NCBI GenBank assembly: GCA_030697165.1
Contig: JAUYQQ010000023.1
Span: forward strand, 286,681-350,680
From: Acidobacteriota bacterium
GTDB lineage: Bacteria; Acidobacteriota; Vicinamibacteria; Vicinamibacterales; UBA2999
Direction: 5' to 3'
DNA: 64,000 bases
Positions 1-64,000 of the stretch are shown piece by piece. The position numbers and the translations under genes were made by a program. Every line of letters starts with the position of its first letter. The first letter of the stretch is position 1. A model generated the notes under the pieces. That model ran no database searches. It was not told the origin of the DNA and was given only the letters and a program-made list of their open reading frames with translations.

Positions 1-650
1 CCCCACGTCTGATTGCTGCCAGAGGCATAGCGCAACGACTTGAACGGGAAGGCCATCTCGATGGTCCAGCCGCCGTCGAAGCGGCCGGTCTTCGCCAGCC
101 ACACCGGGTTCCAGTCGGTATTGGGCGACCCTTCATCCACCACCGAGTAATCAGCGAAGCCGCCGATCGGGTTGGCGTAGAACATGTAGCCGCTGCGGCG
201 ATCGTAGAAGGTATCGAAGCCGACCCCGAAATGATCGTTGTTGCGCATCTGGTTGGTGTCGCGCCGCAGCTCGTTGGCAATCCACCGCTCGGGCGGGGCC
301 TGGTCCCAGACCCTCGCCGACACGTAGATGTGGTCCTCGTCGAACGAGACCCAAATCTCGGTCTTCTCGGTCGATGGTTCGCGGTAACGAGGCGCGGCCT
401 GCACCATGCCATCGAAGCCGGGATAGGTCGTGTAGATCGACTCATCGAGCTGGCCATCGAGCTTGAACGGCTCGACCAGTTTGATCGCACGAATCGTCGA
501 CTTGCCGGTGGCCTCGTCGCGGGCCATGCCGTTGGGCGATTCAGGCGCGGCCGGTCCGTCCACCACCTGGGTGGCCGGGGCCGGCGGCTGCTGAGCAAGA
601 GCGAGTGGGGTCGAAAGGAAAAAGACTGCGGACGCTAACAGGAGACGCAC
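1..650 (-). CDS. Secreted CBM9-like / DUF5916-family protein, N-terminal part (gene runs off the left window edge)
   Basis: Not in the ORF track because it is open at the edge. Hand translation of the minus strand from GTG 650-648 gives VRLLLASAVFFLSTPLALAQQ (signal peptide), then IRAIKLVEPFKLDGQLDESIYT, EIWVSFDEDHIYVSARVWD, NDHFGVGFDTFYDRRSGYMFYANPIGG and GGWTIEMAFPFKSLRY. I associate this pattern with carbohydrate-binding-family-9-like DUF5916 proteins. The GTG start is inferred from the signal peptide and from the same 16-nt overlap geometry seen at the other ankyrin-gene stops. Confidence 0.55.
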   Translation of the reverse strand, partial: MRLLLASAVFFLSTPLALAQQPPAPATQVVDGPAAPESPNGMARDEATGKSTIRAIKLVEPFKLDGQLDESIYTTYPGFDGMVQAAPRYREPSTEKTEIWVSFDEDHIYVSARVWDQAPPERWIANELRRDTNQMRNNDHFGVGFDTFYDRRSGYMFYANPIGGFADYSVVDEGSPNTDWNPVWLAKTGRFDGGWTIEMAFPFKSLRYASGSNQTW

Positions 651-2335
651 TTATGGTTGTTCTTTGCTCCGAGCTTTTCCAGAAGGGCGATGGTCTCGGG
701 ATAGGGTTGCACGCGCTGTACTGCGCCATTGGCCATGTCGACGGTCGTTCTCCCCTCGCGGTCGACAGCCATGACGTTGGCGCCTTTCGACACCAGATAG
801 AGAATCATCTCGTTGTCGCCCCGGGCGGCCGCGTGATGCAGCGCGGTGTTGCCGTCGTGGTCGGCGGCATTGACGTCGGCGCCCAGTTCCTCGACGAGGT
901 ACTTGACGGCCGCCATCATGCCGGTGGGCGCGAAGCGATGGGAGTTGGCAGCGAAGCCCTCGCCGTAGCCGACGCCGGCCGTGGCATGGAGCGCCGTGAC
1001 CGACGGCCCGCCGATCGCGACCGGCGGCAGTCCCGACAGGTCTTTCACTTCGCGCTCGGCCGCGTCGCCGAAACGGGGGCGGCCGGCCGGCTTGATGGTG
1101 GGCACGTTGGGGTCGGCACCGGCCGCCACCAGCATGCGCATGGCGGCGACGTCGCTGGCATAGGCGGCGCGCCAGAACACGCTGGCGCCAATCTCATCAA
1201 CGCCAGAAAGATCGAAGCTGTAACCCGAGTACCACACCTTCATCTTCAGGCGCGCGTTGACGTCGGCGCCCCGGTCGATCAGGTTCTTCATCAAGTCGAG
1301 GTAGCCGAGCTTCTGCTGCATGTGCGCGCGCGGCTGCGGATAGAGCGCCTTGGGCGCCCACTCGACGTTCAGGGCCGCGTAGAGCGGGGTGACACCGTTG
1401 ACGCTCGCCAGGTTCGGGTTGGCGCCGCGGTCGAGCAGGTCCTGGGCCAGGTCGAAGTGACCGTTGATCACCGCCATCAGCAACGGGGTGGTCTGGTCAC
1501 CGGCCGACGGCAGGTTGACATCGGCGCCGGCGGCCAGCAGGGCCGAGGTTGACTCGGCGTAGCCCTGGCGCACCGCGAACAGCAGCGGCGTGAGGCCGCC
1601 GTGCGCGTTGATCAGTTCGTTCAGCTGGTAGTTGCGATCGACACCCGGCATCGGCGGGCGCGCGCCCGCCGCCGGCGCCCCAGGCCGCGGCGGCGCGCCC
1701 GGCGCCTGCGGATTGCCGCCAAAACCCAGGCCTTCGCGACTCAGGTTGGCAAGGTCCGACACCTTGCTGGTGGCCTTGAGGTCGCCGCCCTTCGCGGCCA
1801 GCACCGTGATGACGTCGGCCCGGTTGGCCGCCGCGGCGTACATCAGCGGCGTCTGCAACCGTACGCCGTCCTTCGCGTTGACGTCGGCGCCGGCGTCCAG
1901 CAGCACTTTCACGGCGTCTACCTTGCCCGACGCGGCGGCCACCATCAGCGGCGAGGTGCCGTTCGGCGTGCCGGCCTTGAGGTCGCTGCCGGCGGTGAGC
2001 AGTGCCTGGATCACCGGCCCGTGGCCCTGCTGGCTGGCCAGGAACAGCGGTGTGTAGGCGCCCAGGCGCGTGGTGGCGCGGACATTCGCGCCGGCAAAGA
2101 CCAGCATCTGCGCCAGCTCGAGGTCGCCGCTCATGGCCGCCCAGTGCAAGGCCGTCATGCCGTCGCCCTGCGCCGCGTTGACGTCGGCGGCGGACTTCAG
2201 CAACGCCTTGACCGCGGCCTTGTCGCCGTTCATGGCGGCGTCGGCGACGGGCGCCGTGGCGGCCGCCGACAACATGGCCGACAGGCCGATGGCCATCACA
2301 CCGGCGACGAATGAGCCGCGAATCACTTTACGCAT
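635..2335 (-). CDS. Secreted ankyrin-repeat protein (cassette 1)
   Basis: ORF 635..2350. Probable start is ATG 2335 (MRKVIRGSFVAGVMAIGLSAMLSAAATAPVADA signal peptide). Repeated GMTALHWAA, TPLxxAA and GADVNA ankyrin signatures sit in two blocks separated by a Pro/Gly-rich linker. C-terminus is KNNHKCVSC. Confidence 0.85.
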   Translation of the reverse strand: MRKVIRGSFVAGVMAIGLSAMLSAAATAPVADAAMNGDKAAVKALLKSAADVNAAQGDGMTALHWAAMSGDLELAQMLVFAGANVRATTRLGAYTPLFLASQQGHGPVIQALLTAGSDLKAGTPNGTSPLMVAAASGKVDAVKVLLDAGADVNAKDGVRLQTPLMYAAAANRADVITVLAAKGGDLKATSKVSDLANLSREGLGFGGNPQAPGAPPRPGAPAAGARPPMPGVDRNYQLNELINAHGGLTPLLFAVRQGYAESTSALLAAGADVNLPSAGDQTTPLLMAVINGHFDLAQDLLDRGANPNLASVNGVTPLYAALNVEWAPKALYPQPRAHMQQKLGYLDLMKNLIDRGADVNARLKMKVWYSGYSFDLSGVDEIGASVFWRAAYASDVAAMRMLVAAGADPNVPTIKPAGRPRFGDAAEREVKDLSGLPPVAIGGPSVTALHATAGVGYGEGFAANSHRFAPTGMMAAVKYLVEELGADVNAADHDGNTALHHAAARGDNEMILYLVSKGANVMAVDREGRTTVDMANGAVQRVQPYPETIALLEKLGAKNNHKCVSC

Positions 2336-2358
2336 ATATGTCCCTGTCACTTACTTTG

Positions 2359-2467
2359 ACCACGAAGGACACGAAGACTAACGAAGGGCACGAAAAACAC
2401 TTTGCTCAACTCTTTGAGAAAGAGGCTTCGTGTCCTTCGCGTTTCCCTTCGTGAACTTCGTGGTTGC
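2359..2467. repeat. CACGAAG-stutter palindromic intergenic element, copy 1
   Basis: Left arm accacgaaggacacgaagactaacgaagggcacgaa; right arm cttcgtgtccttcgcgtttcccttcgtgaacttcgtggt. The arms are reverse complements built from repeated CACGAAG / CTTCGTG units. Confidence 0.8.
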
Positions 2468-2471
2468 CTTC

Positions 2472-3875
2472 CTATTCAGCGGCCGCGGTGGTCGCTGGAA
2501 CGGTGTTCAGGTCATAAGCCGCGGTGCTGTCGCCGAACGACTTGAAGTCGTCCATGCCCAGCAGGTGCGCCACCGACAACATCACGTTGGCCATCGGCGT
2601 GCCGTCGGCCGCCTTCAGGTGCAGGCCGCCCTTGAGCGCGCCGCCGGCGTGGCCGGCCAGGAACAGCGGGCAGCGCTTATGGTTGTGCACGTTCGAGTTG
2701 CCCATCGGCGAGCCGTAGACGATCAGCGTGTTGTCCAGCAGGTTGCTGTCGCCGTCCGGCGTGTCCTTCAGCTTCTTGAGGAAATACGGAATCATGCTGA
2801 TGTGGTACTTGTTGATCTTGGCGAAGTCGGTGATGCGCTCGTCGCGGTCCTGGTGGTGCGAGGCCGAGTGGAACGCCGCCTTGTAGCCGCTGTCGGGATA
2901 GACGCGGTTGGAGGCGTCGCGGCCCATCTTGAACGCGAACACGCGGGTCGTGTCCGACGCAAACGCCAGCGCCTGCAGGTCGAACATCAACTTGACGTGC
3001 TGCTCGAACGAGTCGGGGACCCCCACCGGTGCGCCCGGCAGCTCGCGCTGCTCGCCCTTGCTGTTGGACGCCTCGACCTGCTGGATGCGGCGCTCGATCT
3101 CGCGCACGTCTTCCAGGTAGTCGGCCAGCCGCGCCTGGTCGGCCGCGCCCAGGTTCTTGTTCAGGCGCGCCACCGCGCCACCCAGCCAGTCGAGAATGCT
3201 CTGGTCCTCGCTGCGCCGTTCCTTCCGCTCGGCCGGCGTCGCGCCGACGCCGAACAACAGGTCGAACACGGTGCGCGGATCGCGCACCATCGGCAGCGGC
3301 TGGTCGGGCGCCGCCCAGCTAATCGAATCGGTGTAGGTGCACGAGTAGCCGTAGGAGCATCCGCCGGCCTGGTCGACGTTCTCAATGCACAACTGCATCG
3401 ACGGAATGGCCGTGGTCTGCCCGAAGCGCTGCGCGTAGTACTGATCGAGCGAGGTGCCGACGAACACGTCGGACCCCTGCGTCTGCTTGGGGTGCATCTG
3501 CGTCAGGAACACCGCGCTCGAGCGGAAGTGGTCGCCGCCGATCTCCGGGGCCGTGAACGCCTCGGCATTGCGCACGTCGGTGTTGCTGACGATGGTGAGG
3601 TCGTTGCGGAACGGCTCGAGCGGCGCCAGCGAACTGGGCGACAGGTCGAAGTCGCGGCCGACCGCGGCCGGCGCCCACAGGTTCTGCTTGATGCCAAACG
3701 CCGTGCTGCCGGCAGAGCCGTGCACCATTTCAATCGCCGCCAGGCGGACCTTGCCACGCGCCTGCGCAGAGGTGGCGCGAGCCGGCACCATGGCCTCGAG
3801 GAACGGCAGCGCCATGGTGACGCCAACGCCCTTGAGCGCGGTGCGGCGGGAAATGTGCTTCTGCGTGATGTACAT
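2472..3875 (-). CDS. DUF1552 (HxxSHH) family protein, Tat-exported (cassette 1)
   Basis: 467 aa. MYITQKHISRRTALKGVGVTMALPFLEAM twin-arginine leader, FHSASHH motif, HNHKRCPLFLAG. Typical DUF1552 partner of DUF1592 proteins. Confidence 0.9.
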   Translation of the reverse strand: MYITQKHISRRTALKGVGVTMALPFLEAMVPARATSAQARGKVRLAAIEMVHGSAGSTAFGIKQNLWAPAAVGRDFDLSPSSLAPLEPFRNDLTIVSNTDVRNAEAFTAPEIGGDHFRSSAVFLTQMHPKQTQGSDVFVGTSLDQYYAQRFGQTTAIPSMQLCIENVDQAGGCSYGYSCTYTDSISWAAPDQPLPMVRDPRTVFDLLFGVGATPAERKERRSEDQSILDWLGGAVARLNKNLGAADQARLADYLEDVREIERRIQQVEASNSKGEQRELPGAPVGVPDSFEQHVKLMFDLQALAFASDTTRVFAFKMGRDASNRVYPDSGYKAAFHSASHHQDRDERITDFAKINKYHISMIPYFLKKLKDTPDGDSNLLDNTLIVYGSPMGNSNVHNHKRCPLFLAGHAGGALKGGLHLKAADGTPMANVMLSVAHLLGMDDFKSFGDSTAAYDLNTVPATTAAAE

Positions 3876-3896
3876 CGTCTCTGCTCCTGCTGCCCT

Positions 3897-3921
3897 ATCC
3901 GGCTAAAGCCGGATGCTACAT
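3897..3921. repeat. REP-like hairpin ATCCGGCTAAAGCCGGATGCTACAT, copy 1
   Basis: CCGGC-TAAA-GCCGG stem-loop in the 50-nt gap between the DUF1592 and DUF1552 genes. Near-identical copy at 9556-9580; related copies at 20050-20113. Confidence 0.8.
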
Positions 3922-3925
3922 CTGC

Positions 3926-6448
3926 CTAACGCGCGACGTCGGTCGCGCGGCGTTGCTTGCCCGTATCGGTCATGCCCATCCTGAACGCCGGGCTGTTGAC
4001 CACACCCATCACAAACGCCGACAGCTTGTTGTCGCTCTTGCCGGCGTTACGCACGATTGTGCGAATGGCCGGCATGTCGGTGTACTCAACCCGCCGCCCG
4101 ATCGCATAGGTCATCAGGCTCTCGGTGAATCCCGTCAGGAACACGTCCGAGTGCGTCATCAGCGCCTCGCGCAGGCCGGCCGGGCCGTCAATTTTGGTGC
4201 CGTCGTAGAGGTCGCCCACCACGTCGACCGGCACTTCGTTGTCCTTGATCCGCCAGGCGCCGGTGACGTCAAAGTTCTCGAGCGCGAGGCCGAGCGGATC
4301 GATCACCCTGTGGCACGAGGTGCACGCCGGGTTCTTGCGGTGCTCTTCCATGCGCTCGCGCGTCGACAGCATCTTGCCGCCTTCGTTGGCCTTCACCGAG
4401 TCATCGAGCGACGGCACGTTGGGCGGCGGCGCCGGCGGCGGCGAGGCCAGCAGCACTTCCATCACCCACTTGCCACGGTTCACGGGTGAAGTGCGGTCGG
4501 CGACCGAGGTCAGCGTCAGGATGCTGCCCTGCCCGAGCAGGCCGCGGCGGTTCGGCGGCAGGGCCACGCGCTGAAACGCGCTGCCGGTCACGTTCGCAAT
4601 GCCGTAGTGCTTGGCCAGCCGTTCGTTGACGAAGCTGTAGTCGGCGGTCAGCAGGTCGGTGACCTTGCGGTCCTCGCGCACGATGCTGTCAAAGAACAGC
4701 TCGGTTTCCCGCTTCATCGCCCGGGCGAGCGTGTCGTCGTACTGCGGATACAGCAGGTAGTCGGGGAAAATCTTGTCGAGGTCCTGCAGGCGCAGCCACT
4801 GCGACCCGAACCGCGTCGACAGCGCCTCGGCGCGCTTGTCGGCGAGCATGCGGCGCACCTGCTTCTGCAGGCCGAGCGGCGTGCGCAACGACCCGAGCGA
4901 CGCCGCCTTGACCAGTTCCGCGTCGGGCACCGTGCCCCAGAGGAAGAACGACAGGCGCGAGGCCAGGTCTTCGTCACTGATGCGATACGTGACCACCCCG
5001 GTGGCGGTGCGAATCCCGGCCGGCTGTGCCTCGAGACGGAACAGGAAGCGCGGGCTCATCAGGATCGACTGCACCGCCATGCGGATACCAGGCTCGAAGC
5101 CGCCCTTGGTCCGGCCCTGCTCGTAGAACTTCATGGCGTCCTGCAGGTCGGCCGCCGTCGGCGCGCCGCGAAACGCCTGGGTCGCAAGTTGGTTGACGAT
5201 CTCGGCCGCGCACGACTCCTCTTCGGCGGCGCTGGTCGGCCGGCACGAGAAGATCTTCAGGCGGCTCGGCGTGTCGGACACGCCGGTGACGTCAAGCGGG
5301 CCCTGCACCACGAAATCGCGCAGGTGCGGCAGCATGGTGATGCCAAAGGTGATGCTGACATCGGCCAGCGTGTTCTCGAGCGGCATCAGCAGGTCGTCGA
5401 CCGGGCCGTCCAGGTGCTGAATGAAGGCGGCGGTCACGCGCTGCGGGCCGGCCTTGATGTGCACCGGCGGCGTCTGCAACTCGAGGCTGTTCTTCGGGTC
5501 GGTCTCGCTCATCCGCGTGTTCAGGTCGAACAGCGCGACCCGCTCACCGTTCACCGACACTTCAACCTGTTCCTTGAGGCCGTAGGCGGTCATGGTGTTG
5601 CGGCCCGCCAGTCCGCCGAGCGGTTCGTAGTGCAGCGAGGTCTTGAACACGTAGTGGCCGTCGGCGGGGAACGTGTGCACCACCGAGGTGCCGCCGCGCG
5701 TGCCCATCGGCGCGCCGTCCACGCGGCGCATCTGCGAGGCGGCGCGGGCGATCTTGTAGGTGGTCGAGCTCGCCGAGGCCTGGCGATCGCCCACCGCCAG
5801 CCGGCTGATCTGACTCGCCGCGCGCAGGTAGCCGTCCATCAAGGTCGGCGAAAACGTCTGGGCGTCAGCCACGTTGTCGAACCCGTGGCTGATGGTGTCG
5901 GGCGGCAGGTAGGTCGTCACGTCGACGTCCACGTTCAGCAGGTCCTTGACCGCATTCGCGTACTCGGCGCGGTTCAGCCGCTGAAACGGGCGCGAGCCGG
6001 GATTCGGGTTGAGCGCCGCCACCCGGTCCATGCGGCTCTCGAACGCCGACGCCAGCCCGGTCAGCACCGCCGGCTCGGGGCGGCGCGCCCCCGACGGCGG
6101 CATCATGCCGGCGCGCAGCTTGCGGATCAGCTTCTCGGTGGTCTCGCCGTGCTCTTCGAGCTTGGCGGCATCAAACGACGCCAACGACAGGCCACCGGCC
6201 TTGCCGCGCTCGCTGTGGCACCCGGCGCAGTACTGCTTGACGAGCGCCGTCTGCTCCGCCGGCAGCATGGTGGTGGTGGCCGGAGCATGCGAGACCGCCG
6301 GCTTGACCGGCGCCTTCTCGGCGGGCTTCACCGCTTGCTTGCCCACCGTAGCGCGCGCGTTCTGTTCTCGCGCGTAGGTGGGCGCCGAGACCGCCACACC
6401 AACCAGGGCCGTGATGAACACGGCGCTAACAAAAGTCTTCGTCAGCAT
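3926..6448 (-). CDS. Heme-c DUF1592/DUF1595/DUF1588/DUF1587/DUF1585-type multidomain protein (cassette 1)
   Basis: ORF 3926..6457 (GTG). The more likely start is ATG 6448 (MLTKTFVSAVFITALVGVAVSAPTYA signal). N-terminal QYCAGCHS heme-c motif and LRAGMMPPSG; C-terminal HRKNPACTSCHRVIDPLGLALENFD. Confidence 0.9.
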   Translation of the reverse strand: MLTKTFVSAVFITALVGVAVSAPTYAREQNARATVGKQAVKPAEKAPVKPAVSHAPATTTMLPAEQTALVKQYCAGCHSERGKAGGLSLASFDAAKLEEHGETTEKLIRKLRAGMMPPSGARRPEPAVLTGLASAFESRMDRVAALNPNPGSRPFQRLNRAEYANAVKDLLNVDVDVTTYLPPDTISHGFDNVADAQTFSPTLMDGYLRAASQISRLAVGDRQASASSTTYKIARAASQMRRVDGAPMGTRGGTSVVHTFPADGHYVFKTSLHYEPLGGLAGRNTMTAYGLKEQVEVSVNGERVALFDLNTRMSETDPKNSLELQTPPVHIKAGPQRVTAAFIQHLDGPVDDLLMPLENTLADVSITFGITMLPHLRDFVVQGPLDVTGVSDTPSRLKIFSCRPTSAAEEESCAAEIVNQLATQAFRGAPTAADLQDAMKFYEQGRTKGGFEPGIRMAVQSILMSPRFLFRLEAQPAGIRTATGVVTYRISDEDLASRLSFFLWGTVPDAELVKAASLGSLRTPLGLQKQVRRMLADKRAEALSTRFGSQWLRLQDLDKIFPDYLLYPQYDDTLARAMKRETELFFDSIVREDRKVTDLLTADYSFVNERLAKHYGIANVTGSAFQRVALPPNRRGLLGQGSILTLTSVADRTSPVNRGKWVMEVLLASPPPAPPPNVPSLDDSVKANEGGKMLSTRERMEEHRKNPACTSCHRVIDPLGLALENFDVTGAWRIKDNEVPVDVVGDLYDGTKIDGPAGLREALMTHSDVFLTGFTESLMTYAIGRRVEYTDMPAIRTIVRNAGKSDNKLSAFVMGVVNSPAFRMGMTDTGKQRRATDVAR

Positions 6449-8112
6449 GTGATGCACTTGTGGTTGTTCTTGGCGCCGAGCGACTCGAGCAGCTTGATGG
6501 TGTCGGGATAGGGCTGCGTGCGCTGCACGGGGCCGTTGGCGATATCGACCGTGGTGTTGCCCTCGCGGTTCACGCGCATGACATCGGCGCCTTTCGAGAC
6601 CAGGAACAGAATCGATTCGTTGTCGCCGCGCGATGCCGCCAGGTGCACGGGCGTGTTGCCCTCGTGGTCGGTGGCGTTGACGTCGGCGCCCAGCTCTTCG
6701 ACCAGGTACTTGATGGCCGGCAGGAACCCGGTTGGCGCATAGCGGTGCGAGTTGGCGGCGAAGCCTTCGCCGTAGCCGACGCCCGACGCGGCGTGCAGCG
6801 GGAACACCGCGGGACCGCCATACGGAACCGGCGGCACGCCGGACAGGTCCTGGATCTGGCGAATGCCCTCGCCGGTGAACGGCCGGCCGGCCGGCTTCAT
6901 GGTCGGGATGTTCGGATCGGCGCCGTGCGCCACCAGCAGCTTCATGGCGGCAACGTCGTTGGCATACGAGGCACGCCAGAACGGGGTGGCGCCGCTCTCG
7001 TCCACGCCGGCGAAATCGGAATTAAAGGCCTGGTACCAGACCTTGCGCTGCAGACGCACGTTCGGGTCGGCACCCTTGTCGAGCAGCATCTTCATCAAGT
7101 CGAGATACGTCGTCTGCTGCTGCTGATACGCCTTCGGGCTCGGATAGAGCGACTTGGGCGCCCACTGGATGTTCAGCACCGCGTAAAGCGGCGTCGCGCC
7201 GTTGAAGGCCGCCACGTTCGGGTGGGCGCCCTTCTCGATCAGGTAGGTCGCCAGGTCGAAGTGGCCGTTGATGATCGCCATCAGCAGCGGGCTGGTCTGG
7301 TCACCGGCGTTCAGTTGGTTCAGGTCGGCGCCGCCCTCGACGAGCGCCTTGACCGTGTCGGTGAAACCCTGGCGGGCCGCAAACAGCAACGCGGTGAGGC
7401 CGCCCTGGCTGCTGATCAATTCGTTATAGCGGTAGCTGCGGGTCGCGCCGGCGATGTCAACCGGACGGTTGGCGGCCGCCGCCGGGCGGCCGCGGCTCAT
7501 GGCCTCTTCTTCAGGGGCGGTCAGCGCGAACAGGTCCACCACCTTGGTCGTGGCCTTGTGATCGGCGCCGCGCGCGAGCAGCAGCTTCACGGCATCGGTG
7601 CGATTGAACGCCGCCGCAAACATCAGCGGCGTCTCGCCCTTGGCGCCGTCCCTGGCATTGATGTCAGCGCCGTTCTCGACGAGCGACGTGATGGTGCGGG
7701 TATCGCCGGCGGCTGCGGCAATCATCAGCGGCGTGGTGCCATTGGTGGTGGTCGCCTTGGCATCGGCGCCGGCCGCGAGCAACGCCGCGACCACTCCCGA
7801 ATGGCCGCCCTTGGCAGCCAGGTACAACGGGGTGTACGCGCCCAGCCGGGTCGTGGCGCGCACGTTGGCGCCGGCGTAGATCAGCATCTGCGCCAGCTCG
7901 GCATCGCCCGTCATCGCCGCCCAGTGCAGGGCGGTGGTGCCGTCACCCTGGGCTTCGTTGACGTCCAGGCCCTTCTTGAGCAGCGCCCGCACGCCGTCGC
8001 GATCGCCCTTGCTGGCCGCGTCGGCGACCGGCGCGGGTGCCTGCCCACTGATCGCCACCGTCAGGCACACCGCCAATCCGAGGGCTCCGAATGCTTGCTG
8101 TCGCATCATCAC
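6442..8112 (-). CDS. Secreted ankyrin-repeat protein (cassette 2)
   Basis: 556 aa. Signal MMMRQQAFGALGLAVCLTVAISGQAPAPVADA. Ankyrin signatures throughout. C-terminus KNNHKCITC. Stop TGA 6442-6444 overlaps the downstream DUF1592 start (ATGCTGA). Confidence 0.88.
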   Translation of the reverse strand: MMMRQQAFGALGLAVCLTVAISGQAPAPVADAASKGDRDGVRALLKKGLDVNEAQGDGTTALHWAAMTGDAELAQMLIYAGANVRATTRLGAYTPLYLAAKGGHSGVVAALLAAGADAKATTTNGTTPLMIAAAAGDTRTITSLVENGADINARDGAKGETPLMFAAAFNRTDAVKLLLARGADHKATTKVVDLFALTAPEEEAMSRGRPAAAANRPVDIAGATRSYRYNELISSQGGLTALLFAARQGFTDTVKALVEGGADLNQLNAGDQTSPLLMAIINGHFDLATYLIEKGAHPNVAAFNGATPLYAVLNIQWAPKSLYPSPKAYQQQQTTYLDLMKMLLDKGADPNVRLQRKVWYQAFNSDFAGVDESGATPFWRASYANDVAAMKLLVAHGADPNIPTMKPAGRPFTGEGIRQIQDLSGVPPVPYGGPAVFPLHAASGVGYGEGFAANSHRYAPTGFLPAIKYLVEELGADVNATDHEGNTPVHLAASRGDNESILFLVSKGADVMRVNREGNTTVDIANGPVQRTQPYPDTIKLLESLGAKNNHKCITC

Positions 8113-8118
8113 GGGGGC

Positions 8119-9525
8119 CTACTCCTGGGCGGCGGTCGCGTCGGGCGCCGTCGTGAGGTTGAAGGTGCCGCTGCTGTCACCGAAGCTCTTGACCTCGTCC
8201 AGGCCCAGGCCGTGCATGACGCTCAGCATGGCGTTGGCCATCGGCGTGCCGTCGGCAGCCTTCAGGTGCAGCCCGCCCTTGAGCGCGCCGCCGGCCTTGC
8301 CCGCAAAGAACAGCGGGCAGCGCTTGTGGTTGTGGATGTTCGAGTCGCCCATCGGCGAGCCGTAGACCACCAGCGTGTTGTCGAGCAGGTTGCTGTCGCC
8401 GTCAGGCGTGTCCTTCAGCTTCTGGAGGAAGTACGGCAGCATGCCGATGTGGTACTTGTTGATCTTGGCGAACTCGAGGATGCGGTCTTCGCGATCGCCG
8501 TGGTGCGACGCCGGGTGGAAGCCGGTGCTCACGCCGCTCGTCGGGTAGACGCGGCTTGACGCGTCGCGGCCCATCTTGAACGAGAACACGCGGGTCGTGT
8601 CGGACGCGAAGGCCACCGCCTGCAGGTCGAACATCAGCTTGACGTGATCGTCAAACGAGTCGGGCACGCCGACCGGCGAGGTCGGCAGTTCGCGCATCTC
8701 GCCGCTCTTGTTGTAGGCCTCGACCTTCTGGATGCGCCGTTCGATCTCGCGCACTTCGTCGAGGTAGTTCGACAGGCGCGTGCGGTCGGCGGCGCCAATC
8801 TCCTGGTTCAGTCGCGCCAGCTGCGCGCTGATCAGGTCGAGAATGCTCTTGTCTTCGGCGCGGCGAATGGCGCGCTCTTCAGGCGTGGCGCCAACGCCGA
8901 ACAACTGGTCGAACGCCAGGCGCGGGTCGCGAATCATCGGCAACGGCGAGTTGGGGTCGGCCCAGCTGATGGTGTCGGTGTAGACGCACGAGTAGCCGTA
9001 AGAGCAGCCGCCGGCCTGGTCAACCGCCTCGATGCACAGCTGCATCGATGGGATCGGCGTCTCCTGACCGAACTTCTGCGCGTAGAGCTGGTCCATCGAC
9101 GTACCGGCGCGCACGCCCGAGCCCTGCGTCTGCAGCGGGTGGGCCTGGGTCAGGAACACCGCGCTCGAACGAAAATGGTCGCCGCCAATTTCCGGCAACT
9201 CAAACGCCTCAGCGTTGCGGACGTCGGTGTTGCTGACAATCGTCAGGTAGTCGCGGAACGGTTCGAGCGGCGCCAGGCTGGTCGGCGACAGGTCGAAGCC
9301 CGTGCCCACGGCCGCCGGCGACCAGAGGTTCTTCTGCAGGCCGAACTTGGTCGCACCCGCGGAGCCGTGCACCATCTCGATGGCGGCGAGCCGCACCTTG
9401 CCCGCGGCTGTCTTGGCGAAGACGGTGCGCGCCGGCACCATCGCCTCCAGCATCGGCAACGCCATCGTCACTCCCATGCCGCGCAGGACGGTGCGACGGG
9501 AAATGTGCTTCTTGGTGATGAACAT
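8119..9525 (-). CDS. DUF1552 (HxxSHH) family protein, Tat-exported (cassette 2)
   Basis: 468 aa. MFITKKHISRRTVLRGMGVTMALPMLEAM, FHPASHH, HNHKRCPLFFAG. Aligns end to end with the cassette 1 and 3 copies by eye. Confidence 0.9.
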   Translation of the reverse strand: MFITKKHISRRTVLRGMGVTMALPMLEAMVPARTVFAKTAAGKVRLAAIEMVHGSAGATKFGLQKNLWSPAAVGTGFDLSPTSLAPLEPFRDYLTIVSNTDVRNAEAFELPEIGGDHFRSSAVFLTQAHPLQTQGSGVRAGTSMDQLYAQKFGQETPIPSMQLCIEAVDQAGGCSYGYSCVYTDTISWADPNSPLPMIRDPRLAFDQLFGVGATPEERAIRRAEDKSILDLISAQLARLNQEIGAADRTRLSNYLDEVREIERRIQKVEAYNKSGEMRELPTSPVGVPDSFDDHVKLMFDLQAVAFASDTTRVFSFKMGRDASSRVYPTSGVSTGFHPASHHGDREDRILEFAKINKYHIGMLPYFLQKLKDTPDGDSNLLDNTLVVYGSPMGDSNIHNHKRCPLFFAGKAGGALKGGLHLKAADGTPMANAMLSVMHGLGLDEVKSFGDSSGTFNLTTAPDATAAQE

Positions 9526-9555
9526 CAGCCTCTCTCCTCCGTTAACGAACGACTT

Positions 9556-9580
9556 ATCCGGCTAAAGCCGGATGCTACAT
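9556..9580. repeat. REP-like hairpin ATCCGGCTAAAGCCGGATGCTACAT, copy 2
   Basis: Same sequence as 3897-3921 and the same position (DUF1592-DUF1552 gap). Confidence 0.8.
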
Positions 9581-9592
9581 TGCCCATGTGGT

Positions 9593-9610
9593 GTCCGCCT
9601 TCAGGCGGAC
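9593..9610. repeat. Second small hairpin GTCCGCC-TTCA-GGCGGAC
   Basis: Perfect 7-bp stem with a TTCA loop. It has the same architecture as GTCCGGC-TTCA-GCCGGAC at 19994-20011. Confidence 0.6.
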
Positions 9611-9615
9611 CGTGC

Positions 9616-12099
9616 CTACCGACCCGCGGCGGTGGTCGTTTCGACCGCCGCGACCCGACCCATCCGGAACGCCGCGCTATTGGCGACTCCGGTAATGAAC
9701 GACGAGAACTTGTAGTTGTTGCGCTTGGCGTCGCGGGCGATGGCGCGCACCGTCGGCATGTCGTACGGCTCGACGCGGCGGCCCAGGGCATAGGTCATCA
9801 GGCTCTCGGTGAAGCTGAGCATGATCACGTCCCGGTGCTTCAGCAGCGCATTGCGCAGCGCGATCGGGCCGTCGAGCTTGGTGCCGTCGAACAGGTCGCC
9901 GGCCGGATCGACCGGCACGCCGTTGTCCTTGATGCGCCAGACGCCGGTGACGTCGAAGTTCTCGAGCGCCAGCCCCAGCGGGTCGATCACCTTGTGGCAC
10001 GACGTGCAGGCCGGGTTCTTGCGGTGTTCTTCCATGCGCTCGCGCACCGACAACGTCTTGCCCGCGTCAACCGACTTGGTCTCTTCGAGCGTCGGCACGT
10101 TGGGCGGCGGCGCCGGCGGCGGCGAGCCGAGCAGCACTTCCATCACCCACTTGCCACGCAGCACCGGCGAGGTGCGGTCGGCGATCGAGGTCAGCAGCAG
10201 CACGCTGCCCTGCCCGAGCACGCCGCGGCGATTGGGATCGGCCAGGGTGACGCGGCGGAACTGCGGACCCAGGATGTTCGGGATGCCGTAGTGCTTGGCC
10301 AGCCGCTCGTTGACGAAGGTGTGGTCGGCGGTCAGCAGGTCGGTCACCGGCCGGTCCTCGCGGATCAGGCTGTCGACGAACAACTCGGTCTCGCGCACCA
10401 GCGCCTGGGACAACGTGGTGTCCCAATAGGAATAGAAGTGATGGTCGGGCCGGACCTTCTCGACGTCCTGCAGCCGCAGCCACTGCGACGCAAACCGCGT
10501 CGACAACGCTTCGGAGCGCGGGTCGGCAAGCATGCGCTTCAGCTGCTTCTCGAACACGGCCGGGGTCTGCAGGGTGCCCTGCATGGCGACCTTCACCAGT
10601 TCCGCGTCGGGCACCGAGCCCCACATGAAGAACGACAGCCGCGACGCCAGGTCGAGGTCGCTGACCCGATATGTCTGGCCGGCCCGCAGCGTCGCCGGCG
10701 CCTGTTCCATGCGGAACAGGAACCGCGGGCTGGCCAGAATAGCCTGCACCGCCATGCGCACGCCCGACTCGAAGTCACCATCCTGGCGGCCGCGCTCGTA
10801 GAACGTCATCAGGCCCTGGAAGTCGTCGGCCTTGACGGGGCCGCGATAGGCCTGGGTCGCCAGCTTGCGGACGATGTCGCCGGCGCAGCGCGTTTCCTCG
10901 GCGGCGGTCGTCGGCCGGCACGAGAAAATCTTGCGGCGGCTCTCGGTATCGGACACGCCGGTCACCGCGACCGGCCCGGCCACCGTGAAGTCGCGCAGGT
11001 GCGGAATGGCGGTGGTCCCGAATACCTCGCCGATGTTGGTGTCGGCCAGGGTGTGCTCGATCGGCATGATCAAGTCGTCGGCCGGCCCCTCGAAGCGCTG
11101 CACGAACGCCGCCGACAGGCGGTGCTGGCCGGCCTTGATGTGGACCTTCGGCGTCTGCATGGTCATGCCGTTGGGGTCCTGCTCGTTCATGCGCGGGTTG
11201 ATGTCCATCAGCGCGACGCGCGCGCCGTTGATCGACACCTCGATCTGCTCCCCGCGGTAGGGGCCACCGAACAGGTCGCCGGTGGGACCCATGTGCAGCA
11301 TGATCTTGAAGTAATACTCGCCGTCGGCCGGAAACACGTGCAGCACCGACAGGCCGCCGCGGGTGCCGAGCGGCGCGCCCTCGACGTGGCGCATCTGCGA
11401 GGCCGTCCGCGGCACCTTCCAGGTGGTCGAACCGGGCGAGGCGTGGCGGTCGCCCACCGCCAGCCGGCTGATCTGGCTGGCCGCGCGCAGGTAGCCCTCC
11501 ATCAGCGTGGAGGAAATCGTCTGCGAGTCGGCGATGTTGTCGAAGCCGTCGCTGATCGTGTCAGCCGGCAGGAAGGCGTTGACGTCAACATCGATCGCCA
11601 GCAGGTCCTTGACCGCGCGCGCATACTCCGCGCGATTCAGGCGCTGCGACGGACGCGACCCGGGATTGGGGTCGAGCGCGGCGGCGCGATCGATGCGGGC
11701 CTCGAAGGCAGTCGCCAGCGCGTTGATGACCTGGGGCTCAGGACGCCGCGAACCAGCCGGCGGCATCATGCCGGCGCGCAGCTTGCGGATGATCTTCTCG
11801 GTCGTCTCGGCGTGCTCGAGCACCTGCGCCGCATCGAAGGCGGCCAGTGACAGGCCGCCGGCCTTGCCGCGCTCACTGTGGCACCCGGCGCAGTACTGCT
11901 TGACGAGCGCGGTCTGCTCAGCCGAGGTCAGGACAGCGGCCGATGGGGAATGCGAAGCGGCCGGCCTCACCACCTGAGGCTGTCCCGCCGTAGCCGCCCG
12001 CGGGCTGGCGGCGGAGGCGGACCGCAAGGGCTGTTGACCGGCCGTCATGACGACCGCGGCGAGGACACCCGCTACTGTTAGACCCGTTCTTTTCATCAT
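9616..12099 (-). CDS. Heme-c DUF1592-type multidomain protein (cassette 2)
   Basis: ORF 9616..12114 (GTG). The likely start is ATG 12099 (MMKRTGLTVAGVLAAVVMTAG), which forms an ATGA overlap with the ankyrin-3 stop. Motifs QYCAGCHS, GMMPPAG and NPACTSCHKVIDPLGLALENFD. Confidence 0.9.
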   Translation of the reverse strand: MMKRTGLTVAGVLAAVVMTAGQQPLRSASAASPRAATAGQPQVVRPAASHSPSAAVLTSAEQTALVKQYCAGCHSERGKAGGLSLAAFDAAQVLEHAETTEKIIRKLRAGMMPPAGSRRPEPQVINALATAFEARIDRAAALDPNPGSRPSQRLNRAEYARAVKDLLAIDVDVNAFLPADTISDGFDNIADSQTISSTLMEGYLRAASQISRLAVGDRHASPGSTTWKVPRTASQMRHVEGAPLGTRGGLSVLHVFPADGEYYFKIMLHMGPTGDLFGGPYRGEQIEVSINGARVALMDINPRMNEQDPNGMTMQTPKVHIKAGQHRLSAAFVQRFEGPADDLIMPIEHTLADTNIGEVFGTTAIPHLRDFTVAGPVAVTGVSDTESRRKIFSCRPTTAAEETRCAGDIVRKLATQAYRGPVKADDFQGLMTFYERGRQDGDFESGVRMAVQAILASPRFLFRMEQAPATLRAGQTYRVSDLDLASRLSFFMWGSVPDAELVKVAMQGTLQTPAVFEKQLKRMLADPRSEALSTRFASQWLRLQDVEKVRPDHHFYSYWDTTLSQALVRETELFVDSLIREDRPVTDLLTADHTFVNERLAKHYGIPNILGPQFRRVTLADPNRRGVLGQGSVLLLTSIADRTSPVLRGKWVMEVLLGSPPPAPPPNVPTLEETKSVDAGKTLSVRERMEEHRKNPACTSCHKVIDPLGLALENFDVTGVWRIKDNGVPVDPAGDLFDGTKLDGPIALRNALLKHRDVIMLSFTESLMTYALGRRVEPYDMPTVRAIARDAKRNNYKFSSFITGVANSAAFRMGRVAAVETTTAAGR

Positions 12100-13883
12100 C
12101 AACACGACACGCACTTGTTGTTGTTCTTGGAGCCGAGCTTCTCGAGCAGCTTCAGCGTTTCGGGATAGGGCTGGGTGCGCTGCACCGGGCCGTTGGCCAT
12201 GTCGGCCACCGTCTGGCCCTCGCGGTTCACCCTGGTAACGTCGGCGCCCTTGCTGACCAGGTAGAGAATCGATTCGTTGTCGCCACGCGCGGCCGCGTGG
12301 TGCAGCGCGGTATTGCCGTCGTGGTCCACCGCGTTGACGTCAGCACCGGCGACTTCGACCATGTACTTGATGCCGGGCAGGAAGCCCGCCGGCGAGTGGA
12401 TGTGCGAGTTGGCGGCGAAGCCTTCGCCGAAGCCGACGCCCGACGCGGCCTGCAGCGGCGGCACGCCGGGACCGCCGAGCGGCACCGGCGGCAGGCCCGA
12501 CACGTCGGCCGCCTGGCGCACTTCGCCGGTGTCGCCGAGCCGTTGCCGGCCGGCGGGACGCATCGTGGGAATGTTCGGGTCGGCGCCGTGCTCCATCAGC
12601 AGCGTCATCGCCGCGACGTCACCGGCAAAGGCGGCACGCCACATCGGCGTGGCGCCGATCTCGTCGACGCCGGCGAGATCGAAGTTGTATTCCGAGTACC
12701 AGACCTTCCGCGTGAGCCGCAGATTCGGATCGGCGCCCTTCTCGAGCAGCGCCTTCATGAACGACAGGTAGGTCGTCTGCTGCTGGTTGTGCGCCCGCGG
12801 CTGGGGATAGAGCGCGCGGGGGGCCCAGGTCACGTTCAGCGCGGCATAGAGCGGCGTCACGCCATTCTCGGCGGCCGCGTTCGGGTTGGCGCCGCGCTCG
12901 AGCAGCCACTGCGCCAGGTCGAACTGGCCGTTGATGGTGGCAATCAGCAGCGGGCTGGTCTTGTCGCCGGCCGACACCTGGTTGACGTCGGCACCGGCCG
13001 CCACGAGCGTCTTGACCGCGTCGGCATAGCCGCCGCGCGCCGCCAGCATCAGCGCGGTCACGCCGCCCTGGGTGCCGATCAACTCGTTATAGAAGAAGGG
13101 CCGGTCGATGCCGGGCCTGCCGCCGCCACCGCGACGACCGCCGCCACCGCCGGCACCTGGGGCCGGGGCCGGGGCATCCGCTGGCGGCGTGGTGCCGGCG
13201 GCCACGACTTGACCGGTGCGGCCCTGGCCGCCACCACCTGGCTGCGCGCCGCTGCCTGAGGCCTGCGCGAGGAACTCCTGTTCCTGGCTGCTGAGGCTCC
13301 CGACGTTGACCACCTTCGACGTCGCCTTGACGTCGGCACCGGCCTTGATCAGCGCCTGGATGGCCTCGACGCGGTTATTGGCGGTGGCAAACATCAGCGG
13401 CGTCTGCCCGAAGGTCTTCTCGCGCGCCTCGATTTCGGCGCCGTTTTCGACCAGCGTGGTGACCGCGGTGGCGTTGCCGGATCCGGCGGCAAGCATCAGC
13501 GCCGTGGTGCCGAGCGCGTTGCCGGCCTTGGCATCGGCGCCGCCGGTGATCAGGGCGGAAATCACGGCCGCGTGCCCGTGCTCGGCGGCCAGCAGCAGCG
13601 GCGTGTAGCCGCCCAGCCGCGTCGTGGCCTTGACGTTGGCGCCGGCGAACAGGAGCATCTGCGTCATCGCCGCATCGCCGTGTCGCGACGCCCAGTGCAG
13701 CGCGGTCATGCCGTCGCCCTGGGCCGCGTTCACGTCGGCGCCGCTCTTGATCAGCGTGCGCACGGCCTCGGTGTCGCGCTTCATCGCCGCATCGGCCACC
13801 GGCGCGGCCGCGGCGCCGAGCATCACCGACAGCGATAGCGCGAGGACAGCGACGAGCCCGAGACCCTGAATCACTTTGCGCAT
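12099..13883 (-). CDS. Secreted ankyrin-repeat protein (cassette 3, with Gly-rich insertion)
   Basis: ORF 12099..13913. Probable start is ATG 13883 (MRKVIQGLGLVAVLALSLSVMLGAAAAPVADA). Ankyrin signatures present. C-terminus KNNNKCVSC. The central linker is expanded to a QPGGGGQ...GAGGGGGRRGGGGRPG stretch. Confidence 0.85.
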   Translation of the reverse strand: MRKVIQGLGLVAVLALSLSVMLGAAAAPVADAAMKRDTEAVRTLIKSGADVNAAQGDGMTALHWASRHGDAAMTQMLLFAGANVKATTRLGGYTPLLLAAEHGHAAVISALITGGADAKAGNALGTTALMLAAGSGNATAVTTLVENGAEIEAREKTFGQTPLMFATANNRVEAIQALIKAGADVKATSKVVNVGSLSSQEQEFLAQASGSGAQPGGGGQGRTGQVVAAGTTPPADAPAPAPGAGGGGGRRGGGGRPGIDRPFFYNELIGTQGGVTALMLAARGGYADAVKTLVAAGADVNQVSAGDKTSPLLIATINGQFDLAQWLLERGANPNAAAENGVTPLYAALNVTWAPRALYPQPRAHNQQQTTYLSFMKALLEKGADPNLRLTRKVWYSEYNFDLAGVDEIGATPMWRAAFAGDVAAMTLLMEHGADPNIPTMRPAGRQRLGDTGEVRQAADVSGLPPVPLGGPGVPPLQAASGVGFGEGFAANSHIHSPAGFLPGIKYMVEVAGADVNAVDHDGNTALHHAAARGDNESILYLVSKGADVTRVNREGQTVADMANGPVQRTQPYPETLKLLEKLGSKNNNKCVSC

Positions 13884-13907
13884 ATGCGTAACCCTGTCAC
13901 TTGCCTT

Positions 13908-14007
13908 CACCACGAAGAGCCCGAAGACTACGAAGAACGCGAAGCCAAGTTTTCCAGAAGGACTCTTCGTGTCCTTCGAGATGGCCTTCGTGTCCTTCGT
14001 GGTTGCC
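13908..14007. repeat. CACGAAG-stutter palindromic intergenic element, copy 2
   Basis: caccacgaagagcccgaagactacgaagaacgcgaag ... cttcgtgtccttcgagatggccttcgtgtccttcgtggttgcc. Same position (ankyrin-DUF1552 gap) and same flanks (ccctgtcactt..., ...cttcgtggttgcctt) as copy 1. Confidence 0.8.
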
Positions 14008-14008
14008 T

Positions 14009-15421
14009 TTACTCCGCCGACGCGGTGGTCACCGGCACGGTGTTCAAGTCGAACCGGCCGGTGCTGTCGCCGAAGCTCTGCACGTCGGTCAGGCCGATGT
14101 CCTGCATCAGGGCCAGCATCGCGTTGGCCATGGGCGTGCCGTCGGCGGCCTTCAGGTGCAGGTTGCCGCGCAGCGCGCCGCCCCCCTTGCCGGCCAGGAA
14201 CAGCGGGCAGCGCTTGTGGTTGTGCACGTTCGAGTTGCCCATCGGCGACCCGTAGATCACGACCGTGTTGTCGAGCAGGTTCTTGTCGCCGTCCGGGGTG
14301 TTCTTCAGCTTGTTCAGGAAGTACGGAATCATGCTCACGTGATACCGGTTGATCTTGTTGAAATCGGTCACGCGGTCTTCGCGCTCGCCGTGGTGCGACG
14401 CGGGGTGGAACGCGGAGCGGACGCCGCTGTCGGGATAGACCCGCGCCGAGCCGTCGCGGCCCATCTTGAACGAGAACACGCGGGTCACGTCGGTGGCAAA
14501 CGCCAGCACCTGCAAGTCGAGCATCAGCTTGACGTGCTCCTCGAACGAATCGGGCACGCCGATCGGCGCCTCCGGCAGTTCGCGGACTTCGCCGGACGCG
14601 TTGTGCGCCTCGACGCGCTGGATGCGGCGCTCGACTTCACGCACTTCCTCGAGGAAGGCGCCCAGGCGGGCGCGGTCGCTGGTGCCCAGCTGCTTCTGCA
14701 ACCGCGCCACCTCTTCGCTCACCCAGTCGAGAATGCTCTTGTCGGTGCGACGAATGGCGGCGCGCTCGGCCGGCGTCGCGCCGACGCCGAACAACGAATC
14801 GAACGCCGCGCGCGGGTCGCGGATCATCGGCAGCGGGGTGTGCGGATCCGACCAGCTGATGGTGTCGGTGTAGGCGCAGCTGTAACCGTAGGCGCAGCCG
14901 CCCGACTGATCGACCGTCTCGATGCTCAACTGCATCGACGGGATGGCCGTCTCCTGGCCGAACTTGTGCGCGTAGAGCTGGTCGAGCGACGTGCCGGCCC
15001 GCACGTCGGAGCCCTGCGTCTTCTTGGGGTGCGACTGGGTCAGGAACACCGCGCTCGAGCGGAAGTGGTCGGCGCCGATCTCCTGCAGCGAAAACGCCTC
15101 GGCGTTGCGGACGTCGGTGTTGCTGACAATCGTCAGGTAGTCGCGGAACGGCTCGAGCGGCGACAGCGCGCTCGGGCTCAGGTCGAACGCGGTGCCGACC
15201 GCCGCCGGCGACCACATGTTCTTGGCGGCGCCGAAGACGGTCGCGCCGGCCGAGCCATGGACCATTTCAATGGCTGACAGCCGCACCTTGCCGGTGACCG
15301 CGGTCTTGGCGAGCAGCGTCTGGGCCGGCATCATTGCGTCGAGCAACGGCAGGGCCACGGTCACGCCAAGGCCGCGCAGAACGGTGCGGCGGGAGATGTG
15401 CTTCTTCGTGATAAATTCCAT
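14009..15421 (-). CDS. DUF1552 (HxxSHH) family protein, Tat-exported (cassette 3)
   Basis: 470 aa. MEFITKKHISRRTVLRGLGVTVALPLLDAM, FHPASHH, HNHKRCPLFLAG. Confidence 0.9.
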   Translation of the reverse strand: MEFITKKHISRRTVLRGLGVTVALPLLDAMMPAQTLLAKTAVTGKVRLSAIEMVHGSAGATVFGAAKNMWSPAAVGTAFDLSPSALSPLEPFRDYLTIVSNTDVRNAEAFSLQEIGADHFRSSAVFLTQSHPKKTQGSDVRAGTSLDQLYAHKFGQETAIPSMQLSIETVDQSGGCAYGYSCAYTDTISWSDPHTPLPMIRDPRAAFDSLFGVGATPAERAAIRRTDKSILDWVSEEVARLQKQLGTSDRARLGAFLEEVREVERRIQRVEAHNASGEVRELPEAPIGVPDSFEEHVKLMLDLQVLAFATDVTRVFSFKMGRDGSARVYPDSGVRSAFHPASHHGEREDRVTDFNKINRYHVSMIPYFLNKLKNTPDGDKNLLDNTVVIYGSPMGNSNVHNHKRCPLFLAGKGGGALRGNLHLKAADGTPMANAMLALMQDIGLTDVQSFGDSTGRFDLNTVPVTTASAE

Positions 15422-15426
15422 GGTTT

Positions 15427-17940
15427 CTATCTCTCCACTGTCGTCGTTTCGACTACGTCAGCCTTGCTCATCTGGAACGCCTGGCTCGTCACGATGCCCA
15501 TGACGAACGCCGAAAACTTGTGATTCTGTTTCGCGGCCTCGCGTGTGATCCGGCGAATCGCCGGCATGTCGAAATACTCGACCCGCCGGCCGAGGCTGTA
15601 GGTCAGCAGCCGCTCGGTGAAGCTCAGCACGAACATGTCCTGGTGCTTCAGCAGCGCCGTGCGCAGGCCCGCGGGCCCGGTCATCTTGGTGCCGTCGTAG
15701 AGGTCGCCAATCGGGTCGACCGGGGCGCCGTTGTCGCGAATGCGCCACCGGCCGGTGACGTCGAAGTTCTCGAGCGCCAGGCCGATCGGGTCGATCACCT
15801 TGTGGCACGAGGTGCACGCCGGGTTGGCGCGATGCTGCTCCATCCGCTGGCGGGTCGTCAGCTGGACGCCGGCATCTTCGCCCTTGGTTTCCTCGAGCAG
15901 CGGCACGTTGGGCGGCGGCGCCGGTGGCGGCGAGGCCAGCAGCACTTCCATCACCCACTTGCCGCGCAGCACCGGCGAAGTGCGATCGGCGACCGAGGTC
16001 AGCGCGAGAATGCTGCCGTGGCCGAGCAGCCCGCGGCGGTTCTCGTCGGCCAGCGTGACGCGGCGGAAGTCGGGGCCGTTCACGTTCGGGAGGCCGTAGT
16101 GCTTGGCGACGCGCTCGTTGACGAACGTGTAATCGGCCGTCAGCAGTTCGGTGATCGGGCGATCGTCGCGGACGATGCTGTCGAAGAACAGTTCGGTTTC
16201 GCGCTTGAGCGCCTGCGCCAGCCCGAAGTCGTAATACGGAAACAACAGCGCGTCGGGATTGAGCTTGTCGAGGTCCTGCAGCCGGAACCACTGCGACGCA
16301 AAGCGGGTGGACAGTGCCTCGGCCTTCGGGTCGGCCAGCATGCGCTTGACCTGCGCGGCGAGCACGCCCGGCGCGCGCAGCGTACCGTTGCCCGCCACCT
16401 TCAGTAACTGCGCGTCGGGGCCCATGCCCCACAGGAAGAACGACAGGCGCGTCGCCAGGTCGCGATCGGTCAGGCGGTAGTTCTGGCCCGGCCGCACCGT
16501 GGCCGGCGCTTCCTCGAGCCGAAACAGGAACTTCGGGCTGGCGAGCATCGCCTGCACCGCGAGCCGGATGCCCGACTCGAAGTCCCCCTCACTGCGCCCC
16601 TGCTGGTAGAACTTCTGCAGGCCGTCGTAGTCGGCGGCGGTCAGCGGCGCCCGGTACGCCTGGGTCGCGAGCGTACGGATAATCTGCGACGCGCACGCGG
16701 CCTCTTCGGCGGCGGCGGTCGGACGGCAGGTGAAGATCTTGCGGCGGCTCGGGGTGTCGGACACGCCGGTCACCTTGAACGGACCACCGACCGCGAACTC
16801 GCGCAGGTGCGGCAGCGTCGTGATCCCGAAGCCCGAGCCGATCTGGCTGTCGGCCAGCGTGTGCTCGATCGGCGGCATCAGGTCGTCGGGCACCGCGTCG
16901 AAGCGCTGCACGAACGCGGCCGCCAGTTGATGCGTCCCCGCCTTGATGTGGACCCTCGGCGTCGTCAGGTTCATCCCGTTGGGGTCCGACTCGCTCATGC
17001 GCGGGTTGATCTCGACCGCGGCGACGCGCTCGCCGTCAATCGACACCTCGAGGATCTCGCCCCGCACGGTGCTGCCAAACAGCTGCCCGGTCGGGATTGA
17101 ATGCAACTGCATGCGGAAGCTGTACTCGCCGTCGGCGGGGAACGTGTGCATGACGGCGATGCCGCCGCGCGTGCCGAACGGCGCGCCCTCGACGTGCCCC
17201 ATCTGCGAGCCGGTGCGCGGCACCTTGAAGGTGACCTCGGCGGCGCCGGTCTTGGGGTCGCCGACCGCGAGCGCGCTGATGCGGCTGGCGGCGCGCAGGT
17301 AGCCTTCCATCAAGGTCGCCGAGAAGCTCTGCGAGTCGGCGACGTTGTCGAAGCCGGCGCTGATCTGGTCGGGCGGCAGGAACGCGCTGACGTCGACGTC
17401 CAGGTCGAACATGCCGCGCACCGCGCGCGCATACTCCGCGCGGTTCAGGCGCTGGAACGGACGGCGGCCGGGATTGGGGCTGAGCGCGGCCGCCTGGTCG
17501 AGTCGCGTCTCCATCGAGGTGGCGAAGGCCGTCAGCACGGTGGCGTCGGGACGCCGCGAACCCGAGGGCGGCATCATCCCCGCGCGCAGCTTGCGGATGA
17601 TCTTCTCCGCGGTCTCCGCGACGTCAACGTCGTGGCCGACCTTCGACGCATCGAAGCCCTGCAGCGACAATCCCGCCGCGTTGTTCTTGTTGCGATCGTT
17701 ATGACAGCTGGCGCAGTACTGCTTGACGAGCGCGTTCTGCCCGCCCTCGCTCGCTGACTGATTCGCGAGCTTCGGCGAGGCCGGCTCGTGGCTCACCGCG
17801 ACCGCTGGCTCCGCCGGGGCAGCCTGTCTCGCCGTAGCGCGCGAAGCGAGCCCGGGCGCGGAGGCGGGCTGCTCCGCGTACACGCGGAATCCAAGCGCCG
17901 CGACCAACCCGAAACCGACCACCAACGAGAGTTTTTTCAT
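15427..17940 (-). CDS. Heme-c DUF1592-type multidomain protein (cassette 3, first gene of the array)
   Basis: 837 aa. Signal MKKLSLVVGFGLVAALGFRVYAEQ. Motifs QYCASCHND, GMMPPSG and NPACTSCHKVIDPIGLALENFD. Confidence 0.9.
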   Translation of the reverse strand: MKKLSLVVGFGLVAALGFRVYAEQPASAPGLASRATARQAAPAEPAVAVSHEPASPKLANQSASEGGQNALVKQYCASCHNDRNKNNAAGLSLQGFDASKVGHDVDVAETAEKIIRKLRAGMMPPSGSRRPDATVLTAFATSMETRLDQAAALSPNPGRRPFQRLNRAEYARAVRGMFDLDVDVSAFLPPDQISAGFDNVADSQSFSATLMEGYLRAASRISALAVGDPKTGAAEVTFKVPRTGSQMGHVEGAPFGTRGGIAVMHTFPADGEYSFRMQLHSIPTGQLFGSTVRGEILEVSIDGERVAAVEINPRMSESDPNGMNLTTPRVHIKAGTHQLAAAFVQRFDAVPDDLMPPIEHTLADSQIGSGFGITTLPHLREFAVGGPFKVTGVSDTPSRRKIFTCRPTAAAEEAACASQIIRTLATQAYRAPLTAADYDGLQKFYQQGRSEGDFESGIRLAVQAMLASPKFLFRLEEAPATVRPGQNYRLTDRDLATRLSFFLWGMGPDAQLLKVAGNGTLRAPGVLAAQVKRMLADPKAEALSTRFASQWFRLQDLDKLNPDALLFPYYDFGLAQALKRETELFFDSIVRDDRPITELLTADYTFVNERVAKHYGLPNVNGPDFRRVTLADENRRGLLGHGSILALTSVADRTSPVLRGKWVMEVLLASPPPAPPPNVPLLEETKGEDAGVQLTTRQRMEQHRANPACTSCHKVIDPIGLALENFDVTGRWRIRDNGAPVDPIGDLYDGTKMTGPAGLRTALLKHQDMFVLSFTERLLTYSLGRRVEYFDMPAIRRITREAAKQNHKFSAFVMGIVTSQAFQMSKADVVETTTVER

Positions 17941-18145
17941 GCTCGCCTTGTCCCCGGCTGTCGAGGACGGTTTTCAACAGGGCCGTTCTAACACTAAGAA
18001 GTCGAATTTTCAACGACTTAGAGGGATTTTGTGTCACGGCTTGTCACTGGCATGATAGTCTCCGTCGGCGGTCCGTGGACGGGCCGGAATCATGTTTTTG
18101 GGCCTGTTTTCTGGCCACATCCGCTGAACGCAGGGAGATCACACC

Positions 18146-19390
18146 ATGGGACCTCAAAAGACCATCTCGCGACGGAGGGTTTTGGCGGCCGGAACGGCCG
18201 GAATTGTCGGTGCGGCCCTCCCAATTGCTGGTCAAAGCGCGGATCAGGCGGCTCGTCCCAGGGTGCCGGCGGACCCGACCAAGGTCCAGGGGCCGCTCAG
18301 CACCGACGTCGGGGGACGATCCCCCTTCGAACAGCCCAAGCGCGTCTCGCTCGGCGCTCGCCGGACGTCGAGCCTGACGCCGCTGCAGGATCTCGACGGC
18401 ATCATCACCCCCTCGGACCTGCACTTCGAGCGGCATCACGGCGGCGTGCCCGCCATTGATCCCGCGCAGTACTCGCTGCTCGTTCACGGCATGGTCGACC
18501 GGCCGCTGGTGTTCACCCTCGCCGACCTGCGGCGCTTCCCCGGCCGCTCGATGATCCGCATGATGGAGTGCTCGGGCAACGGCGGGCGGGCCTATCGCCG
18601 CGAAGGCAACCAGACCGACGTCACGCCGCAACAGGTCGACGGCCTGACCAGCACCAGCGAATGGACCGGCGTGCCCCTCGCCACGCTGCTACGCGAAGCC
18701 GGCGCCTCGCCGAAAGCCAGGTGGCTGCTCGCCGAGGGCATGGACGCCGCCGTGATGACACGCAGCATCCCCATTGAGAAGGCGTACGACGATGCGCTGA
18801 TCGCGTACGGGCAGAACGGCGAGGCGCTGCGGCCCGAGCAGGGCTACCCGGTACGCCTGTTCCTGCCGGGTGTCGAGGGCAACGCCAGCATCAAGTGGCT
18901 GCGCCGCATCGAGGTTGCCGACCAGCCGTTCATGACCCGCGAGGAAACCTCGAAATACACCGACCCGCTGCCCGACGGCACGGCGCGCATCTTCAGCCTC
19001 GACATGGATGCCAAGTCGCTGATCACCGAACCGGCCTTTCCCGACCAGCTGACCGGACCGGGCTGGTGGGAAGTGCGCGGCCTGGCGTGGAGCGGCCGCG
19101 GCAAGATCGCAAAGGTCGACATCAGTGTCGATGGCGGCAAGACCTGGCGGCCGGCGACGCTCGACGAACCGGTGCTGCCCAAGTGCCACACGCGCTTCCG
19201 CTTCCCGTTCGAATGGAAGGGCGGCGAAACCACCTTATTGAGCCGGGCCACCGACGAGACCGGCTACACGCAACCCACCCTCGATGTGCTGATGGCCGCG
19301 CGCGGGCCGGCCACCGCGTATCACTTCAACCACATCCGCGGCTGGAAGGTGCTGGCCGATGGCGCGGTGAAGTTCGCGGGGGGCGCGTAA
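18146..19390 (+). CDS. sorA: Sulfite-oxidase-family molybdopterin subunit (SorA-like sulfite dehydrogenase)
   Basis: 414 aa. Tat leader ISRRRVLAAGTAGIVGAAL. MMECSGNGGR (Moco-ligand Cys context of the sulfite oxidase family). C-terminal Ig-like dimerisation region (WWEVRGLAWSGRGKIAKVDISVDGGKTW). Followed by an overlapping cytochrome c gene. Confidence 0.75.
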   Translation: MGPQKTISRRRVLAAGTAGIVGAALPIAGQSADQAARPRVPADPTKVQGPLSTDVGGRSPFEQPKRVSLGARRTSSLTPLQDLDGIITPSDLHFERHHGGVPAIDPAQYSLLVHGMVDRPLVFTLADLRRFPGRSMIRMMECSGNGGRAYRREGNQTDVTPQQVDGLTSTSEWTGVPLATLLREAGASPKARWLLAEGMDAAVMTRSIPIEKAYDDALIAYGQNGEALRPEQGYPVRLFLPGVEGNASIKWLRRIEVADQPFMTREETSKYTDPLPDGTARIFSLDMDAKSLITEPAFPDQLTGPGWWEVRGLAWSGRGKIAKVDISVDGGKTWRPATLDEPVLPKCHTRFRFPFEWKGGETTLLSRATDETGYTQPTLDVLMAARGPATAYHFNHIRGWKVLADGAVKFAGGA

Positions 19391-19992
19391 TGAGGATGGT
19401 TGTTGCTACGGCGCTGATCGCGGTTACGGCGTCCGCCTTCGCGTCCACCTTCGCACCCGATGATCAATCGAGTGCTTCGGCGAGACAGGCTCCTGCGGCG
19501 CCACGGTCGTACGGTCTCGGACGGGTCGCCACGGCTGACGAGATCAAGAAACTCGACATCGACGTCATGCCCGACGGCCGCGGTCTCCCCGCGGGCCGCG
19601 GGACGGTGGCCGAGGGCGCCACGATCTATGCGGCCAAGTGCCGTTCGTGTCACGGCGCGACCGGGGAAGGGGCTACGGCCGAACGCCTCGTCGGCCGCGA
19701 GTCGGGTCCCAACTTCAACTTCGCCATCGATCCGAAACTGGTGAAGACGGTCGGCAACTACTGGCCGTATGCGACCACGCTCTACGACTACACCTTCCGC
19801 GCGATGCCGTTCATGGAGCCCGGCACGCTGACGCCGAACGAGACGTACGCGCTCGTCGCCTACCTCCTCGCACTCAACAAGATCGTGCCAGACGACGCGG
19901 TGATGGACCAGGCGTCGCTGCCGAAGGTGGTGATGCCGGCGCGCGACAGGTTCGTGCCTGACAATCGAAAGGGCGGGAAGTTGGTGAAGTAG
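19390..19992 (+). CDS. sorB: c-type cytochrome subunit (SorB-like)
   Basis: In-frame ATG 19390 inside ORF 18895..19992 gives MRMVVATALIAVTASAFAS (signal) and a CRSCHG heme-c site. The start overlaps the sorA stop (TAATG). It is longer (200 aa) than the classical SorB. Confidence 0.65.
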   Translation: MRMVVATALIAVTASAFASTFAPDDQSSASARQAPAAPRSYGLGRVATADEIKKLDIDVMPDGRGLPAGRGTVAEGATIYAAKCRSCHGATGEGATAERLVGRESGPNFNFAIDPKLVKTVGNYWPYATTLYDYTFRAMPFMEPGTLTPNETYALVAYLLALNKIVPDDAVMDQASLPKVVMPARDRFVPDNRKGGKLVK

Positions 19993-19993
19993 A

Positions 19994-20011
19994 GTCCGGC
20001 TTCAGCCGGAC
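19994..20011 (+). terminator. Hairpin GTCCGGC-TTCA-GCCGGAC immediately after the sorB-like stop
   Basis: Perfect 7-bp stem starting 2 nt after TAG 19990-19992. No clear T-tract, so terminator function is tentative. Confidence 0.35.
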
Positions 20012-20049
20012 CCTGCTTCGGGTGCCAGTCCGCGGACGCGCCCCTGGCA

Positions 20050-20113
20050 CTGCACTCCGGCTAAAGCCGGAGGCTACCCTAGCGCTGCACTCCGGCTAAA
20101 AGCCGGAGGCTAC
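20050..20113. repeat. Two tandem REP-like copies CTGCACTCCGGCTAAA(A)GCCGGAGGCTAC
   Basis: Copies at 20050-20077 and 20085-20113 share the CCGGCTAAAGCCGG core with 3897 and 9556. The second copy overlaps the stop codon (20110-20112) of the convergent minus-strand gene. Confidence 0.8.
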
Positions 20114-21540
20114 TTCTGTTGCGGGCTCACCGGCTTGAGCACCGTGAGGTCCTGCGAGTCCACCGAGTATTCGGTGAACGGCTGGTACATCTCGTCCCAG
20201 CTCTGCTCGGACCAGTACACCGGAAGGTGCGGGCCCGGGTTCCACTTGTTGCGCACCGAGTTGTCGTAGACGCCAATGCCGGTGATCTTGCTGCCGGCGG
20301 GAATCTTGAGCGGCTCGGCCAGCTCGTAATTGAACTGCCAGTTGAAGTCGAACTTCGGCACGTTCAGGATCGTCTGCTCGCGGCCATCGGGATAGGTCAC
20401 GACCCACTTGAGGCTCTTGCCGCGCAGGTGCATGTGGGGCGACATCGCGTAGAGGGTGATGTCCTCGGTTACCGGCGTGATCCCGGTGAGCTTCCAGTTC
20501 TCCGCATACGGCGGGATGTTCGGCGTGGTCCGGCTGCGGCGGGTGCTGCTCGGGTCGGCGACGTACTCGGTCTCGCGGCCCTCGGCGCGATAGATCGACA
20601 GGCCGCCCTTGGTGGTCGCCAGCGGATCGCCCGCCTGGCGGATCAGCACTTCGTGGGTCACCGGCACCTTGTTGAACCAGATGCCCAGCTTGGTCCGATC
20701 CTTCTCGGGCTTGCCGGTCGGGTTGTAGTGCATCTGCCAGTTCACGTATTTGCCGGCGGGAATGCGCTTGCCGATGTTGGGGCGATGGATGTCGAGGCCG
20801 CGGCCCGGCACCCACGACAGCAGCTTGCTCGAGCCGGGCAGGCCGCTGTCGCTCGACGGCAATCCGCGCGAACCGCGATCGCCGATCACCTTGCCGTCGG
20901 GCCCGATGATGCGGCCGTTCTCGAGCGTCGTGCCTTCGGGAATGTCCACGAAGTAGATGCCGGCGTGGTGCAGCACCGCGCGGTTGCTCGGGTGCAACTC
21001 GACGACTTCCGCAAAGCGGTCCTCGGCCCACGGCACCTTCGAATAGAACATCTGCACGCCGACTTCGCCTTCGGCGGGAATCTCGAACTCGACCGGCATC
21101 TCGAGCACGGCGTCTGGCTCGCGTTCGCCGAACGTCCACCCGGTGGCGAACTTCGGCGGCGGCGGCAGGTCGGCGGCGTTGCCGCGCGCCGCGCCGCCAT
21201 CGACCCACGCGGCAATCGTGTCGATCTCCTTCTGCGACAGGCTGATGTCGTTGCGCATCGGCAGGCTCTGGGTCATGTCGGCGCCCCAGGGCGGCATCTC
21301 GCGCGACACGACCTTGGCCTTGATCGCCCTGGCCCACGGCCGCGCGTCCTCGTACGACATCAAGTTCATCGGCGCCACTTCGCCAGGCCGGTGGCAGTTG
21401 GCGCATTTCTTGTACATGATCGACGCGACATCCTTGGCGAACGTCGGGGCACCGGCGGATGCCGGGGCTGGAGTTTGAGCGGCGGCGCTGACTGACCCCA
21501 GTGCCGCCACGCCGATCACGACGAGAACCAGTCGTTTCAT
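20110..21540 (-). CDS. Cytochrome-c domain fused to a PHM/DBH-type (copper type II ascorbate-dependent-like) monooxygenase
   Basis: 476 aa. Signal MKRLVLVVIGVAALGSVSAAAQ. N-terminal KKCANCHRPGEVAPMNL...REMPPW heme-c module. Then LHHAG (aa 190-192), WQMHY (271), SPHMHLRGK (369/371) and WDEMY (451), in the same order and context as the CuH (HH, H) and CuM (HxH, M) ligands of peptidylglycine alpha-hydroxylating monooxygenase. Confidence 0.7.
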   Translation of the reverse strand: MKRLVLVVIGVAALGSVSAAAQTPAPASAGAPTFAKDVASIMYKKCANCHRPGEVAPMNLMSYEDARPWARAIKAKVVSREMPPWGADMTQSLPMRNDISLSQKEIDTIAAWVDGGAARGNAADLPPPPKFATGWTFGEREPDAVLEMPVEFEIPAEGEVGVQMFYSKVPWAEDRFAEVVELHPSNRAVLHHAGIYFVDIPEGTTLENGRIIGPDGKVIGDRGSRGLPSSDSGLPGSSKLLSWVPGRGLDIHRPNIGKRIPAGKYVNWQMHYNPTGKPEKDRTKLGIWFNKVPVTHEVLIRQAGDPLATTKGGLSIYRAEGRETEYVADPSSTRRSRTTPNIPPYAENWKLTGITPVTEDITLYAMSPHMHLRGKSLKWVVTYPDGREQTILNVPKFDFNWQFNYELAEPLKIPAGSKITGIGVYDNSVRNKWNPGPHLPVYWSEQSWDEMYQPFTEYSVDSQDLTVLKPVSPQQK

Positions 21541-21600
21541 ATCGCCCTCTCTACCTGAACATCTTCAGAGCCGCCGCGGCCCAACCGCGGGAATCTTAGC

Positions 21601-21996
21601 CTATTTGGGTGCGCCGGCAACGCAGGTCGCCACCGCCTCGGCCGCCGAGGTCACGTTGATGCGGCTCATGGGCGCGGCCGTGATGAACAGGCCGCGAATC
21701 ACCATGGTCCGGTCGCGATGCTGGGGAAAGCTGAACTCGCCCACGCCGAGTAAACGAAAGGCGTTCTTGCCCGCAGGCGGCTGCTTGGGCAACTCGGCCG
21801 CGGGGGCCTGGTTGGCCACGCTCGGCACCGGATCGGTCGCGGCGACGAGCACCCAATTGCCGGCACCTTGCTCGCGCAGGCAGCCGGTGACGCTGACAAT
21901 CTCCACCTTGTTCGCCGCCGGCGCTTGCCATGTGGCGTCGGCCTTCAGGCCGACCACTCCGGCGAGGGATAGCACGAGCATCAAAGACAGGGTCAT
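21601..21996 (-). CDS. Small secreted hypothetical protein
   Basis: 131 aa. MTLSLMLVLSLAGVVGLKADA signal. Sits directly upstream of, and co-directional with, the PHM-like gene. No recognisable domain. Confidence 0.55.
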   Translation of the reverse strand: MTLSLMLVLSLAGVVGLKADATWQAPAANKVEIVSVTGCLREQGAGNWVLVAATDPVPSVANQAPAAELPKQPPAGKNAFRLLGVGEFSFPQHRDRTMVIRGLFITAAPMSRINVTSAAEAVATCVAGAPK

Positions 21997-23149
21997 GACG
22001 GGTCGTATGATACCCGACGTGCCCCTTCGACTCGAGGGACTTCGCTCGCGAAGTCCCTCTCGCTCAGGACGAGTAGCCCTGGCGCTCCTGGCAATCCTTG
22101 CGGGAACGCCAGCGCTGCTCGCTCACGAAGCGGAACGCACCCGCGTCCTTCTGACTTTTACCGGCGATGAACGCTTCGTGCTCGAGGTCGCCAACGATCC
22201 CCTGTGGATGCTGCTGCGCCTCGAAACGTTCGCCGGCGGCACCGTGCCGCCCAATCCCACCGCGGCCGAACGCGATGCCCGTCTCGCGCAACTCACCGCC
22301 GTCTTCGCCGACCGCATCGTTTTGTTCGTGGACGGGCATGAGGTCCGCGCCGAGTCGGTGGTCTACCAGCCACCACCCACGTCGCCGCCGGATGCGCTGG
22401 CGCGCTTCACGCTGACGGGTCGCATGCCGCGCGGCGCCTCGACGCTGCGCTGGCTCTACGGAATCGTCGCCGATCCGTATCCGCTGGAGATTCGCCAGGC
22501 CGACGGATCGTCCACGGTCGAGTGGATCACCGGCACCAACTGGAGCGGCGTGATCGACCTGACGCGCAGCTTTCCGCAGCCCACCCGCTGGCAGATCGCG
22601 CGCCAGTATCTCGCGCTGGGCTACACCCACATCCTGCCGAAAGGGCTGGACCACATCCTGTTCGTCCTCGGCCTGTTCCTGCTCAGCCCGCGGGTGAAGA
22701 CGCTGCTGCTGCAAGTGACGGCCTTCACCCTGGCCCACTCGATCACGCTGGGCCTCGCCATCTACGGGCTCGTCTCGCTGCCGTCACGCCTCGTCGAGCC
22801 GCTGATCGCGCTGTCGATCGCGTATGTCGCGATCGAAAATCTCGTCACGCGGGCGCTCACGCCGTGGCGGCTGGCCCTGGTGTTCGCGTTCGGCCTGCTG
22901 CACGGGCTGGGCTTCGCCGGCGTGCTGCGCGAGCTGGGATTGCCGCGCGGCGAGTTCCTCACGGGGCTACTGGCGTTCAATGTGGGCGTCGAAGGCGGAC
23001 AGCTGACGGTGATCGCGATCGCGATGCTGCTGGTGTGGCCATTCGTAAATCGAGGCTGGTATCGCCACCGCGTGGTGCTCCCGGCATCGCTCGCGATTGG
23101 TGCGATGGGAATCTATTGGACGATTGCTCGCGTGCTCAGTAGCCAGTAG
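21995..23149 (+). CDS. HupE/UreJ-family metal permease with extra N-terminal periplasmic domain
   Basis: Real start is probably ATG 21995 or 22007 inside ORF 21605..23149 (MTGRMIPD...VALALLAILAGTPALLAHE signal). C-terminal half has LGYTHILPKGLDHILFVLGLFLL, FTLAHSITLGLA, IALSIAYVAIENL and FGLLHGLGFAGVL, typical of the HupE/UreJ-2 family. Confidence 0.75.
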   Translation: MTGRMIPDVPLRLEGLRSRSPSRSGRVALALLAILAGTPALLAHEAERTRVLLTFTGDERFVLEVANDPLWMLLRLETFAGGTVPPNPTAAERDARLAQLTAVFADRIVLFVDGHEVRAESVVYQPPPTSPPDALARFTLTGRMPRGASTLRWLYGIVADPYPLEIRQADGSSTVEWITGTNWSGVIDLTRSFPQPTRWQIARQYLALGYTHILPKGLDHILFVLGLFLLSPRVKTLLLQVTAFTLAHSITLGLAIYGLVSLPSRLVEPLIALSIAYVAIENLVTRALTPWRLALVFAFGLLHGLGFAGVLRELGLPRGEFLTGLLAFNVGVEGGQLTVIAIAMLLVWPFVNRGWYRHRVVLPASLAIGAMGIYWTIARVLSSQ

Positions 23150-23276
23150 CCAGTAGCCAGTAGCCAGTAGCCAGTAGCCAGTAGACAGTAGCCAGTAGCC
23201 AGAAGAGCTCGTGTCTCTCTGGCATCTGGCTACTGGCATCTGGCTACTGGCATCTGGCTACTGGCATCTGGCTACT
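23137..23276. repeat. Heptamer-stutter palindrome: about 8 x CAGTAGC, then 4 x CTGGCATCTGGCTA
   Basis: The left arm of tandem CAGTAGC units begins inside the last codons of the HupE gene (stop TAG 23147-23149). The right arm contains GCTACTG (the reverse complement) alternating with GCATCTG, and overlaps the stop (23272-23274) of the convergent NHL gene. Confidence 0.85.
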
Positions 23277-24342
23277 TCTGGAATTTCTGAATGCGCTGGC
23301 CGTAGGTGTCGGCGGCGTAGACACCGCCCTTCGAGTCGACCACGATGCCGTGGACCCAGTCGAACTCGCCGGGGCCGAGGCCCTGCTTACCCCAGGTCGC
23401 GACGAGTTTGCCGTCCTTCAACGACAGCTTGTGGACGCGCTCTCCTGCGTGGTCGGCGATGTATGCGAAGCCATCATCACCCGTGCGCGAGATGGCAATG
23501 TCCCACGGGTACCAGCCCTCGACCTTGATCTCGCGCAGGTAGTTCAGGTCCTTGTCGTATACCTGCAGCCGGTGCCCCTCGCGATCGATGATGTACATGT
23601 TGTCTTGCGCATCAAGCGCGAGCTTGTGGGGCAGCACCCACTCGCCGGGACCGTTGCCCTTGTCGGCCGGGCCGCCCGCGCCCTTGCCCACTTGCTTGAT
23701 GAACTTGCCGGTCTTGTCGAACATCGCCACGCGGTTGTTGCCATAGCCGTCGGTGACGACGATGTTGCCGTTTCTGAGGACAGCGACGCCAGACGGCAGG
23801 TCGAAGTGCGTGGCGTCGTTGCCCTTCTCCATCGTGGTCCCGAGCTGGAGCAGGACCTTGTCCATCTTGGGGCTGAGCTTCACCACGCGGTGGGCGTCGC
23901 GCTCGATCATGTAGACGTTGCCTTCCCAGTCCACGGCACCGGAGTGCTGCCAGTTGGGGTCGAGCTTCTTGCCGTTGAGATCGATATCGCCGCCGGCCAT
24001 CACCAGGTTGCCGGCCGGGTCGAACACCATGATCGGCTTGGCGCCGCGGTTGAACACGTAGATGCGATCCTGCGCGTCGATCGCGACGCCGGAGATGCCG
24101 GGTTGATTGGTGGGCGCCTGTCCGGGCGGCCGAGCGCCAGTCTGTCCAGTCGCACGACGCGCGGCCGCTTGCGCTTCGCGCTCCGCCGGCGGCGGCGGCG
24201 CGGTCTTCAGGCCGAAGAATTCGCCGGGCGGCAGTTTCGGCCAGTCCGGCACGAGCTTGTAGCCGCCATCCCCTTGCGCTTGCGCCGTCGCGGCGGCGAG
24301 CAAAATCACGACCACGAATGAAGAGACCAGTGTCCGTCGCAT
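23272..24342 (-). CDS. Secreted NHL-repeat beta-propeller, peptidyl-alpha-hydroxyglycine alpha-amidating lyase (PAL)-like
   Basis: ORF 23272..24447. Probable start is ATG 24342 (MRRTLVSSFVVVILLAAATAQAQG). Motifs RIYVFNRGAKPIMVFD, NIVVTDGYGNNRVAMFD, PGEWVLPHKLALDAQDNMYIIDREGHRLQVYD and GGVYAADTYGQRIQKF are NHL blades with the FxRG and PGxFxxPHxLAL motifs I associate with PAL. Confidence 0.7.
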   Translation of the reverse strand: MRRTLVSSFVVVILLAAATAQAQGDGGYKLVPDWPKLPPGEFFGLKTAPPPPAEREAQAAARRATGQTGARPPGQAPTNQPGISGVAIDAQDRIYVFNRGAKPIMVFDPAGNLVMAGGDIDLNGKKLDPNWQHSGAVDWEGNVYMIERDAHRVVKLSPKMDKVLLQLGTTMEKGNDATHFDLPSGVAVLRNGNIVVTDGYGNNRVAMFDKTGKFIKQVGKGAGGPADKGNGPGEWVLPHKLALDAQDNMYIIDREGHRLQVYDKDLNYLREIKVEGWYPWDIAISRTGDDGFAYIADHAGERVHKLSLKDGKLVATWGKQGLGPGEFDWVHGIVVDSKGGVYAADTYGQRIQKFQK

Positions 24343-24370
24343 ATACTCTCCGGCGGTGAGGATACACCAC

Positions 24371-24958
24371 ATGAGACGACCGGTGATTCTGGGCGCGCTG
24401 GCCGTGGTGCTGGCGTGCGGCGCGGCCGAAGCGCAAGAGGTACCCAAGGGGCAGATGCCGACGCTCGGCCGCCCGACGCAGACTGGCGACGAGGTGCCAC
24501 TGCTCGACTTCGACGCGTACTTTGTCGGTAAGTGGACGTGGGAGTGGTCGATGCCCGAGACGGCGCTCGCGCCCGGCGGGGACTACACCGGCACCACGGT
24601 CTACCGGAAAGTGGACGGCCGCTTCTACGAAGCCGTTACGGAAGGCCAGGGCCCCGCGGGCGCGTTCACGGTTCGCGAGCTGATTGCGTATCACGCCGAG
24701 AACAAGACCATTGCCCGGCAGGTGACCGATTCACGTGGGCATGGACGATTGGAGCTTGGGCCCGTCGGTGGGGACCTGGGTGGGATCTACAACCTGCACT
24801 ACGAGAGCGCGCCGTTCACCTACGGCGGCAAGACGATCCGCCTGAGGAACACCCTGCGCCTGCTGTCGCCGCTCGCCTACCGGGTGGCGACCAGCATCTC
24901 GGTGGATGGGGGCCCCTTCACCAACCTGGGGAACCCGTGGTGGCGCAAGAGCCCTTAA
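24371..24958 (+). CDS. Secreted hypothetical protein (possibly DUF1579-like)
   Basis: ORF 24356..24958. Likely start is MRRPVILGALAVVLACGAAEAQE at 24371. YFVGKWTWEWSMPE is reminiscent of DUF1579, but the assignment is weak. Confidence 0.55.
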   Translation: MRRPVILGALAVVLACGAAEAQEVPKGQMPTLGRPTQTGDEVPLLDFDAYFVGKWTWEWSMPETALAPGGDYTGTTVYRKVDGRFYEAVTEGQGPAGAFTVRELIAYHAENKTIARQVTDSRGHGRLELGPVGGDLGGIYNLHYESAPFTYGGKTIRLRNTLRLLSPLAYRVATSISVDGGPFTNLGNPWWRKSP

Positions 24959-24969
24959 CAGGAGACGAA

Positions 24970-24999
24970 GAGATCAGGAGAAACTACTCTCCTGATCTC
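24970..24999. terminator. Bidirectional hairpin GAGATCAGGAGA-aactac-TCTCCTGATCTC between convergent genes
   Basis: Perfect 12-bp stem in the 52-nt gap between 24958 (+ gene end) and 25011 (- gene end). Confidence 0.55.
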
Positions 25000-25010
25000 C
25001 TTAACTCTTG

Positions 25011-25442
25011 TTACTTCTTGAGTTCGATCTTGATCTGCTTCAAGCTCTCGAGCTTGGCCTCGAGTTCGGTGGTGCCGACGGGAAACTTGTTGTACTTCAG
25101 CATGTAGGCGACGATGTCGGCCTTCTCGGCTGGACTCACGCCGGACGCGCCACTCGGCGGCATCGAAATGCGGATGCGCTCGAACAGGTCGCCTACCGAC
25201 AGATCGGTCCAGTTGCCCATGAACTCGGGCCCCGCCAGGGCCGGCGCAAAACCATCACCGGTGAGATCGGCAGCGTGACACTCGGCGCACGCCGTCGTGT
25301 AAACGCCCAACCCGCGCTCGGCCTGGGCGTCGGTGTAGACACCGTCCCACACCGTGCGAGCGGCCTGCGCGCCGAGCGAGGACTGCGTGAGCGCCGAGGT
25401 CCAGGCAGCCGCCAAGACCAGGAAAGCAATGCGAAGCTTCAT
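25011..25442 (-). CDS. Small periplasmic c-type cytochrome
   Basis: ORF 25011..25451. Likely start is MKLRIAFLVLAAAWTSALT (25442). CAECH heme site and an ISMPPSG motif resembling the MMPPSG of the DUF1592 proteins. Confidence 0.8.
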   Translation of the reverse strand: MKLRIAFLVLAAAWTSALTQSSLGAQAARTVWDGVYTDAQAERGLGVYTTACAECHAADLTGDGFAPALAGPEFMGNWTDLSVGDLFERIRISMPPSGASGVSPAEKADIVAYMLKYNKFPVGTTELEAKLESLKQIKIELKK

Positions 25443-25454
25443 GGTGACCATTTT

Positions 25455-25492
25455 ACAGGAGATCAGGAGTTCAGGAACTCCTTAACTCTTTG
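25455..25492. repeat. Second copy of the ACAGGAGATCAGGAG...CTCCTTAACTCTTTG element
   Basis: acaggagatcaggagttcaggaactccttaactctttg is related to 24958-25010 (acaggagacgaagagatcaggaga...ctccttaactcttg). The two copies bracket the cytochrome c gene in direct orientation. Confidence 0.65.
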
Positions 25493-26396
25493 ACTCCTGT
25501 TCCTCTGCCCAGAGCCACGCGGCACCCCTGACGCCACTCGCGTCACCATGCGCGGCGCGGACGAGCCGGGTGGCGACGCGATCGGAGAAGACAAACGGGG
25601 ACCACCGCGCCGGCACGCTCGCATACAGCCGCTCGATGTTCGACAGCCCGCCGCCCAGCACGATCACATCCGGGTCGAGCACGTTGATGACGCTGGCGAT
25701 GGCGCGGGCGAAGCGGGATTCGTAACGGGCCAGGGCGGCCTCGGCGCGCGGCTCGCCGGCCGCCGCGCGCATGGCCACCTCTGCCGCAGTCACTCGCTCG
25801 CCACCGCCGGCCGCGTAGTCGCGGACGAGCGCCGGTCCCGACAGGAACGTCTCGATGCACCCCGCGCGTCCGCAGTAGCACGCCGGCCCCGGCCGCTCGT
25901 CGTTGCCGGGCGCAGGCAGGGGGTTGTGTCCCCACTCGCCGGCAATGGCATTGGCGCCGGCGATCACGCGGCCGTGGACGACCAGCCCGCCACCGGTGCC
26001 GGTGCCGATGATCACGCCGAACACCACGGCGGCGCCCGCGGCCGCGCCGTCGGTCGCTTCGGACAGCGCGAAGCAATTGGCGTCGTTGGCCAGCCGCACC
26101 GAGCGCGCCAGCACGCGCGACAGGTCGTCGGCCAGCGGCTGGCCGATTAACCAGGTCGAGTTGGCGTTCTTGATCAAGCCAGTGGCCGGCGACACCGCGC
26201 CCGGAATGCCGACGCCGACCGTGCCGCGGCCGCCGGCGCCGGCTTCGAGCGCCGAGACGAGGCCGGCGATGGCGCGCACCGAGTCGTCGTAGCTGTCGCG
26301 CGGCGCGGGGATCCGGCGGCGCTGCAGCTCGCGGCCGTCGGCGGCGAGTGCCACGCCCTCAATCTTCGTCCCGCCCAGATCGATGCCGATGCGCAT
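25482..26396 (-). CDS. ROK-family sugar kinase (NagK/Mak-like)
   Basis: ORF 25482..26762, but homology starts at ATG 26396: MRIGIDLGGTKIEG..., PRDSYD, VRLANDANCFALSEA, GVIIGTGTGGG, GEWGH, CYCGRAGCIETFLSG. Colinear with E. coli NagK as I remember it. Confidence 0.85.
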   Translation of the reverse strand: MRIGIDLGGTKIEGVALAADGRELQRRRIPAPRDSYDDSVRAIAGLVSALEAGAGGRGTVGVGIPGAVSPATGLIKNANSTWLIGQPLADDLSRVLARSVRLANDANCFALSEATDGAAAGAAVVFGVIIGTGTGGGLVVHGRVIAGANAIAGEWGHNPLPAPGNDERPGPACYCGRAGCIETFLSGPALVRDYAAGGGERVTAAEVAMRAAAGEPRAEAALARYESRFARAIASVINVLDPDVIVLGGGLSNIERLYASVPARWSPFVFSDRVATRLVRAAHGDASGVRGAAWLWAEEQESKS

Positions 26397-26451
26397 GCGT
26401 CGATTATGTCCGCGGAGCGGCGGACCATGGGTCTTCGCCGTCAATATACAG

Positions 26452-26683
26452 CCGCAGATTACACCGATTACACAGATTAAAATGCCCGCCGTCCCGCGCG
26501 AACCAGACACCAAGGACCCGCGTCGCCGGGCTGCGCCCGGCTGACCAGTGAGGCCCCCGGAGCGAGTTCGAGAGACCGGTCCCATCCGTCGGTTGTCTCT
26601 CGAACTCGCGCCGGGGACCTCACTGGCCGGCCGCAGGCCGGCGCGGGTCCTGAAATGTCTGTGTGAATCTGCGAAATCTGTGG
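26452..26683. repeat. Nested imperfect palindrome of about 230 bp (MITE-like)
   Basis: Inner arms 26545-26576 (ccagtgaggcccccggagcgagttcgagagac) and 26595-26626 (gtctctcgaactcgcgccggggacctcactgg) match at 30 of 32 positions. The middle arms (ggacccgcg... / ...cgcgggtcc) and the AT-richer outer arms (cagattacaccgattacacagatt / aatctgcgaaatctgtgg) are also roughly complementary. Confidence 0.75.
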
Positions 26684-26718
26684 CCGTGAAAACAGGCGCG
26701 GGGAGCCAACTGAAGCGG

Positions 26719-28098
26719 TCACGCCGCGGCTGCGGCGAGGGTGACGCCAAGCACGTCAACACAGTCGGGGCAGAACTCCGTGGCGCGGCCCTGTTCGATC
26801 AACCCCATCACCTGGTCGGGCGGCATCGCCTCGCGATAGGGCCGCGCGCTCATCAGGGCGTCGGCGACGTCGGCGACCGCCAGCACGCGCGCGGTCGGCG
26901 TCAGCTGCGCCGCGGTCAAGCCGCGAAAGTATCCGCGGCCGTCCAGCCGCTCGTGATGGTTGGCCGCATCCTCGGCCAGCTCTTCGAAGATCGGCACGCG
27001 CCGCAACACGTTCAACGTGTGTTCGGGGTGCTGCTTGACGATGGCCCATTCAGCGGGGGTGAGCTTGCCGGGCTTGTCGAGAATGGCGTTGGGGACGGCG
27101 AGCTTGCCAATGTCGTGCAACAGCGCGGCGCGGCGCAGCCGCGTCTGCTGCTCGGCGCTAAAGCCGAGGCGTTCGGCCATGCCGTGCGCAATCAACGAGA
27201 CCCGGTCGGAATGTTCAAAGGTGAAACTCGACTTGGCGTCGATGACCCACGCAAACGCGGTGGCGATCTGATCCAGGCGCGCGTCGGTCGCGTCGATGGC
27301 CCGCTCCGCCGGTTCGGCGGCCGCCACGACGGCGTTGAGATCGGGCGCTTCGAGCGAGGCCCACAGTGCCGGACTCGAGATCGCCTGCAGGCAATCCACC
27401 AGTTCCGGATCGAACCAGCGGCCGCGCCGCTGCGATGCCATCTCGAGCGCGCGCTCGGGCCCGGCCACGCCCCAGAAGATCTCGACCACCTGCGACAAGC
27501 CGATGATCCGCGCGGCAATGGGAATGCGCTCGCCACTCACGCCTTGCGGGTGGCCGCCGCCATCCCAGTGTTCGTCCATCAGGTGCACGGCCTGGGCGGT
27601 CGCCTCCGACATGCCCAGCGCGCGGGCGATCGCGGCGCTGCGCGCGCAGCGGATCTCGAACAGCTCCCGTTCGGCCTTGGGCCCGATCGCCGCCAGGCGC
27701 AGGAATTGCCGCACGCGGGCCAGGAAGTCGCCTTCGGGCTCGACCCACTCGAGCGCGTAGCGCACCTTCTGATCCAGCTTGCGCCAGTCGCGCAGCCAGA
27801 CGGCCCGCTTGGTTTCGTGCTCGTCCGGGCCGCCGAACATCTGGTAGACGCGCTCGGCGTTGGCCGAGCAGCCGGCATCCTTCAGCAACGCGGCGTAGAA
27901 CAGGTCGGACGATTCCTCGGGCGACAGCCGCATGGCGTCAGCCAGCCGCATGGCGATCAGGCAGGTGCGCGCGGCGTGGCCGCGGGGGTGGCCCTCGGTA
28001 ATGTCCAGCGCCGCCGACAAGCCCGACAGGACTGCCGAGATCGGGAATGTGGTGGGGGTTACATCCGGCACTGCGTTATGACGCTGATTGTCCCTCAC
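26719..28098 (-). CDS. HD-GYP domain phosphohydrolase (probable c-di-GMP phosphodiesterase) with a degenerate N-terminal HD-like domain
   Basis: 459 aa. C-terminal HSDRVSLIAH...LLHDIGKLAVPNAILDKPGKLTPAEWAIVKQHPEHT...HHERLDGRGYFRG is the classical HD-GYP signature. Confidence 0.85.
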   Translation of the reverse strand: MRDNQRHNAVPDVTPTTFPISAVLSGLSAALDITEGHPRGHAARTCLIAMRLADAMRLSPEESSDLFYAALLKDAGCSANAERVYQMFGGPDEHETKRAVWLRDWRKLDQKVRYALEWVEPEGDFLARVRQFLRLAAIGPKAERELFEIRCARSAAIARALGMSEATAQAVHLMDEHWDGGGHPQGVSGERIPIAARIIGLSQVVEIFWGVAGPERALEMASQRRGRWFDPELVDCLQAISSPALWASLEAPDLNAVVAAAEPAERAIDATDARLDQIATAFAWVIDAKSSFTFEHSDRVSLIAHGMAERLGFSAEQQTRLRRAALLHDIGKLAVPNAILDKPGKLTPAEWAIVKQHPEHTLNVLRRVPIFEELAEDAANHHERLDGRGYFRGLTAAQLTPTARVLAVADVADALMSARPYREAMPPDQVMGLIEQGRATEFCPDCVDVLGVTLAAAAA

Positions 28099-28110
28099 CG
28101 GGTTCGCGAG

Positions 28111-28170
28111 GCAACCACGAAGAACACGAACACCACGATGGCTTCGTGTCTTCGCGAGCTTCGTGGTTGC
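28111..28170. repeat. CACGAAG-stutter palindromic element, copy 3 (short)
   Basis: gcaaccacgaagaacacgaacaccacgatggcttcgtgtcttcgcgagcttcgtggttgc. Same terminal GCAACCACGAAG / CTTCGTGGTTGC arms as copies 1 and 2. Confidence 0.75.
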
Positions 28171-28176
28171 GTTGGA

Positions 28177-29895
28177 TCATCTCGTTGCCTTGTAACCCGG
28201 CCCACGGATGGGCTGGCCGGGCCGCTCGGCGGTGATCTTGCCGTCGGCCACGACGGCGCGCCCGTTGACGAGGACGTGGGCGATCCCCTCCGAGTAGTGA
28301 GTGGGATCGACAAAGGTCGAGACGTCGCGGATGGTGGCCGGGTTGAAGATCGTGATGTCGGCCTTCAGCCCCGGCTTCAGCAGGCCGCGGTCGGCGATGC
28401 CGAGGCGGGTGGCGGGCCGCGACGTGAAGCGCCGCACCGCGTCCTCGAGCGTGATCAGCTGCTCGTCGCGCACGTACTTGCCGAGCACGCGCGGAAACGA
28501 GCCCCAGGCGCGCGGGTGCGACTTCGACTCCGAGAACGGGCCATCCTCGGCGCGGGCCCCCGAATCGGTGCCAATCGAGATCATCGGGTGGGCCAGCGCC
28601 AGCCGCACATCGTCTTCGCGCATGATCGAGATGATGGTCGAGGTCTCGCCGCGGTCGGCGATCACCAGGTCCATGGCGGCGTCGCGCGGGTCCTTGCCCA
28701 TCTCCTGGCCAATCTCGGCGAGGGTCTTGCCTTCCCACTTGCGCAACGACGGGTCCAGCACGGTTGACACCATCACGCCGGCGCCGCCGCCCGATCCGTA
28801 CCACTGGTTCTCCCAGTCCTGCGCCGTCGAGTCATCCATGTCCTTCTTGATGCGATCGCGCAGCGACGGGTCGTTCAGTCGCGCCAGCATCTTGTCGAGC
28901 CCGCCCTCGCGCACCCACAGCGGCAGGCTGGCGTCGAGGCCGTTCGAGGCGCGATCGTACGGATACATGTTGGCCGTCACGTCGAGGCCGCGCGCCCGCG
29001 CCGCCTCGAAGTGTTTCAGCACTTCCGGCATGCGGCCCCAGTTGGCCTTGTAGGCGGTCTTGAGGTGCCACACCTCGGCCGGGGTGTTGGCGCGCTCCGC
29101 GATCGTGAACACCTCGTCCAGCGACGGGATGATCTGGCCCGACTCGGATCGCTGGTGCGAAATGTAAATGCCGCCGTGCTTGCGGGCCGCCGTGGCCAGC
29201 GCGACCAGTTCGTCAGTGGACGCAAACCGGCCGGGCACGTACTGCAGCGAGGTGCTGAGGCCGAGCGCGCCGTCGGCCATCGCGTTTTCGACCAGTTGCT
29301 GCATCTCCGCGATCTCCGACGCCGTGGCCGTGCGCTGGGTGTCGCCGACGACGTACGCGCGCAGGCCGCCGGCGCCCACGAACGTGCCGACGTTGAGGGC
29401 GGGCCGCTCCCGCTCGAGGCGCGCGAAGTACTCGCCGAGGGTGCGGAAGTCGAGCACCACCTTGAAGCGGTCGAACTGCGGCTTCACCGAGGCCGCCAGC
29501 CGATCGTTCAAGGGCGCGATCGACGACCCTTCGCCGGTGATCTCGGTGGTGATGCCCTGCGTGATCTTGCTCGCGGCGCGGCCGTCCACCAGGATGTTGA
29601 ACTCCGACTGCCCGAGCATGTCGATGAAGCCGGGCGCCACCACCAGGTTGGTCGCATCAATCGTCGTCTTGGCGCTCTGCCCCGCCAGCTGCCCAATCGC
29701 GGTGATCCGATCACCCGTGATGCCGACGTCGCCGAGGAACCACGGCGCGCCCGTGCCGTCGACAATGCGGCCGCCGGTGATGAGGACGTCGAAGCCGGCG
29801 CTCGCGGCGGGCGCGGCGCCAGGCGCCGACAGCGGCGGTGCCTGGCACGCGCTCAGCACTCCGGCCACGCACGCGATGAGAAAAAACCGTTTCAT
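28177..29895 (-). CDS. N-acyl-D-amino-acid deacylase (D-aminoacylase) family amidohydrolase, lipoprotein
   Basis: ORF 28177..30171. Real start is MKRFFLIACVAGVLSAC (lipobox) at 29895. FDVLITGGRIVDGTGAPWF..GDVGITGDRITAIG and FIDMLGQSE are typical of the D-aminoacylase N-terminus. Confidence 0.8.
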   Translation of the reverse strand: MKRFFLIACVAGVLSACQAPPLSAPGAAPAASAGFDVLITGGRIVDGTGAPWFLGDVGITGDRITAIGQLAGQSAKTTIDATNLVVAPGFIDMLGQSEFNILVDGRAASKITQGITTEITGEGSSIAPLNDRLAASVKPQFDRFKVVLDFRTLGEYFARLERERPALNVGTFVGAGGLRAYVVGDTQRTATASEIAEMQQLVENAMADGALGLSTSLQYVPGRFASTDELVALATAARKHGGIYISHQRSESGQIIPSLDEVFTIAERANTPAEVWHLKTAYKANWGRMPEVLKHFEAARARGLDVTANMYPYDRASNGLDASLPLWVREGGLDKMLARLNDPSLRDRIKKDMDDSTAQDWENQWYGSGGGAGVMVSTVLDPSLRKWEGKTLAEIGQEMGKDPRDAAMDLVIADRGETSTIISIMREDDVRLALAHPMISIGTDSGARAEDGPFSESKSHPRAWGSFPRVLGKYVRDEQLITLEDAVRRFTSRPATRLGIADRGLLKPGLKADITIFNPATIRDVSTFVDPTHYSEGIAHVLVNGRAVVADGKITAERPGQPIRGPGYKATR

Positions 29896-29979
29896 GCACA
29901 TTCTCCTGGGGCGGCCTGGCTCGCCATTCAGTTGGGAGCGACAGCGCACGTGCGGAATCCTATGTAGAATCACTGACGG

Positions 29980-32757
29980 ATGTCGAGCTTCGCCTTTCTG
30001 TGGCCCACGGCCGCCTGCGTGATCGCGGGCGCCGCGCTCTACGTCACACGGGGCGTCCTCGACCAGACCGTGACCCCGGCCGGGGTGGTGCGCTTCGCGA
30101 TGTTGCCCCCGTGGCAGGCGCTGCTCGGGTTCTTGTGTCTCGCCGGACTGGTGCTGCTCGGCATCGATCACCTCAACGCCCCGCGCGGCACCACCACCAA
30201 TCGCCGGCCACGGCTCGGCGAACTGGTGCTGCCGCTCGTCGCGCTCGGCGTCCTGATCGTGCCGTTCCTGCCGATCGTGCCGGACCGCTGGCCGGTGTTC
30301 CAGGCGCTGGCGGGACCACTCGGCGCAATCGTGTGGTTGAGCGTAGCGGGTCTGCAGGTGTGGACGTTGTGGCAGAGCCGGCTGCTCACCGCGCGCTGGC
30401 TGGAGCGGTGGACGCTGTGGCGCGTCACGGCGGGCATCGGGATCGCGACGGCCGCCCTCGCCGCACTCGCCAGCGCGCGGCTCACGAACACGCCACTATT
30501 CCCCTCGGGCGATGAGCCTCACTACCTGGTGATCGCGCAAAGCTTGTGGCGCGACGGCGACCTCAAGATCGAGAACAACCACACCAGGGGTGACTACAAG
30601 GAATACTTCGCCCCCGACCTCGAGCCTCATTACCTGACGCGCGGCAGCGACCAGGAGATCTACTCGATCCACCCGGTGGGCCTGCCGGTCCTGCTGGCGC
30701 CGGTCTACGCGACGGGCGGTTACGCAGCCGTGGTCTGGCTCCTGATCCTGATGGGCGCCACCGCCGCCGCGATCGCGTGGTGGTGGACCATGGCCACGGT
30801 CAACACCGCCGGCGCGGCCACGTTCGCGTGGGCCGCCATTGCCGGCACCGCGCCCTTCCTGTTCAACACGTTCACGGTCTATCCGGAGATCGCCGCCGCC
30901 CTCGCCGTGATGATTGCGCTGGTCACGACGATGAGGACCAATCCGGCGGCGCCGGGCCTGGCGCGGTGGCTCGCCGTCGGCGTCGCGTGCGCGGCGCTGC
31001 CGTGGCTGAGCACGAAGTACGCCCCGATGTCGGCCGCCCTGGTCCTGGTGGCGGCCCTGCGGCTGAAAAGTGGACCTGCTCCCCTTTTAGGTAATCCGAA
31101 AGTCTGGGGGGTGGTCGCGCCGTATGCGCTGTCGCTTGCCGGCTGGTTGACGTTCTTCTACGCCATCTGGGGGGTTCCGCTCCCCATGGCGCCGTATGGC
31201 GCGCTGGTGCAGACCTCGCCGCTCAACCTGGCCTTCGGCGCGCCGGGGTTGTTCTTCGATCAGGAGTACGGCCTGCTGGCGTTCGCACCGGTTTACGTGC
31301 TGGCCGTGACCGGGCTGTACCAGATGTGGCGCAGCGGCGGAGAATCGAGGCGGCAGGCGCTGGAGATCGCGATCGTGTTCGGCGCGCTGGTGGCCACCGT
31401 GGGCGCGTTTCGCATTTGGTGGGGCGGCACCTCCGCACCGGCGCGGCCGCTCGCGTCAGGGCTGCTGCTGCTGTCGCTGCCCATCGCAACCGCGTTCCGG
31501 ACGGCGCCCGCCGGATCGGCGCGCCGTGCGGGCCAGCACCTGTTGCTGTGGATCAGCGTCGGCATCGCCCTGACGCTGGCGACCGCGCAAGGCGGGTTGC
31601 TGATCAACAACGATCGCGACGGCACCTCGGCGTTGCTGGAGTACTGGTCGCCGCGGTGGGAACTGTGGACGCTGGCGCCCACGTTCATCCTGCAACCGAC
31701 GGCCATCGCGTGGCTGCAGGCGCTCTTGTGGGTGGCGGCGGCCGCCGGCGCGGGCTGGTTCCTGTCGCGGCACACGACCACCCGCCCCGGGGCGGCGGCG
31801 CTCGTTGCTGCGGGCACGCTCGGACTGGCGCTGCTGGCCGTCTCACTGGCATTCCCGTTCCTGCCCACCGGCACCCCGATGCCGCGCGTGGATCTGGGCG
31901 CCCGCTCGCGGTTGACCACGCTCGACGGCTTCGACGCGCGCGTCCGGCCGGCAGCGATCATCTACGATCCGCTCCGAAAGGTGGGGGCGACGGAGGTGCT
32001 GCCGCAAGTGCGCCTCGGGGTGGAGCCGGGCCTGCGCACCCGGCAGCAACCGGTCCGCGTGCTGCACAACGGACGCTTCTCGCTGCCGGCCGGGACCTAC
32101 CACGTTGACGTCCGCTTCAACGACCTGACGCCGGCGCAGCCGACACCGTTCGCGCTGCAGGTGGGCCGCGTCGGCCCGCCGCTCCAGACCTGGAATCTGC
32201 AGCCCACGCCCGGCGCCAGCTGGCACACCAGCCTCTGGCTGGCCCTCGACGCCAGCTTTGTGGGCTTCCGCGGGCCGGCCGAAATGGAACGGGCGATCGC
32301 CTCGATCACGATCACGCCCACCGCGGTGGTCGACTCCGGCGCCCGGCCGCTGGTCGGCGAAGTGCTGTCGGCGGCCACGTACCACGGCGTGATGTTCTAT
32401 TTCCACGACGAGCAGATGTACCCGGAGCCGGGCGGCTTCTGGACCATCGGCCGGCGCACGGCCGAAGTGACCGTGGCGGTCCCGCCTGGGCGCACCGCCC
32501 CGGTGGTGTTGCGCATTCACGGCGGCGCGCAGGCCAACCGCGCCATCATCACCACCTTCGGATGGCGACGCGAACTCGCGCTCATGCCGGGAGAAGCCGC
32601 CGAGATCGAGCTGCCGGTCGTGGCCGGCGGGGTCGTCCCGCTGACCATCGCCACCGAGGACGGCTTCTCGCCGCGCACGTTCGACCCTTCATCAACCGAC
32701 CCGCGGTTCCTCGGCATCTGGGTCGAGATGCTGGACCCGGTGAAAGAACCATCATGA
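29980..32757 (+). CDS. Large polytopic membrane protein, putative GT-C-fold glycosyltransferase with C-terminal periplasmic domain
   Basis: 925 aa with more than 12 predicted hydrophobic helices in the first roughly 600 aa. The SGDEPHYLVIAQSLWRDGDLKIENN loop motif resembles the acidic first-loop motif of ArnT/PMT-type enzymes. The function is inference. Confidence 0.55.
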   Translation: MSSFAFLWPTAACVIAGAALYVTRGVLDQTVTPAGVVRFAMLPPWQALLGFLCLAGLVLLGIDHLNAPRGTTTNRRPRLGELVLPLVALGVLIVPFLPIVPDRWPVFQALAGPLGAIVWLSVAGLQVWTLWQSRLLTARWLERWTLWRVTAGIGIATAALAALASARLTNTPLFPSGDEPHYLVIAQSLWRDGDLKIENNHTRGDYKEYFAPDLEPHYLTRGSDQEIYSIHPVGLPVLLAPVYATGGYAAVVWLLILMGATAAAIAWWWTMATVNTAGAATFAWAAIAGTAPFLFNTFTVYPEIAAALAVMIALVTTMRTNPAAPGLARWLAVGVACAALPWLSTKYAPMSAALVLVAALRLKSGPAPLLGNPKVWGVVAPYALSLAGWLTFFYAIWGVPLPMAPYGALVQTSPLNLAFGAPGLFFDQEYGLLAFAPVYVLAVTGLYQMWRSGGESRRQALEIAIVFGALVATVGAFRIWWGGTSAPARPLASGLLLLSLPIATAFRTAPAGSARRAGQHLLLWISVGIALTLATAQGGLLINNDRDGTSALLEYWSPRWELWTLAPTFILQPTAIAWLQALLWVAAAAGAGWFLSRHTTTRPGAAALVAAGTLGLALLAVSLAFPFLPTGTPMPRVDLGARSRLTTLDGFDARVRPAAIIYDPLRKVGATEVLPQVRLGVEPGLRTRQQPVRVLHNGRFSLPAGTYHVDVRFNDLTPAQPTPFALQVGRVGPPLQTWNLQPTPGASWHTSLWLALDASFVGFRGPAEMERAIASITITPTAVVDSGARPLVGEVLSAATYHGVMFYFHDEQMYPEPGGFWTIGRRTAEVTVAVPPGRTAPVVLRIHGGAQANRAIITTFGWRRELALMPGEAAEIELPVVAGGVVPLTIATEDGFSPRTFDPSSTDPRFLGIWVEMLDPVKEPS

Positions 32758-33392
32758 TGTCGATTGCCGACCTGAGACGAGAGTACGCCAGCCGCGCGCT
32801 CGGTGAAGCCCACGCCGACGCCGATCCGATTCGCCAGTTCACGGCGTGGTTCGATGAAGCGGCCAGCGCGCAGATCCTCGACGTGAACGCCATGACGCTG
32901 GCAACCACGACGCCTGACGGCGATCCCGACGCGCGGATCGTGCTGCTCAAGGGCTTCGACGCCGATGGCTTCGTGTTTTTCACCAACTACGCGAGCACGA
33001 AAGGCGAGCAGCTGCTGGCGCGTCCCCGCGCGTGCCTGCTGTTTTTCTGGGTCGAACTCGAGCGCCAGGTCCGCATCACTGGCGCCGTGACCAAGGTCTC
33101 GCGGGCCGAGTCGGATGAGTACTTTCACTCGCGGCCGTTCGAGAGCCAGGTCGGCGCGTGGACGTCGGCGCAAAGCTCGCCGGTGGCCGATCGCGCCGTG
33201 CTCGAAACCCGCTACGCGGAGTTGTCGGCGCAATACGCCGGACAGACCGTGCCGTTGCCCGAGTTCTGGGGCGGCTACCGGGTGGCGCCGGAGAAGGTCG
33301 AGTTCTGGCAGGGCCGGCCGAGCCGCCTGCACGATCGGCTGCTCTACACGCGCGGCGCCAGTGGCTGGTCGCGCTCGCGCCTGGCACCTTAA
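32754..33392 (+). CDS. pdxH: Pyridoxamine 5'-phosphate oxidase
   Basis: Start ATG 32754 inside ORF 32562..33392 (ATGA overlap with the upstream stop). Motifs MTLATTTPDGDPDARIVLLKGFD..GFVFFTNYASTKG, ERQVRITG, YFHSRP, WGGYRV.P..VEFWQGRPSRLHDR. Confidence 0.92.
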   Translation: MMSIADLRREYASRALGEAHADADPIRQFTAWFDEAASAQILDVNAMTLATTTPDGDPDARIVLLKGFDADGFVFFTNYASTKGEQLLARPRACLLFFWVELERQVRITGAVTKVSRAESDEYFHSRPFESQVGAWTSAQSSPVADRAVLETRYAELSAQYAGQTVPLPEFWGGYRVAPEKVEFWQGRPSRLHDRLLYTRGASGWSRSRLAP

Positions 33393-33590
33393 AGGCCACC
33401 GATTCACACCGATTGGGCACCGATACTCGGACGCGTTTCTAGAGGTCGAAGGTGCCCTCGCCCACGCGCACGGCTTTGCCGCCGACCTGCACCCGCGTGA
33501 TCGGTAAAGACGTCGTAGTGCAAATTCCTCATTGCAGGATTCTACCGGGGAGGGCACTTCCCGACGGGATTCACAGATAGAATCGCCGCG

Positions 33591-34904
33591 ATGCTCTTGC
33601 GCGGCGCAATGGTGCTTGCCTTGGTTGCCACCGCGACGACCCATGCCGGCGCCCAGTTGCTGATCGTCGCGCCGGCGGCGCCTGGGGGCGGGTGGGATCA
33701 GACCGCGCGGGTGATGCAGCGCGTGCTGGCGGAGCTCGAACCGGCGACGACCGTGCAGGTCGACAACATCCCCGGAGCGGCCGGCACGATCGGGCTCGCG
33801 CGGTTCGTGCAATCCGAACGCGGCAATCCCCATGCGCTGCTGGTCACCGGGCTCGTGATGGTCAGCGGCGCCATCATCAACGCGTCCCCGGTCTCGCTGT
33901 CGGACGCGACCCCGATTGCGCGGCTCACCGGCGAAACCGAAGTGATCGTCGTCCCCGCCGCGAGTCCGCACCGGACGATCGGGGACTTGGTCGAGGCGTT
34001 CAAGCAGGATCCGGGTGGTGTGTCGTGGGGCGGCGGGTCGGCCGGCGGCACCGACGATCTGCTCGTGCGGTTGCTGGCCGAACAGGTCGGGCTACCGGCC
34101 TCGCGCGTCAACTACATCGCCTTCGCCGGCGGCGGCGCGGCGCTCGCCGCCGTGCTCGGCGGCCAGGTCACCGCGGCCGTCAGCGGCTACGGCGAGTTCG
34201 CAGGACAAATCGCGGCCGGGCAATTGCGGCCGCTCGCGATCTCGGCCGAGGCGCGGGTGACCGGGATCGACGCGCCCACGCTGCGCGAATCGGGCATTCC
34301 CCTCGACCTCGCCAACTGGCGCGCCATCGTCGCGCCGCCGGGACTCTCCGATGCCGAGCAGGATGCCCTGATCGCCCGCATTACGAGCCTGGCCACCAGC
34401 GACGCGTGGCGGCAAGCCGTGTCCCAGAACGGCTGGGACGATCGGTTTCTCGCCGGCGCCGCCTTCCGCCAGTTTCTGCTGGCCGAACAGGCGCGCGTCG
34501 GGGCCGTGCTGCAACGACTGGCCGCCGCCGAGAACGACGCGCCACCGCGACACACGCTCGCGGTGACGCCGACGACCGTGCCGACGGTGACGATCGCGAT
34601 CTTCGGACTGCTGGCGGCCGCGTTGACCGCAACACGCGGGCGCGATCGGACGCCGGTCGTTGCGGGCGGATCAGCGATGCGGATGGCGGCGTTGCTGGCA
34701 CTCGCCCTCTTGCTGCAGCCGGTCGTGATGACGGCGGCCGGATTCATCATCTCGTCAACGCTGCTGTTTGTCGTCACCGCCACGGCCTGGCGCGGGGTCC
34801 GGCCGCTGACGCCCGTCATCGCGAGGGACGCGATGGTCGGTGCGGTCTTCACCACGATCATTTACGTCATCTTCAGCACCGGCCTCGGTGTGTCCCTCCC
34901 GTAA
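33591..34904 (+). CDS. Tripartite tricarboxylate transporter: TctC (Bug-family binding protein) fused to a TctB-like membrane module
   Basis: 437 aa. The N-terminal roughly 300 aa are TctC-like (PGGGWDQTARV..., NIPGAAGTIGL, ANWRAIVAPPGL). The last roughly 130 aa carry hydrophobic segments ending ...IIYVIFSTGLGVSLP, as in TctB. Confidence 0.75.
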   Translation: MLLRGAMVLALVATATTHAGAQLLIVAPAAPGGGWDQTARVMQRVLAELEPATTVQVDNIPGAAGTIGLARFVQSERGNPHALLVTGLVMVSGAIINASPVSLSDATPIARLTGETEVIVVPAASPHRTIGDLVEAFKQDPGGVSWGGGSAGGTDDLLVRLLAEQVGLPASRVNYIAFAGGGAALAAVLGGQVTAAVSGYGEFAGQIAAGQLRPLAISAEARVTGIDAPTLRESGIPLDLANWRAIVAPPGLSDAEQDALIARITSLATSDAWRQAVSQNGWDDRFLAGAAFRQFLLAEQARVGAVLQRLAAAENDAPPRHTLAVTPTTVPTVTIAIFGLLAAALTATRGRDRTPVVAGGSAMRMAALLALALLLQPVVMTAAGFIISSTLLFVVTATAWRGVRPLTPVIARDAMVGAVFTTIIYVIFSTGLGVSLP

Positions 34905-34967
34905 ACTGAAACTGAAACTGAAACTTGTAACTGAAACCTCCAATTTTCAACTCTTCAACTTTCAACT
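34904..34967. repeat. Hexamer-stutter intergenic element (ACTGAA x3-4, then TTCAAC x3)
   Basis: aactgaaactgaaactgaaacttgtaactgaaacc tccaatt ttcaactcttcaactttcaactc. AT-rich and lies between tctCB and tctA. Confidence 0.7.
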
Positions 34968-34970
34968 CGC

Positions 34971-36464
34971 ATGGGAGAACTCTGGAACGGCTTTGTCGTC
35001 GCGCTGCAGCCCATCAACCTGATGTGGGGGTTGGCCGGCGTCACGCTGGGCACGGCGGTCGGCGTGCTCCCTGGCATTGGACCGGCGCTGACCGTGGCGC
35101 TGCTGCTGCCGGTGACCTACGGGCTGGATCCGACCGCAGCGCTGATCATGTTCGCCGGCATCTACTACGGCGCGATGTACGGCGGCTCGACCACCTCGAT
35201 CCTGCTCAACACGCCGGGCGAGAGCGCCACCATCGTGACGGCGATCGACGGGCACCAGATGGCGCGCAACGGGCGCGCCGGCGCCGCGCTGGCGACCGCG
35301 GCGATCGGCTCGTTTGTCGCCGGCACGCTGGCCACGCTCGCGCTGAGCCTGGCCGCGCCGGTGATGGTCCGGCTGGCGCTGGCGTTTGGCTCGGCCGAGT
35401 ACTTCGCGCTGATGGTGCTCGCGTTCGTGATGGTCACCACCGTGCTCGGCGGCCGCGGCGCCCGGCTGGCCGGCTGGGTCAGCCTGATGCTGGGCCTGGT
35501 GCTCGGCAGCGTCGGCATTGACGGCCTGAGCGGACAGGCGCGTTTCACCTTCGGCATTCCGTACCTGCTCGACGGCATCGATCCGGTGATTGTCGCCATT
35601 GGCCTGTTCGCCGTCGGCGAGACGTTATGGATGGTGAGCCGCGGTCCGGGCGAGGACCACGTGCTGCCGGTCCGCGGGTCGCTGTGGATGACCGGCGACG
35701 AGTGGCGACGGTCGTGGAAGCCGTGGCTGCGCGGTACGGCGCTGGGCTTTCCGATGGGTGCACTGCCGGCGGGCGGCGCCGAGTTGCCGACCTTGATGTC
35801 GTACGCGATCGAGAAGCGGCTGGCGGCGAAGCCCGAGGAGTTTGGTCACGGCGCCATCGAAGCCGTCGCCGGTCCCGAGGCCGCGAACAATGCGTCGGCG
35901 GCCGGCACGCTGGTGCCGCTGCTCACGCTCGGCCTGCCGACCTCGGCGACCGCCGCCGTGCTGCTCGCCGCGTTCCAGCAGTTCGGCCTGCAGCCGGGTC
36001 CGCTGCTGTTCGAGCACGAGCCGAAGCTGGTGTGGGGCGTGATCGCCAGCTTGTATGTCGGCAACGCCATGCTCCTGGTGCTGAACCTGCCGCTGGTGGG
36101 GTTGTGGGTGAAGCTGCTGTCGATTCCACGGCCGTGGCTGTACGGCGGCATCCTCGTGGTCGCCTCGCTTGGCGCGTTCAGCGTGCACCGTTCGGCCGGC
36201 GACCTGCTGCTGGTCGCGCTCATCGGCATCATCGGCTTCGGCCTGCGCCGCGTGGGCGCGCCGATCGCGCCGGTCATGATCGGCCTCATTCTCGGGCCGG
36301 CGGCCGAGCAGCACCTGCGCCGGGCCTTGTCAATCAGCCAAGGCGACTGGTCGGTGTTTGTCACGCGGCCGCTGTCGGCCGCGCTGCTGGCCGTCGCGGC
36401 AGCAATTGTCGTGTTCGGCATCACCCGGCGGCCCACGCTACAATCGAGGCATGAAACTCAGTGA
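34971..36464 (+). CDS. tctA: Tripartite tricarboxylate transporter permease TctA
   Basis: 497 aa polytopic protein. [22 protein letters not shown] and [14 protein letters not shown] motifs are typical of the TctA family. Confidence 0.85.
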
Positions 36465-37083
36465 CCTGTTCGGCGGCGGCTCCGATGTGCCGGCCGACCA
36501 GTTTCCCGATCCAGCGCTTGATGCGCCGGCGGATCCGACACGCGCACCGCAATCGATCGTGTTGGGCGGTGGTTGCTTCTGGTGCACCGAGGCAGTCTTC
36601 GCCAAGCTCGATGGCGTGATCAGCGTCGTCTCCGGCTACGCCGGCGGCAGCGTCGACACGGCGAACTACCAGGCGGTCTGCAGCGGCATGACCGACCACG
36701 CGGAAGTGATTCGCGTGCGATACGATTCGGGCCGCATCACGCTCGGGCAGATCCTCAAGGTGTTCTTTGCCGTCGCCCACGACCCCACGCAGTTGAACCG
36801 CCAGGGCAACGACCTGGGCCGGCAGTACCGGTCGTCGATTTTCTACGCCAGCGTCCACCAGGAGCGCGTCGCCGCGGAGTACATCGAGCAGCTGAAGGGC
36901 GCCGGAGTCTTTGACCAGCCCATCGTGACCACACTGGAGCCGCTCGAGCAGTTCTTCGAGGCCGAGGCCGATCACCAGGGATTCGTGGCGCGCAACCCCA
37001 ACCAGCCCTATGTCGCCGCGGTGGCGATGCCCAAGGTCAGGAAGCTCGAGAAGTCGTTCGCGGACAAATTGAAGAAGTCGTGA
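36451..37083 (+). CDS. msrA: Peptide-methionine (S)-S-oxide reductase
   Basis: ATG 36451 inside ORF 36358..37083. Motifs [50 protein letters not shown]. Confidence 0.9.
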
Positions 37084-37102
37084 GACATAATAGGAGCCGC
37101 GT

Positions 37103-37179
37103 GCGCTCGTAGCTCAACTGGATAGAGCATCGGCCTTCGAAGCCGGGGGTCGCAGGTTCGAGTCCTGCCGAGCGCACCA
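37103..37179 (+). tRNA. tRNA-Arg (anticodon TCG), CCA encoded
   Basis: Hand-folded cloverleaf: GCGCTCG TA GCTC AACTGGATA GAGC A TCGGC CTTCGAA GCCGG GGGTC GCAGG TTCGAGT CCTGC CGAGCGC A CCA. Anticodon loop is CT-TCG-AA. Confidence 0.9.
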
Positions 37180-37202
37180 TTAAATACCGGCCTAATTCCG
37201 AT

Positions 37203-37229
37203 AGATGGCACTCCTGGGTGCCATCTTTG
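37203..37229 (+). terminator. Hairpin AGATGGCAC-tcctgg-GTGCCATCT followed by TTT
   Basis: 9-bp perfect stem 24 nt after the tRNA, followed by ttt. Could terminate the tRNA transcript. The stem also contains the GATGGCAC repeat unit. Confidence 0.45.
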
Positions 37230-37331
37230 GAACTCAACAAAACTAGACCAAACCGGCATAACTTCCGGTAGGTTTCGCCTTTGGGATGGCACGGCGGATG
37301 GCACCGTCGCCGCTTTCCAAAACATTGCCCC

Positions 37332-37364
37332 TTGACAAGCATACAACTACTTGTTGTATGCTTG
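37332..37364 (+). promoter_or_regulatory. Promoter/operator copy A (TTGACA plus 12-bp-arm palindrome) upstream of the ArdC-like gene
   Basis: TTGACA at 37332-37337. The palindrome caagcatacaac-tactt-gttgtatgcttg (37336-37364) spans the spacer and the -10 region. The whole roughly 85-bp leader is duplicated at 38484. Confidence 0.6.
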
Positions 37365-37410
37365 GTTTGTTCGTAAGGCAATAACGCCGACTCGATAGGA
37401 GTTGAGAGCG

Positions 37411-38211
37411 ATGACGAAGACCACCGAAGCCCCGACCTTTAGCCAGCTGTTCGCCACGATCGTTGAGCAGCCCGGCATCATTCACGAAGCCTTCAGCCGG
37501 TTCCACAACTACAGCCTCGGGAATCAGATCTTGGCGTGGTTCCAGTGCACGCAGCGCGGCATCACGCCGGGACCCATCGCGACCTATTCAGCGTGGCAGG
37601 GGATGGGCCGCCAGGTGCGCAAGGGCGAGAAGGCGCTCGTGCTGTGCCAGCCGGTCACCGTCAAGAAGAAGGCCGAAGAGCCGGAAGGCCAGGAGGCCGC
37701 CTTCACGCTGTTCACCTATCGCGCGAAGTGGTTCGCGCTGGCCCAGACGGAGGGCGCCAGCTACGAAGCGGCGCTGCCGGCGACGTGGAGCAAAACCCAA
37801 GCGCTCGCCGCGCTCGACGTTACCGAGGTCCCCTTCGCGCACACGGACGGCAACTGCCACGGCTACGCGATCGGCCGCTCGGTGGCCGTGTCCGACATCG
37901 CTCCCATGCCCTTCGCGGTGCTGGCTCACGAGCTCGCGCACGTGGTCTTGGGCCACACGTCGGAGGGCCAGTGCAGCGACACGACGGACCGGACCCCGCG
38001 CGCGCTGCGCGAAGTCGAAGCCGAGAGCGTGGCGATGCTGGTGGTGGGCAGCCTCGGTGAGTCGGGCCTCGAATACTGCCGCGGCTACGTCCAACACTGG
38101 TTGAAGGGCGGCACGATTCCGGAACGCAGCATCCAGAAGATCTTCAAGGCGGCCGACACGATCCTCCGTGCCGGCCGTCAGGAGCCCGAGCAGCTGCAGG
38201 AGGCCGCATAA
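37411..38211 (+). CDS. ArdC-like antirestriction protein (ssDNA-binding N-domain plus HExxH metalloprotease domain)
   Basis: ORF 37402..38211 (TTG). ATG 37411 is preferred by analogy with the duplicated leader. Motifs FHNYSLGNQILAWFQ, ATYSAWQGMGRQVRKGEKA and HELAHVVLGH. Confidence 0.75.
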   Translation: MTKTTEAPTFSQLFATIVEQPGIIHEAFSRFHNYSLGNQILAWFQCTQRGITPGPIATYSAWQGMGRQVRKGEKALVLCQPVTVKKKAEEPEGQEAAFTLFTYRAKWFALAQTEGASYEAALPATWSKTQALAALDVTEVPFAHTDGNCHGYAIGRSVAVSDIAPMPFAVLAHELAHVVLGHTSEGQCSDTTDRTPRALREVEAESVAMLVVGSLGESGLEYCRGYVQHWLKGGTIPERSIQKIFKAADTILRAGRQEPEQLQEAA

Positions 38212-38480
38212 TGTCGCCCGCAACGGCGACGGCCACCGGATCGCGTATCGTAAAGGGCACTATGTCAAGTCGCGGCAACGCCCCAAGCCTGGCCATCAGC
38301 GGCATCCCGCCCGAGGTCCTCGAGCGGTTTATGACTCGGGCCCGGCGTGACGGATGGTTCTCGAAGAACGCGCTGTTGATTGAACTGATGCGCGACTATG
38401 GGAACGAGACGCTCACGCCAGCCGCGGCGCCGCCCCCGTTCGACCCTACCCGGAAGCCGGGTTCATCCGGGCAAAAATAA
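38211..38480 (+). CDS. Small ribbon-helix-helix (CopG/Arc-like) protein
   Basis: 89 aa. TAATG overlap with the ArdC-like stop. SLAISGIPPEVLERFMTRARRDGWFSKNALLIELMRDY resembles a strand-helix-helix DNA-binding fold. An alternative start is Met 38262. Confidence 0.5.
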   Translation: MSPATATATGSRIVKGTMSSRGNAPSLAISGIPPEVLERFMTRARRDGWFSKNALLIELMRDYGNETLTPAAAPPPFDPTRKPGSSGQK

Positions 38481-38483
38481 TAC

Positions 38484-38516
38484 TTGACGGGCATACAACG
38501 ACTTGTTGTATACTTG
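38484..38516 (+). promoter_or_regulatory. Promoter/operator copy B upstream of higBA
   Basis: TTGACG 38484-38489, palindrome gcatacaac-gactt-gttgtatac (38491-38513), and TATACT as a plausible -10. The downstream leader (taacgccgac.cgat...gttgagagcgATGA) is shared with copy A. Confidence 0.6.
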
Positions 38517-38561
38517 TCTTCGTTGGCACTAACGCCGACCCGATTCGAAGGGTTGAGAGCG

Positions 38562-38867
38562 ATGAGCATCAAGAGCTTCAAGACGAACACCGCCCGGGAC
38601 ATTTTCCTCGGCGATAACACCAAAGCGGCGCGCAAGATCGCCCGCACGGCATGGCCTTCGGCGAGCCATCGCCTGCAGATCCTGAACATGGCGGCGCGCC
38701 TGAGCGACGTCGCCCAAACGCCGGGGGTTCGGCTGGAACCCATCAAGCACAGCAAACCGGGCTTCTACAGCCTGCGCGTCAACAATCAATACCGGATCAC
38801 GTTCCGGTTCGAGGATGGCAATGCCTACGACGTCAACGTCGAAGACCCGCTCTGGCACCAGCCGTAA
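38562..38867 (+). CDS. higB: HigB-type toxin (RelE/ParE superfamily, plasmid maintenance system killer family)
   Basis: ATG 38562 inside ORF 38484..38867. MSIKSFKTNTARDIF, RLQILNMAARLSDV, PGVRLEPIK and YRITFRFEDGNAYDVNVEDP match the HigB consensus as I recall it. Confidence 0.85.
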   Translation: MSIKSFKTNTARDIFLGDNTKAARKIARTAWPSASHRLQILNMAARLSDVAQTPGVRLEPIKHSKPGFYSLRVNNQYRITFRFEDGNAYDVNVEDPLWHQP

Positions 38868-39228
38868 CAAGCTGGTCCCGGGAGACCTGGCGGACCAACG
38901 CCGGGCTCCCACCCACCCCGGGGTGATGTTCAAGCTGGAGTTTCGGGAACCGCAGGATCCACCGGTGTCACAACGCGAAGCGGCGCGCCGCCTCGGGATC
39001 TCCTACAACTACATGAACCTGATTGAACTCGGCGAGCGCCCGGTCTCTCCGGAGATGTGCGTGAAATTTGAAGCGCTGACCGGCGCCAGCGCTGAGATGT
39101 GGGCGGGGTTGCAGATGCGCTACGACCTCTGGCACGCGTTTCAGTCCGCCAAGAAGCCCCGACCCATCCCCGGCGATCCGTTCGCCAGCAGCACGGCGCC
39201 GAGTAAGACTCGCCGGCCGCGCCGCTGA
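38815..39228 (+). CDS. higA: HigA-type antitoxin (XRE-family HTH)
   Basis: THPGVMFKLEFREPQDPPVSQREAARRLGISYNYMNLIELGERPVSPEMCVKFEALTGASAEMWAGLQMRYDLW is the HigA pattern (HPGE...L...A..LGV....i..i..G.r.it...A..La..fg.s.e.W). The exact start is uncertain: ATG 38815 overlaps higB by 53 nt, and a non-ATG start nearer 38872 is possible. Confidence 0.75.
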   Translation: MAMPTTSTSKTRSGTSRNKLVPGDLADQRRAPTHPGVMFKLEFREPQDPPVSQREAARRLGISYNYMNLIELGERPVSPEMCVKFEALTGASAEMWAGLQMRYDLWHAFQSAKKPRPIPGDPFASSTAPSKTRRPRR

Positions 39229-39330
39229 CGGCGGAGGAATTGAGACACCAGCCTCGCAGGACCGGGGTGACCCTGCGCTCCCAGCGACCAGCTCTCAATT
39301 GCCCCCGCCGTTAGAACTCGACCATCGTGG

Positions 39331-39933
39331 TCACCGCTTGCGATGGCCGGCGGCCTCGAGGATCTCGGCCAGCTTCTTGCCGCTGACATACACGTGAGCC
39401 ACGTGGCGCGCAAAGGTCATCTTCCCGGTCGGCGCCACGGTGATCGGTCCCGACTTGAGCGCCGCCTCCGCGGCCGCGGTCGCCCGCCGGCCCTCGGGCG
39501 TGAACCGTTCCGGCGTGTCGAGGTCTGCAAGCCGGATCGTCGCGGTGTAGCTCACGTCGAAGCCCAGCTCGACCCGGAGGACATACGTATCCGCATCGAC
39601 CATGCGGACCAGGGACGCTGGGTAACTCGCCGGCTGGGCGCTCGCTGACGCCGGCATCCACAGCGCCAGCAGTAGCAGCCACGTCCAAGCGGCATAGACC
39701 TTCGCGTTCGGCCTCTCGCGGAAGCGCTTCTCGGCCTCGGCCGCCAGCACCATGTGCTCGCCGACGCGAGTTGCCGTGCCGAACTGGAACGTCGGCAGGC
39801 CGTAGCGCCAGGTGACGCCGACGATCAGCGCGCCCTTGCGATCGGGAGGCACGGCCGACAGCGGCGCCGCGACGTGCGCGAGGCCCTGCTCGAGGATGGT
39901 GGAGCCCTTAGCTGGGAAAGTCGGATCGCCCAT
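39331..39933 (-). CDS. Thermonuclease (staphylococcal nuclease)-like protein, probably secreted
   Basis: The C-terminal half has LVRMVDADTYVLRV...TIRLADLDTPE...AHVYVSGKKLAEILEAAG, the SNase pattern. An internal hydrophobic stretch AAWTWLLLLALWMPASASA suggests either a signal-anchored protein or a real start at Met 39753. Confidence 0.6.
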   Translation of the reverse strand: MGDPTFPAKGSTILEQGLAHVAAPLSAVPPDRKGALIVGVTWRYGLPTFQFGTATRVGEHMVLAAEAEKRFRERPNAKVYAAWTWLLLLALWMPASASAQPASYPASLVRMVDADTYVLRVELGFDVSYTATIRLADLDTPERFTPEGRRATAAAEAALKSGPITVAPTGKMTFARHVAHVYVSGKKLAEILEAAGHRKR

Positions 39934-40597
39934 GGCGTAGCCTCACAATGTCCAGCGCCGGGCGCCAGGCGGGAAATAGATCAGGGTTGGTGAGAATGCC
40001 GGAGTGACCGACGCTCATCAGGTCGTGGTTGAGGTCCGCTAGCGGATGCCGCCGAACGACGCCCACACGGCCGTCGCCGATCTCGCCGAGCCACTGCCAG
40101 CGGTCGCTGCAGTCGGAGTGGAAGTGCTGCCAGTAGCCGATGTTGCGCCGCGCGAGCTGCGCCACGGCCATCAGGTCCTCGCGCACGGGCGAGCCTACCG
40201 AGATCAGGTTGTTGACCTTCAGGCCCGCCGCACACGCGAACAGCACGACCTGCAGCCCATGGGAGTGCGCGACCAGGTGGGTTTGGGTCGGCGGCTGCCG
40301 GCGGTCCGGCGCCAGCGGTGGCACGAGCCAATCGAGTAGGTTCTGGCCGCCGGCTTCCCAGTCCGTGGTGTGCGGCTTTCGGCCGAACCAACGGCGCCAG
40401 AACTGCTGGCCGTTAACATCGGTCGACCAGACGAAGCCGCGGCCGTCGGGCCCGGTCAGCGTGTGGAACCCGTGCGCCACCATGAAGTTCGACCACGGCG
40501 ACGCCGGGTGATACCACTGGCCCGCGCTGGAGCCACGCCAGGCCCACGTGCCGGCGATCGGCAGGAACGGGATGGTGTCCCGTTGCGGGGCGCTCAC
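39908..40597 (-). CDS. Alpha/beta-hydrolase-like protein with AHSHG nucleophile-elbow motif (putative lipase/esterase)
   Basis: ORF 39908..40612. GTG 40597 gives a GTGA overlap with the upstream stop. LVAHSHGLQVVLFACA (GxSxG-like) and ISVGSPV. Function is inferred. Confidence 0.55.
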   Translation of the reverse strand: MSAPQRDTIPFLPIAGTWAWRGSSAGQWYHPASPWSNFMVAHGFHTLTGPDGRGFVWSTDVNGQQFWRRWFGRKPHTTDWEAGGQNLLDWLVPPLAPDRRQPPTQTHLVAHSHGLQVVLFACAAGLKVNNLISVGSPVREDLMAVAQLARRNIGYWQHFHSDCSDRWQWLGEIGDGRVGVVRRHPLADLNHDLMSVGHSGILTNPDLFPAWRPALDIVRLRHGRSDFPS

Positions 40598-41532
40598 GGG
40601 ACCGGCGCCCACAGATTGTCAGGGCGGCCTCCGACGGCCGGCGGCAGCGGTCCGCCGGCGTGGTGTGCGCCGGGCGCGCCAGCCCCGACGATGATGTCGA
40701 GCCCGGTCCACAGGTTCACCGGGTTACCGGCCGGCAGGTACGCCACCATGTCCTCGCCGTAGCCGCCTTCAATCGAGCGACCGCACCCGATCACGCCGCT
40801 CCCTTTGAAGTCACCCTCGAGCGCACACGCCTGCTGCCCACGGGGCTTGGTGATGAGACCCCAACCGTTGTCGCTCTGCGTCGTTCGCAGCGCCCGCGCC
40901 ACTTCGCGGACGAATTGATGGCAGGCGACGCCGTCGCCCTGTTGGCACCGCGGGTAGCTCTTCGAGGCGGCCGCCACTGCTGTCAGGCACGCGCCCGAGA
41001 TCGCCATGGTGTTCCCTGCCTTGCCGCACCCCGGGAAGCCCAAGCCAGATGACGGCGGCACAACCACCGGCGGTGCCGGCGGAGGGTCAGGGACTGGCGG
41101 CGGCGCCACGGGCACCAGCGGCACGCGGTGGTCACCCGGCGGCAGATCGAGCGGCTCGCGCGCCTGGTAGGCGCCAGCGGCGCAGCGCACGAGGACGGAC
41201 CCGCGCACGGCGAAGTTGATGAAGCCACTGCCGTCGGCCGTGCGGCGGTCGTCGCCGATCGTGCAGGTCGCAAGGGGCACGCCGGCGCCGGTCACGGCGT
41301 CGTGCACCACGATGTTCAGGTTGACCATCGGGCCCGGTTCATCCTCAACGACTGGCGGCGGCGGCGGCGCTTCCACAGGTCCCGGCACCCCTGGTGTTGG
41401 CCACTTGACCGGCGGCGGGTCCTCGACGACGGGTGGCCGCTCCGGCCAGGCGATGGTGATCGGCGGCAGCGTCGCGCCGCACGCCACCAGCGCGATCGCG
41501 ACGACGGTGATGGCGGTCAGTCGTGTCTTCAT
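40594..41532 (-). CDS. Pro-rich, Cys-rich lipoprotein, hypothetical
   Basis: ORF 40594..41553. ATG 41532 is preceded by GGAGAC. MKTRLTAITVVAIALVACG lipobox, two PPPxP linkers, a central beta-sandwich-like segment and a Cys-rich C-terminal domain. Confidence 0.65.
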   Translation of the reverse strand: MKTRLTAITVVAIALVACGATLPPITIAWPERPPVVEDPPPVKWPTPGVPGPVEAPPPPPVVEDEPGPMVNLNIVVHDAVTGAGVPLATCTIGDDRRTADGSGFINFAVRGSVLVRCAAGAYQAREPLDLPPGDHRVPLVPVAPPPVPDPPPAPPVVVPPSSGLGFPGCGKAGNTMAISGACLTAVAAASKSYPRCQQGDGVACHQFVREVARALRTTQSDNGWGLITKPRGQQACALEGDFKGSGVIGCGRSIEGGYGEDMVAYLPAGNPVNLWTGLDIIVGAGAPGAHHAGGPLPPAVGGRPDNLWAPVP

Positions 41533-41543
41533 GACGGTCTCCA

Positions 41544-41598
41544 GAAAAAGCAAAGCGGCCCGAAGCGCACGCAGGGATTGCGTGAACCTCGGGCCGCT
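41544..41598 (-). terminator. Rho-independent terminator after the lysozyme gene
   Basis: On the minus strand: AGCGGCCCGAGG ... CTTCGGGCCGCT followed by TTGCTTTTT (plus-strand A-run 41545-41549). Confidence 0.7.
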
Positions 41599-41704
41599 CA
41601 GGTCCCGATGCTCTATGTCGTGTCTCAGCGCGCCAGAGCGCGACGCCTTTCAGCCCCCGGACGGTGTGCACCCGCCGACAGCCATAGCTGAGACAACTTC
41701 GTGG

Positions 41705-42262
41705 TCAGTGCTTGATGCCGGGATCCTTGCCCGTTCGAATCATCGTGGCCAGGCGATCGGCGCGGCCGCGCCGACCCGCCAGGCCATCGTCGACCTGCCG
41801 CGCCCAGACGGAATCCATGATGTGGAACGAGACCGCCGTCCAGCACGCTTCCTGGAACCCGACATCCCTGGTAGACAGCGCCATGTCGGCAAACCGGATC
41901 GCGCTCACGAACTTCGCGGCGCCGGCGACGCCCAGGTTGAAGACGAAGTCGATGATGGCGCGCTGCCGCACGCCATCGAGCGCGTCGAAGTTGGGCCAGC
42001 GGCCGCGCACGTCGGTTTCGAACCGATCGACATCCGCGGCGAGCTGCAGCTGGCCGTCGGCCTCGGTGAGCCCATCACGTTCAATCCAGGCCCGCGTCAG
42101 CGGCCGGCCCAGGGCTCGCTCGAGCGGGCCGAGGCCGCGGTCGTCGATGTTGTAGCCGCACAGGATCGTGAGCTTTCCGGACGTGCACCGGTAGAGGCGC
42201 AGCCGCATACCCTCGTGGTCGATCAACTGCTGGCGTAGCGCGGCGCGATGGTCAGCGGTCAC
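41705..42262 (-). CDS. Phage lysozyme (GH24, T4/lambda-R-like endolysin)
   Basis: ORF 41705..42301. GTG 42262 makes a GTGA overlap with the upstream stop. LRQQLIDHEGMRLRLYRCTSGKLTILCGYNID shows the catalytic E...D...T context, followed by ...WARQVDDGLAGRRGRADRLA. Confidence 0.8.
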   Translation of the reverse strand: MTADHRAALRQQLIDHEGMRLRLYRCTSGKLTILCGYNIDDRGLGPLERALGRPLTRAWIERDGLTEADGQLQLAADVDRFETDVRGRWPNFDALDGVRQRAIIDFVFNLGVAGAAKFVSAIRFADMALSTRDVGFQEACWTAVSFHIMDSVWARQVDDGLAGRRGRADRLATMIRTGKDPGIKH

Positions 42263-42873
42263 GCGGACCCCAGTTCCGGCGCCACGAAGGTGCCCTGCCA
42301 CTCGAGCACGCGCGCGCCAGCCTTCACCGGCACGGCGTCGACGCAGACTACGAGCTCATCGCCGTTGGCTTTCACCAGCACGCAGTCCCGGCGCAGGATG
42401 CGGCCGTCGCGGATGGTGTGATCCCACGCCAGCATGAACGCCTCGACCTGGTCTTGATGAATCAGATTCACCCAGCCCATGCCGAGCAGGTCTCGCGACG
42501 GGTAGCCGGTCATCACTTCAAAGGCGCGGTTCACCGAGACAAACCGGCCCGACACGTCGGCCTGGAACGCCGGGCGGGCCATGCCGTCAAAGATGGCGGC
42601 CTGACGCGCGACCACGATGGTCAGTTGGTCCTTCATGCTCCCGCCGCCGTTGGGACTCAGCTCCGCCTCCACCTGCTGTTTGATCTGGCGGACCTCGCCC
42701 TCGATGCGATCAACCGTGGCAACCATTCGATGCACGCCCGCAAAGTGGGCTGTCACTGGTGTCACCATCAGCCGCCAGAGCTTCATCGCGAGCGGGCGCG
42801 TGAGCCAGTACAGCGCGCCGCCTGGTAATACCACGGCTGCGAGTAACCACCAGGATTCAACGGTCTCCCACAT
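42259..42873 (-). CDS. Membrane-anchored PAS-domain protein in the holin position
   Basis: 204 aa. N-terminal TM segment WWLLAAVVLPGGALYWLTRPLAMKLW, coiled stretch VDRIEGEVRQIKQQVEAEL, then a PAS-like fold (FQADVSGRFVSVNRAFEVMTGYPSRDLLGMGWVNLIHQDQVEAF...RRDCVLVKANGDELVVCVDAVP). Confidence 0.65.
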   Translation of the reverse strand: MWETVESWWLLAAVVLPGGALYWLTRPLAMKLWRLMVTPVTAHFAGVHRMVATVDRIEGEVRQIKQQVEAELSPNGGGSMKDQLTIVVARQAAIFDGMARPAFQADVSGRFVSVNRAFEVMTGYPSRDLLGMGWVNLIHQDQVEAFMLAWDHTIRDGRILRRDCVLVKANGDELVVCVDAVPVKAGARVLEWQGTFVAPELGSA

Positions 42874-42881
42874 GCGCCCTC

Positions 42882-43358
42882 CTACACCGCCGCCGCGTAG
42901 AACGCATCGCGGATCTCGTCGGCGCGCTGCTGCGTCATCAAGTTGACCGACACCACGTGGGCGAGCATCGTCGCGACCAATGGGTGGTCGGTTTCCACGT
43001 GCTCAACAAGGGCCAACATCTCGAGCGCGTAGATCATCGACGTATCGCCGCCCGCGGCGCGCGCCTTGAGTTGCAAGTACTCGGTCGGGGTCATCAATTG
43101 GATGAACTTGAACCGAGAGAGCGTGCGAACGGGCGGCGATGGAAGGGGCTCCTGCGCCCACTCGCCGTCCGTCCAGATGACCCGAAAGCCGGGCTCCGGT
43201 TCCGGCATCTCGGGCGCCAGCACGTAGCCCGCGTCGGCGATTTCATCCGCCGTAAACGTTGACGGGTCGGTGCGGGTGAGACCGCTCGACAGCCGAATCC
43301 GGAACGGGATCGCGGCCGGCGTCTGCCCCGGAAACCGCTCGTTGAAGTACTGATCCAA
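42882..43358 (-). CDS. Hypothetical phage protein (tail-fibre region)
   Basis: 158 aa, packed tightly between its neighbours. No motif recognised. Confidence 0.6.
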   Translation of the reverse strand: MDQYFNERFPGQTPAAIPFRIRLSSGLTRTDPSTFTADEIADAGYVLAPEMPEPEPGFRVIWTDGEWAQEPLPSPPVRTLSRFKFIQLMTPTEYLQLKARAAGGDTSMIYALEMLALVEHVETDHPLVATMLAHVVSVNLMTQQRADEIRDAFYAAAV

Positions 43359-43371
43359 TGTTGACCTCTCC

Positions 43372-44061
43372 CTACAGGAACCCGGGCTCGAGGGCGACCA
43401 TGACGGCGCCCCAATTTGTGTTGCCGCTCAACGTCGCCGTGATCGTGGTAGAGCCGGCCGGCGTGATCGGTGCGTCACTATCCGCCGCGGCTGTCACGCC
43501 GCCGAATGTCCCTACCTGCGTCGCACCTGCCGACCATGACGACACCGACCCGTTAACGACGGTGTACTGCACGGCCCAGCAGCCGGCGACGGTGGTCGAG
43601 AAGTTCACCGAGGCCATGTTCGACGATCCATTGCTGTTCGTCGCGAACACCGAGATCGGGGACTGAATGACGCCCGAGTAGGAGATGGCAATCGTGTAGC
43701 CGCCGCCCGTCGACGCGACCGTGTGCGCGCCGGATGGCGGGTTGGAGAGCTCCCAAATCGAGCACTGGCCGGAGCCCTGCTGTATCTGCGCAACCCTCGT
43801 CAGCGCGACGCCGTTGTAGGTGATCGCGCTGGCGTCCGGCCACGAACACACTAGAAGCTTCCGGTTACGGCCGCTTCCGCAGGTATGCGAGAACGAGGCG
43901 CCGCCGGTGGTCACCGCGTCGAAGGCCACCGTGTCGCGCTGGCGGGGCCAAATGCCCGCCCGGTGCGCGTTCGTCATGAGGTTCAGAAGCCACACCCCGC
44001 TCGCCGACAGGATCGTCGGCGTTCGAGTGGCGCCGATCACGCCGCCGTTCCATCCGGACAT
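43372..44061 (-). CDS. Hypothetical tail-fibre / receptor-binding-like protein
   Basis: ORF 43372..44163. ATG 44061 lies 2 nt after the upstream stop. Ser/Thr/Gly-rich beta-type sequence (TVASTGGGYTIAISYSGV, SVNFSTTVAGCWAVQYTVVNGS). Confidence 0.6.
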   Translation of the reverse strand: MSGWNGGVIGATRTPTILSASGVWLLNLMTNAHRAGIWPRQRDTVAFDAVTTGGASFSHTCGSGRNRKLLVCSWPDASAITYNGVALTRVAQIQQGSGQCSIWELSNPPSGAHTVASTGGGYTIAISYSGVIQSPISVFATNSNGSSNMASVNFSTTVAGCWAVQYTVVNGSVSSWSAGATQVGTFGGVTAAADSDAPITPAGSTTITATLSGNTNWGAVMVALEPGFL

Positions 44062-44063
44062 AG

Positions 44064-44423
44064 CTAGCTCATATCCTCGCCGCTGGCGACGGCCTCGAGA
44101 TCGCCGGACGCCGACGCCAACACGGTCAGCTTGTCGCCTTCCTCGAGGTAGAGCGGGCACCATTCTTTCGGAGCGACCGACCCGTCGGCAGGGATCGAAA
44201 GCGTCTGCCCAAGCTTGAAGTACGTGGCGGTCGACGAGTCATACCATTCAACGGTGCCGTCGACCGGCACCAACCCGTCGACGTTCGCCAAGTTGATGAC
44301 GTTGACCCGCACGACGTGATCGGCCGCCACCGCGGGGATCAGGTCCGTCCGCGACGTGCCGACCGCGCACCCGTAGGTCTTGCCTGTAATCGTTGAGACT
44401 GACGCGATGTTCGGGGCCGCCAT
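44064..44423 (-). CDS. Hypothetical phage tail-region protein
   Basis: 119 aa, abutting its neighbours on both sides. Confidence 0.6.
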   Translation of the reverse strand: MAAPNIASVSTITGKTYGCAVGTSRTDLIPAVAADHVVRVNVINLANVDGLVPVDGTVEWYDSSTATYFKLGQTLSIPADGSVAPKEWCPLYLEEGDKLTVLASASGDLEAVASGEDMS

Positions 44424-44786
44424 CTATCCTCCAAAAATGATCGCCATTGCGACCGAGCCGTCGAGCCTCACGAAGGGGCCGCCGTTCTTGCTGGCACGAA
44501 TTGAGTTGGTTGCGGAGTTGTGGTAAATGACCGCGTCACCAGACGGCGATACGGCTGGATCAGACGCGGCCCCGTCGATTTTCACCTGGGACAGTGCCAC
44601 CGTCCCGGCCTGGATGGCGTTCAAGTTGTCTCGGTGATCCGTGTTTAGCGTGGCAGCCGAATGCACCTCGCCCGCCACATATGTCCGAGGAGTCGTCCAG
44701 ACACCAACAGCCACCGGACCCAAGGGCCACACCACTGACAACCAAGACAGAAGGTCTGGAAGCACATCCACAAATGGGAGCATCAT
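44424..44786 (-). CDS. Tail-fibre N-terminal-like protein
   Basis: ORF 44424..44855. ATG 44786 overlaps the upstream stop. TYVAGEVHSAATLNTDHRDNLNAIQ resembles conserved tail-fibre N-terminal motifs. Confidence 0.55.
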   Translation of the reverse strand: MMLPFVDVLPDLLSWLSVVWPLGPVAVGVWTTPRTYVAGEVHSAATLNTDHRDNLNAIQAGTVALSQVKIDGAASDPAVSPSGDAVIYHNSATNSIRASKNGGPFVRLDGSVAMAIIFGG

Positions 44787-45190
44787 CACCAGCGCACCCC
44801 GTGAGCCGCGTTTTCGATGGCTAGATCCAGAAGCCCTTCCGTCTCTGGGTTCCATCCCCTGTTCACAGTCCGAGGTCGGGCCAACAGCAAGTGCTCAATA
44901 TTGAGTCGATCGGGGTCGGCCGGGAAAACAACATGGGTGTGGATCGCTCCGCAGCCCATACAGTAGGCAGCCGCGAAGCCGGGGTCGGCCGGCACACCCG
45001 CGCCACACTCGCAGTCGACCAGCCAACGCCCGTGGTCCACCCGCGTCAGCTTCTCTGCGACGGACTCGTGCACTGAGATGCGCAACCCTTGTCGCTGAAG
45101 CTTCGAGACTACGGCTGCGTGCCTTCGGCGACACGCCGATTCATCTCGCACGCGGTGCACGTCCCTTGTGGTTTCAATAACAAATTTCAT
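44786..45190 (-). CDS. Hypothetical phage protein with CxC...CxxC zinc-ribbon-like motif
   Basis: 134 aa. WLVDCECGAG...YCMGCGAIH. Confidence 0.55.
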   Translation of the reverse strand: MKFVIETTRDVHRVRDESACRRRHAAVVSKLQRQGLRISVHESVAEKLTRVDHGRWLVDCECGAGVPADPGFAAAYCMGCGAIHTHVVFPADPDRLNIEHLLLARPRTVNRGWNPETEGLLDLAIENAAHGVRW

Positions 45191-45217
45191 GGCGTTGGTT
45201 CTCTGTCCTTAGGTGGC

Positions 45218-46795
45218 CTAGCCGTAGGCCAACACGTTGTCGTCCAGGGTGCCGGCGATCGGATCGTCCAGAATCAGAACGTCCGAAGTGTCTGCTGGTG
45301 CAAGGGTGTATTCCGTCGACAACAGACCGTCGAGTGTTAACTCCTGGTCGAGTGCATGAATAAAGGCCTGCGCCGAGTCGATGCCGGTCGTGGCGTCGGT
45401 GATGGCGATGGCGTCTCCGACGTCGCGGAGAATCGCCTGCTCAAGGAGCGCGTCGCTGAGTTCAGATCCGATGCGCACCTTGGTGGGCACATTGGTGACA
45501 CCACCATGCACGTGCGCCTTGAACTGCGCGACCCCGACACCAACATTGCGATCGCCCTGGTAGGGCATCAGAATCGGAGTCGGCAGCGGTTGACGACCGT
45601 AGGCCTCAATGCTGGTCTCGTTCTCGCCACGGCTCGACACGGGCCGATAGCGATACAGCCCCTTGCCGCGGCACTGCAGGCCGTCAGCGCCGCCAGGGCC
45701 ACGGACGTAACCTTCGACGCTACCGTTGTTGGTCAGTTCGAGCATGACTCTCGACCCAAAATAGGTCGCCACGACCACGAAGGACGCCGCCAGATCGGAT
45801 CCAGCCCCATCCATGGAGCTATTTGCGGTCCAGTCGGTCGTGACTACAGGCGCCACCATGCTTTTGCCACCGACAAACACCGCCTCGTTATCGGGATCTC
45901 GGTAGTAGACGAACAACGTTTCCGTGCGGCCGGCTGAGACCGACACGGGGCTGTCGAGCCTGACCAGGACGGTGGTCGCCGCAGCATCAACTCGCCGAGG
46001 CACCGTCAGCGTCTCGACGTCGTTGAAAATATGATCGAGCGAAGAAGGCGCCTGAAGTGAGCCAGGCTCATCCGACAGATCTGCGGTCTCGAACTCATAC
46101 TCTGGCTCCACACCAGCACGGGCGTGCCGGTTCTCGAACCGAAGCGTTTCGCCAGCGTCGGAGTCCCCTCGGAGATAGAGATACCCGCCCTCGCTTTGGA
46201 GGATGTCCTGGGCCACTTGCGAGGCCTTCGCGACAGATCCACCGAGATCATCGAATGCAAACGCGTATTCGTCGAGCCCCGTGTCCAGATCGACGTGCGC
46301 CGGCGCCTCTTCTGCAAGGTCAATCAGAAGTTGCAGCAGTTCATCGGGGCGCACGTTTTCCTGAAGGTCGAGCGCCACGGCATCGAGCGTGGCGAAGTCG
46401 TCCATCCAGTCGCGCGCGACGCAGGTGACGGCCCGAAGGCCGACCACAGCCGGATCCGGCGTGCAGACGCGCAGGCGCCCCTTGAACACGAAACGGGTGT
46501 TCGTGCCGTCGGTGAGCCGCAGGCGAATCCAAATGCCATGCCGCCAACCCGTGCGGCAATTGGGATGCCCAGGCGACCAGAAGCCTTCCACGCCGGCCTC
46601 GTTCTGTGTCGAGTTGTCCAGCGTGAAGCTGAACGTCCCGGGTCCGGCCAGAAGATCCAACGGTCCGAATCCGAAGATGCCACGCCGCCAGCGGAGTGGG
46701 TCCCGGATCAGGTCGGCCGTGATGTCATCCCACTCATCGACGCCGTATTCGTTTAGCACAAGCGCTTCGACGCGTGGCGTCACGACGTTGGCCAT
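45218..46795 (-). CDS. Distal tail / minor tail protein (assigned by position after the tape measure)
   Basis: 525 aa. Its start overlaps the tape-measure stop. No specific motif, so the function is positional. Confidence 0.6.
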   Translation of the reverse strand: MANVVTPRVEALVLNEYGVDEWDDITADLIRDPLRWRRGIFGFGPLDLLAGPGTFSFTLDNSTQNEAGVEGFWSPGHPNCRTGWRHGIWIRLRLTDGTNTRFVFKGRLRVCTPDPAVVGLRAVTCVARDWMDDFATLDAVALDLQENVRPDELLQLLIDLAEEAPAHVDLDTGLDEYAFAFDDLGGSVAKASQVAQDILQSEGGYLYLRGDSDAGETLRFENRHARAGVEPEYEFETADLSDEPGSLQAPSSLDHIFNDVETLTVPRRVDAAATTVLVRLDSPVSVSAGRTETLFVYYRDPDNEAVFVGGKSMVAPVVTTDWTANSSMDGAGSDLAASFVVVATYFGSRVMLELTNNGSVEGYVRGPGGADGLQCRGKGLYRYRPVSSRGENETSIEAYGRQPLPTPILMPYQGDRNVGVGVAQFKAHVHGGVTNVPTKVRIGSELSDALLEQAILRDVGDAIAITDATTGIDSAQAFIHALDQELTLDGLLSTEYTLAPADTSDVLILDDPIAGTLDDNVLAYG

Positions 46796-49700
46796 TACAG
46801 GCGCCTCCCGGCGGTCTGTGCGCCATGACGGGCTGCGGACTCTACCATCGACGGAATGATCGTGGCGAGGTCGCGGCGCAGCCCGGCCAGTTCCTTTAGG
46901 AGTCCTGAGTCGGCGCTGCCGCCACCATCACCAAATCTACGGCCACCGCCGCTGAAGGCGAAGTCCTCACTACCCGCCTCGCCGGCTAGGAACAGCGTGG
47001 GGCCCGTGACGTGGCCCATGCCACCTTCGGCCATCGGCAGCACAGGCACCCCGCCGATCGTGCCCTGCCCGAAGTCCTCAGGCGCGCCGGGGTCGTAATA
47101 TTGGGCTTCGATTGTGATCGTTTTGTGCGCCGGAATCGCACCGATGGCGTTCGACACGCCCAGGAACTGATCGATCAGCGCCGACACTTTCACGATCAGC
47201 GCGTCCATGCCGGCGATGAGCTTGTCTTGGGCGCTGGCGCCGGTCTCTTTCCAAATGCCCAGCTCTATGCTCTGGTCGATGAGTTCCTGGGTGCCAGCCT
47301 CGAGGGGGATGTTCAGCAGCTCGGATTGCACCTTCGCCTGATGCAGGTAGTCCTGCATGGGCAGGAGGGCCAGGCGCGAGCCTTCCTCCGTGCCGGCAAA
47401 TTCGGCCTGCAGTCGGGTGTGCAGTTCGGTGCCCGTGCGCTGCATGGCTGCGAAGCGCTCGACGTTCAACAGACCGAACTGGGCCAGTGCCTGTAGCGAC
47501 TGCCCGTGCGCGGCCGCCGCGCCCAGCAGCTGCGGGTTCGTCTCCGCGACGCGTGCCGACAGCAGGAGCTGCTTGAGCCCCACGTCTTCGACGTCCAGGC
47601 CGAGCGCCTTGTAAGAGTCGGCGATCGGCACCAGCGACGGTCCAACGGCCTTGATTGCCTCCGACCAGGTCATGCCGCTCGCGATGGCGGCAGCAAACGT
47701 GCCGACAGCCTGCGCGCCGAGGTCCGCCAGCTGCTGTTTACCGAGCTGCGCCGCACCCGCCTGCGCGTCGAGGGCCTGCTTACTGGCGGCTAGCGCGAGG
47801 TTGTAGGCCTCAAGCGCCTGGGTGTGCTGCTCGGACTGGTCGGCATCGGAGAACTTCGTCAGCGCCTCGCGCGCCTTGTCGAGTTCCTCGCCGGTGGTCT
47901 TAACACGGTCACCGACCGCCAGCCACGGGCCGGTCATCCCCGTCGCCACGGCCGCGAACGACGACACAGCCTGAGCACTGGCGGCAGCCACAGCGGCCAG
48001 GCGGCGGTCGAACTCGGCGATCAGGGCATTCATCGCCTTCAGCCCAGCCTGCCCCTGGTGGCCCCAGTTGGCTTCGAAGCTCAAGCCGACGCGGTTCGCC
48101 TTCGCCTCGAGCTGCTCCAGCGGGCCATGCGTATCGAGGAGCTTATTGCGCAGCTCGCCGATCTCGGCGTTGACCTTCTTGACGGCTTCGTTCACGCCAA
48201 TCCCGAAGAGCTTCTTGAAGCCTTCCATGGCAGGACCGACCATTGAGCCGATAGCCGACCCAATCGCCTGCCCGCCAGGTCCGCCGAGCCCGAACCCGAT
48301 CGCGCCCCCAATGCCGGATCCGATCTGCGACCCGATCGACTTGACCGCGCCCCAGATGTCGCCGCCGCCTTCGAAGGCGCGCGCTAGGGTGTCAGGAATC
48401 TGCGCGAGATTGTTCACCAGGCCGGTGCGCATGGTGCTCCACGCCTGCGTCCACTGCTGCGAGTCGGGCAGGTTCTCCTGCAGGAGGCGCGTGTCGGCAA
48501 ACCCGACGAACAGCTTCTTGAGGTCCATGCTCGACTTCAGGACCGGGCCAACCGTCTGCACTTCACCTTTCAACCGGTGGATCTGTTCCCACAGGTCCTG
48601 CGTGAAGTCGCCGGCCTTCTTCGCGTCGGTGGCGTATTCGCCGATGGTGACGTTATAGCGCTGCTGAAACTGGATCAGCGGGTCAAGCGTGTCGGCCAGC
48701 AGCGAGTAGTCGCGCGCGAGCGTCGAGTGCCCCTTCAACAGCGCTGCTTGGGCGCCTTCCCGCAGGCGTGCGGCCATCTCGCCGAGCTTGCCCGGCAGGA
48801 CGTTCAGGGGGCCATTGAGCGCATTGAGTTGCTTGACCACCTCCCGGGCACCCGCGAGTGCGTCGGCCGCACCCAGCCCGCGCAGCGACTTCTGGAAATC
48901 ATCGGCGGATTTCTTCGCCTCCTTGAGTTCTTCCTCGGTGCGTCCGATGGCGCCCGTCGCCTGGTCCAGATGCGGGCCCAGCTTCTCGGCATACTGCCCG
49001 ACCCCCTTCATGGCATCTGCGGTCTCGTCGAGCGCCTTCGCTTGCCCCTTGGCGGCCTCGGCCGCACGCTCCGCGGCCCGCATCGCCTTGTATTGCTCAG
49101 ACGCTCCCTTTGGCAGCAGGCCAATCAACTCGCCAAGCCGAGCACTAAAGCGCCCGATGACGTCGGTGGCACCGGTCCACTCGCCAATCCAGCGGCCAAT
49201 CTGCCAGGCGGCAAACCCGACGGCCACGACGGCGATCCCCTTGCCGACAATCGCCATCGTCGTGCCGAGCGCGCCGGCGGACGCCTCCATGAGCCAGATC
49301 CGAGCGGTCAACATGGGTATGGTGTTGCCGAGGGTCCACAGGCCCTTCGTGAGAATGCCGACGTTCGTAATCAGCGACCCGACCACGAAGACGACAGGAC
49401 CAGCGGCCGCGGCCAGACCGACGAGGCCGATGACGCCGAACTGAATGAAACCTGGCAGCGACGCGAACGTCTTTGCCATCCACTCAAGCAGCGGCACGAG
49501 CCCACCGATCACCGACATGGCCGTCTTCATCGCCGGCATCAGCGCTTCGCCGAAGATCAAGGCGACATCCTGGACGCGGTTCCAGAGCAGCGTCGCCTGC
49601 GAAGAGACGGTTTCAAAGCGCTTGCCGGCCTCGGCGCTGAGGGCGCTGTTCTCCTGCCAAGCCTGCGACTGGATCTTCAGCGACTTCGCGACGTTGTCAC

Positions 49701-50670
49701 CGGAGAGCGCAAGGCTCCGAAGCAGGTTCGACTGGCGAATTTCCTTCACGCCGAGCGACTCGATGACGGTGTTCAGGTCACCACCTTCAGCCTTTATACG
49801 GCCAAGGCCTTCGATGAACATCCGCGTGGCGTCGGCCGCATCTTCCTTGAAGGCCTTCGCGAACACAGCGCTGGACACGCCGGCCACCTTGGCAAACGCC
49901 GCGAGGTCTGCGCCGCCCTTCGACACAGCCTGCGAAATCTCGATCAGCGTCTTCGACATCGCCGAGCCACCGGCCTCAGCCTCGATGCCGACGTTGGCGA
50001 TGGCCGAGGCATAGCCGAGCACTTGGCCCTGGCTGAGCCCGACGGCGTTGCCGGCGCTGGCGATGCGGTTCGCCAGCGAGAGAATCTGGTCCTCAGTCGA
50101 CGCGCCATCGTTGCCCAAGGCCACCAGCGTCGACGCGAACCGCTCCGTGTCCTTGCCGGCGGCGCCAAAGATGTTCTGAATCTTGGCGATGCTCTCGGCG
50201 GCCTGGTCCGACGTAACGTTCGTCGTCACGCCGAGCAGGGCCATCACCCGCGCGAAGTCGACGATCTCGCCCTTGGGGATGCCCAGGGCACCCGCGGCCT
50301 CGCCGAGGCGGTTCAGTTCGTTGACGTTGATGGGGATGGACTTCGACAGGTCCCGGAACCCCTGCGCCAGCGCAGCGAACTCCGGCTCGGTGGCATCCAC
50401 CGTCTTACGGACGCCCGCAAACGACGATTCGAAGTCAACCGCGACCTTGGTGACACCCGCCCCGATCGCGATGAGGGGGAGGCTCATCTTCGACAGCGCC
50501 GTGCCGACGTCGGCCGTCTGGCGGCCGTAGGTCTGCAGGCTCTTTCCGGCGTCGCGCCACGACTTGTCCAGGCCGTTGGCGCGCGCGTCGACCTTGTCGA
50601 GATCCCGGAAGAAAGCTCCGCTCTCGGTGGCGAGTTCGAGAATGGCGGTGCCGATGCGCGATTTGGCCAT
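46795..50670 (-). CDS. Tail tape measure protein
   Basis: 1291 aa. N-terminal region FESSFAGVRKTVDATEPEFAALAQGFRDLSKSIPINVNELNRLGEAAGALGIPKGEIVDFARVMALLGVTTN matches the TP901-family tape-measure core. Long Ala/Gly/Leu-rich helical remainder. Confidence 0.9.
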   Translation of the reverse strand: MAKSRIGTAILELATESGAFFRDLDKVDARANGLDKSWRDAGKSLQTYGRQTADVGTALSKMSLPLIAIGAGVTKVAVDFESSFAGVRKTVDATEPEFAALAQGFRDLSKSIPINVNELNRLGEAAGALGIPKGEIVDFARVMALLGVTTNVTSDQAAESIAKIQNIFGAAGKDTERFASTLVALGNDGASTEDQILSLANRIASAGNAVGLSQGQVLGYASAIANVGIEAEAGGSAMSKTLIEISQAVSKGGADLAAFAKVAGVSSAVFAKAFKEDAADATRMFIEGLGRIKAEGGDLNTVIESLGVKEIRQSNLLRSLALSGDNVAKSLKIQSQAWQENSALSAEAGKRFETVSSQATLLWNRVQDVALIFGEALMPAMKTAMSVIGGLVPLLEWMAKTFASLPGFIQFGVIGLVGLAAAAGPVVFVVGSLITNVGILTKGLWTLGNTIPMLTARIWLMEASAGALGTTMAIVGKGIAVVAVGFAAWQIGRWIGEWTGATDVIGRFSARLGELIGLLPKGASEQYKAMRAAERAAEAAKGQAKALDETADAMKGVGQYAEKLGPHLDQATGAIGRTEEELKEAKKSADDFQKSLRGLGAADALAGAREVVKQLNALNGPLNVLPGKLGEMAARLREGAQAALLKGHSTLARDYSLLADTLDPLIQFQQRYNVTIGEYATDAKKAGDFTQDLWEQIHRLKGEVQTVGPVLKSSMDLKKLFVGFADTRLLQENLPDSQQWTQAWSTMRTGLVNNLAQIPDTLARAFEGGGDIWGAVKSIGSQIGSGIGGAIGFGLGGPGGQAIGSAIGSMVGPAMEGFKKLFGIGVNEAVKKVNAEIGELRNKLLDTHGPLEQLEAKANRVGLSFEANWGHQGQAGLKAMNALIAEFDRRLAAVAAASAQAVSSFAAVATGMTGPWLAVGDRVKTTGEELDKAREALTKFSDADQSEQHTQALEAYNLALAASKQALDAQAGAAQLGKQQLADLGAQAVGTFAAAIASGMTWSEAIKAVGPSLVPIADSYKALGLDVEDVGLKQLLLSARVAETNPQLLGAAAAHGQSLQALAQFGLLNVERFAAMQRTGTELHTRLQAEFAGTEEGSRLALLPMQDYLHQAKVQSELLNIPLEAGTQELIDQSIELGIWKETGASAQDKLIAGMDALIVKVSALIDQFLGVSNAIGAIPAHKTITIEAQYYDPGAPEDFGQGTIGGVPVLPMAEGGMGHVTGPTLFLAGEAGSEDFAFSGGGRRFGDGGGSADSGLLKELAGLRRDLATIIPSMVESAARHGAQTAGRRL

Positions 50671-51075
50671 CTACGTCTTCTTGGGCCGCCGCATGGCGAT
50701 ACCCATCGAACCCAACTGCTCTGGCGTCGCCACGACGCGGTTGCTCTTACCTGCACTCCGAAGGTCTGCCGCCTCGCGCCAGTCCCTTTGGATCGACTTC
50801 TGGTCGTCTTTCTTGAAGCTCCCCGTGCCCACGCCTAACCGCTGAACTTCCAAGAGCGAGTCGCGGGCCCGTAACTTCGGCAACATCCCCACGTAGGCGC
50901 GAATCACGCCGATCGGGACCCGGAACAGCCAGGCCTCGGGATCGACGTGATAGAACGCCGTCAACGTCGGGAGGAGTTCCCCCCAGTCCGCCGGCGGGCC
51001 GTCGTCTTTGCTTCGGCTGGCGTCGTTTCGTTCGCTGGCCGAAGCTTCGTAAAAACATCCAGGATGAGCACGCAC
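50671..51075 (-). CDS. T-part of the tail assembly chaperone (-1 frame extension, expressed as a G-T fusion)
   Basis: ORF open in the -1 frame relative to 50961..51356. It overlaps that gene's last roughly 115 nt and ends 1 nt before the tape-measure start. This is the canonical G/GT arrangement. Confidence 0.6.
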   Translation of the reverse strand: MRAHPGCFYEASASERNDASRSKDDGPPADWGELLPTLTAFYHVDPEAWLFRVPIGVIRAYVGMLPKLRARDSLLEVQRLGVGTGSFKKDDQKSIQRDWREAADLRSAGKSNRVVATPEQLGSMGIAMRRPKKT

Positions 51076-51356
51076 TGTGACGCGCGCAGCTTTGCGCGCA
51101 CCGCGTCGGGCGCGTCGAGAATCACGTCGATGACACCACGCAGGAGCTGCTCGGCCTCTTCCGCCTCGGCCTTCGAGAGCTTGGCCTTCACCATCAGATG
51201 GCCCAGCCGCGGCAACTCGGTTTCGAGCTGCTTGTAGGCGATCAGCGGCAGGCTTTCTGGATGACGAACGTCGTAGGTGCGCCCGTCGATCTTGATGGGC
51301 TCACCGTTGGAGAGTGTGCTGAGGTCGAGGGTGGGGCGGTCTTTCACTGCGGCCAT
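50961..51356 (-). CDS. Tail assembly chaperone (gpG-like)
   Basis: ATG 51356 is preceded by AGGAGA at 6-nt spacing (inside ORF 50961..51425). Lies between the major tail and tape-measure genes. Confidence 0.7.
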   Translation of the reverse strand: MAAVKDRPTLDLSTLSNGEPIKIDGRTYDVRHPESLPLIAYKQLETELPRLGHLMVKAKLSKAEAEEAEQLLRGVIDVILDAPDAVRAKLRASQCVLILDVFTKLRPANETTPAEAKTTARRRTGGNSSRR

Positions 51357-51552
51357 GGATGTCTCCTGCGCCAATCTGGGGGTGAACCGAGAAGCCAATG
51401 CCGAGACGCCGGCATTGCGCTTCAATCTCTTCGAGCTCAGCGGCCTTATCTCTCAGCCGTTCGCGGGTGGTGCGGATGGTGGCCTTGCACTGCGCCACCT
51501 CCGCACTCACTCGCCGGTGCTGATCGATCAGGGCACTAGGTGTCGCTGACAC
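51301..51552 (-). CDS. Questionable small ORF (83 aa)
   Basis: GTG-initiated. The first roughly 50 aa look helical (ALIDQHRRVSAEVAQCKATIRTTRERLRDKAAELEEIEAQ), but it overlaps both neighbours (17 nt and 56 nt). Confidence 0.25.
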   Translation of the reverse strand: MSATPSALIDQHRRVSAEVAQCKATIRTTRERLRDKAAELEEIEAQCRRLGIGFSVHPQIGAGDIHGRSERPPHPRPQHTLQR

Positions 51553-52141
51553 TGTCCTGGGCGACGATGCGCCCGAAGCGTTCGTCGTCCGAGGTGGCGT
51601 TGGGATCCTCGAGGGCCTCGAACTGCAGCGCGAGCGCCGCGGCCTGGTCCTTCTTCTTCACCGGCTCCGGATTGCCGGTCTGGATGCAGACGGGGACTTC
51701 GTACTGCATGGCGAAGTCATCGCCGTAGGGGGACGGGCCGCGCGCGATGAGCGAGTATTGCGTGACGCTGCGGCCGCGGGTCATGCCGATCTTGCGCGGC
51801 GCGCCCGACTCGTTGGTGACGACGTTGCCGTTGAGGGCGATCTTCCACGCCTCGAGGGTCATGTCCGCCAGCTCGAAGCTGATCATCAGCTCCTCGTCGG
51901 TCCGCCAGGCCTTGCGGGCGCCGGTGGAACCGGCCGACTTGAACTTGGCGATCGTCTGCGGGTTGCTGACCTTGACACCCTCTTCGGTGTAGTTCCGGTC
52001 ACCGGACACGCCGACCTTCGTCCAGTCCCCGTCCGGTTCGACGTCGATCGGCGGGAACGCCGTGCCGACCGGCGCCAAGTAGATCGTGAAGGGCGCGGCG
52101 ATGATTTCGTACGGAGTGGCATTCGACAGATCGGGTGGCAT
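51536..52141 (-). CDS. Major tail (tube) protein
   Basis: 201 aa immediately upstream of the chaperone pair. The assignment rests on position and size. Confidence 0.65.
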   Translation of the reverse strand: MPPDLSNATPYEIIAAPFTIYLAPVGTAFPPIDVEPDGDWTKVGVSGDRNYTEEGVKVSNPQTIAKFKSAGSTGARKAWRTDEELMISFELADMTLEAWKIALNGNVVTNESGAPRKIGMTRGRSVTQYSLIARGPSPYGDDFAMQYEVPVCIQTGNPEPVKKKDQAAALALQFEALEDPNATSDDERFGRIVAQDSVSDT

Positions 52142-52152
52142 GGCGTGGTCTC

Positions 52153-52728
52153 CTAGGACTGGGAAAGGGCGAACTTCAGCTCGTGTTTCAGGTTCTTCAG
52201 CAACGTGTCTTCGCTGACCATCAGTCCGGCGTCGCGATACTTGTCGAACACGTGCGCGACCGACGGACCATGCAGCTTCTTCAGCGGCAGTCGGGTCTTC
52301 CCCTTGCGCTCGAACACCGCCGTGTGTTCATTGGTCTGGCCATGGCGAACGGTGGCGATGAACGCGTGGGGATACTTCCCCTTGCCGGGCGCCGGCAGCC
52401 GGGCCGTGACGCCCTTGCCTCGGCCGAGCGACGGCACCGGCCCCTTCGCCCGGAACTTGATCAGCGAGATCGGCGCGCCGGTGGCGATCACTGCGGCGGT
52501 CAACCGGTTCAGGTTGGCATCGCGCGTCTTCATGCCGCTCTTGACGTCGCCCACCTTCAGGCCGAGGTCTTGCGCGACCTTGCGGATCATGAACGTCTTG
52601 GTCGCCAGCGCCGACCGGTTCAACGCCCGCACGATCGCGGGCTTCGCGCGTCCCTTCAAGCGCTTGATCGCGCGAGAGACGTCCTTCGTCTTGAACTGCA
52701 GTCGCAGGGTTCCGGAATCGGCGGCCAT
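52153..52728 (-). CDS. Lambda gpZ-like minor tail / tail completion protein
   Basis: 191 aa. AIVRALNRSALATKTFMIRKVAQDLGLKVGDVK...ISLIKF...PHAFIATV...VFERKGKTRLPLKKL is colinear with lambda gpZ as I remember it. Confidence 0.6.
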   Translation of the reverse strand: MAADSGTLRLQFKTKDVSRAIKRLKGRAKPAIVRALNRSALATKTFMIRKVAQDLGLKVGDVKSGMKTRDANLNRLTAAVIATGAPISLIKFRAKGPVPSLGRGKGVTARLPAPGKGKYPHAFIATVRHGQTNEHTAVFERKGKTRLPLKKLHGPSVAHVFDKYRDAGLMVSEDTLLKNLKHELKFALSQS

Positions 52729-52730
52729 CG

Positions 52731-53207
52731 TTACAACTCCGGTTGTCCCCAGCGCTCCGAGTAACGGAGCGAGTAAGTAATCGCGAGGCCGACGGTCGTG
52801 CTACCGGCTTCGCGCTCGGCCGTCCGCGTGACGCCGCGTTCCATCTCACAACTGAGCAACCCGCCCAAAGACCGGTCATCCAGTTCCCATGCGCGCTTGA
52901 TGTCCTCGAGGAGGTCCTCGACGGCAATCCACGGGTGCCAGTCATCGGCTGGCACGTCGGGCTTGGCCACCTTCGCAATCGCCTGCAGCTCGATCGGCAG
53001 TTCCAGGAACACCTTGTTGCCCTGCTGCTTCGGTTCGTCGTCGCCAATCAACATGGCGATCACGACGTCCGGATCGTCCTGGCCGAGTTCCGGCGTCTCG
53101 TTCAACAGCACGCTTTGGCCGGCGTTCGTGTTGAAGCCGGACGCGATGAGGATGGCCTCGAGTCGCGCGAACCCCGCTTCAAGAATCTGCCGCCGCCGAG
53201 ATGCCAC
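52731..53207 (-). CDS. Head-tail connector / tail completion protein (positional)
   Basis: 158 aa, tightly packed. Confidence 0.55.
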   Translation of the reverse strand: MASRRRQILEAGFARLEAILIASGFNTNAGQSVLLNETPELGQDDPDVVIAMLIGDDEPKQQGNKVFLELPIELQAIAKVAKPDVPADDWHPWIAVEDLLEDIKRAWELDDRSLGGLLSCEMERGVTRTAEREAGSTTVGLAITYSLRYSERWGQPEL

Positions 53208-53540
53208 TTACGCCTCCACCACCAACACGCGCGTTTGGTCGAACTCGATGCCGATCGTGCTGTCTACCTTCCACAGCTTCGCGGCTTCCCCGGCCTGCTC
53301 GGGCGCGCTGACCAGCGTGCCTTTCGGCACCGTCGGCACCTTGTCCCGTCGCAGGACCATCAGCTTCATGTGCTCGCTGCGGCTCAGGTCGAACCCGACA
53401 GGGTTCCCGTCGGTCGAGGCGTTCACCCAGGTCACCGTGGTCTCAATCGGCGTGGTGTCCGCGGGTGTCGGCCGTGTCACCACAGCCGGCACCCCGAACG
53501 CCCGCATGATTGCCGCCATAGAGACCCGGGCATCCGCCAT
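53208..53540 (-). CDS. Head-tail joining protein (positional, FI/FII slot)
   Basis: 110 aa, directly after the major capsid gene. Confidence 0.55.
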   Translation of the reverse strand: MADARVSMAAIMRAFGVPAVVTRPTPADTTPIETTVTWVNASTDGNPVGFDLSRSEHMKLMVLRRDKVPTVPKGTLVSAPEQAGEAAKLWKVDSTIGIEFDQTRVLVVEA

Positions 53541-53549
53541 CAGCGTCGA

Positions 53550-54548
53550 CTAGCTGCCCTGAACGACCTTGATGACCGCGCGCGGGCGCGTGCACAGGTT
53601 GAGCGGGTTCGACTGCGCGTGGACCTTGGCCCATTCCTGCATCTGCGGGTCGATGGCGACGCGCGAGTAGTAGGGCAGGCCGACGGTGTTGACGGTGTCG
53701 AGGAACTTCGCCGGCGCGTAGCGCGTGATGAAGATCCCCGTGCCTTCGGGCACCACGAAGCACTCGGCGTCGGCGAAGAACTTCGTGCCGTTGACGCTGC
53801 CGCGGTAGTTCTCGAAGGTGATGCCGCCGTATTCGAACCCCTTGCGGAGGTCCTTGCGGAGCGTCTGGCTCTCCTGATACTTCAGGCTTTCCTTGACGTC
53901 CGGGTGCTCGACGAGCTGGTCGAAGAACGTGTCACCGCAGAACGCGCGGTAGCCGGTGACCGCCTCGGCGCCGAGCTCGTTCTCGCTCAGGCGCTGGATC
54001 TCGACGCAGCGGCGCCGGATCTCTTCGCCGTCCGAGTTCAGGTCGATCTCGGCCGTCTGCTGCGAAACGCCGAACTCGGTGAACAGGTTGAACAGCGTCG
54101 AGTCGTCGGCGTCGAGCACCAGGCCCTTGATGGCGCCCACGCGGTGCCGCTCGAGCGTCACGTCGAGGTCGCCCTTGAGCTTCGCCTGGCGCTGGGCCAC
54201 GACGGCCTGCACGCCTTCCGTGGCGTTCTCGCTGCCGAAGGCCCGCACACCCTGCACGTGCTGCGGCAGGATGGTCGATTCTTTCTTCAGGTGCGGCACG
54301 ACGAAGCTCCGCACCTTGCGCTTGTCGCCGCCAACCGTCGCCGCCGGGGCTCCGGGCTGGCTGGTCTGCACCAGGGCGATCGAGCCGTCGAGCTCCTCGA
54401 TGACGGCCACATCGGTGGTAATGCCCTCCGACTGGAACAGGCCGAGGCTGCCGATGCGACCGGGCTTGTGCGGCATCTTGTTGATAGCCGCGGTCAGCGA
54501 CATCAGCGTGAACGCGTCGTTGTTGAAGATGTTGATCAGGCTGCTCAT
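53550..54548 (-). CDS. Major capsid protein, lambda gpE family
   Basis: 332 aa. MSSLINIFNNDAFTLMSLTAAINKMPHKPGRIGSLGLFQSEGITTDVAVIEE is the characteristic gpE-family N-terminus. Confidence 0.9.
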   Translation of the reverse strand: MSSLINIFNNDAFTLMSLTAAINKMPHKPGRIGSLGLFQSEGITTDVAVIEELDGSIALVQTSQPGAPAATVGGDKRKVRSFVVPHLKKESTILPQHVQGVRAFGSENATEGVQAVVAQRQAKLKGDLDVTLERHRVGAIKGLVLDADDSTLFNLFTEFGVSQQTAEIDLNSDGEEIRRRCVEIQRLSENELGAEAVTGYRAFCGDTFFDQLVEHPDVKESLKYQESQTLRKDLRKGFEYGGITFENYRGSVNGTKFFADAECFVVPEGTGIFITRYAPAKFLDTVNTVGLPYYSRVAIDPQMQEWAKVHAQSNPLNLCTRPRAVIKVVQGS

Positions 54549-54593
54549 GGTGTCCTCGTTGTCCTCCTGCCGGTTGGGTTTCGCGCGCCCCGA

Positions 54594-54968
54594 CTAGGAG
54601 CGTGCCTTCACGCCCAGCGCGGCCAGATCGGCCAGGCCTGCAGCGTCATCCACGCCCTCGTCCCACGAGAGCTCGGAGGTGCGCACTTCAGCGCCCCAGT
54701 TGATGATCACGCCGTCGTAGTCGACGGCCGCATCGGTGTCGTTCACGATCTTGTCGAACAGCACGCCGGCGGCCGTTTCACGGCCATCGGACGAAGCATC
54801 GTCGAACGCCACGTACTTGCCGGTGGCGCTGACCTGGCCGAGCACCTTGCCCGGGTTGAAGGTCGTGTTGGCGGGCACCGTGACGGTCACCGCGTCGCGG
54901 CTGATCCGACCCGGTGACTCGGTGTGGAGGAATTCCCCTGAATACTTGCCTTCGGTCAGAACAGACAT
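54594..54968 (-). CDS. Head decoration protein (gpD-like)
   Basis: 124 aa, between the protease and the capsid gene. GKVLGQVSATGKYVAFD...AAGVLFDKIV is typical of head decoration proteins. Confidence 0.8.
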   Translation of the reverse strand: MSVLTEGKYSGEFLHTESPGRISRDAVTVTVPANTTFNPGKVLGQVSATGKYVAFDDASSDGRETAAGVLFDKIVNDTDAAVDYDGVIINWGAEVRTSELSWDEGVDDAAGLADLAALGVKARS

Positions 54969-54977
54969 TGCGAACTC

Positions 54978-56063
54978 CTATTGAGAAACGGTGGCCTTGT
55001 TGTGCTGCGCGTAAATGGCGGCCGCGTCAATACGGGCCGTCGCCTTCGTGCCGGTGTCCGGGTCGAGCGTGGGGTCGATGTTGGCTTCCGCCTTCATTGC
55101 GACGAGCGTGGTCAGGTGCGCCTTGACCTCGTCGATGGTCATGTTGGTCTTGACCAACTGGTCGGCCACCCGCTCGCACTTCGCATTCGCGCAGAGGGCC
55201 CGCACCGACGTTTCGCGCGCCGCCGCGGCCGCCCGCACGGCTTTCGCCTCGTTGACACGCGTGGTGACCTGTGCGAGTGGCGCCTTCTCGGTGATCAGCG
55301 CCTGCGCCACGTCGATGCCGAGACCGGCGTCGGCGCACAGCTGCAGCACGTCGGAAGCCGCGGCGGCCTGAGGCGGTTCAGCCGCCTTTGGCTGTTCCGG
55401 TGCGAGGAACGCCTTCACCTGATCCCGGTATTGATCCGGAACGGTGAGCGTGGCCATCACCCGGCTATCGAGGCACGCCGCGGCTTTCAATCCCTCGATC
55501 TTCTCGGTGGCGAAGCCCTTGGCGATCGCTTCATCAGCGTTCAGCCAGGTTTCGGCCGCCATGAGGGCCTGGATGTCTTCCGTCGACAGCGTCGAATGCC
55601 ACTGGTAGGTGGTCACGATCTGGTCGCGGAACTTGTCGAAGTCGTCTGCGGACTGGCGCAAGGCCTTCGCGTTGCCGCAGACGCAACCCCACGGGTCATG
55701 CACGAACATCAGGGCGTTGTCGCCCATGCGAATGGTGTTGCCGGCCATCGCAATAACGGACGCGATGCTGGCCGCCAACCCCTCGACGATCACGTTCACG
55801 GTGCGGCCCTTGGTCATGCGCTGGTCGCGCAGACCGTTGGCAATCGCGATGCCCTCGAAGACGCTCCCGCCCTCGGAGTGCAACTTGACGTTGAGCGACT
55901 TCACCGTCGCCGGCAGGGCACTCAGGATGTCGAGGAGCTTCTTCGCCGAGACGGCGTCGTCGTCCCACCAGGACTTGCCGATGTAGCCGTAAATCAGCAC
56001 GTCGGCCTCTTCGGGCTTTTCCGCCTGATTGACGACGTTGAACCATTTGCGCGGCTCGCTCAT
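54978..56063 (-). CDS. ClpP-type (S14) head maturation protease fused to a scaffold-like C-terminal region
   Basis: ADVLIYGYIG...HSEGGSVFEGIAIANGL...VEGLAASIASVIAMAGN...MFVHDPW (Ser and His contexts of the ClpP family). The C-terminal roughly 150 aa are Ala-rich and helical. Confidence 0.85.
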   Translation of the reverse strand: MSEPRKWFNVVNQAEKPEEADVLIYGYIGKSWWDDDAVSAKKLLDILSALPATVKSLNVKLHSEGGSVFEGIAIANGLRDQRMTKGRTVNVIVEGLAASIASVIAMAGNTIRMGDNALMFVHDPWGCVCGNAKALRQSADDFDKFRDQIVTTYQWHSTLSTEDIQALMAAETWLNADEAIAKGFATEKIEGLKAAACLDSRVMATLTVPDQYRDQVKAFLAPEQPKAAEPPQAAAASDVLQLCADAGLGIDVAQALITEKAPLAQVTTRVNEAKAVRAAAAARETSVRALCANAKCERVADQLVKTNMTIDEVKAHLTTLVAMKAEANIDPTLDPDTGTKATARIDAAAIYAQHNKATVSQ

Positions 56064-57613
56064 TGCTGTGCTCCCTGTGGCTGGGTGTTCGTGTCTTCGA
56101 CGTCCTTGGCTTCAGGCGTGCTGCCCTTGAGCGACACGCGGCCATCAGAGTCGTGCTTCAGGCCCATCTGGTCGGCCCGCGCGTTGTCGTCTTTCTGCTG
56201 CTGGTCGATCTGCTCGACGTCCTCACCGTGCTCACTGACGACGGACGCGCGCGAGGTGAAGCCGTTGCGAATAGCTTTTTGATCGGCTTCGACGTCCTGC
56301 ACGGGATGCAGGTAGGCCCAGCCCTGCGGCATCCACTTGACCTTCGTGAACGGCGTCGGGTCAGCGAGATACGAATTCGGGAACGGCAGCTTGCCGGCCA
56401 GGAACGCTGCGTTCAGCCACGCCAGCCACACGCGACGGCACAACTGAAAGCCAATGATCTGGTGCTGCCAGGCCTGAATGCGGCGCCGGAACTCGGCCAG
56501 CAGCACGCGCATGATGCGGTCGTTTAGGTTGCGCAGGTCGCCGGTCACCACTTCGTATGGCACGCCGACCGCCACGCACGCCGCCATCAGCTGCTGGCGC
56601 ATGAACTCGGGATACATCTCGCCGACGGCGGGAGGCTCGGAGAACTTCACATCCTGCCCGGGGTCGAGTTCCTGGAACAACCCGGGCTCCAGCGGCACCA
56701 GCGGGCGCTTTGCGGTGTTCTGCGAGGCGCTGAGGCCAGTCAGCGGGTGCGGCGAGTCCGCGCCGTCCGTGGCGTCCTTGTTCGTCACAAACGCCACGAA
56801 CATGTTGGCCAGTTGTTGGCGCAGCAGCGTGGCGTCGTCGAACTTGTTGGCGTCGAACAGACGCGTCAGCGCCGGCGTGAGGACCGGCAGCCCGCGCAAC
56901 TGCCCAGGACGTAGCGGGTCGAACAGGTGAATGACCTCATGCTCCGGGACCCGACGTAGCGAGCCGCGATCGAAGTCGTCCAGGTCACCGGGCCGCGACG
57001 GGTGGAACCAGTAGGCGACGCGCCGACCAATGCGATCGAACTCGATGCCGGCCTTGATGCGATTGCCATTCGCCGTATAGGTGGTGTGCTGGTGCGGGCA
57101 CATCTCCGGCTCGAGGATCTGCAGCTGCAGCGGCACCGTCAGGCCGTCCTCGAGGAACCGCGGGCGCAGGCGCACGAAAGCCTCACCGCCCTCAAACCAC
57201 CCGCGCGTGGCCTGGGTCTGCTGGCCGTAGTAGTCGAGCACGCCATCGGCGTCGCTCTCGTCAGTCCACTGCTCGAACAGCTCCTGAATCTGGGCCCGCA
57301 GGCTGGTATCCGCCGCGCGCGACAGCGGCTTGATCCCGGTGCCGACGACGTTCGACACCAACTTGTCGATGGGGCTCTTGGCGAAGCCGTCGTTGCGGGT
57401 CGCCTGGCGCGAGCGGTTGCGCAGCGTCGAGAGGTTCCACAAGACCGAGGCGTTCGGACTGACGTCAGGCGCGACCCAGCCCAGCGCCCGGCGGCCCGTG
57501 CCGGCGGCCTCGAACGCCGTGTTCTTGACGTTGGGGACTGACGACATACGCGTCATGGCCCCAACGCGCACCGGCGCATCCAGTTCGGGCGAGGCACTGA
57601 AGGAGGTGGCCAT
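56060..57613 (-). CDS. Portal protein, lambda family
   Basis: 517 aa. ATGA overlaps on both sides. LRNRSRQATRNDGFAKSPIDKLVSNVVGTGIKP and the later GxxRxxP.. blocks resemble lambda gpB-family portals. Confidence 0.85.
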   Translation of the reverse strand: MATSFSASPELDAPVRVGAMTRMSSVPNVKNTAFEAAGTGRRALGWVAPDVSPNASVLWNLSTLRNRSRQATRNDGFAKSPIDKLVSNVVGTGIKPLSRAADTSLRAQIQELFEQWTDESDADGVLDYYGQQTQATRGWFEGGEAFVRLRPRFLEDGLTVPLQLQILEPEMCPHQHTTYTANGNRIKAGIEFDRIGRRVAYWFHPSRPGDLDDFDRGSLRRVPEHEVIHLFDPLRPGQLRGLPVLTPALTRLFDANKFDDATLLRQQLANMFVAFVTNKDATDGADSPHPLTGLSASQNTAKRPLVPLEPGLFQELDPGQDVKFSEPPAVGEMYPEFMRQQLMAACVAVGVPYEVVTGDLRNLNDRIMRVLLAEFRRRIQAWQHQIIGFQLCRRVWLAWLNAAFLAGKLPFPNSYLADPTPFTKVKWMPQGWAYLHPVQDVEADQKAIRNGFTSRASVVSEHGEDVEQIDQQQKDDNARADQMGLKHDSDGRVSLKGSTPEAKDVEDTNTQPQGAQQ

Positions 57614-57834
57614 CAGTGGAACCCACTCCCGGAGGCGTAGCCGACGGACTGCTTCGAACGACCACCGAGCAGCTCGCGCAGCAGGCTCTTGAAGTAGCCG
57701 ATGCGCGACTGCAGCTCGTTCGAAGAGTTGTAGGTGATGCCACGATCAGCAAACTGCACGCCCTTCTCGACGAGCAGAAGCCCGTCCTCAAGGGTCTGAA
57801 TGCGTTCGCGGAGCTGCGCCTCGGTGTAGGCCAT
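57613..57834 (-). CDS. gpW-like head-tail joining protein
   Basis: ATG 57834 inside ORF 57613..58164. 73 aa: MAYTEAQLRERIQTLEDGLLLVEKGVQFADRGITYNSSNELQSRIGYFKSLLRELLGG. Size, position before the portal and the pattern all match lambda gpW. Confidence 0.75.
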   Translation of the reverse strand: MAYTEAQLRERIQTLEDGLLLVEKGVQFADRGITYNSSNELQSRIGYFKSLLRELLGGRSKQSVGYASGSGFH

Positions 57835-57893
57835 TCGGGTGTTCGCTACCGAGGATCGGGCCGTTCCGAGGAATCTGTATTTCTTATGTACTT

Positions 57894-58136
57894 TTATTCG
57901 GTCCGGTGAGGGACCGTCTTCGGGCGGGCACCCGCGATCAACACGCCGCGCAGCACCCGCTGGAGAGGCACGCGCAACCGGTGGCCGCGGTGGCAGTAGG
58001 TATCGAAGACGTCCTGCGGCAGGCGCAGTGTCACGAGCACCATTGGGTTTGCAGCCTTCGGGCGGCCGCGCTTTCCCCGGGTCAGCGGATGCGGCTGCTG
58101 GTGCGCGCCGGGATCCTCGCGCCGGCGGGCCATCAC
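57894..58136 (-). CDS. Small basic protein (possible DNA-binding protein)
   Basis: 80 aa. RGKRGRPKAANPMVLVTLRLPQDVFDTY. ATGA overlap with the upstream glycosyltransferase gene. It is the last gene of the GT/MT operon. Confidence 0.5.
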   Translation of the reverse strand: MMARRREDPGAHQQPHPLTRGKRGRPKAANPMVLVTLRLPQDVFDTYCHRGHRLRVPLQRVLRGVLIAGARPKTVPHRTE

Positions 58137-58858
58137 AGCGACACCGCCAACGCTTGCCGCTCAAGCGAACGCCAGAGGGTCACCAGCGGCCGCACGCCAG
58201 GCTTGGTGGCCGGCTGCAGGTTGAATACGGCCAGCCGCAGCGCGCTCTTCACGTGCACGATCCGTGTGCGCGCCGGCGCGAAGTCGCTCCAGGCGCTGTC
58301 TTCGCAGTTCCACTCAAGGCACGGCAGCGTGGCTAGCCGCAGGTCGGCCGGCGGCGACGCCAGGACGCAGCCGAGGGCCGCCTGGTTGAGCCCACCGAAC
58401 CGGGCGCGCCACTTCTGATGCAAGGGCCGGTCGGTCAGCATCCGCCGGTTGACATCCGCCCACTGACGCAGGAATGCCTTCGAGCGGTCGTTCACGCGCA
58501 GGAACACCACGCCGGCATTCAACGGCAGCTTGTAGGGCTTCGGGCGCACCGTGTAGGCCACGTCGAACGCCTCCTGCCACACGTCGTCCAGCGGCCGCAG
58601 GATGACGGTGTCGGCGTCGATCAGCAGCACCTCGGCGCCGTCGGGGAGTTGCTGCACCGACTCACTCCAGAAGTCCAGCTTGTGGGTGTTCGCGCGATAC
58701 GATTCCTCGACCGCGCCCGACCGCTTCGGCCGATCGAGGCGGATGATCCGCCGTTCCCAGTCGGGACACTGCCGAGCGGCGGTGGCGGCCAGAACCGGCG
58801 CGAGCCGATCGAACTGGCCGCCCGCGTCGCCGAAGTAGCACGACACCAGCAGCCTCAC
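58133..58858 (-). CDS. Nucleotide-diphospho-sugar transferase (GT-A fold, DxD)
   Basis: ORF 58133..58909. GTG 58858 gives a GTGA overlap. AEVLLIDADTVILRPLDDVW and LNAGVVFLRVNDRSKAFLRQW. Confidence 0.7.
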   Translation of the reverse strand: MRLLVSCYFGDAGGQFDRLAPVLAATAARQCPDWERRIIRLDRPKRSGAVEESYRANTHKLDFWSESVQQLPDGAEVLLIDADTVILRPLDDVWQEAFDVAYTVRPKPYKLPLNAGVVFLRVNDRSKAFLRQWADVNRRMLTDRPLHQKWRARFGGLNQAALGCVLASPPADLRLATLPCLEWNCEDSAWSDFAPARTRIVHVKSALRLAVFNLQPATKPGVRPLVTLWRSLERQALAVSL

Positions 58859-59568
58859 CGGTAGAACCTGCCAATCCACGGGAACTCGCGTTGCACGTCT
58901 CGCTGCCACGGGTCGCGGCGACCGTGGAACATCACGATTCGCGCATCAACCGGCAGGTGTTGCGATCGGCGCAGGTCGTTCCTCAGGCTGTAGATGCCAT
59001 CCGCTCGCGTCCACTTGGCCTCGGCCGGGCCAAGGCAATGCGAGATCCATCCCTGATCGGAGCCGTAGCACCCAGCCAGCCGCGCCGCGGCGGGCGAGGT
59101 CGCCGGATCGAACCGCTCCCACACCTGCGGCCTGGCGCCAGCCGTGAGCAGCACCATCGAGCCGTTGTAGGCCGTGGTCGGGTGCGTGCCGCCCCAGAAC
59201 ACCGCGTCTTCCGGCCGGTCCCAGACTGGCGTCACGTCGCCCGTGATCACGCAGTCCAGGTCGATCGACACAAACCGTGGGCCAAAGAACTGCCCGGCGT
59301 CAGGCGCGAAGGCACGCAGGCGCCGGTAGCAGCTCGGGCTGCGGGCCCCATGCGGGCTGGCCAGGTCGGCGTGGTCGGGCCACAGCGGCACCACCTCGAC
59401 ATCCGCATCAAGGCCGGTCGCATCGTCCGTAACGCAGATGAAGCGGTGCGGCCGCTGGTAGTTTCTCGCGACCATCCGCTTGAGCGTGTTGACGGTCGAG
59501 GGCGGATAGACAGACCGGTAGCCAGGCGCGGGTTTCCAGCGCCAGCACACGACTGACAGGTCAGTCAC
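58855..59568 (-). CDS. GT-A-like glycosyltransferase (paralogue of 60899..61588)
   Basis: 237 aa. VVCWRWKP..GYRSVY....VNTLKRMVARN...PHRFICVTDD and RFVSIDLDCVITGDVTPVWD (DxD). Confidence 0.65.
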   Translation of the reverse strand: MTDLSVVCWRWKPAPGYRSVYPPSTVNTLKRMVARNYQRPHRFICVTDDATGLDADVEVVPLWPDHADLASPHGARSPSCYRRLRAFAPDAGQFFGPRFVSIDLDCVITGDVTPVWDRPEDAVFWGGTHPTTAYNGSMVLLTAGARPQVWERFDPATSPAAARLAGCYGSDQGWISHCLGPAEAKWTRADGIYSLRNDLRRSQHLPVDARIVMFHGRRDPWQRDVQREFPWIGRFYR

Positions 59569-60284
59569 AGCAACCGCTCATAGGGGAACGTGACGCGCAG
59601 CGGCCGCCACTTTGGATCCTTGTTCCGCTGCTCGCGGATCCTCGGAACGTTGGTCTTGTCCTGCTCTTCCTTCCGGCCATACGTTGTCGTCGACGCGTCG
59701 GCGAGCACCTCTCGGGGATAGCGGACCAGCACGTCCTCCCGCATCACGACGACGCGGGCCGTGGCATGAACCCTGTCGCGGAACTCCGCATCGGTGCCGT
59801 AGAAGCCGGAGAACCGTTCGTCGTAGCCGCCGATGTCGTCAAACATCGACCGCGTGAGGAACCAGCTATTCGGGTGCGGCTTGTAGGGCGTCATCGCTGG
59901 CGCATCGACGCGCGCGAACCGGTGCACGCTGCGCGGGTCCAGCCGCTCGGTCATCAGCGCGCACAGCGTGGCCGCCGGAACGACGTGATCGATGTCGGTC
60001 AGCAGCACCCACTGCGTGTCGGCCACGGCGACGCCGAGGTTTCGACAGAACAGCCAATTCCATCGGACGTCCACTTTGGTCCGGTAGAGTCGGAACGACG
60101 CCACGCCGGTCTCTTCAACGGCCGGCAGCGCGGGCGCCGTGGGCGAGCAGTCATCGACCACCACCACGTGGAGGCGCCGCTTGATGTCGTCTGGATACTC
60201 GCGCCACACGCGCTGTTGCTCGCGCAGCATTCCGGGGTTCTCGTAGAAGGGCAGCACCAACGTGATCGCGCGCATCGATCCCAC
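59565..60284 (-). CDS. Family 2 glycosyltransferase
   Basis: 239 aa. ITLVLPFYENPGMLREQ...LHVVVVDDCSP...WVLLTDIDHVV. Confidence 0.8.
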   Translation of the reverse strand: MGSMRAITLVLPFYENPGMLREQQRVWREYPDDIKRRLHVVVVDDCSPTAPALPAVEETGVASFRLYRTKVDVRWNWLFCRNLGVAVADTQWVLLTDIDHVVPAATLCALMTERLDPRSVHRFARVDAPAMTPYKPHPNSWFLTRSMFDDIGGYDERFSGFYGTDAEFRDRVHATARVVVMREDVLVRYPREVLADASTTTYGRKEEQDKTNVPRIREQRNKDPKWRPLRVTFPYERLL

Positions 60285-60902
60285 CTACACCGCCCCTTTG
60301 TGAACAAACACGTAGTCGCTGCCAGGCGCGGACCGCACCTGCCGATAGCCCAGGTCCTGCAGCAGCCGGCGCACGTCGTCATCGGTCTTGCCGAAATGCT
60401 TGGTGAACTCGCGGAGTTCGACTTGGATCACCGGGTGCGAGCGGCGAATCGTCTCCACTGCGCCCTGCAGAGCGTGGCACTCGTATCCCTCGATGTCGAG
60501 CTGCAGGAAGTCGACGTCGAAGAGATCCATGTTGTCGACGGTGGTCATGTAGGCCGACTGGCCTTCGTCGGTCGTGCTGATGCGATGGGACCCGAGACTC
60601 TTGTGCTTCACGCGACAGGGGCCATGCGCAGCCCCAAGGGCCGCGGGGCTCACCACCACCGACGCGGGGACGTTCCGTTGTAGGCATTCCCGCGAGATGG
60701 CATCCGGCTCGAACGTGTAGACACGGGCGAACGTCTCAGCCAGGCGCCGCGGCCAGAGGCCGATGTTGCCGCCGGCTTGGACCGCCGTCCGGCGCGTCGT
60801 GCAGAACTTCAAGCCGACGTCGAGCGAACCGAGGTGATCGAGCGAGTGCCGCCACTTCTCGGCCACGTCATCCGGCCACCACACGCCTTGAATCTGGATC
60901 AC
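60285..60902 (-). CDS. FkbM-family methyltransferase
   Basis: ORF 60285..60938. GTG 60902 gives a GTGA overlap. AVQAGGNIGLWPRRLAE.FARVYTFEPD and FLQLDIEGYECHALQGA. Confidence 0.8.
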   Translation of the reverse strand: MIQIQGVWWPDDVAEKWRHSLDHLGSLDVGLKFCTTRRTAVQAGGNIGLWPRRLAETFARVYTFEPDAISRECLQRNVPASVVVSPAALGAAHGPCRVKHKSLGSHRISTTDEGQSAYMTTVDNMDLFDVDFLQLDIEGYECHALQGAVETIRRSHPVIQVELREFTKHFGKTDDDVRRLLQDLGYRQVRSAPGSDYVFVHKGAV

Positions 60903-61588
60903 GGCTGCGCCTGCCCGCCCCACGCGGCGTCGAACCACGGCCAGCGCAGCACCGCTTCATGGTTCTTTGGTTTCTTGACCAGCACCACCTTCGCCTCCGC
61001 CGGCCATGGCGGCTGCACCCGCGAGATCCGTGGGAACCACTCGACCGGCAGGCCTGCGGCATCGTGGGCCTGTTCGCCGATCCAGTCCTGATCGGTGCTG
61101 AGACTGGCCGCGCTGGCCGGCGTCCAAGTGTCGAAGAGGCGTCCCTGCGTCCCGGCGTCCCACACCATCACCGAGCCGTTGAACCGACGCACGAGACGGC
61201 GCCCATACCGGTCGGTATCGATGCGAGGGCGCTCGGCCGCGAGTTCGTCAGCGGCCAGCGCGAAGGGCGCCGGGTAGTCGACGATGGGGTCGAGCGGCGC
61301 CACGATGAGCGTATCCAGGTCGAGATACAAGACCCTGCCGCCCCAGGCGCGGTCGTGCTCAAACAGCCTGAGCTTGGTCCAGAGCGCGAAGCATTCCGGC
61401 AGCCGAGCGACCTCCACCGCTTCGACACCGGCCGGCATGGCGTGCGGCTGGTCGGTCAGACAGACGAACCGAAATGGCCGGGCGAGGTGTCGGCGCACCA
61501 TCGCCAGCAGCCGGCGGACATACTCCGGCGTGTAGGGATACTCGCCCTTCACCAACACGCAGGCGACGGTCAGAGGAATGTCGATCAT
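60899..61588 (-). CDS. GT-A-like glycosyltransferase (paralogue of 58855..59568)
   Basis: ATG 61588 inside ORF 60899..61852. VACVLVKGEYPYTPEYVRRLLAMVRRHLARPFRFVCLTDQ and RVLYLDLDTLIVAPLDPIVD. Confidence 0.65.
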   Translation of the reverse strand: MIDIPLTVACVLVKGEYPYTPEYVRRLLAMVRRHLARPFRFVCLTDQPHAMPAGVEAVEVARLPECFALWTKLRLFEHDRAWGGRVLYLDLDTLIVAPLDPIVDYPAPFALAADELAAERPRIDTDRYGRRLVRRFNGSVMVWDAGTQGRLFDTWTPASAASLSTDQDWIGEQAHDAAGLPVEWFPRISRVQPPWPAEAKVVLVKKPKNHEAVLRWPWFDAAWGGQAQP

Positions 61589-61827
61589 CGCCGCTTCGCC
61601 TTTCGGCTGCGATTGATCAGCACGTAGCGAGCGAATCGGGTGTTGCCGCAGCGCCGAACGCGTCCCTTTGTCCTCAGGCGGTTCAACGCCTCGCGCGCCG
61701 CAGGCGGCTCCATGCGGGCATAGGCCGCAATCGCAGGCACCTGCCGATGGCCGGCAGCGATGGCCTCGACGACTAGAAAGTCCGCTCCACCAACGGGGGC
61801 GCGACCCGATCGTCGCACCGGCGTCAT
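61585..61827 (-). CDS. Small winged-helix-like protein
   Basis: ATG 61827 (ATGA overlap). 80 aa: FLVVEAIAAGHRQVPAIAAYARMEPPAAREALNRLRTKGRVRR, with a basic tail. Confidence 0.5.
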   Translation of the reverse strand: MTPVRRSGRAPVGGADFLVVEAIAAGHRQVPAIAAYARMEPPAAREALNRLRTKGRVRRCGNTRFARYVLINRSRKAKRR

Positions 61828-62372
61828 GGCAGCAGCACCGCAACCCATTCACGCGCCGGCTTCCCTGGCCGAATGGCGACGTCAGGGATCACCGTGAACC
61901 CGCGCGCCTGAGTTCGCGCGTGCCACCAGCCGCCGGGCTCGACGATCAGGTGCGCGTTGCGACCGTCGGCGAGGGTCTTACTGGCCAGTCTCGTCGCGAC
62001 CACCACGAAGACGGCCTTGCGCGCCAGTGACCGCATATGGTCCAGGACGGTATCCAGTCGATCCGGTTCGATGTGCTCGAGGACGTCCGTCGAGACCACC
62101 AGGTCAGCGAACGACGGCAGCGCATTCTTTCCAGGGATCGCCGGGTCATATTCGCGGCAGACCAGCGCCGGATGCTTCGCGCGGATCGCGGTCGCCAGCG
62201 TCCCTTGGCCGCAACCGTAGTCCAGGACGGACATCGCGTCGTATTGCGCGGCCAGCGCTGCGACGACATCGACCCACTTCGAACCCTTGCCGCCATAACC
62301 CCGCGGCGTGGCGTGGAGCGCGCGCTGTGTCTCGAGGTAGGCCGGTGAGATCAGGTCTTGGGCGCGCGTCAT
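61824..62372 (-). CDS. Class I SAM-dependent methyltransferase
   Basis: ATG 62372 inside ORF 61824..62531. VLDYGCGQGTLA (motif I) and LVVSTDVLEHIEPDRL. Confidence 0.8.
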   Translation of the reverse strand: MTRAQDLISPAYLETQRALHATPRGYGGKGSKWVDVVAALAAQYDAMSVLDYGCGQGTLATAIRAKHPALVCREYDPAIPGKNALPSFADLVVSTDVLEHIEPDRLDTVLDHMRSLARKAVFVVVATRLASKTLADGRNAHLIVEPGGWWHARTQARGFTVIPDVAIRPGKPAREWVAVLLP

Positions 62373-63145
62373 CGCTGCACGTAGGTGAAGTTGCGACGCG
62401 CAGCGCCGGTGAATCCGGCACTCCGGTAGTCGTCGAGGGAATAGCCGGCCGCGAGGGCCTCGTCCAGTAGCTGGTCGAACAACGCCTGCAGCTCTGGCCG
62501 AGGGTGCGGCAGGATGGCGCCGGCATACCAATGCGAGCGGCCTTCGCGTTGCAGCCGCGGGATCGCGTGCTTCAAGTGAAGCTGGTGCTCGATCCTGGTG
62601 TAGTGAATCGCCTTGACGCGCGGGTCGCCGAGCTCGTAGCCGCGCAGGTCACCGCAGTCCCAGTTGCCGTCAAAGGGCGCCAACACTTCAGGGTGCGCCC
62701 GGAAGTAGTTCAGCACCGTGCCGTGCGCATCCGACAGCCGGCGCAAGGCGTCGAGCGGCGGCACGTGGCGCCTGGCACGCTCGCAATCGAACAGAATGCA
62801 AGACGTGGTCAGCTTGCCCGTAGCGCTGCGCACCAGCGCAACATCCGGGATGTCCTGCGCCCACAACTCGGCGAGATCGGCCACGAACAGAAAGTCGACG
62901 TCGGTGTAGATCGCCCGGCCCTTGAACTCGCAGACACCCGGGATCGACCAGCGGAAGTGCGTGAACGGCGTGCGCCCGGTGCCGCAGGCCCAGCCGCTCC
63001 ACGGGCCATGCGACGACTGCCGCATCCACGTGATGTCGAGGGGCAGGCTGCAATGCTTGCGCGCCGAGTATTCGAGAACCATCTCGGCCTCGAGGTCCTC
63101 GGAGTTGGCGCTGGTGCCGACGAAGAGACGAATCGGATCGCTCAT
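62369..63145 (-). CDS. GT8-like glycosyltransferase
   Basis: ATG 63145 inside ORF 62369..63271. IRLFVGTS...LEYSARKH, RAIYTDVDFLFVADLAELW (DxD), NWDCG. Confidence 0.65.
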   Translation of the reverse strand: MSDPIRLFVGTSANSEDLEAEMVLEYSARKHCSLPLDITWMRQSSHGPWSGWACGTGRTPFTHFRWSIPGVCEFKGRAIYTDVDFLFVADLAELWAQDIPDVALVRSATGKLTTSCILFDCERARRHVPPLDALRRLSDAHGTVLNYFRAHPEVLAPFDGNWDCGDLRGYELGDPRVKAIHYTRIEHQLHLKHAIPRLQREGRSHWYAGAILPHPRPELQALFDQLLDEALAAGYSLDDYRSAGFTGAARRNFTYVQR

Positions 63146-63160
63146 AGGCTTGGCTTCGAA

Positions 63161-63289
63161 TGAGGTGCGGGTGGATTCGAACCACAGCCCGGAGCGTCGA
63201 GGGGTGTGCCCCTCTCCGAGCCCTGCACACAAGACCGGCATTCCAGAAGCGGCCTTGGTTGCACCGCCCATCCGGTTTCACTACACCTC
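63161..63289 (-). ncRNA. Non-canonical tRNA-like element (129 nt)
   Basis: Minus strand: 7-bp acceptor-like closing helix GAGGTGT/GCACCTC; adjacent T-arm GTGG-TTCGAAT-CCAC (GGTTCGAATCC consensus); 4-bp stem with a GG-containing loop (ACCG-gatggg-CGGT); 8-bp stem with a 12-nt loop; long hairpin with a GAGGGG-caca-CCCCTC tip. I could not fold it into a standard cloverleaf. Confidence 0.4.
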
Positions 63290-63914
63290 ATACGAACTCC
63301 TCGAGCGGCCGGCGCTCGAAACACGTGACGCGCGAGATGGGCGAGCAGTTGACAATGCGGACGCCCTTGGCCGCGGCATCGGCCCCCATCGCCGGCAGCA
63401 CGGCCATGTGGCGCTGAAAGTGGTCTTCGGGCGGAAACTGCAGCGGGTGCTTGCAGAAGTGCCCGCCACGCATGTCGTAGCCGACCAGGACGATCGTGTT
63501 GGCGCCGAAGTGGTAGGCCAGGTTGATGGCCGACGTGCCGGTGTCCAGGCCGGTGACGTGGTCGGTCAGGTCGCTCAGCGTGCCGTGCGCCTTCGACCGC
63601 GTCACCCGCTTGAAGACCGGATCCAACCCTTTGCAGTAGCGGCCGCGCACGATCGCGTGGCAGCCCGGGGCGTCTCGCTTGGTCCATCGCGGCAAGAGCC
63701 CGGCCGCGATCTCCTCGGTCCATTCACCGGACATGAAGAACACGTCGGCGTCTGGCCTGAGCACCACGCCGTGCTTCACGGCGATCACCGGCCCATTGAA
63801 TCGCCGGATCAGGTCCACCTGCGGACCCGCGCTCTCGCCAGTGCACACGACGAGACACGTGGCGCCTGGCCATTGCTTCGGCACATGCCATGGCGTCGGC
63901 GGCGTCCAGGTCAT
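63288..63914 (-). CDS. DUF115 / Maf-like (MptE-like) putative glycosyl- or nonulosonate-transferase
   Basis: ATG 63914 inside ORF 63288..63938 (ATGA overlap). ATCLVVCTGES...IAVKHG...FFMSGEW...GLDTGTSAINLAYHFGANTIVLVGYDM. Confidence 0.55.
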   Translation of the reverse strand: MTWTPPTPWHVPKQWPGATCLVVCTGESAGPQVDLIRRFNGPVIAVKHGVVLRPDADVFFMSGEWTEEIAAGLLPRWTKRDAPGCHAIVRGRYCKGLDPVFKRVTRSKAHGTLSDLTDHVTGLDTGTSAINLAYHFGANTIVLVGYDMRGGHFCKHPLQFPPEDHFQRHMAVLPAMGADAAAKGVRIVNCSPISRVTCFERRPLEEFV

Positions 63915-64000
63915 CCCTTGTCCTTGTCGGTGACCCACATCGGTTCACCGCGGCGCCGCTTGCGGAGGAACATGCCAATGTGGCCGAGGTCGATGGCGTG
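63911..64000 (-). CDS. 3' end of a further upstream gene of the same operon (partial)
   Basis: Hand translation: ...HAIDLGHIGMFLRKRRRGEPMWVTDKDKG, stop TGA 63911-63913. Too short to assign. Confidence 0.4.
   Translation of the reverse strand, partial: HAIDLGHIGMFLRKRRRGEPMWVTDKDKG

Follow-up and report, generated by a model that had tools for sequence, protein, structure and literature searches.

Which genome does a row of glycosyltransferase and methyltransferase genes belong to when it runs directly into the head genes of a prophage, and what might its products modify? This question is raised by the end of a 64,000-nt stretch of DNA (the window) from a genome of the Vicinamibacterales (Acidobacteriota), an uncultured soil acidobacterium. 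A tRNA-Arg gene in the window adjoins a lambda-type, otherwise complete prophage and is its probable integration site, with host-type genes to the left and phage cargo and tail genes to the right. The lambda-type head genes together span 53550..57613 (minus strand). The order of the head module, on the strand of the cassette, is gpW-like protein, Phage_portal_2, ClpP protease, HDPD decoration protein and Phage_cap_E capsid. The features surrounding the cassette are as follows, with candidate acceptors of a glycan indicated.

37103..37179, plus strand: tRNA-Arg(TCG), host/prophage boundary (ARAGORN)
51536..52141, minus strand: probable tail tube protein, 201 aa, candidate acceptor (gene position, weak matches)
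53550-54548, minus strand: major capsid protein, candidate acceptor (Pfam Phage_cap_E)
54594-54968, minus strand: decoration protein, candidate acceptor (Pfam HDPD)
54978-56063, minus strand: ClpP-type protease, candidate acceptor (Pfam CLP_protease)
56060-57613, minus strand: portal, candidate acceptor (Pfam Phage_portal_2)
57613..57834, minus strand: gpW-like head-tail joining protein, 73 aa (position and sequence pattern)
57835..57893, no strand: low-GC spacer of 59 nt between cassette and gpW-like gene

The gpW-like protein had no Pfam match; its sequence pattern, including a VQFAD stretch, is common to ORFs of about 70 aa between TerL and portal in related phages. The tail tube candidate follows gpZ-like and terminator-like genes and precedes chaperone and tape-measure genes, and its matches to Phage_TTP_17 (E 0.007) and to a PHROG 'Ig domain' family (6.7e-5) are both weak.

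The window alone shows no terminase upstream of the gpW-like gene. The original prediction saw the cassette where the terminase is expected; its alternative was a polysaccharide island of the host that borders on a truncated, decaying prophage. We checked the sequence beyond 64000 on a public contig (L001) that is 100% identical to the window over 10.7 kb. TerS and TerL, the latter with GpA_ATPase and GpA_nuclease domains, were found about 1 kb past the window end, directly upstream of the cassette and on one strand with it and the head genes; replication and DNA-modification genes precede them. TerL is thus followed by a 7-kb insertion, the cassette, and then by the gpW-like gene, and the terminase has not been replaced. 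This places the cassette within the head operon; the boundary at tRNA-Arg is more than 20 kb away. These upstream genes refute the host island, against which also speak the structural genes, all of full length, and homologous cassettes in viral contigs with structural genes on both sides. The cassette is owned by the phage, as had been predicted from the orientation and operon context that it shares with the head genes. Elsewhere in the prophage a Mom-like gene and an N6/N4 methyltransferase were identified as DNA-modification genes.

From 57894 to the window end the minus strand carries ten tightly packed genes (G1 to G10). Seven of their products are glycosyltransferase-like, two are methyltransferases, and the remaining one is a small basic protein. 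The cassette genes were also called by an independent gene caller on the identical public contig, and their third-position GC of 0.78-0.86 is as in coding sequence.

63911..64000, minus strand: G1, GT-D (DUF1792) glycosyltransferase, 3′ part, cut by the window end (Pfam GT-D)
63288..63914, minus strand: G2, DUF115/MptE-like protein, 208 aa, sialyltransferase-like fold (Pfam PF01973, E 0.001, and fold)
62369..63241, minus strand: G3, probable GT-A glycosyltransferase, weakly GT8-like, 290 aa (Pfam GT8, E 0.006)
61824..62372, minus strand: G4, class I SAM-dependent methyltransferase, 182 aa (Pfam Methyltransf_23, E 1.4e-10)
61585..61848, minus strand: doubtful ORF, 87 aa, filling the G4-G5 spacer (ATGA overlaps at both ends)
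60899..61588, minus strand: G5, DxD GT-A glycosyltransferase, 229 aa (paralogue of G8)
60285..60902, minus strand: G6, FkbM-family methyltransferase, 205 aa (Pfam Methyltransf_21, E 7e-14)
59565..60275, minus strand: G7, GT2-family glycosyltransferase, 236 aa (Pfam Glyco_tranf_2_2, E 6.8e-7, above cutoff)
58855..59568, minus strand: G8, hallmark gene, GT8-like retaining GT-A, 237 aa (fold and profile matches)
58133..58846, minus strand: G9, probable nucleotide-diphospho-sugar transferase, 237 aa (Pfam Nucleotid_trans, E 2.9e-4)
57894..58133, minus strand: G10, small basic protein, 79 aa, last gene of the insertion (BrnA_antitoxin, E 0.0037)

Eight of the ten genes are linked by 4-nt overlaps, namely ATGA at 63911, 62369, 61824 and 61585 and GTGA at 60899, 59565, 58855 and 58133. 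All these positions had been predicted correctly, with 59565 and 58133 mislabelled as ATGA. The further claim that every gene is chained in this way did not hold, since with the called starts there are spacers at G2-G3 (46 nt), G6-G7 (9 nt) and G8-G9 (8 nt), and one of 235 nt at G4-G5 unless the doubtful ORF is real. The 4-nt overlap is the commonest junction in phage late operons, so the overlaps show tight packing and nothing unusual. The predicted 59-nt gap does exist, and its GC content (51% overall, 33% in the first 30 nt after the stop) is below that of the surroundings (66%). Neither a terminator-like hairpin nor a sigma-70-type promoter was found in it, and at the cassette junctions promoter-like and terminator-like sites did not exceed shuffled controls; the promoter scan relied on an E. 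coli-type consensus, which promoters of Acidobacteriota may not share. Low-GC spacers are found at both cassette edges (126 nt and 59 nt) and could hold independent promoters. All cassette enzymes are soluble: no transmembrane-like segment was detected in the cassette proteins (highest 19-residue hydropathy 1.52), and the cassette encodes no flippase, polymerase, initiating phosphoglycosyl transferase, membrane protein, acyltransferase or Gtr-type component.

Regarding the products, the predicted FkbM and class I methyltransferases, the GT2 enzyme and the DxD paralogues were upheld; matches for the DUF115, GT8 and Nucleotid_trans assignments were weaker, and a winged-helix protein was unsupported. 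The latter corresponds to the doubtful ORF, whose MarR_2 match (E 0.008) is below cutoff. This ORF was not called on the public contig, has an atypical codon-position GC (GC3 only 0.69), and showed neither a PHROG match nor a homologue in related cassettes. Full-length G1 (L001 9330-10004, 224 aa) matches GalT1 in the PDB (4pfx, E 1e-22) and the NCBIfam SP_1767 accessory-Sec glycosyltransferase (E 1.6e-27), and its GDGE (DxE) motif aligns with RFGDGE of GalT1. The weak DUF115/MptE-like match of G2 was later backed by its fold: the AF2 model (pLDDT 95.4) retrieved with Foldseek an MptE-type HPPK (8sd5, E 9e-5), CstII (1ro7, E 1e-3, TM 0.53) and ST8SiaIII. PF01973 was found in some of the 443 G2 homologues. 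G3 contains a DVD motif and had no PDB sequence match; the cassettes of L007 and L017 have homologues with 56-58% identity in its place. G5 and G8 are paralogues with 27% identity (E 2e-13). G5 had no Pfam or NCBIfam match, and homologues with 50-61% identity occur in many cassettes. G6 scored above cutoff against TIGR01444 (E 7.5e-15), and the best NCBIfam match of G7 was MftF, a peptide-cofactor glycosyltransferase. In G9 a DAD motif is present and profile and PDB matches are only weak (Nucleotid_trans 21.3 bits versus a cutoff of 22). G10 is possibly a ribbon-helix-helix DNA binder, judging from its BrnA_antitoxin match, which is below cutoff, and a PHROG antitoxin family (E 1.7e-4).

G8 belongs to a family of GT8-like retaining GT-A enzymes that is uncharacterised and has a distant relative in P1 PmgQ; the family counts 3346 cluster representatives at E<=1e-3, and its DLD motif is invariant. 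The G8 model (AF2, pLDDT 93.5) retrieved LgtC (1g9r, E 6e-10, TM 0.63) and then glycogenin in Foldseek, and the G8 profile matched Skp1 alpha-galactosyltransferase (2.6e-4) and glycogenin (3e-4) in the PDB. G8-like domains also occur fused to MptE-like domains and to class I methyltransferases, which links parts of the cassette into one pathway.

Whether the cassette travels with phages was answered by dozens of viral contigs and prophages in which homologues accompany modules of structural genes. Homologous cassettes of the same order were found in Tetraselmis viridis virus S20/SI1, in 28 IMG/VR contigs and in 25 prophages from several phyla, and seven IMG/VR contigs carry at least four cassette genes in window order. 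The cassette is thus a widespread accessory module and not unique to this prophage; the insertion is missing in 13 of 14 informative portal relatives. Smaller glycosyltransferase islands occupy the junction of TerL and gpW in L036 and L071, and in a Sphingobium prophage a lone G8 directly follows the capsid gene. The S20 cluster (TVGG_00041-00049; NC_020840, HQ632858) is unstudied and mostly annotated as 'hypothetical'. It encodes homologues of G1, G2, G4, G6, G7 and G8 with 34-52% identity (48% for G4 with gene 45, 50% for G7 with gene 44) inside a structural operon and in nearly the same order. In contrast to the window, it lies between HK97-type capsid and head-closure genes of an unrelated head module and is devoid of G3, G5, G9 and G10. 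No integrase or repressor is annotated in S20. For 46 loci we surveyed the one or two ORFs that flank the cluster with G8 on either side. Downstream, the families recognised most often were head closure, head-tail adaptor, portal, tail terminator and Neck1, while capsid and decoration proteins, further methyltransferases and sugar enzymes were recognised upstream; no integrase or polysaccharide-export family occurred in these flanks. Cassette carriers infect Acidobacteriota, Alpha-, Beta- and Gammaproteobacteria and Thermodesulfobacteriota, whose envelopes are very different, and cassettes keep 50-65% identity and the same order across host phyla. The capsid genes beside the cassette belong to at least three families that are unrelated to each other (lambda E-type, HK97-type and PF09950), which means that it is not accompanied by a conserved acceptor protein. 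Capsid C-termini did not cleanly separate island-positive from island-negative lambda-like relatives.

The best explanation, to which we assign a probability of roughly 0.5, appears to be late cytoplasmic glycosylation of virion proteins, with a presumed acceptor, order of steps and role as follows. The cassette would be an accessory module of a lambda-type temperate phage that is expressed together with the late morphogenesis genes; late expression we infer from position only. From host nucleotide sugars and SAM, its soluble enzymes would assemble a methylated oligosaccharide sugar by sugar, directly on at least one virion protein in the cytoplasm. Since the G8-type GT8-like enzyme is found alone in many phages, it is the transferase that most likely initiates the chain. 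Elongation or branching might then fall to the GT-D, GT2, DUF115-like and other GT-A enzymes, and the two methyltransferases might cap sugar hydroxyls. Glycosylation before or during assembly would let the particle exit the cell with a glycan coat, which could shield it from host or environmental recognition, stabilise it or aid adhesion. The best-characterised relatives of G1 and G8 are cytoplasmic enzymes, and several of them modify proteins; LgtC, a fold relative of G8, has lipooligosaccharide as its acceptor, and a protein acceptor therefore does not follow from the fold. The varied host envelopes and the S20 annotation fit a phage-borne target better than a host-specific surface glycan.

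Such a surface glycan (LPS, capsule, EPS or surface glycoprotein) would be modified in lysogenic or late-stage conversion, leading to superinfection exclusion or keeping progeny off debris. Phage glycosyltransferases are classically tied to serotype conversion and routinely annotated in this way, LgtC as the closest solved fold to G8 is a lipooligosaccharide galactosyltransferase, and some related cassettes include sugar-nucleotide enzymes and GDPD domains typical of polysaccharide loci. The low-GC edge spacers could moreover carry promoters active in lysogens. We nevertheless consider conversion rather unlikely given the exclusively soluble products, the position in the head operon and not beside att/int, the conservation across phyla with differing surface glycans, and the occurrence in S20 and, for G2 homologues, in jumbo Caulobacter and Brevundimonas phages. 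An improbable reading is that another product is made, such as a glycosylated small molecule or a host protein modified for takeover or anti-defence, or that the genes are selfish cargo. Most members of the cassette protein families are uncharacterised, and the MftF match of G7 and a G8 homologue fused to PhyH and cupin domains would suit such a product. However, host-takeover genes are normally early and not within the head operon, the cassette proteins showed no match to known defence systems, and gene order across phyla with strict structural-gene association argues for a selected, virion-linked role.

Phage DNA could likewise be the acceptor, glycosylated before packaging so that a sugar chain on hypermodified bases counters restriction or CRISPR. 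Being common to all phages, DNA would explain the movement of the cassette between unrelated head modules; the cassette also immediately follows a terminase gene in a phage with the above DNA-modification genes. Mono- to trisaccharides on 5hmC are known products of phage GT-A and GT-B enzymes, whose gene clusters are sometimes near structural and terminase genes (bioRxiv 10.1101/2023.12.21.572611). Yet the described pathways need a hydroxymethyl-pyrimidine maker (5mYOX/TET or ThyS-like), usually clustered with the transferases. None was found in the window from 37.2 to 64 kb plus 9.9 kb of L001, which leaves at least 6.8 kb of the prophage outside, nor among ten scanned S20 proteins or in the S20 annotation, where MT-A70 is the only DNA methyltransferase. 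Because no 5hmC or 5hmU pathway was seen in these parts, DNA glycosylation is unlikely; seven transferases and two methyltransferases also exceed any described DNA glycan, and most carriers have the cassette between capsid and connector genes, not beside replication genes.

Virion protein glycosylation as proposed here can be compared with several known systems. Serotype-converting loci (gtrABC, oac) and the T-even or 5hmC DNA glycosyltransferases are likewise phage-encoded. The cassette differs from the former in having no membrane Gtr components and in not lying beside att, and from the latter in having no hydroxymethyl-base pathway in the part read. G1 is a GT-D enzyme by sequence and DxE motif, like GalT1 of the O-glycan pathway of the Streptococcus serine-rich adhesin Fap1. 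G8 shares the GT8-type retaining GT-A fold and DxD motif with glycogenin, Skp1 alpha-galactosyltransferase and LgtC, whereas it has no match among Pfam or NCBIfam models and only 12-15% identity to solved GT8 enzymes. Chlorovirus PBCV-1 (A064R and others) assembles a methylated oligosaccharide stepwise in the cytoplasm on its major capsid protein, using virus-encoded soluble GT-A enzymes coupled to methyltransferases. The pathway proposed for the cassette is similar, although PBCV-1 is a giant virus that infects eukaryotes and its glycans are N-linked. In our full-text literature search, mycobacteriophages were the only bacteriophages for which glycosylation of virion proteins turned up, and with an uncultured member of the Vicinamibacterales as host the predicted novelty for phages of this host group is a reasonable claim. 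According to PMC12619734 and PMC11600133, which cite Freeman et al. 2023 (Cell Host Microbe), glycosyltransferase and O-methyltransferase genes of mycobacteriophages glycosylate capsid and tail tube proteins. Tblastn searches with G1, G2, G7 and G8 retrieved no Mycobacterium phage, and there is no detectable homology to the proven mycobacteriophage enzymes. The mycobacteriophage sets of Che8, Corndog and cluster O resemble the cassette in combining tandem glycosyltransferases with an O-methyltransferase and in the outcome proposed for it, glycans on capsid and tail proteins; they are smaller, with about three transferases and one methyltransferase versus seven and two. The cassette, for which glycosylation is predicted, further differs in its place within a lambda-type head operon and in its diderm acidobacterial host.

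The ten-gene cassette is an insertion in a prophage head module. A public contig (Logan SRR13727523_4035, here L001) is 100% identical to the window over 53288-64000, carries the same ten gene calls and reaches 9.9 kb beyond the window end. Upstream of the first cassette gene, G1, it shows in order a 126-nt low-GC spacer, an HTH-like ORF of 76 aa and the genes for the large (TerL) and small (TerS) terminase subunits, followed farther upstream by a Mom-like DNA-modification gene, an N6/N4 DNA methyltransferase gene and a helicase gene. With TerL upstream and a gpW-like gene (57613-57834) downstream, the cassette, which is a block of 7,049 nt if the HTH-like ORF is counted in, is therefore an insertion in a lambda-type head module. 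The original prediction had located it where the terminase is expected and had proposed to look for terminase genes beyond 64000. Both subunits are indeed encoded there and adjoin the cassette on its upstream side, but the cassette occupies the junction between TerL and the gpW-like gene, not the place of the terminase. The alternative of a host polysaccharide island abutting a truncated prophage is refuted by the terminase and other phage genes upstream of the cassette.

Cassette genes (G1 to G10, in transcription order) and landmarks of the prophage
G1, minus strand, interrupted by the window edge: GT-D/DUF1792 glycosyltransferase (PDB GalT1, 4pfx, E 1e-22)
G2, minus strand: DUF115/MptE-like protein (model pLDDT 95), resembling MptE-type HPPK and the sialyltransferases CstII and ST8SiaIII
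G3, minus strand: weakly GT8-like protein
G4, minus strand: class I methyltransferase (E 1e-10)
G5, minus strand: paralogue of G8 (27% identity, E 2e-13)
G6, minus strand: FkbM methyltransferase (E 7e-14)
G7, minus strand: GT2 enzyme
G8, minus strand: GT8-like protein with a GT-A fold
G9, minus strand: borderline Nucleotid_trans match
G10, minus strand: 79-aa basic protein with weak ribbon-helix-helix-like matches
L001, upstream of the HTH-like ORF: TerL, 653 aa, GpA_ATPase and GpA_nuclease
L001, beyond TerL: TerS, PHROG 57
L001 1783-3128, about 7-8 kb beyond the window end: Mom-like gene (PHROG 1384, E 1e-33) and N6/N4 DNA methyltransferase gene
37103-37179: tRNA-Arg(TCG), end of the element and host/prophage boundary
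37402-38211: ArdC-N/M78-peptidase protein
38484-38867: HigB-like toxin
38815-39228: probable partner ORF

Apart from the 7-kb insertion after TerL, the lambda head order (Nu1/A-W-B-C-D-E) is kept. Pfam matches identify a GpA-type TerL, Phage_portal_2, a ClpP/S49 protease, HDPD and an E-type capsid protein, and the W-like gene is assigned by position and sequence pattern only (it has no Pfam match, and BLASTP against an approximate lambda gpW sequence gave no alignment). The head genes are followed by gpZ-like, terminator-like and tube-like genes, then by chaperone, tape-measure and tail genes. Beyond these, the ArdC-N/M78 and HigB-like genes and the probable partner ORF (37402-39228) look like prophage cargo at the att-proximal end. 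Ordinary chromosomal genes lie to the left of the tRNA-Arg, including a TctA transporter whose best named relatives (78-90% identity) belong to Vicinamibacterales and other Acidobacteriota MAGs. The element is thus an apparently complete prophage of at least 43 kb in an uncultured acidobacterium, and not a remnant beside a host island. Among 50,697 phage records, megablast found nothing that matched 53.5-64 kb. In the host region, between 2472 and 17940, large paralogous ORFs form three tandem sets (843/468, 832/470 and 837 aa); the single ORF that we scanned (3926-6457) has the 'planctomycete' PSD domains DUF1592, DUF1588, DUF1587, DUF1585 and DUF1595 and a cytochrome c motif. An ankyrin-repeat protein of 571 aa is encoded at 635-2350.

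All ten cassette genes, from 57894 to the window end, are well supported, with a third-position GC of 0.78-0.86. The eight 4-nt overlaps said to chain them are present at the predicted positions, although those at 59565 and 58133 read GTGA and not ATGA, and the 59-nt spacer preceding the gpW-like gene is real and of low GC. We could not uphold the small 'winged-helix' gene (61585-61848), which takes up exactly the 235 nt separating G4 from G5; it is doubtful because its codon bias is poor, it matches no family significantly and related cassettes contain no homologue. No sigma-70-type promoter was found with a consensus that may not suit an acidobacterial host, and terminator-like sites (13 versus 8.0 +/- 3.1 in shuffles) were nearly all on the wrong strand. 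The 126-nt spacer between the HTH-like ORF and G1 (L001 9204-9329, 53% GC) holds the tandem repeat GAGCAAACAGAGCAAAC and could be a promoter/operator or a scar left by insertion where the island borders TerL. The Mom-like gene stands directly after the N6/N4 DNA methyltransferase gene, and the phage probably has a pathway for modifying its own DNA that is independent of the sugar cassette.

G1 belongs to the GT-D enzymes, since in addition to GalT1 it matches Pfam GT-D (PF08759). Its motif RYGDGE aligns with RFGDGE of GalT1, in which DGE is what we take to be the DxE metal-binding motif. G2 is DUF115-superfamily-like, with a fold likeness to MptE and CstII at a TM of about 0.5. Typical Maf proteins have several domains and about 600 aa; G2 consists of a single 208-aa domain that scores 19.3 bits against PF01973 (cutoff 34.6) and was therefore rejected as a Maf flagellin nonulosonic-acid transferase. 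The putative assignment of G3 and G9 as glycosyltransferases rests on weak Pfam matches and DxD motifs; neither gave a significant result in sequence searches of the PDB or in profile comparison with G8. None of the ten proteins matched a defence-system model in PADLOC and none contains a membrane-spanning segment. The cassette has no flippase, polymerase, initiating phosphoglycosyl transferase or sugar-nucleotide synthesis gene, and for lack of the last the nucleotide sugars of the host must be used.

G8 and its paralogue G5 are best seen as a new GT8-like family. Neither matches Pfam (including PF01501) or NCBIfam, and among the 120 matches listed no G8 homologue has a Pfam domain. The G8 model (pLDDT 93.5) has a GT-A fold nearest to LgtC (Foldseek E 6e-10, TM 0.63) and glycogenin, and its DLD motif is invariant in alignments, so that the fold and the DxD motif expected of a CAZy GT8 retaining GT-A enzyme are both found. 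A profile search with G8 placed Skp1 alpha-galactosyltransferase and glycogenin on top. The unnamed family comprises 3346 representatives of 50%-identity clusters (E<=1e-3) and is distantly related to PmgQ of phage P1 and HdmD of phage P7. G8-like domains are fused to MptE-like domains in uncultured phages (BFVD A0A6J5PVH5 and A0A6J7XC21 among them) and also to class I methyltransferases, which ties the parts of the cassette into one pathway. In another protein (P0497, 835 aa) a G8-like domain is fused to PhyH dioxygenase and cupin domains, recalling hydroxylation followed by glycosylation as in the Skp1 pathway.

The expectation that the island travels with phages was borne out in part: homologous cassettes do occur in other phages and prophages, but the insertion is missing from most portal relatives. 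A portal-protein search of IMG/VR recovered 14 informative loci, defined as holding both TerL and portal genes. Thirteen have only about 190-500 nt between the two genes, with a W-like ORF of about 70 aa in the gap in all but two; in the remaining one (L071) this junction holds a smaller island of G8-like, GT2 and GT-D genes, an arrangement also found in a prophage of a Thermodesulfobacteriota MAG (L036). The cassette is accessory. The 'Tetraselmis viridis virus' phages S20 and SI1 encode homologues of G1, G2, G4, G6, G7 and G8 (34-52% identity) in nearly the same order, between an HK97-type capsid gene and a head-closure gene. Their recorded host is a green alga (NC_020840 and HQ632858). They encode TerS/TerL, portal, HK97-type capsid protein, tape measure, endolysin, RecT and DnaB and are therefore tailed bacteriophages, whose true host was presumably a bacterium in the algal culture.

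Among 28 IMG/VR contigs with G8 homologues, seven keep at least four cassette genes in the order of the window, always with G8 last and connector, tail-tube and tape-measure genes thereafter. At 25 genome loci G8 lies within prophage structural modules, where it follows either TerL or the capsid gene or stands between protease and portal; the hosts are Alpha-, Beta- and Gammaproteobacteria and MAGs labelled Phycisphaerae, Thermodesulfobacteriota and others. In Sphingobium jiangsuense, for example, a solitary G8 is immediately preceded by a PF09950-type capsid gene and followed by a DUF4054 connector gene. We scanned one or two ORFs on either side of the G8 cluster at 46 loci. Flanking ORFs with a family match were mainly head closure, adaptor, portal, tail terminator and Neck1 proteins downstream, and capsid and decoration proteins, extra methyltransferases and a few sugar enzymes upstream; no integrase or polysaccharide-export family was among them. 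Several phages have two or more G8-family copies (L024, 3371-4845; L054, 7471-11551), some in tandem, and in L036 one copy follows TerL and another the capsid gene (9998-10711 and 18008-18907), which suggests repeated duplication within the family. A Neopusillimonas aromaticivorans prophage (NZ_CP128233, 2870580-2891240) looks like a cassette carrier in decay: its TerL and capsid genes and its G8 homologue are all broken up, each into two or three ORFs. In Citrobacter phage phiNP three ORFs lie between the lysis genes and terS (L003, 11433-13270), one of them DUF115-like and one G8-like, and P1 pmgQ and P7 hdmD are annotated with a 'putative morphogenetic function'. These minimal versions in cultured enterobacterial phages are convenient test systems.

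We infer that glycosylation of virion proteins is the most economical reading of the cassette, given its strict embedding in morphogenesis operons of unrelated head types, its portability across hosts with different envelopes, its presence in phages without sign of lysogeny, the work of its GT-D, glycogenin and Skp1 transferase relatives in cytoplasmic protein glycosylation, and the mycobacteriophage precedent. The genes would be transcribed together with the late operon, and soluble enzymes would build up a methylated oligosaccharide, step by step, on an acceptor in the cytoplasm that the phage provides, namely one or more virion proteins. G8 is the likely chain initiator because it can occur alone. 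The target is something that we infer, since capsid tails do not divide between carriers and non-carriers (three island-positive and six island-negative lambda-like relatives gave no clean Ser/Thr-tail signature) and the fold relatives of G8 include an LOS enzyme. No structural protein family common to all carriers was found. In six alphaproteobacterial prophages (L038, L041, L042, L044, L046 and L047, each time at about 9600-10005) a conserved short ORF of roughly 60-95 aa with the motif NPxHHSxRxTxCExLRxI...KRMxAR overlaps the start of a solitary G8. In that lineage it may serve G8 as a partner or an acceptor; as a general acceptor it was rejected, being confined to these six prophages and absent from the window.

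The LOS relative would also suit a modification of the host envelope, which we consider unlikely in view of the location and host range of the cassette and of its lack of any membrane component. Nor does the cassette resemble serotype-converting gtr/oac modules, which sit next to int/att and encode integral-membrane GtrA, GtrB and GtrC or an acyltransferase, as none of its proteins has a hydrophobic segment and it lies inside the head operon, more than 20 kb from the tRNA-Arg boundary. DNA is a universal acceptor and the cassette is adjacent to the terminase, so that glycosylation of DNA has some appeal; known phage DNA sugar clusters, however, have a glycosyltransferase alongside a 5mYOX/TET or ThyS-like hydroxymethylase (bioRxiv 10.1101/2023.12.21.572611). 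No such enzyme was found in the visible prophage, of which at least 6.8 kb is out of view, or in the genome annotation and ten scanned proteins of S20, and we regard this explanation as improbable. Another product or target seems quite unlikely. We put at roughly 0.4 the probability that virion-protein glycosylation extends to a portable and self-contained module around the new GT8-like (G8/PmgQ-like) family, which would start chains on structural proteins in tailed phages of at least five phyla. This prophage appears to hold one of the largest versions in our comparison, with seven predicted transferases and two predicted methyltransferases.

If this cassette does glycosylate virions, the trait would be independently evolved and horizontally mobile, and present in phages of Gram-negative bacteria from soil and water, including the almost unstudied phages of Acidobacteriota; on the wider reading, glycan-coated virions would be common among environmental phages of diderm bacteria and not a mycobacteriophage peculiarity. 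This would bear on the survival and sticking of phage particles in soil and water, on evasion of host or grazer recognition, and on the annotation of phage glycosyltransferase 'auxiliary metabolic genes', for which LPS or DNA modification is currently the routine assignment. Our analysis defines a sizeable uncharacterised family with a clear genomic signature, and S20/SI1, phiNP and P1 (PmgQ) are culturable or deposited phages in which the idea can be tested directly.

In the literature searched, glycosylation of bacteriophage particle proteins is documented only for mycobacteriophages, and for no phage of a Gram-negative or acidobacterial host. Glycosyltransferase and O-methyltransferase genes of mycobacteriophages such as Che8 and Corndog are reported to modify capsid and tail tube subunits (Freeman 2023, as cited in PMC12619734 and PMC11600133). 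The glycans are attached to the C-termini of these subunits and alter antibody recognition. This system is the closest functional analogue of the cassette, but has no detectable sequence homology to it: tblastn of G1, G2, G7 and G8 against the 50,697 phage records hit no Mycobacterium phage at E<=1e-3. Chlorovirus capsid glycosylation is a more distant analogue, whereas the closest true homologue is the unstudied cluster of S20/SI1. Compared with the mycobacteriophage system, our finding is a larger, non-homologous and horizontally mobile cassette of predicted function in a lambda-type prophage of Acidobacteriota.
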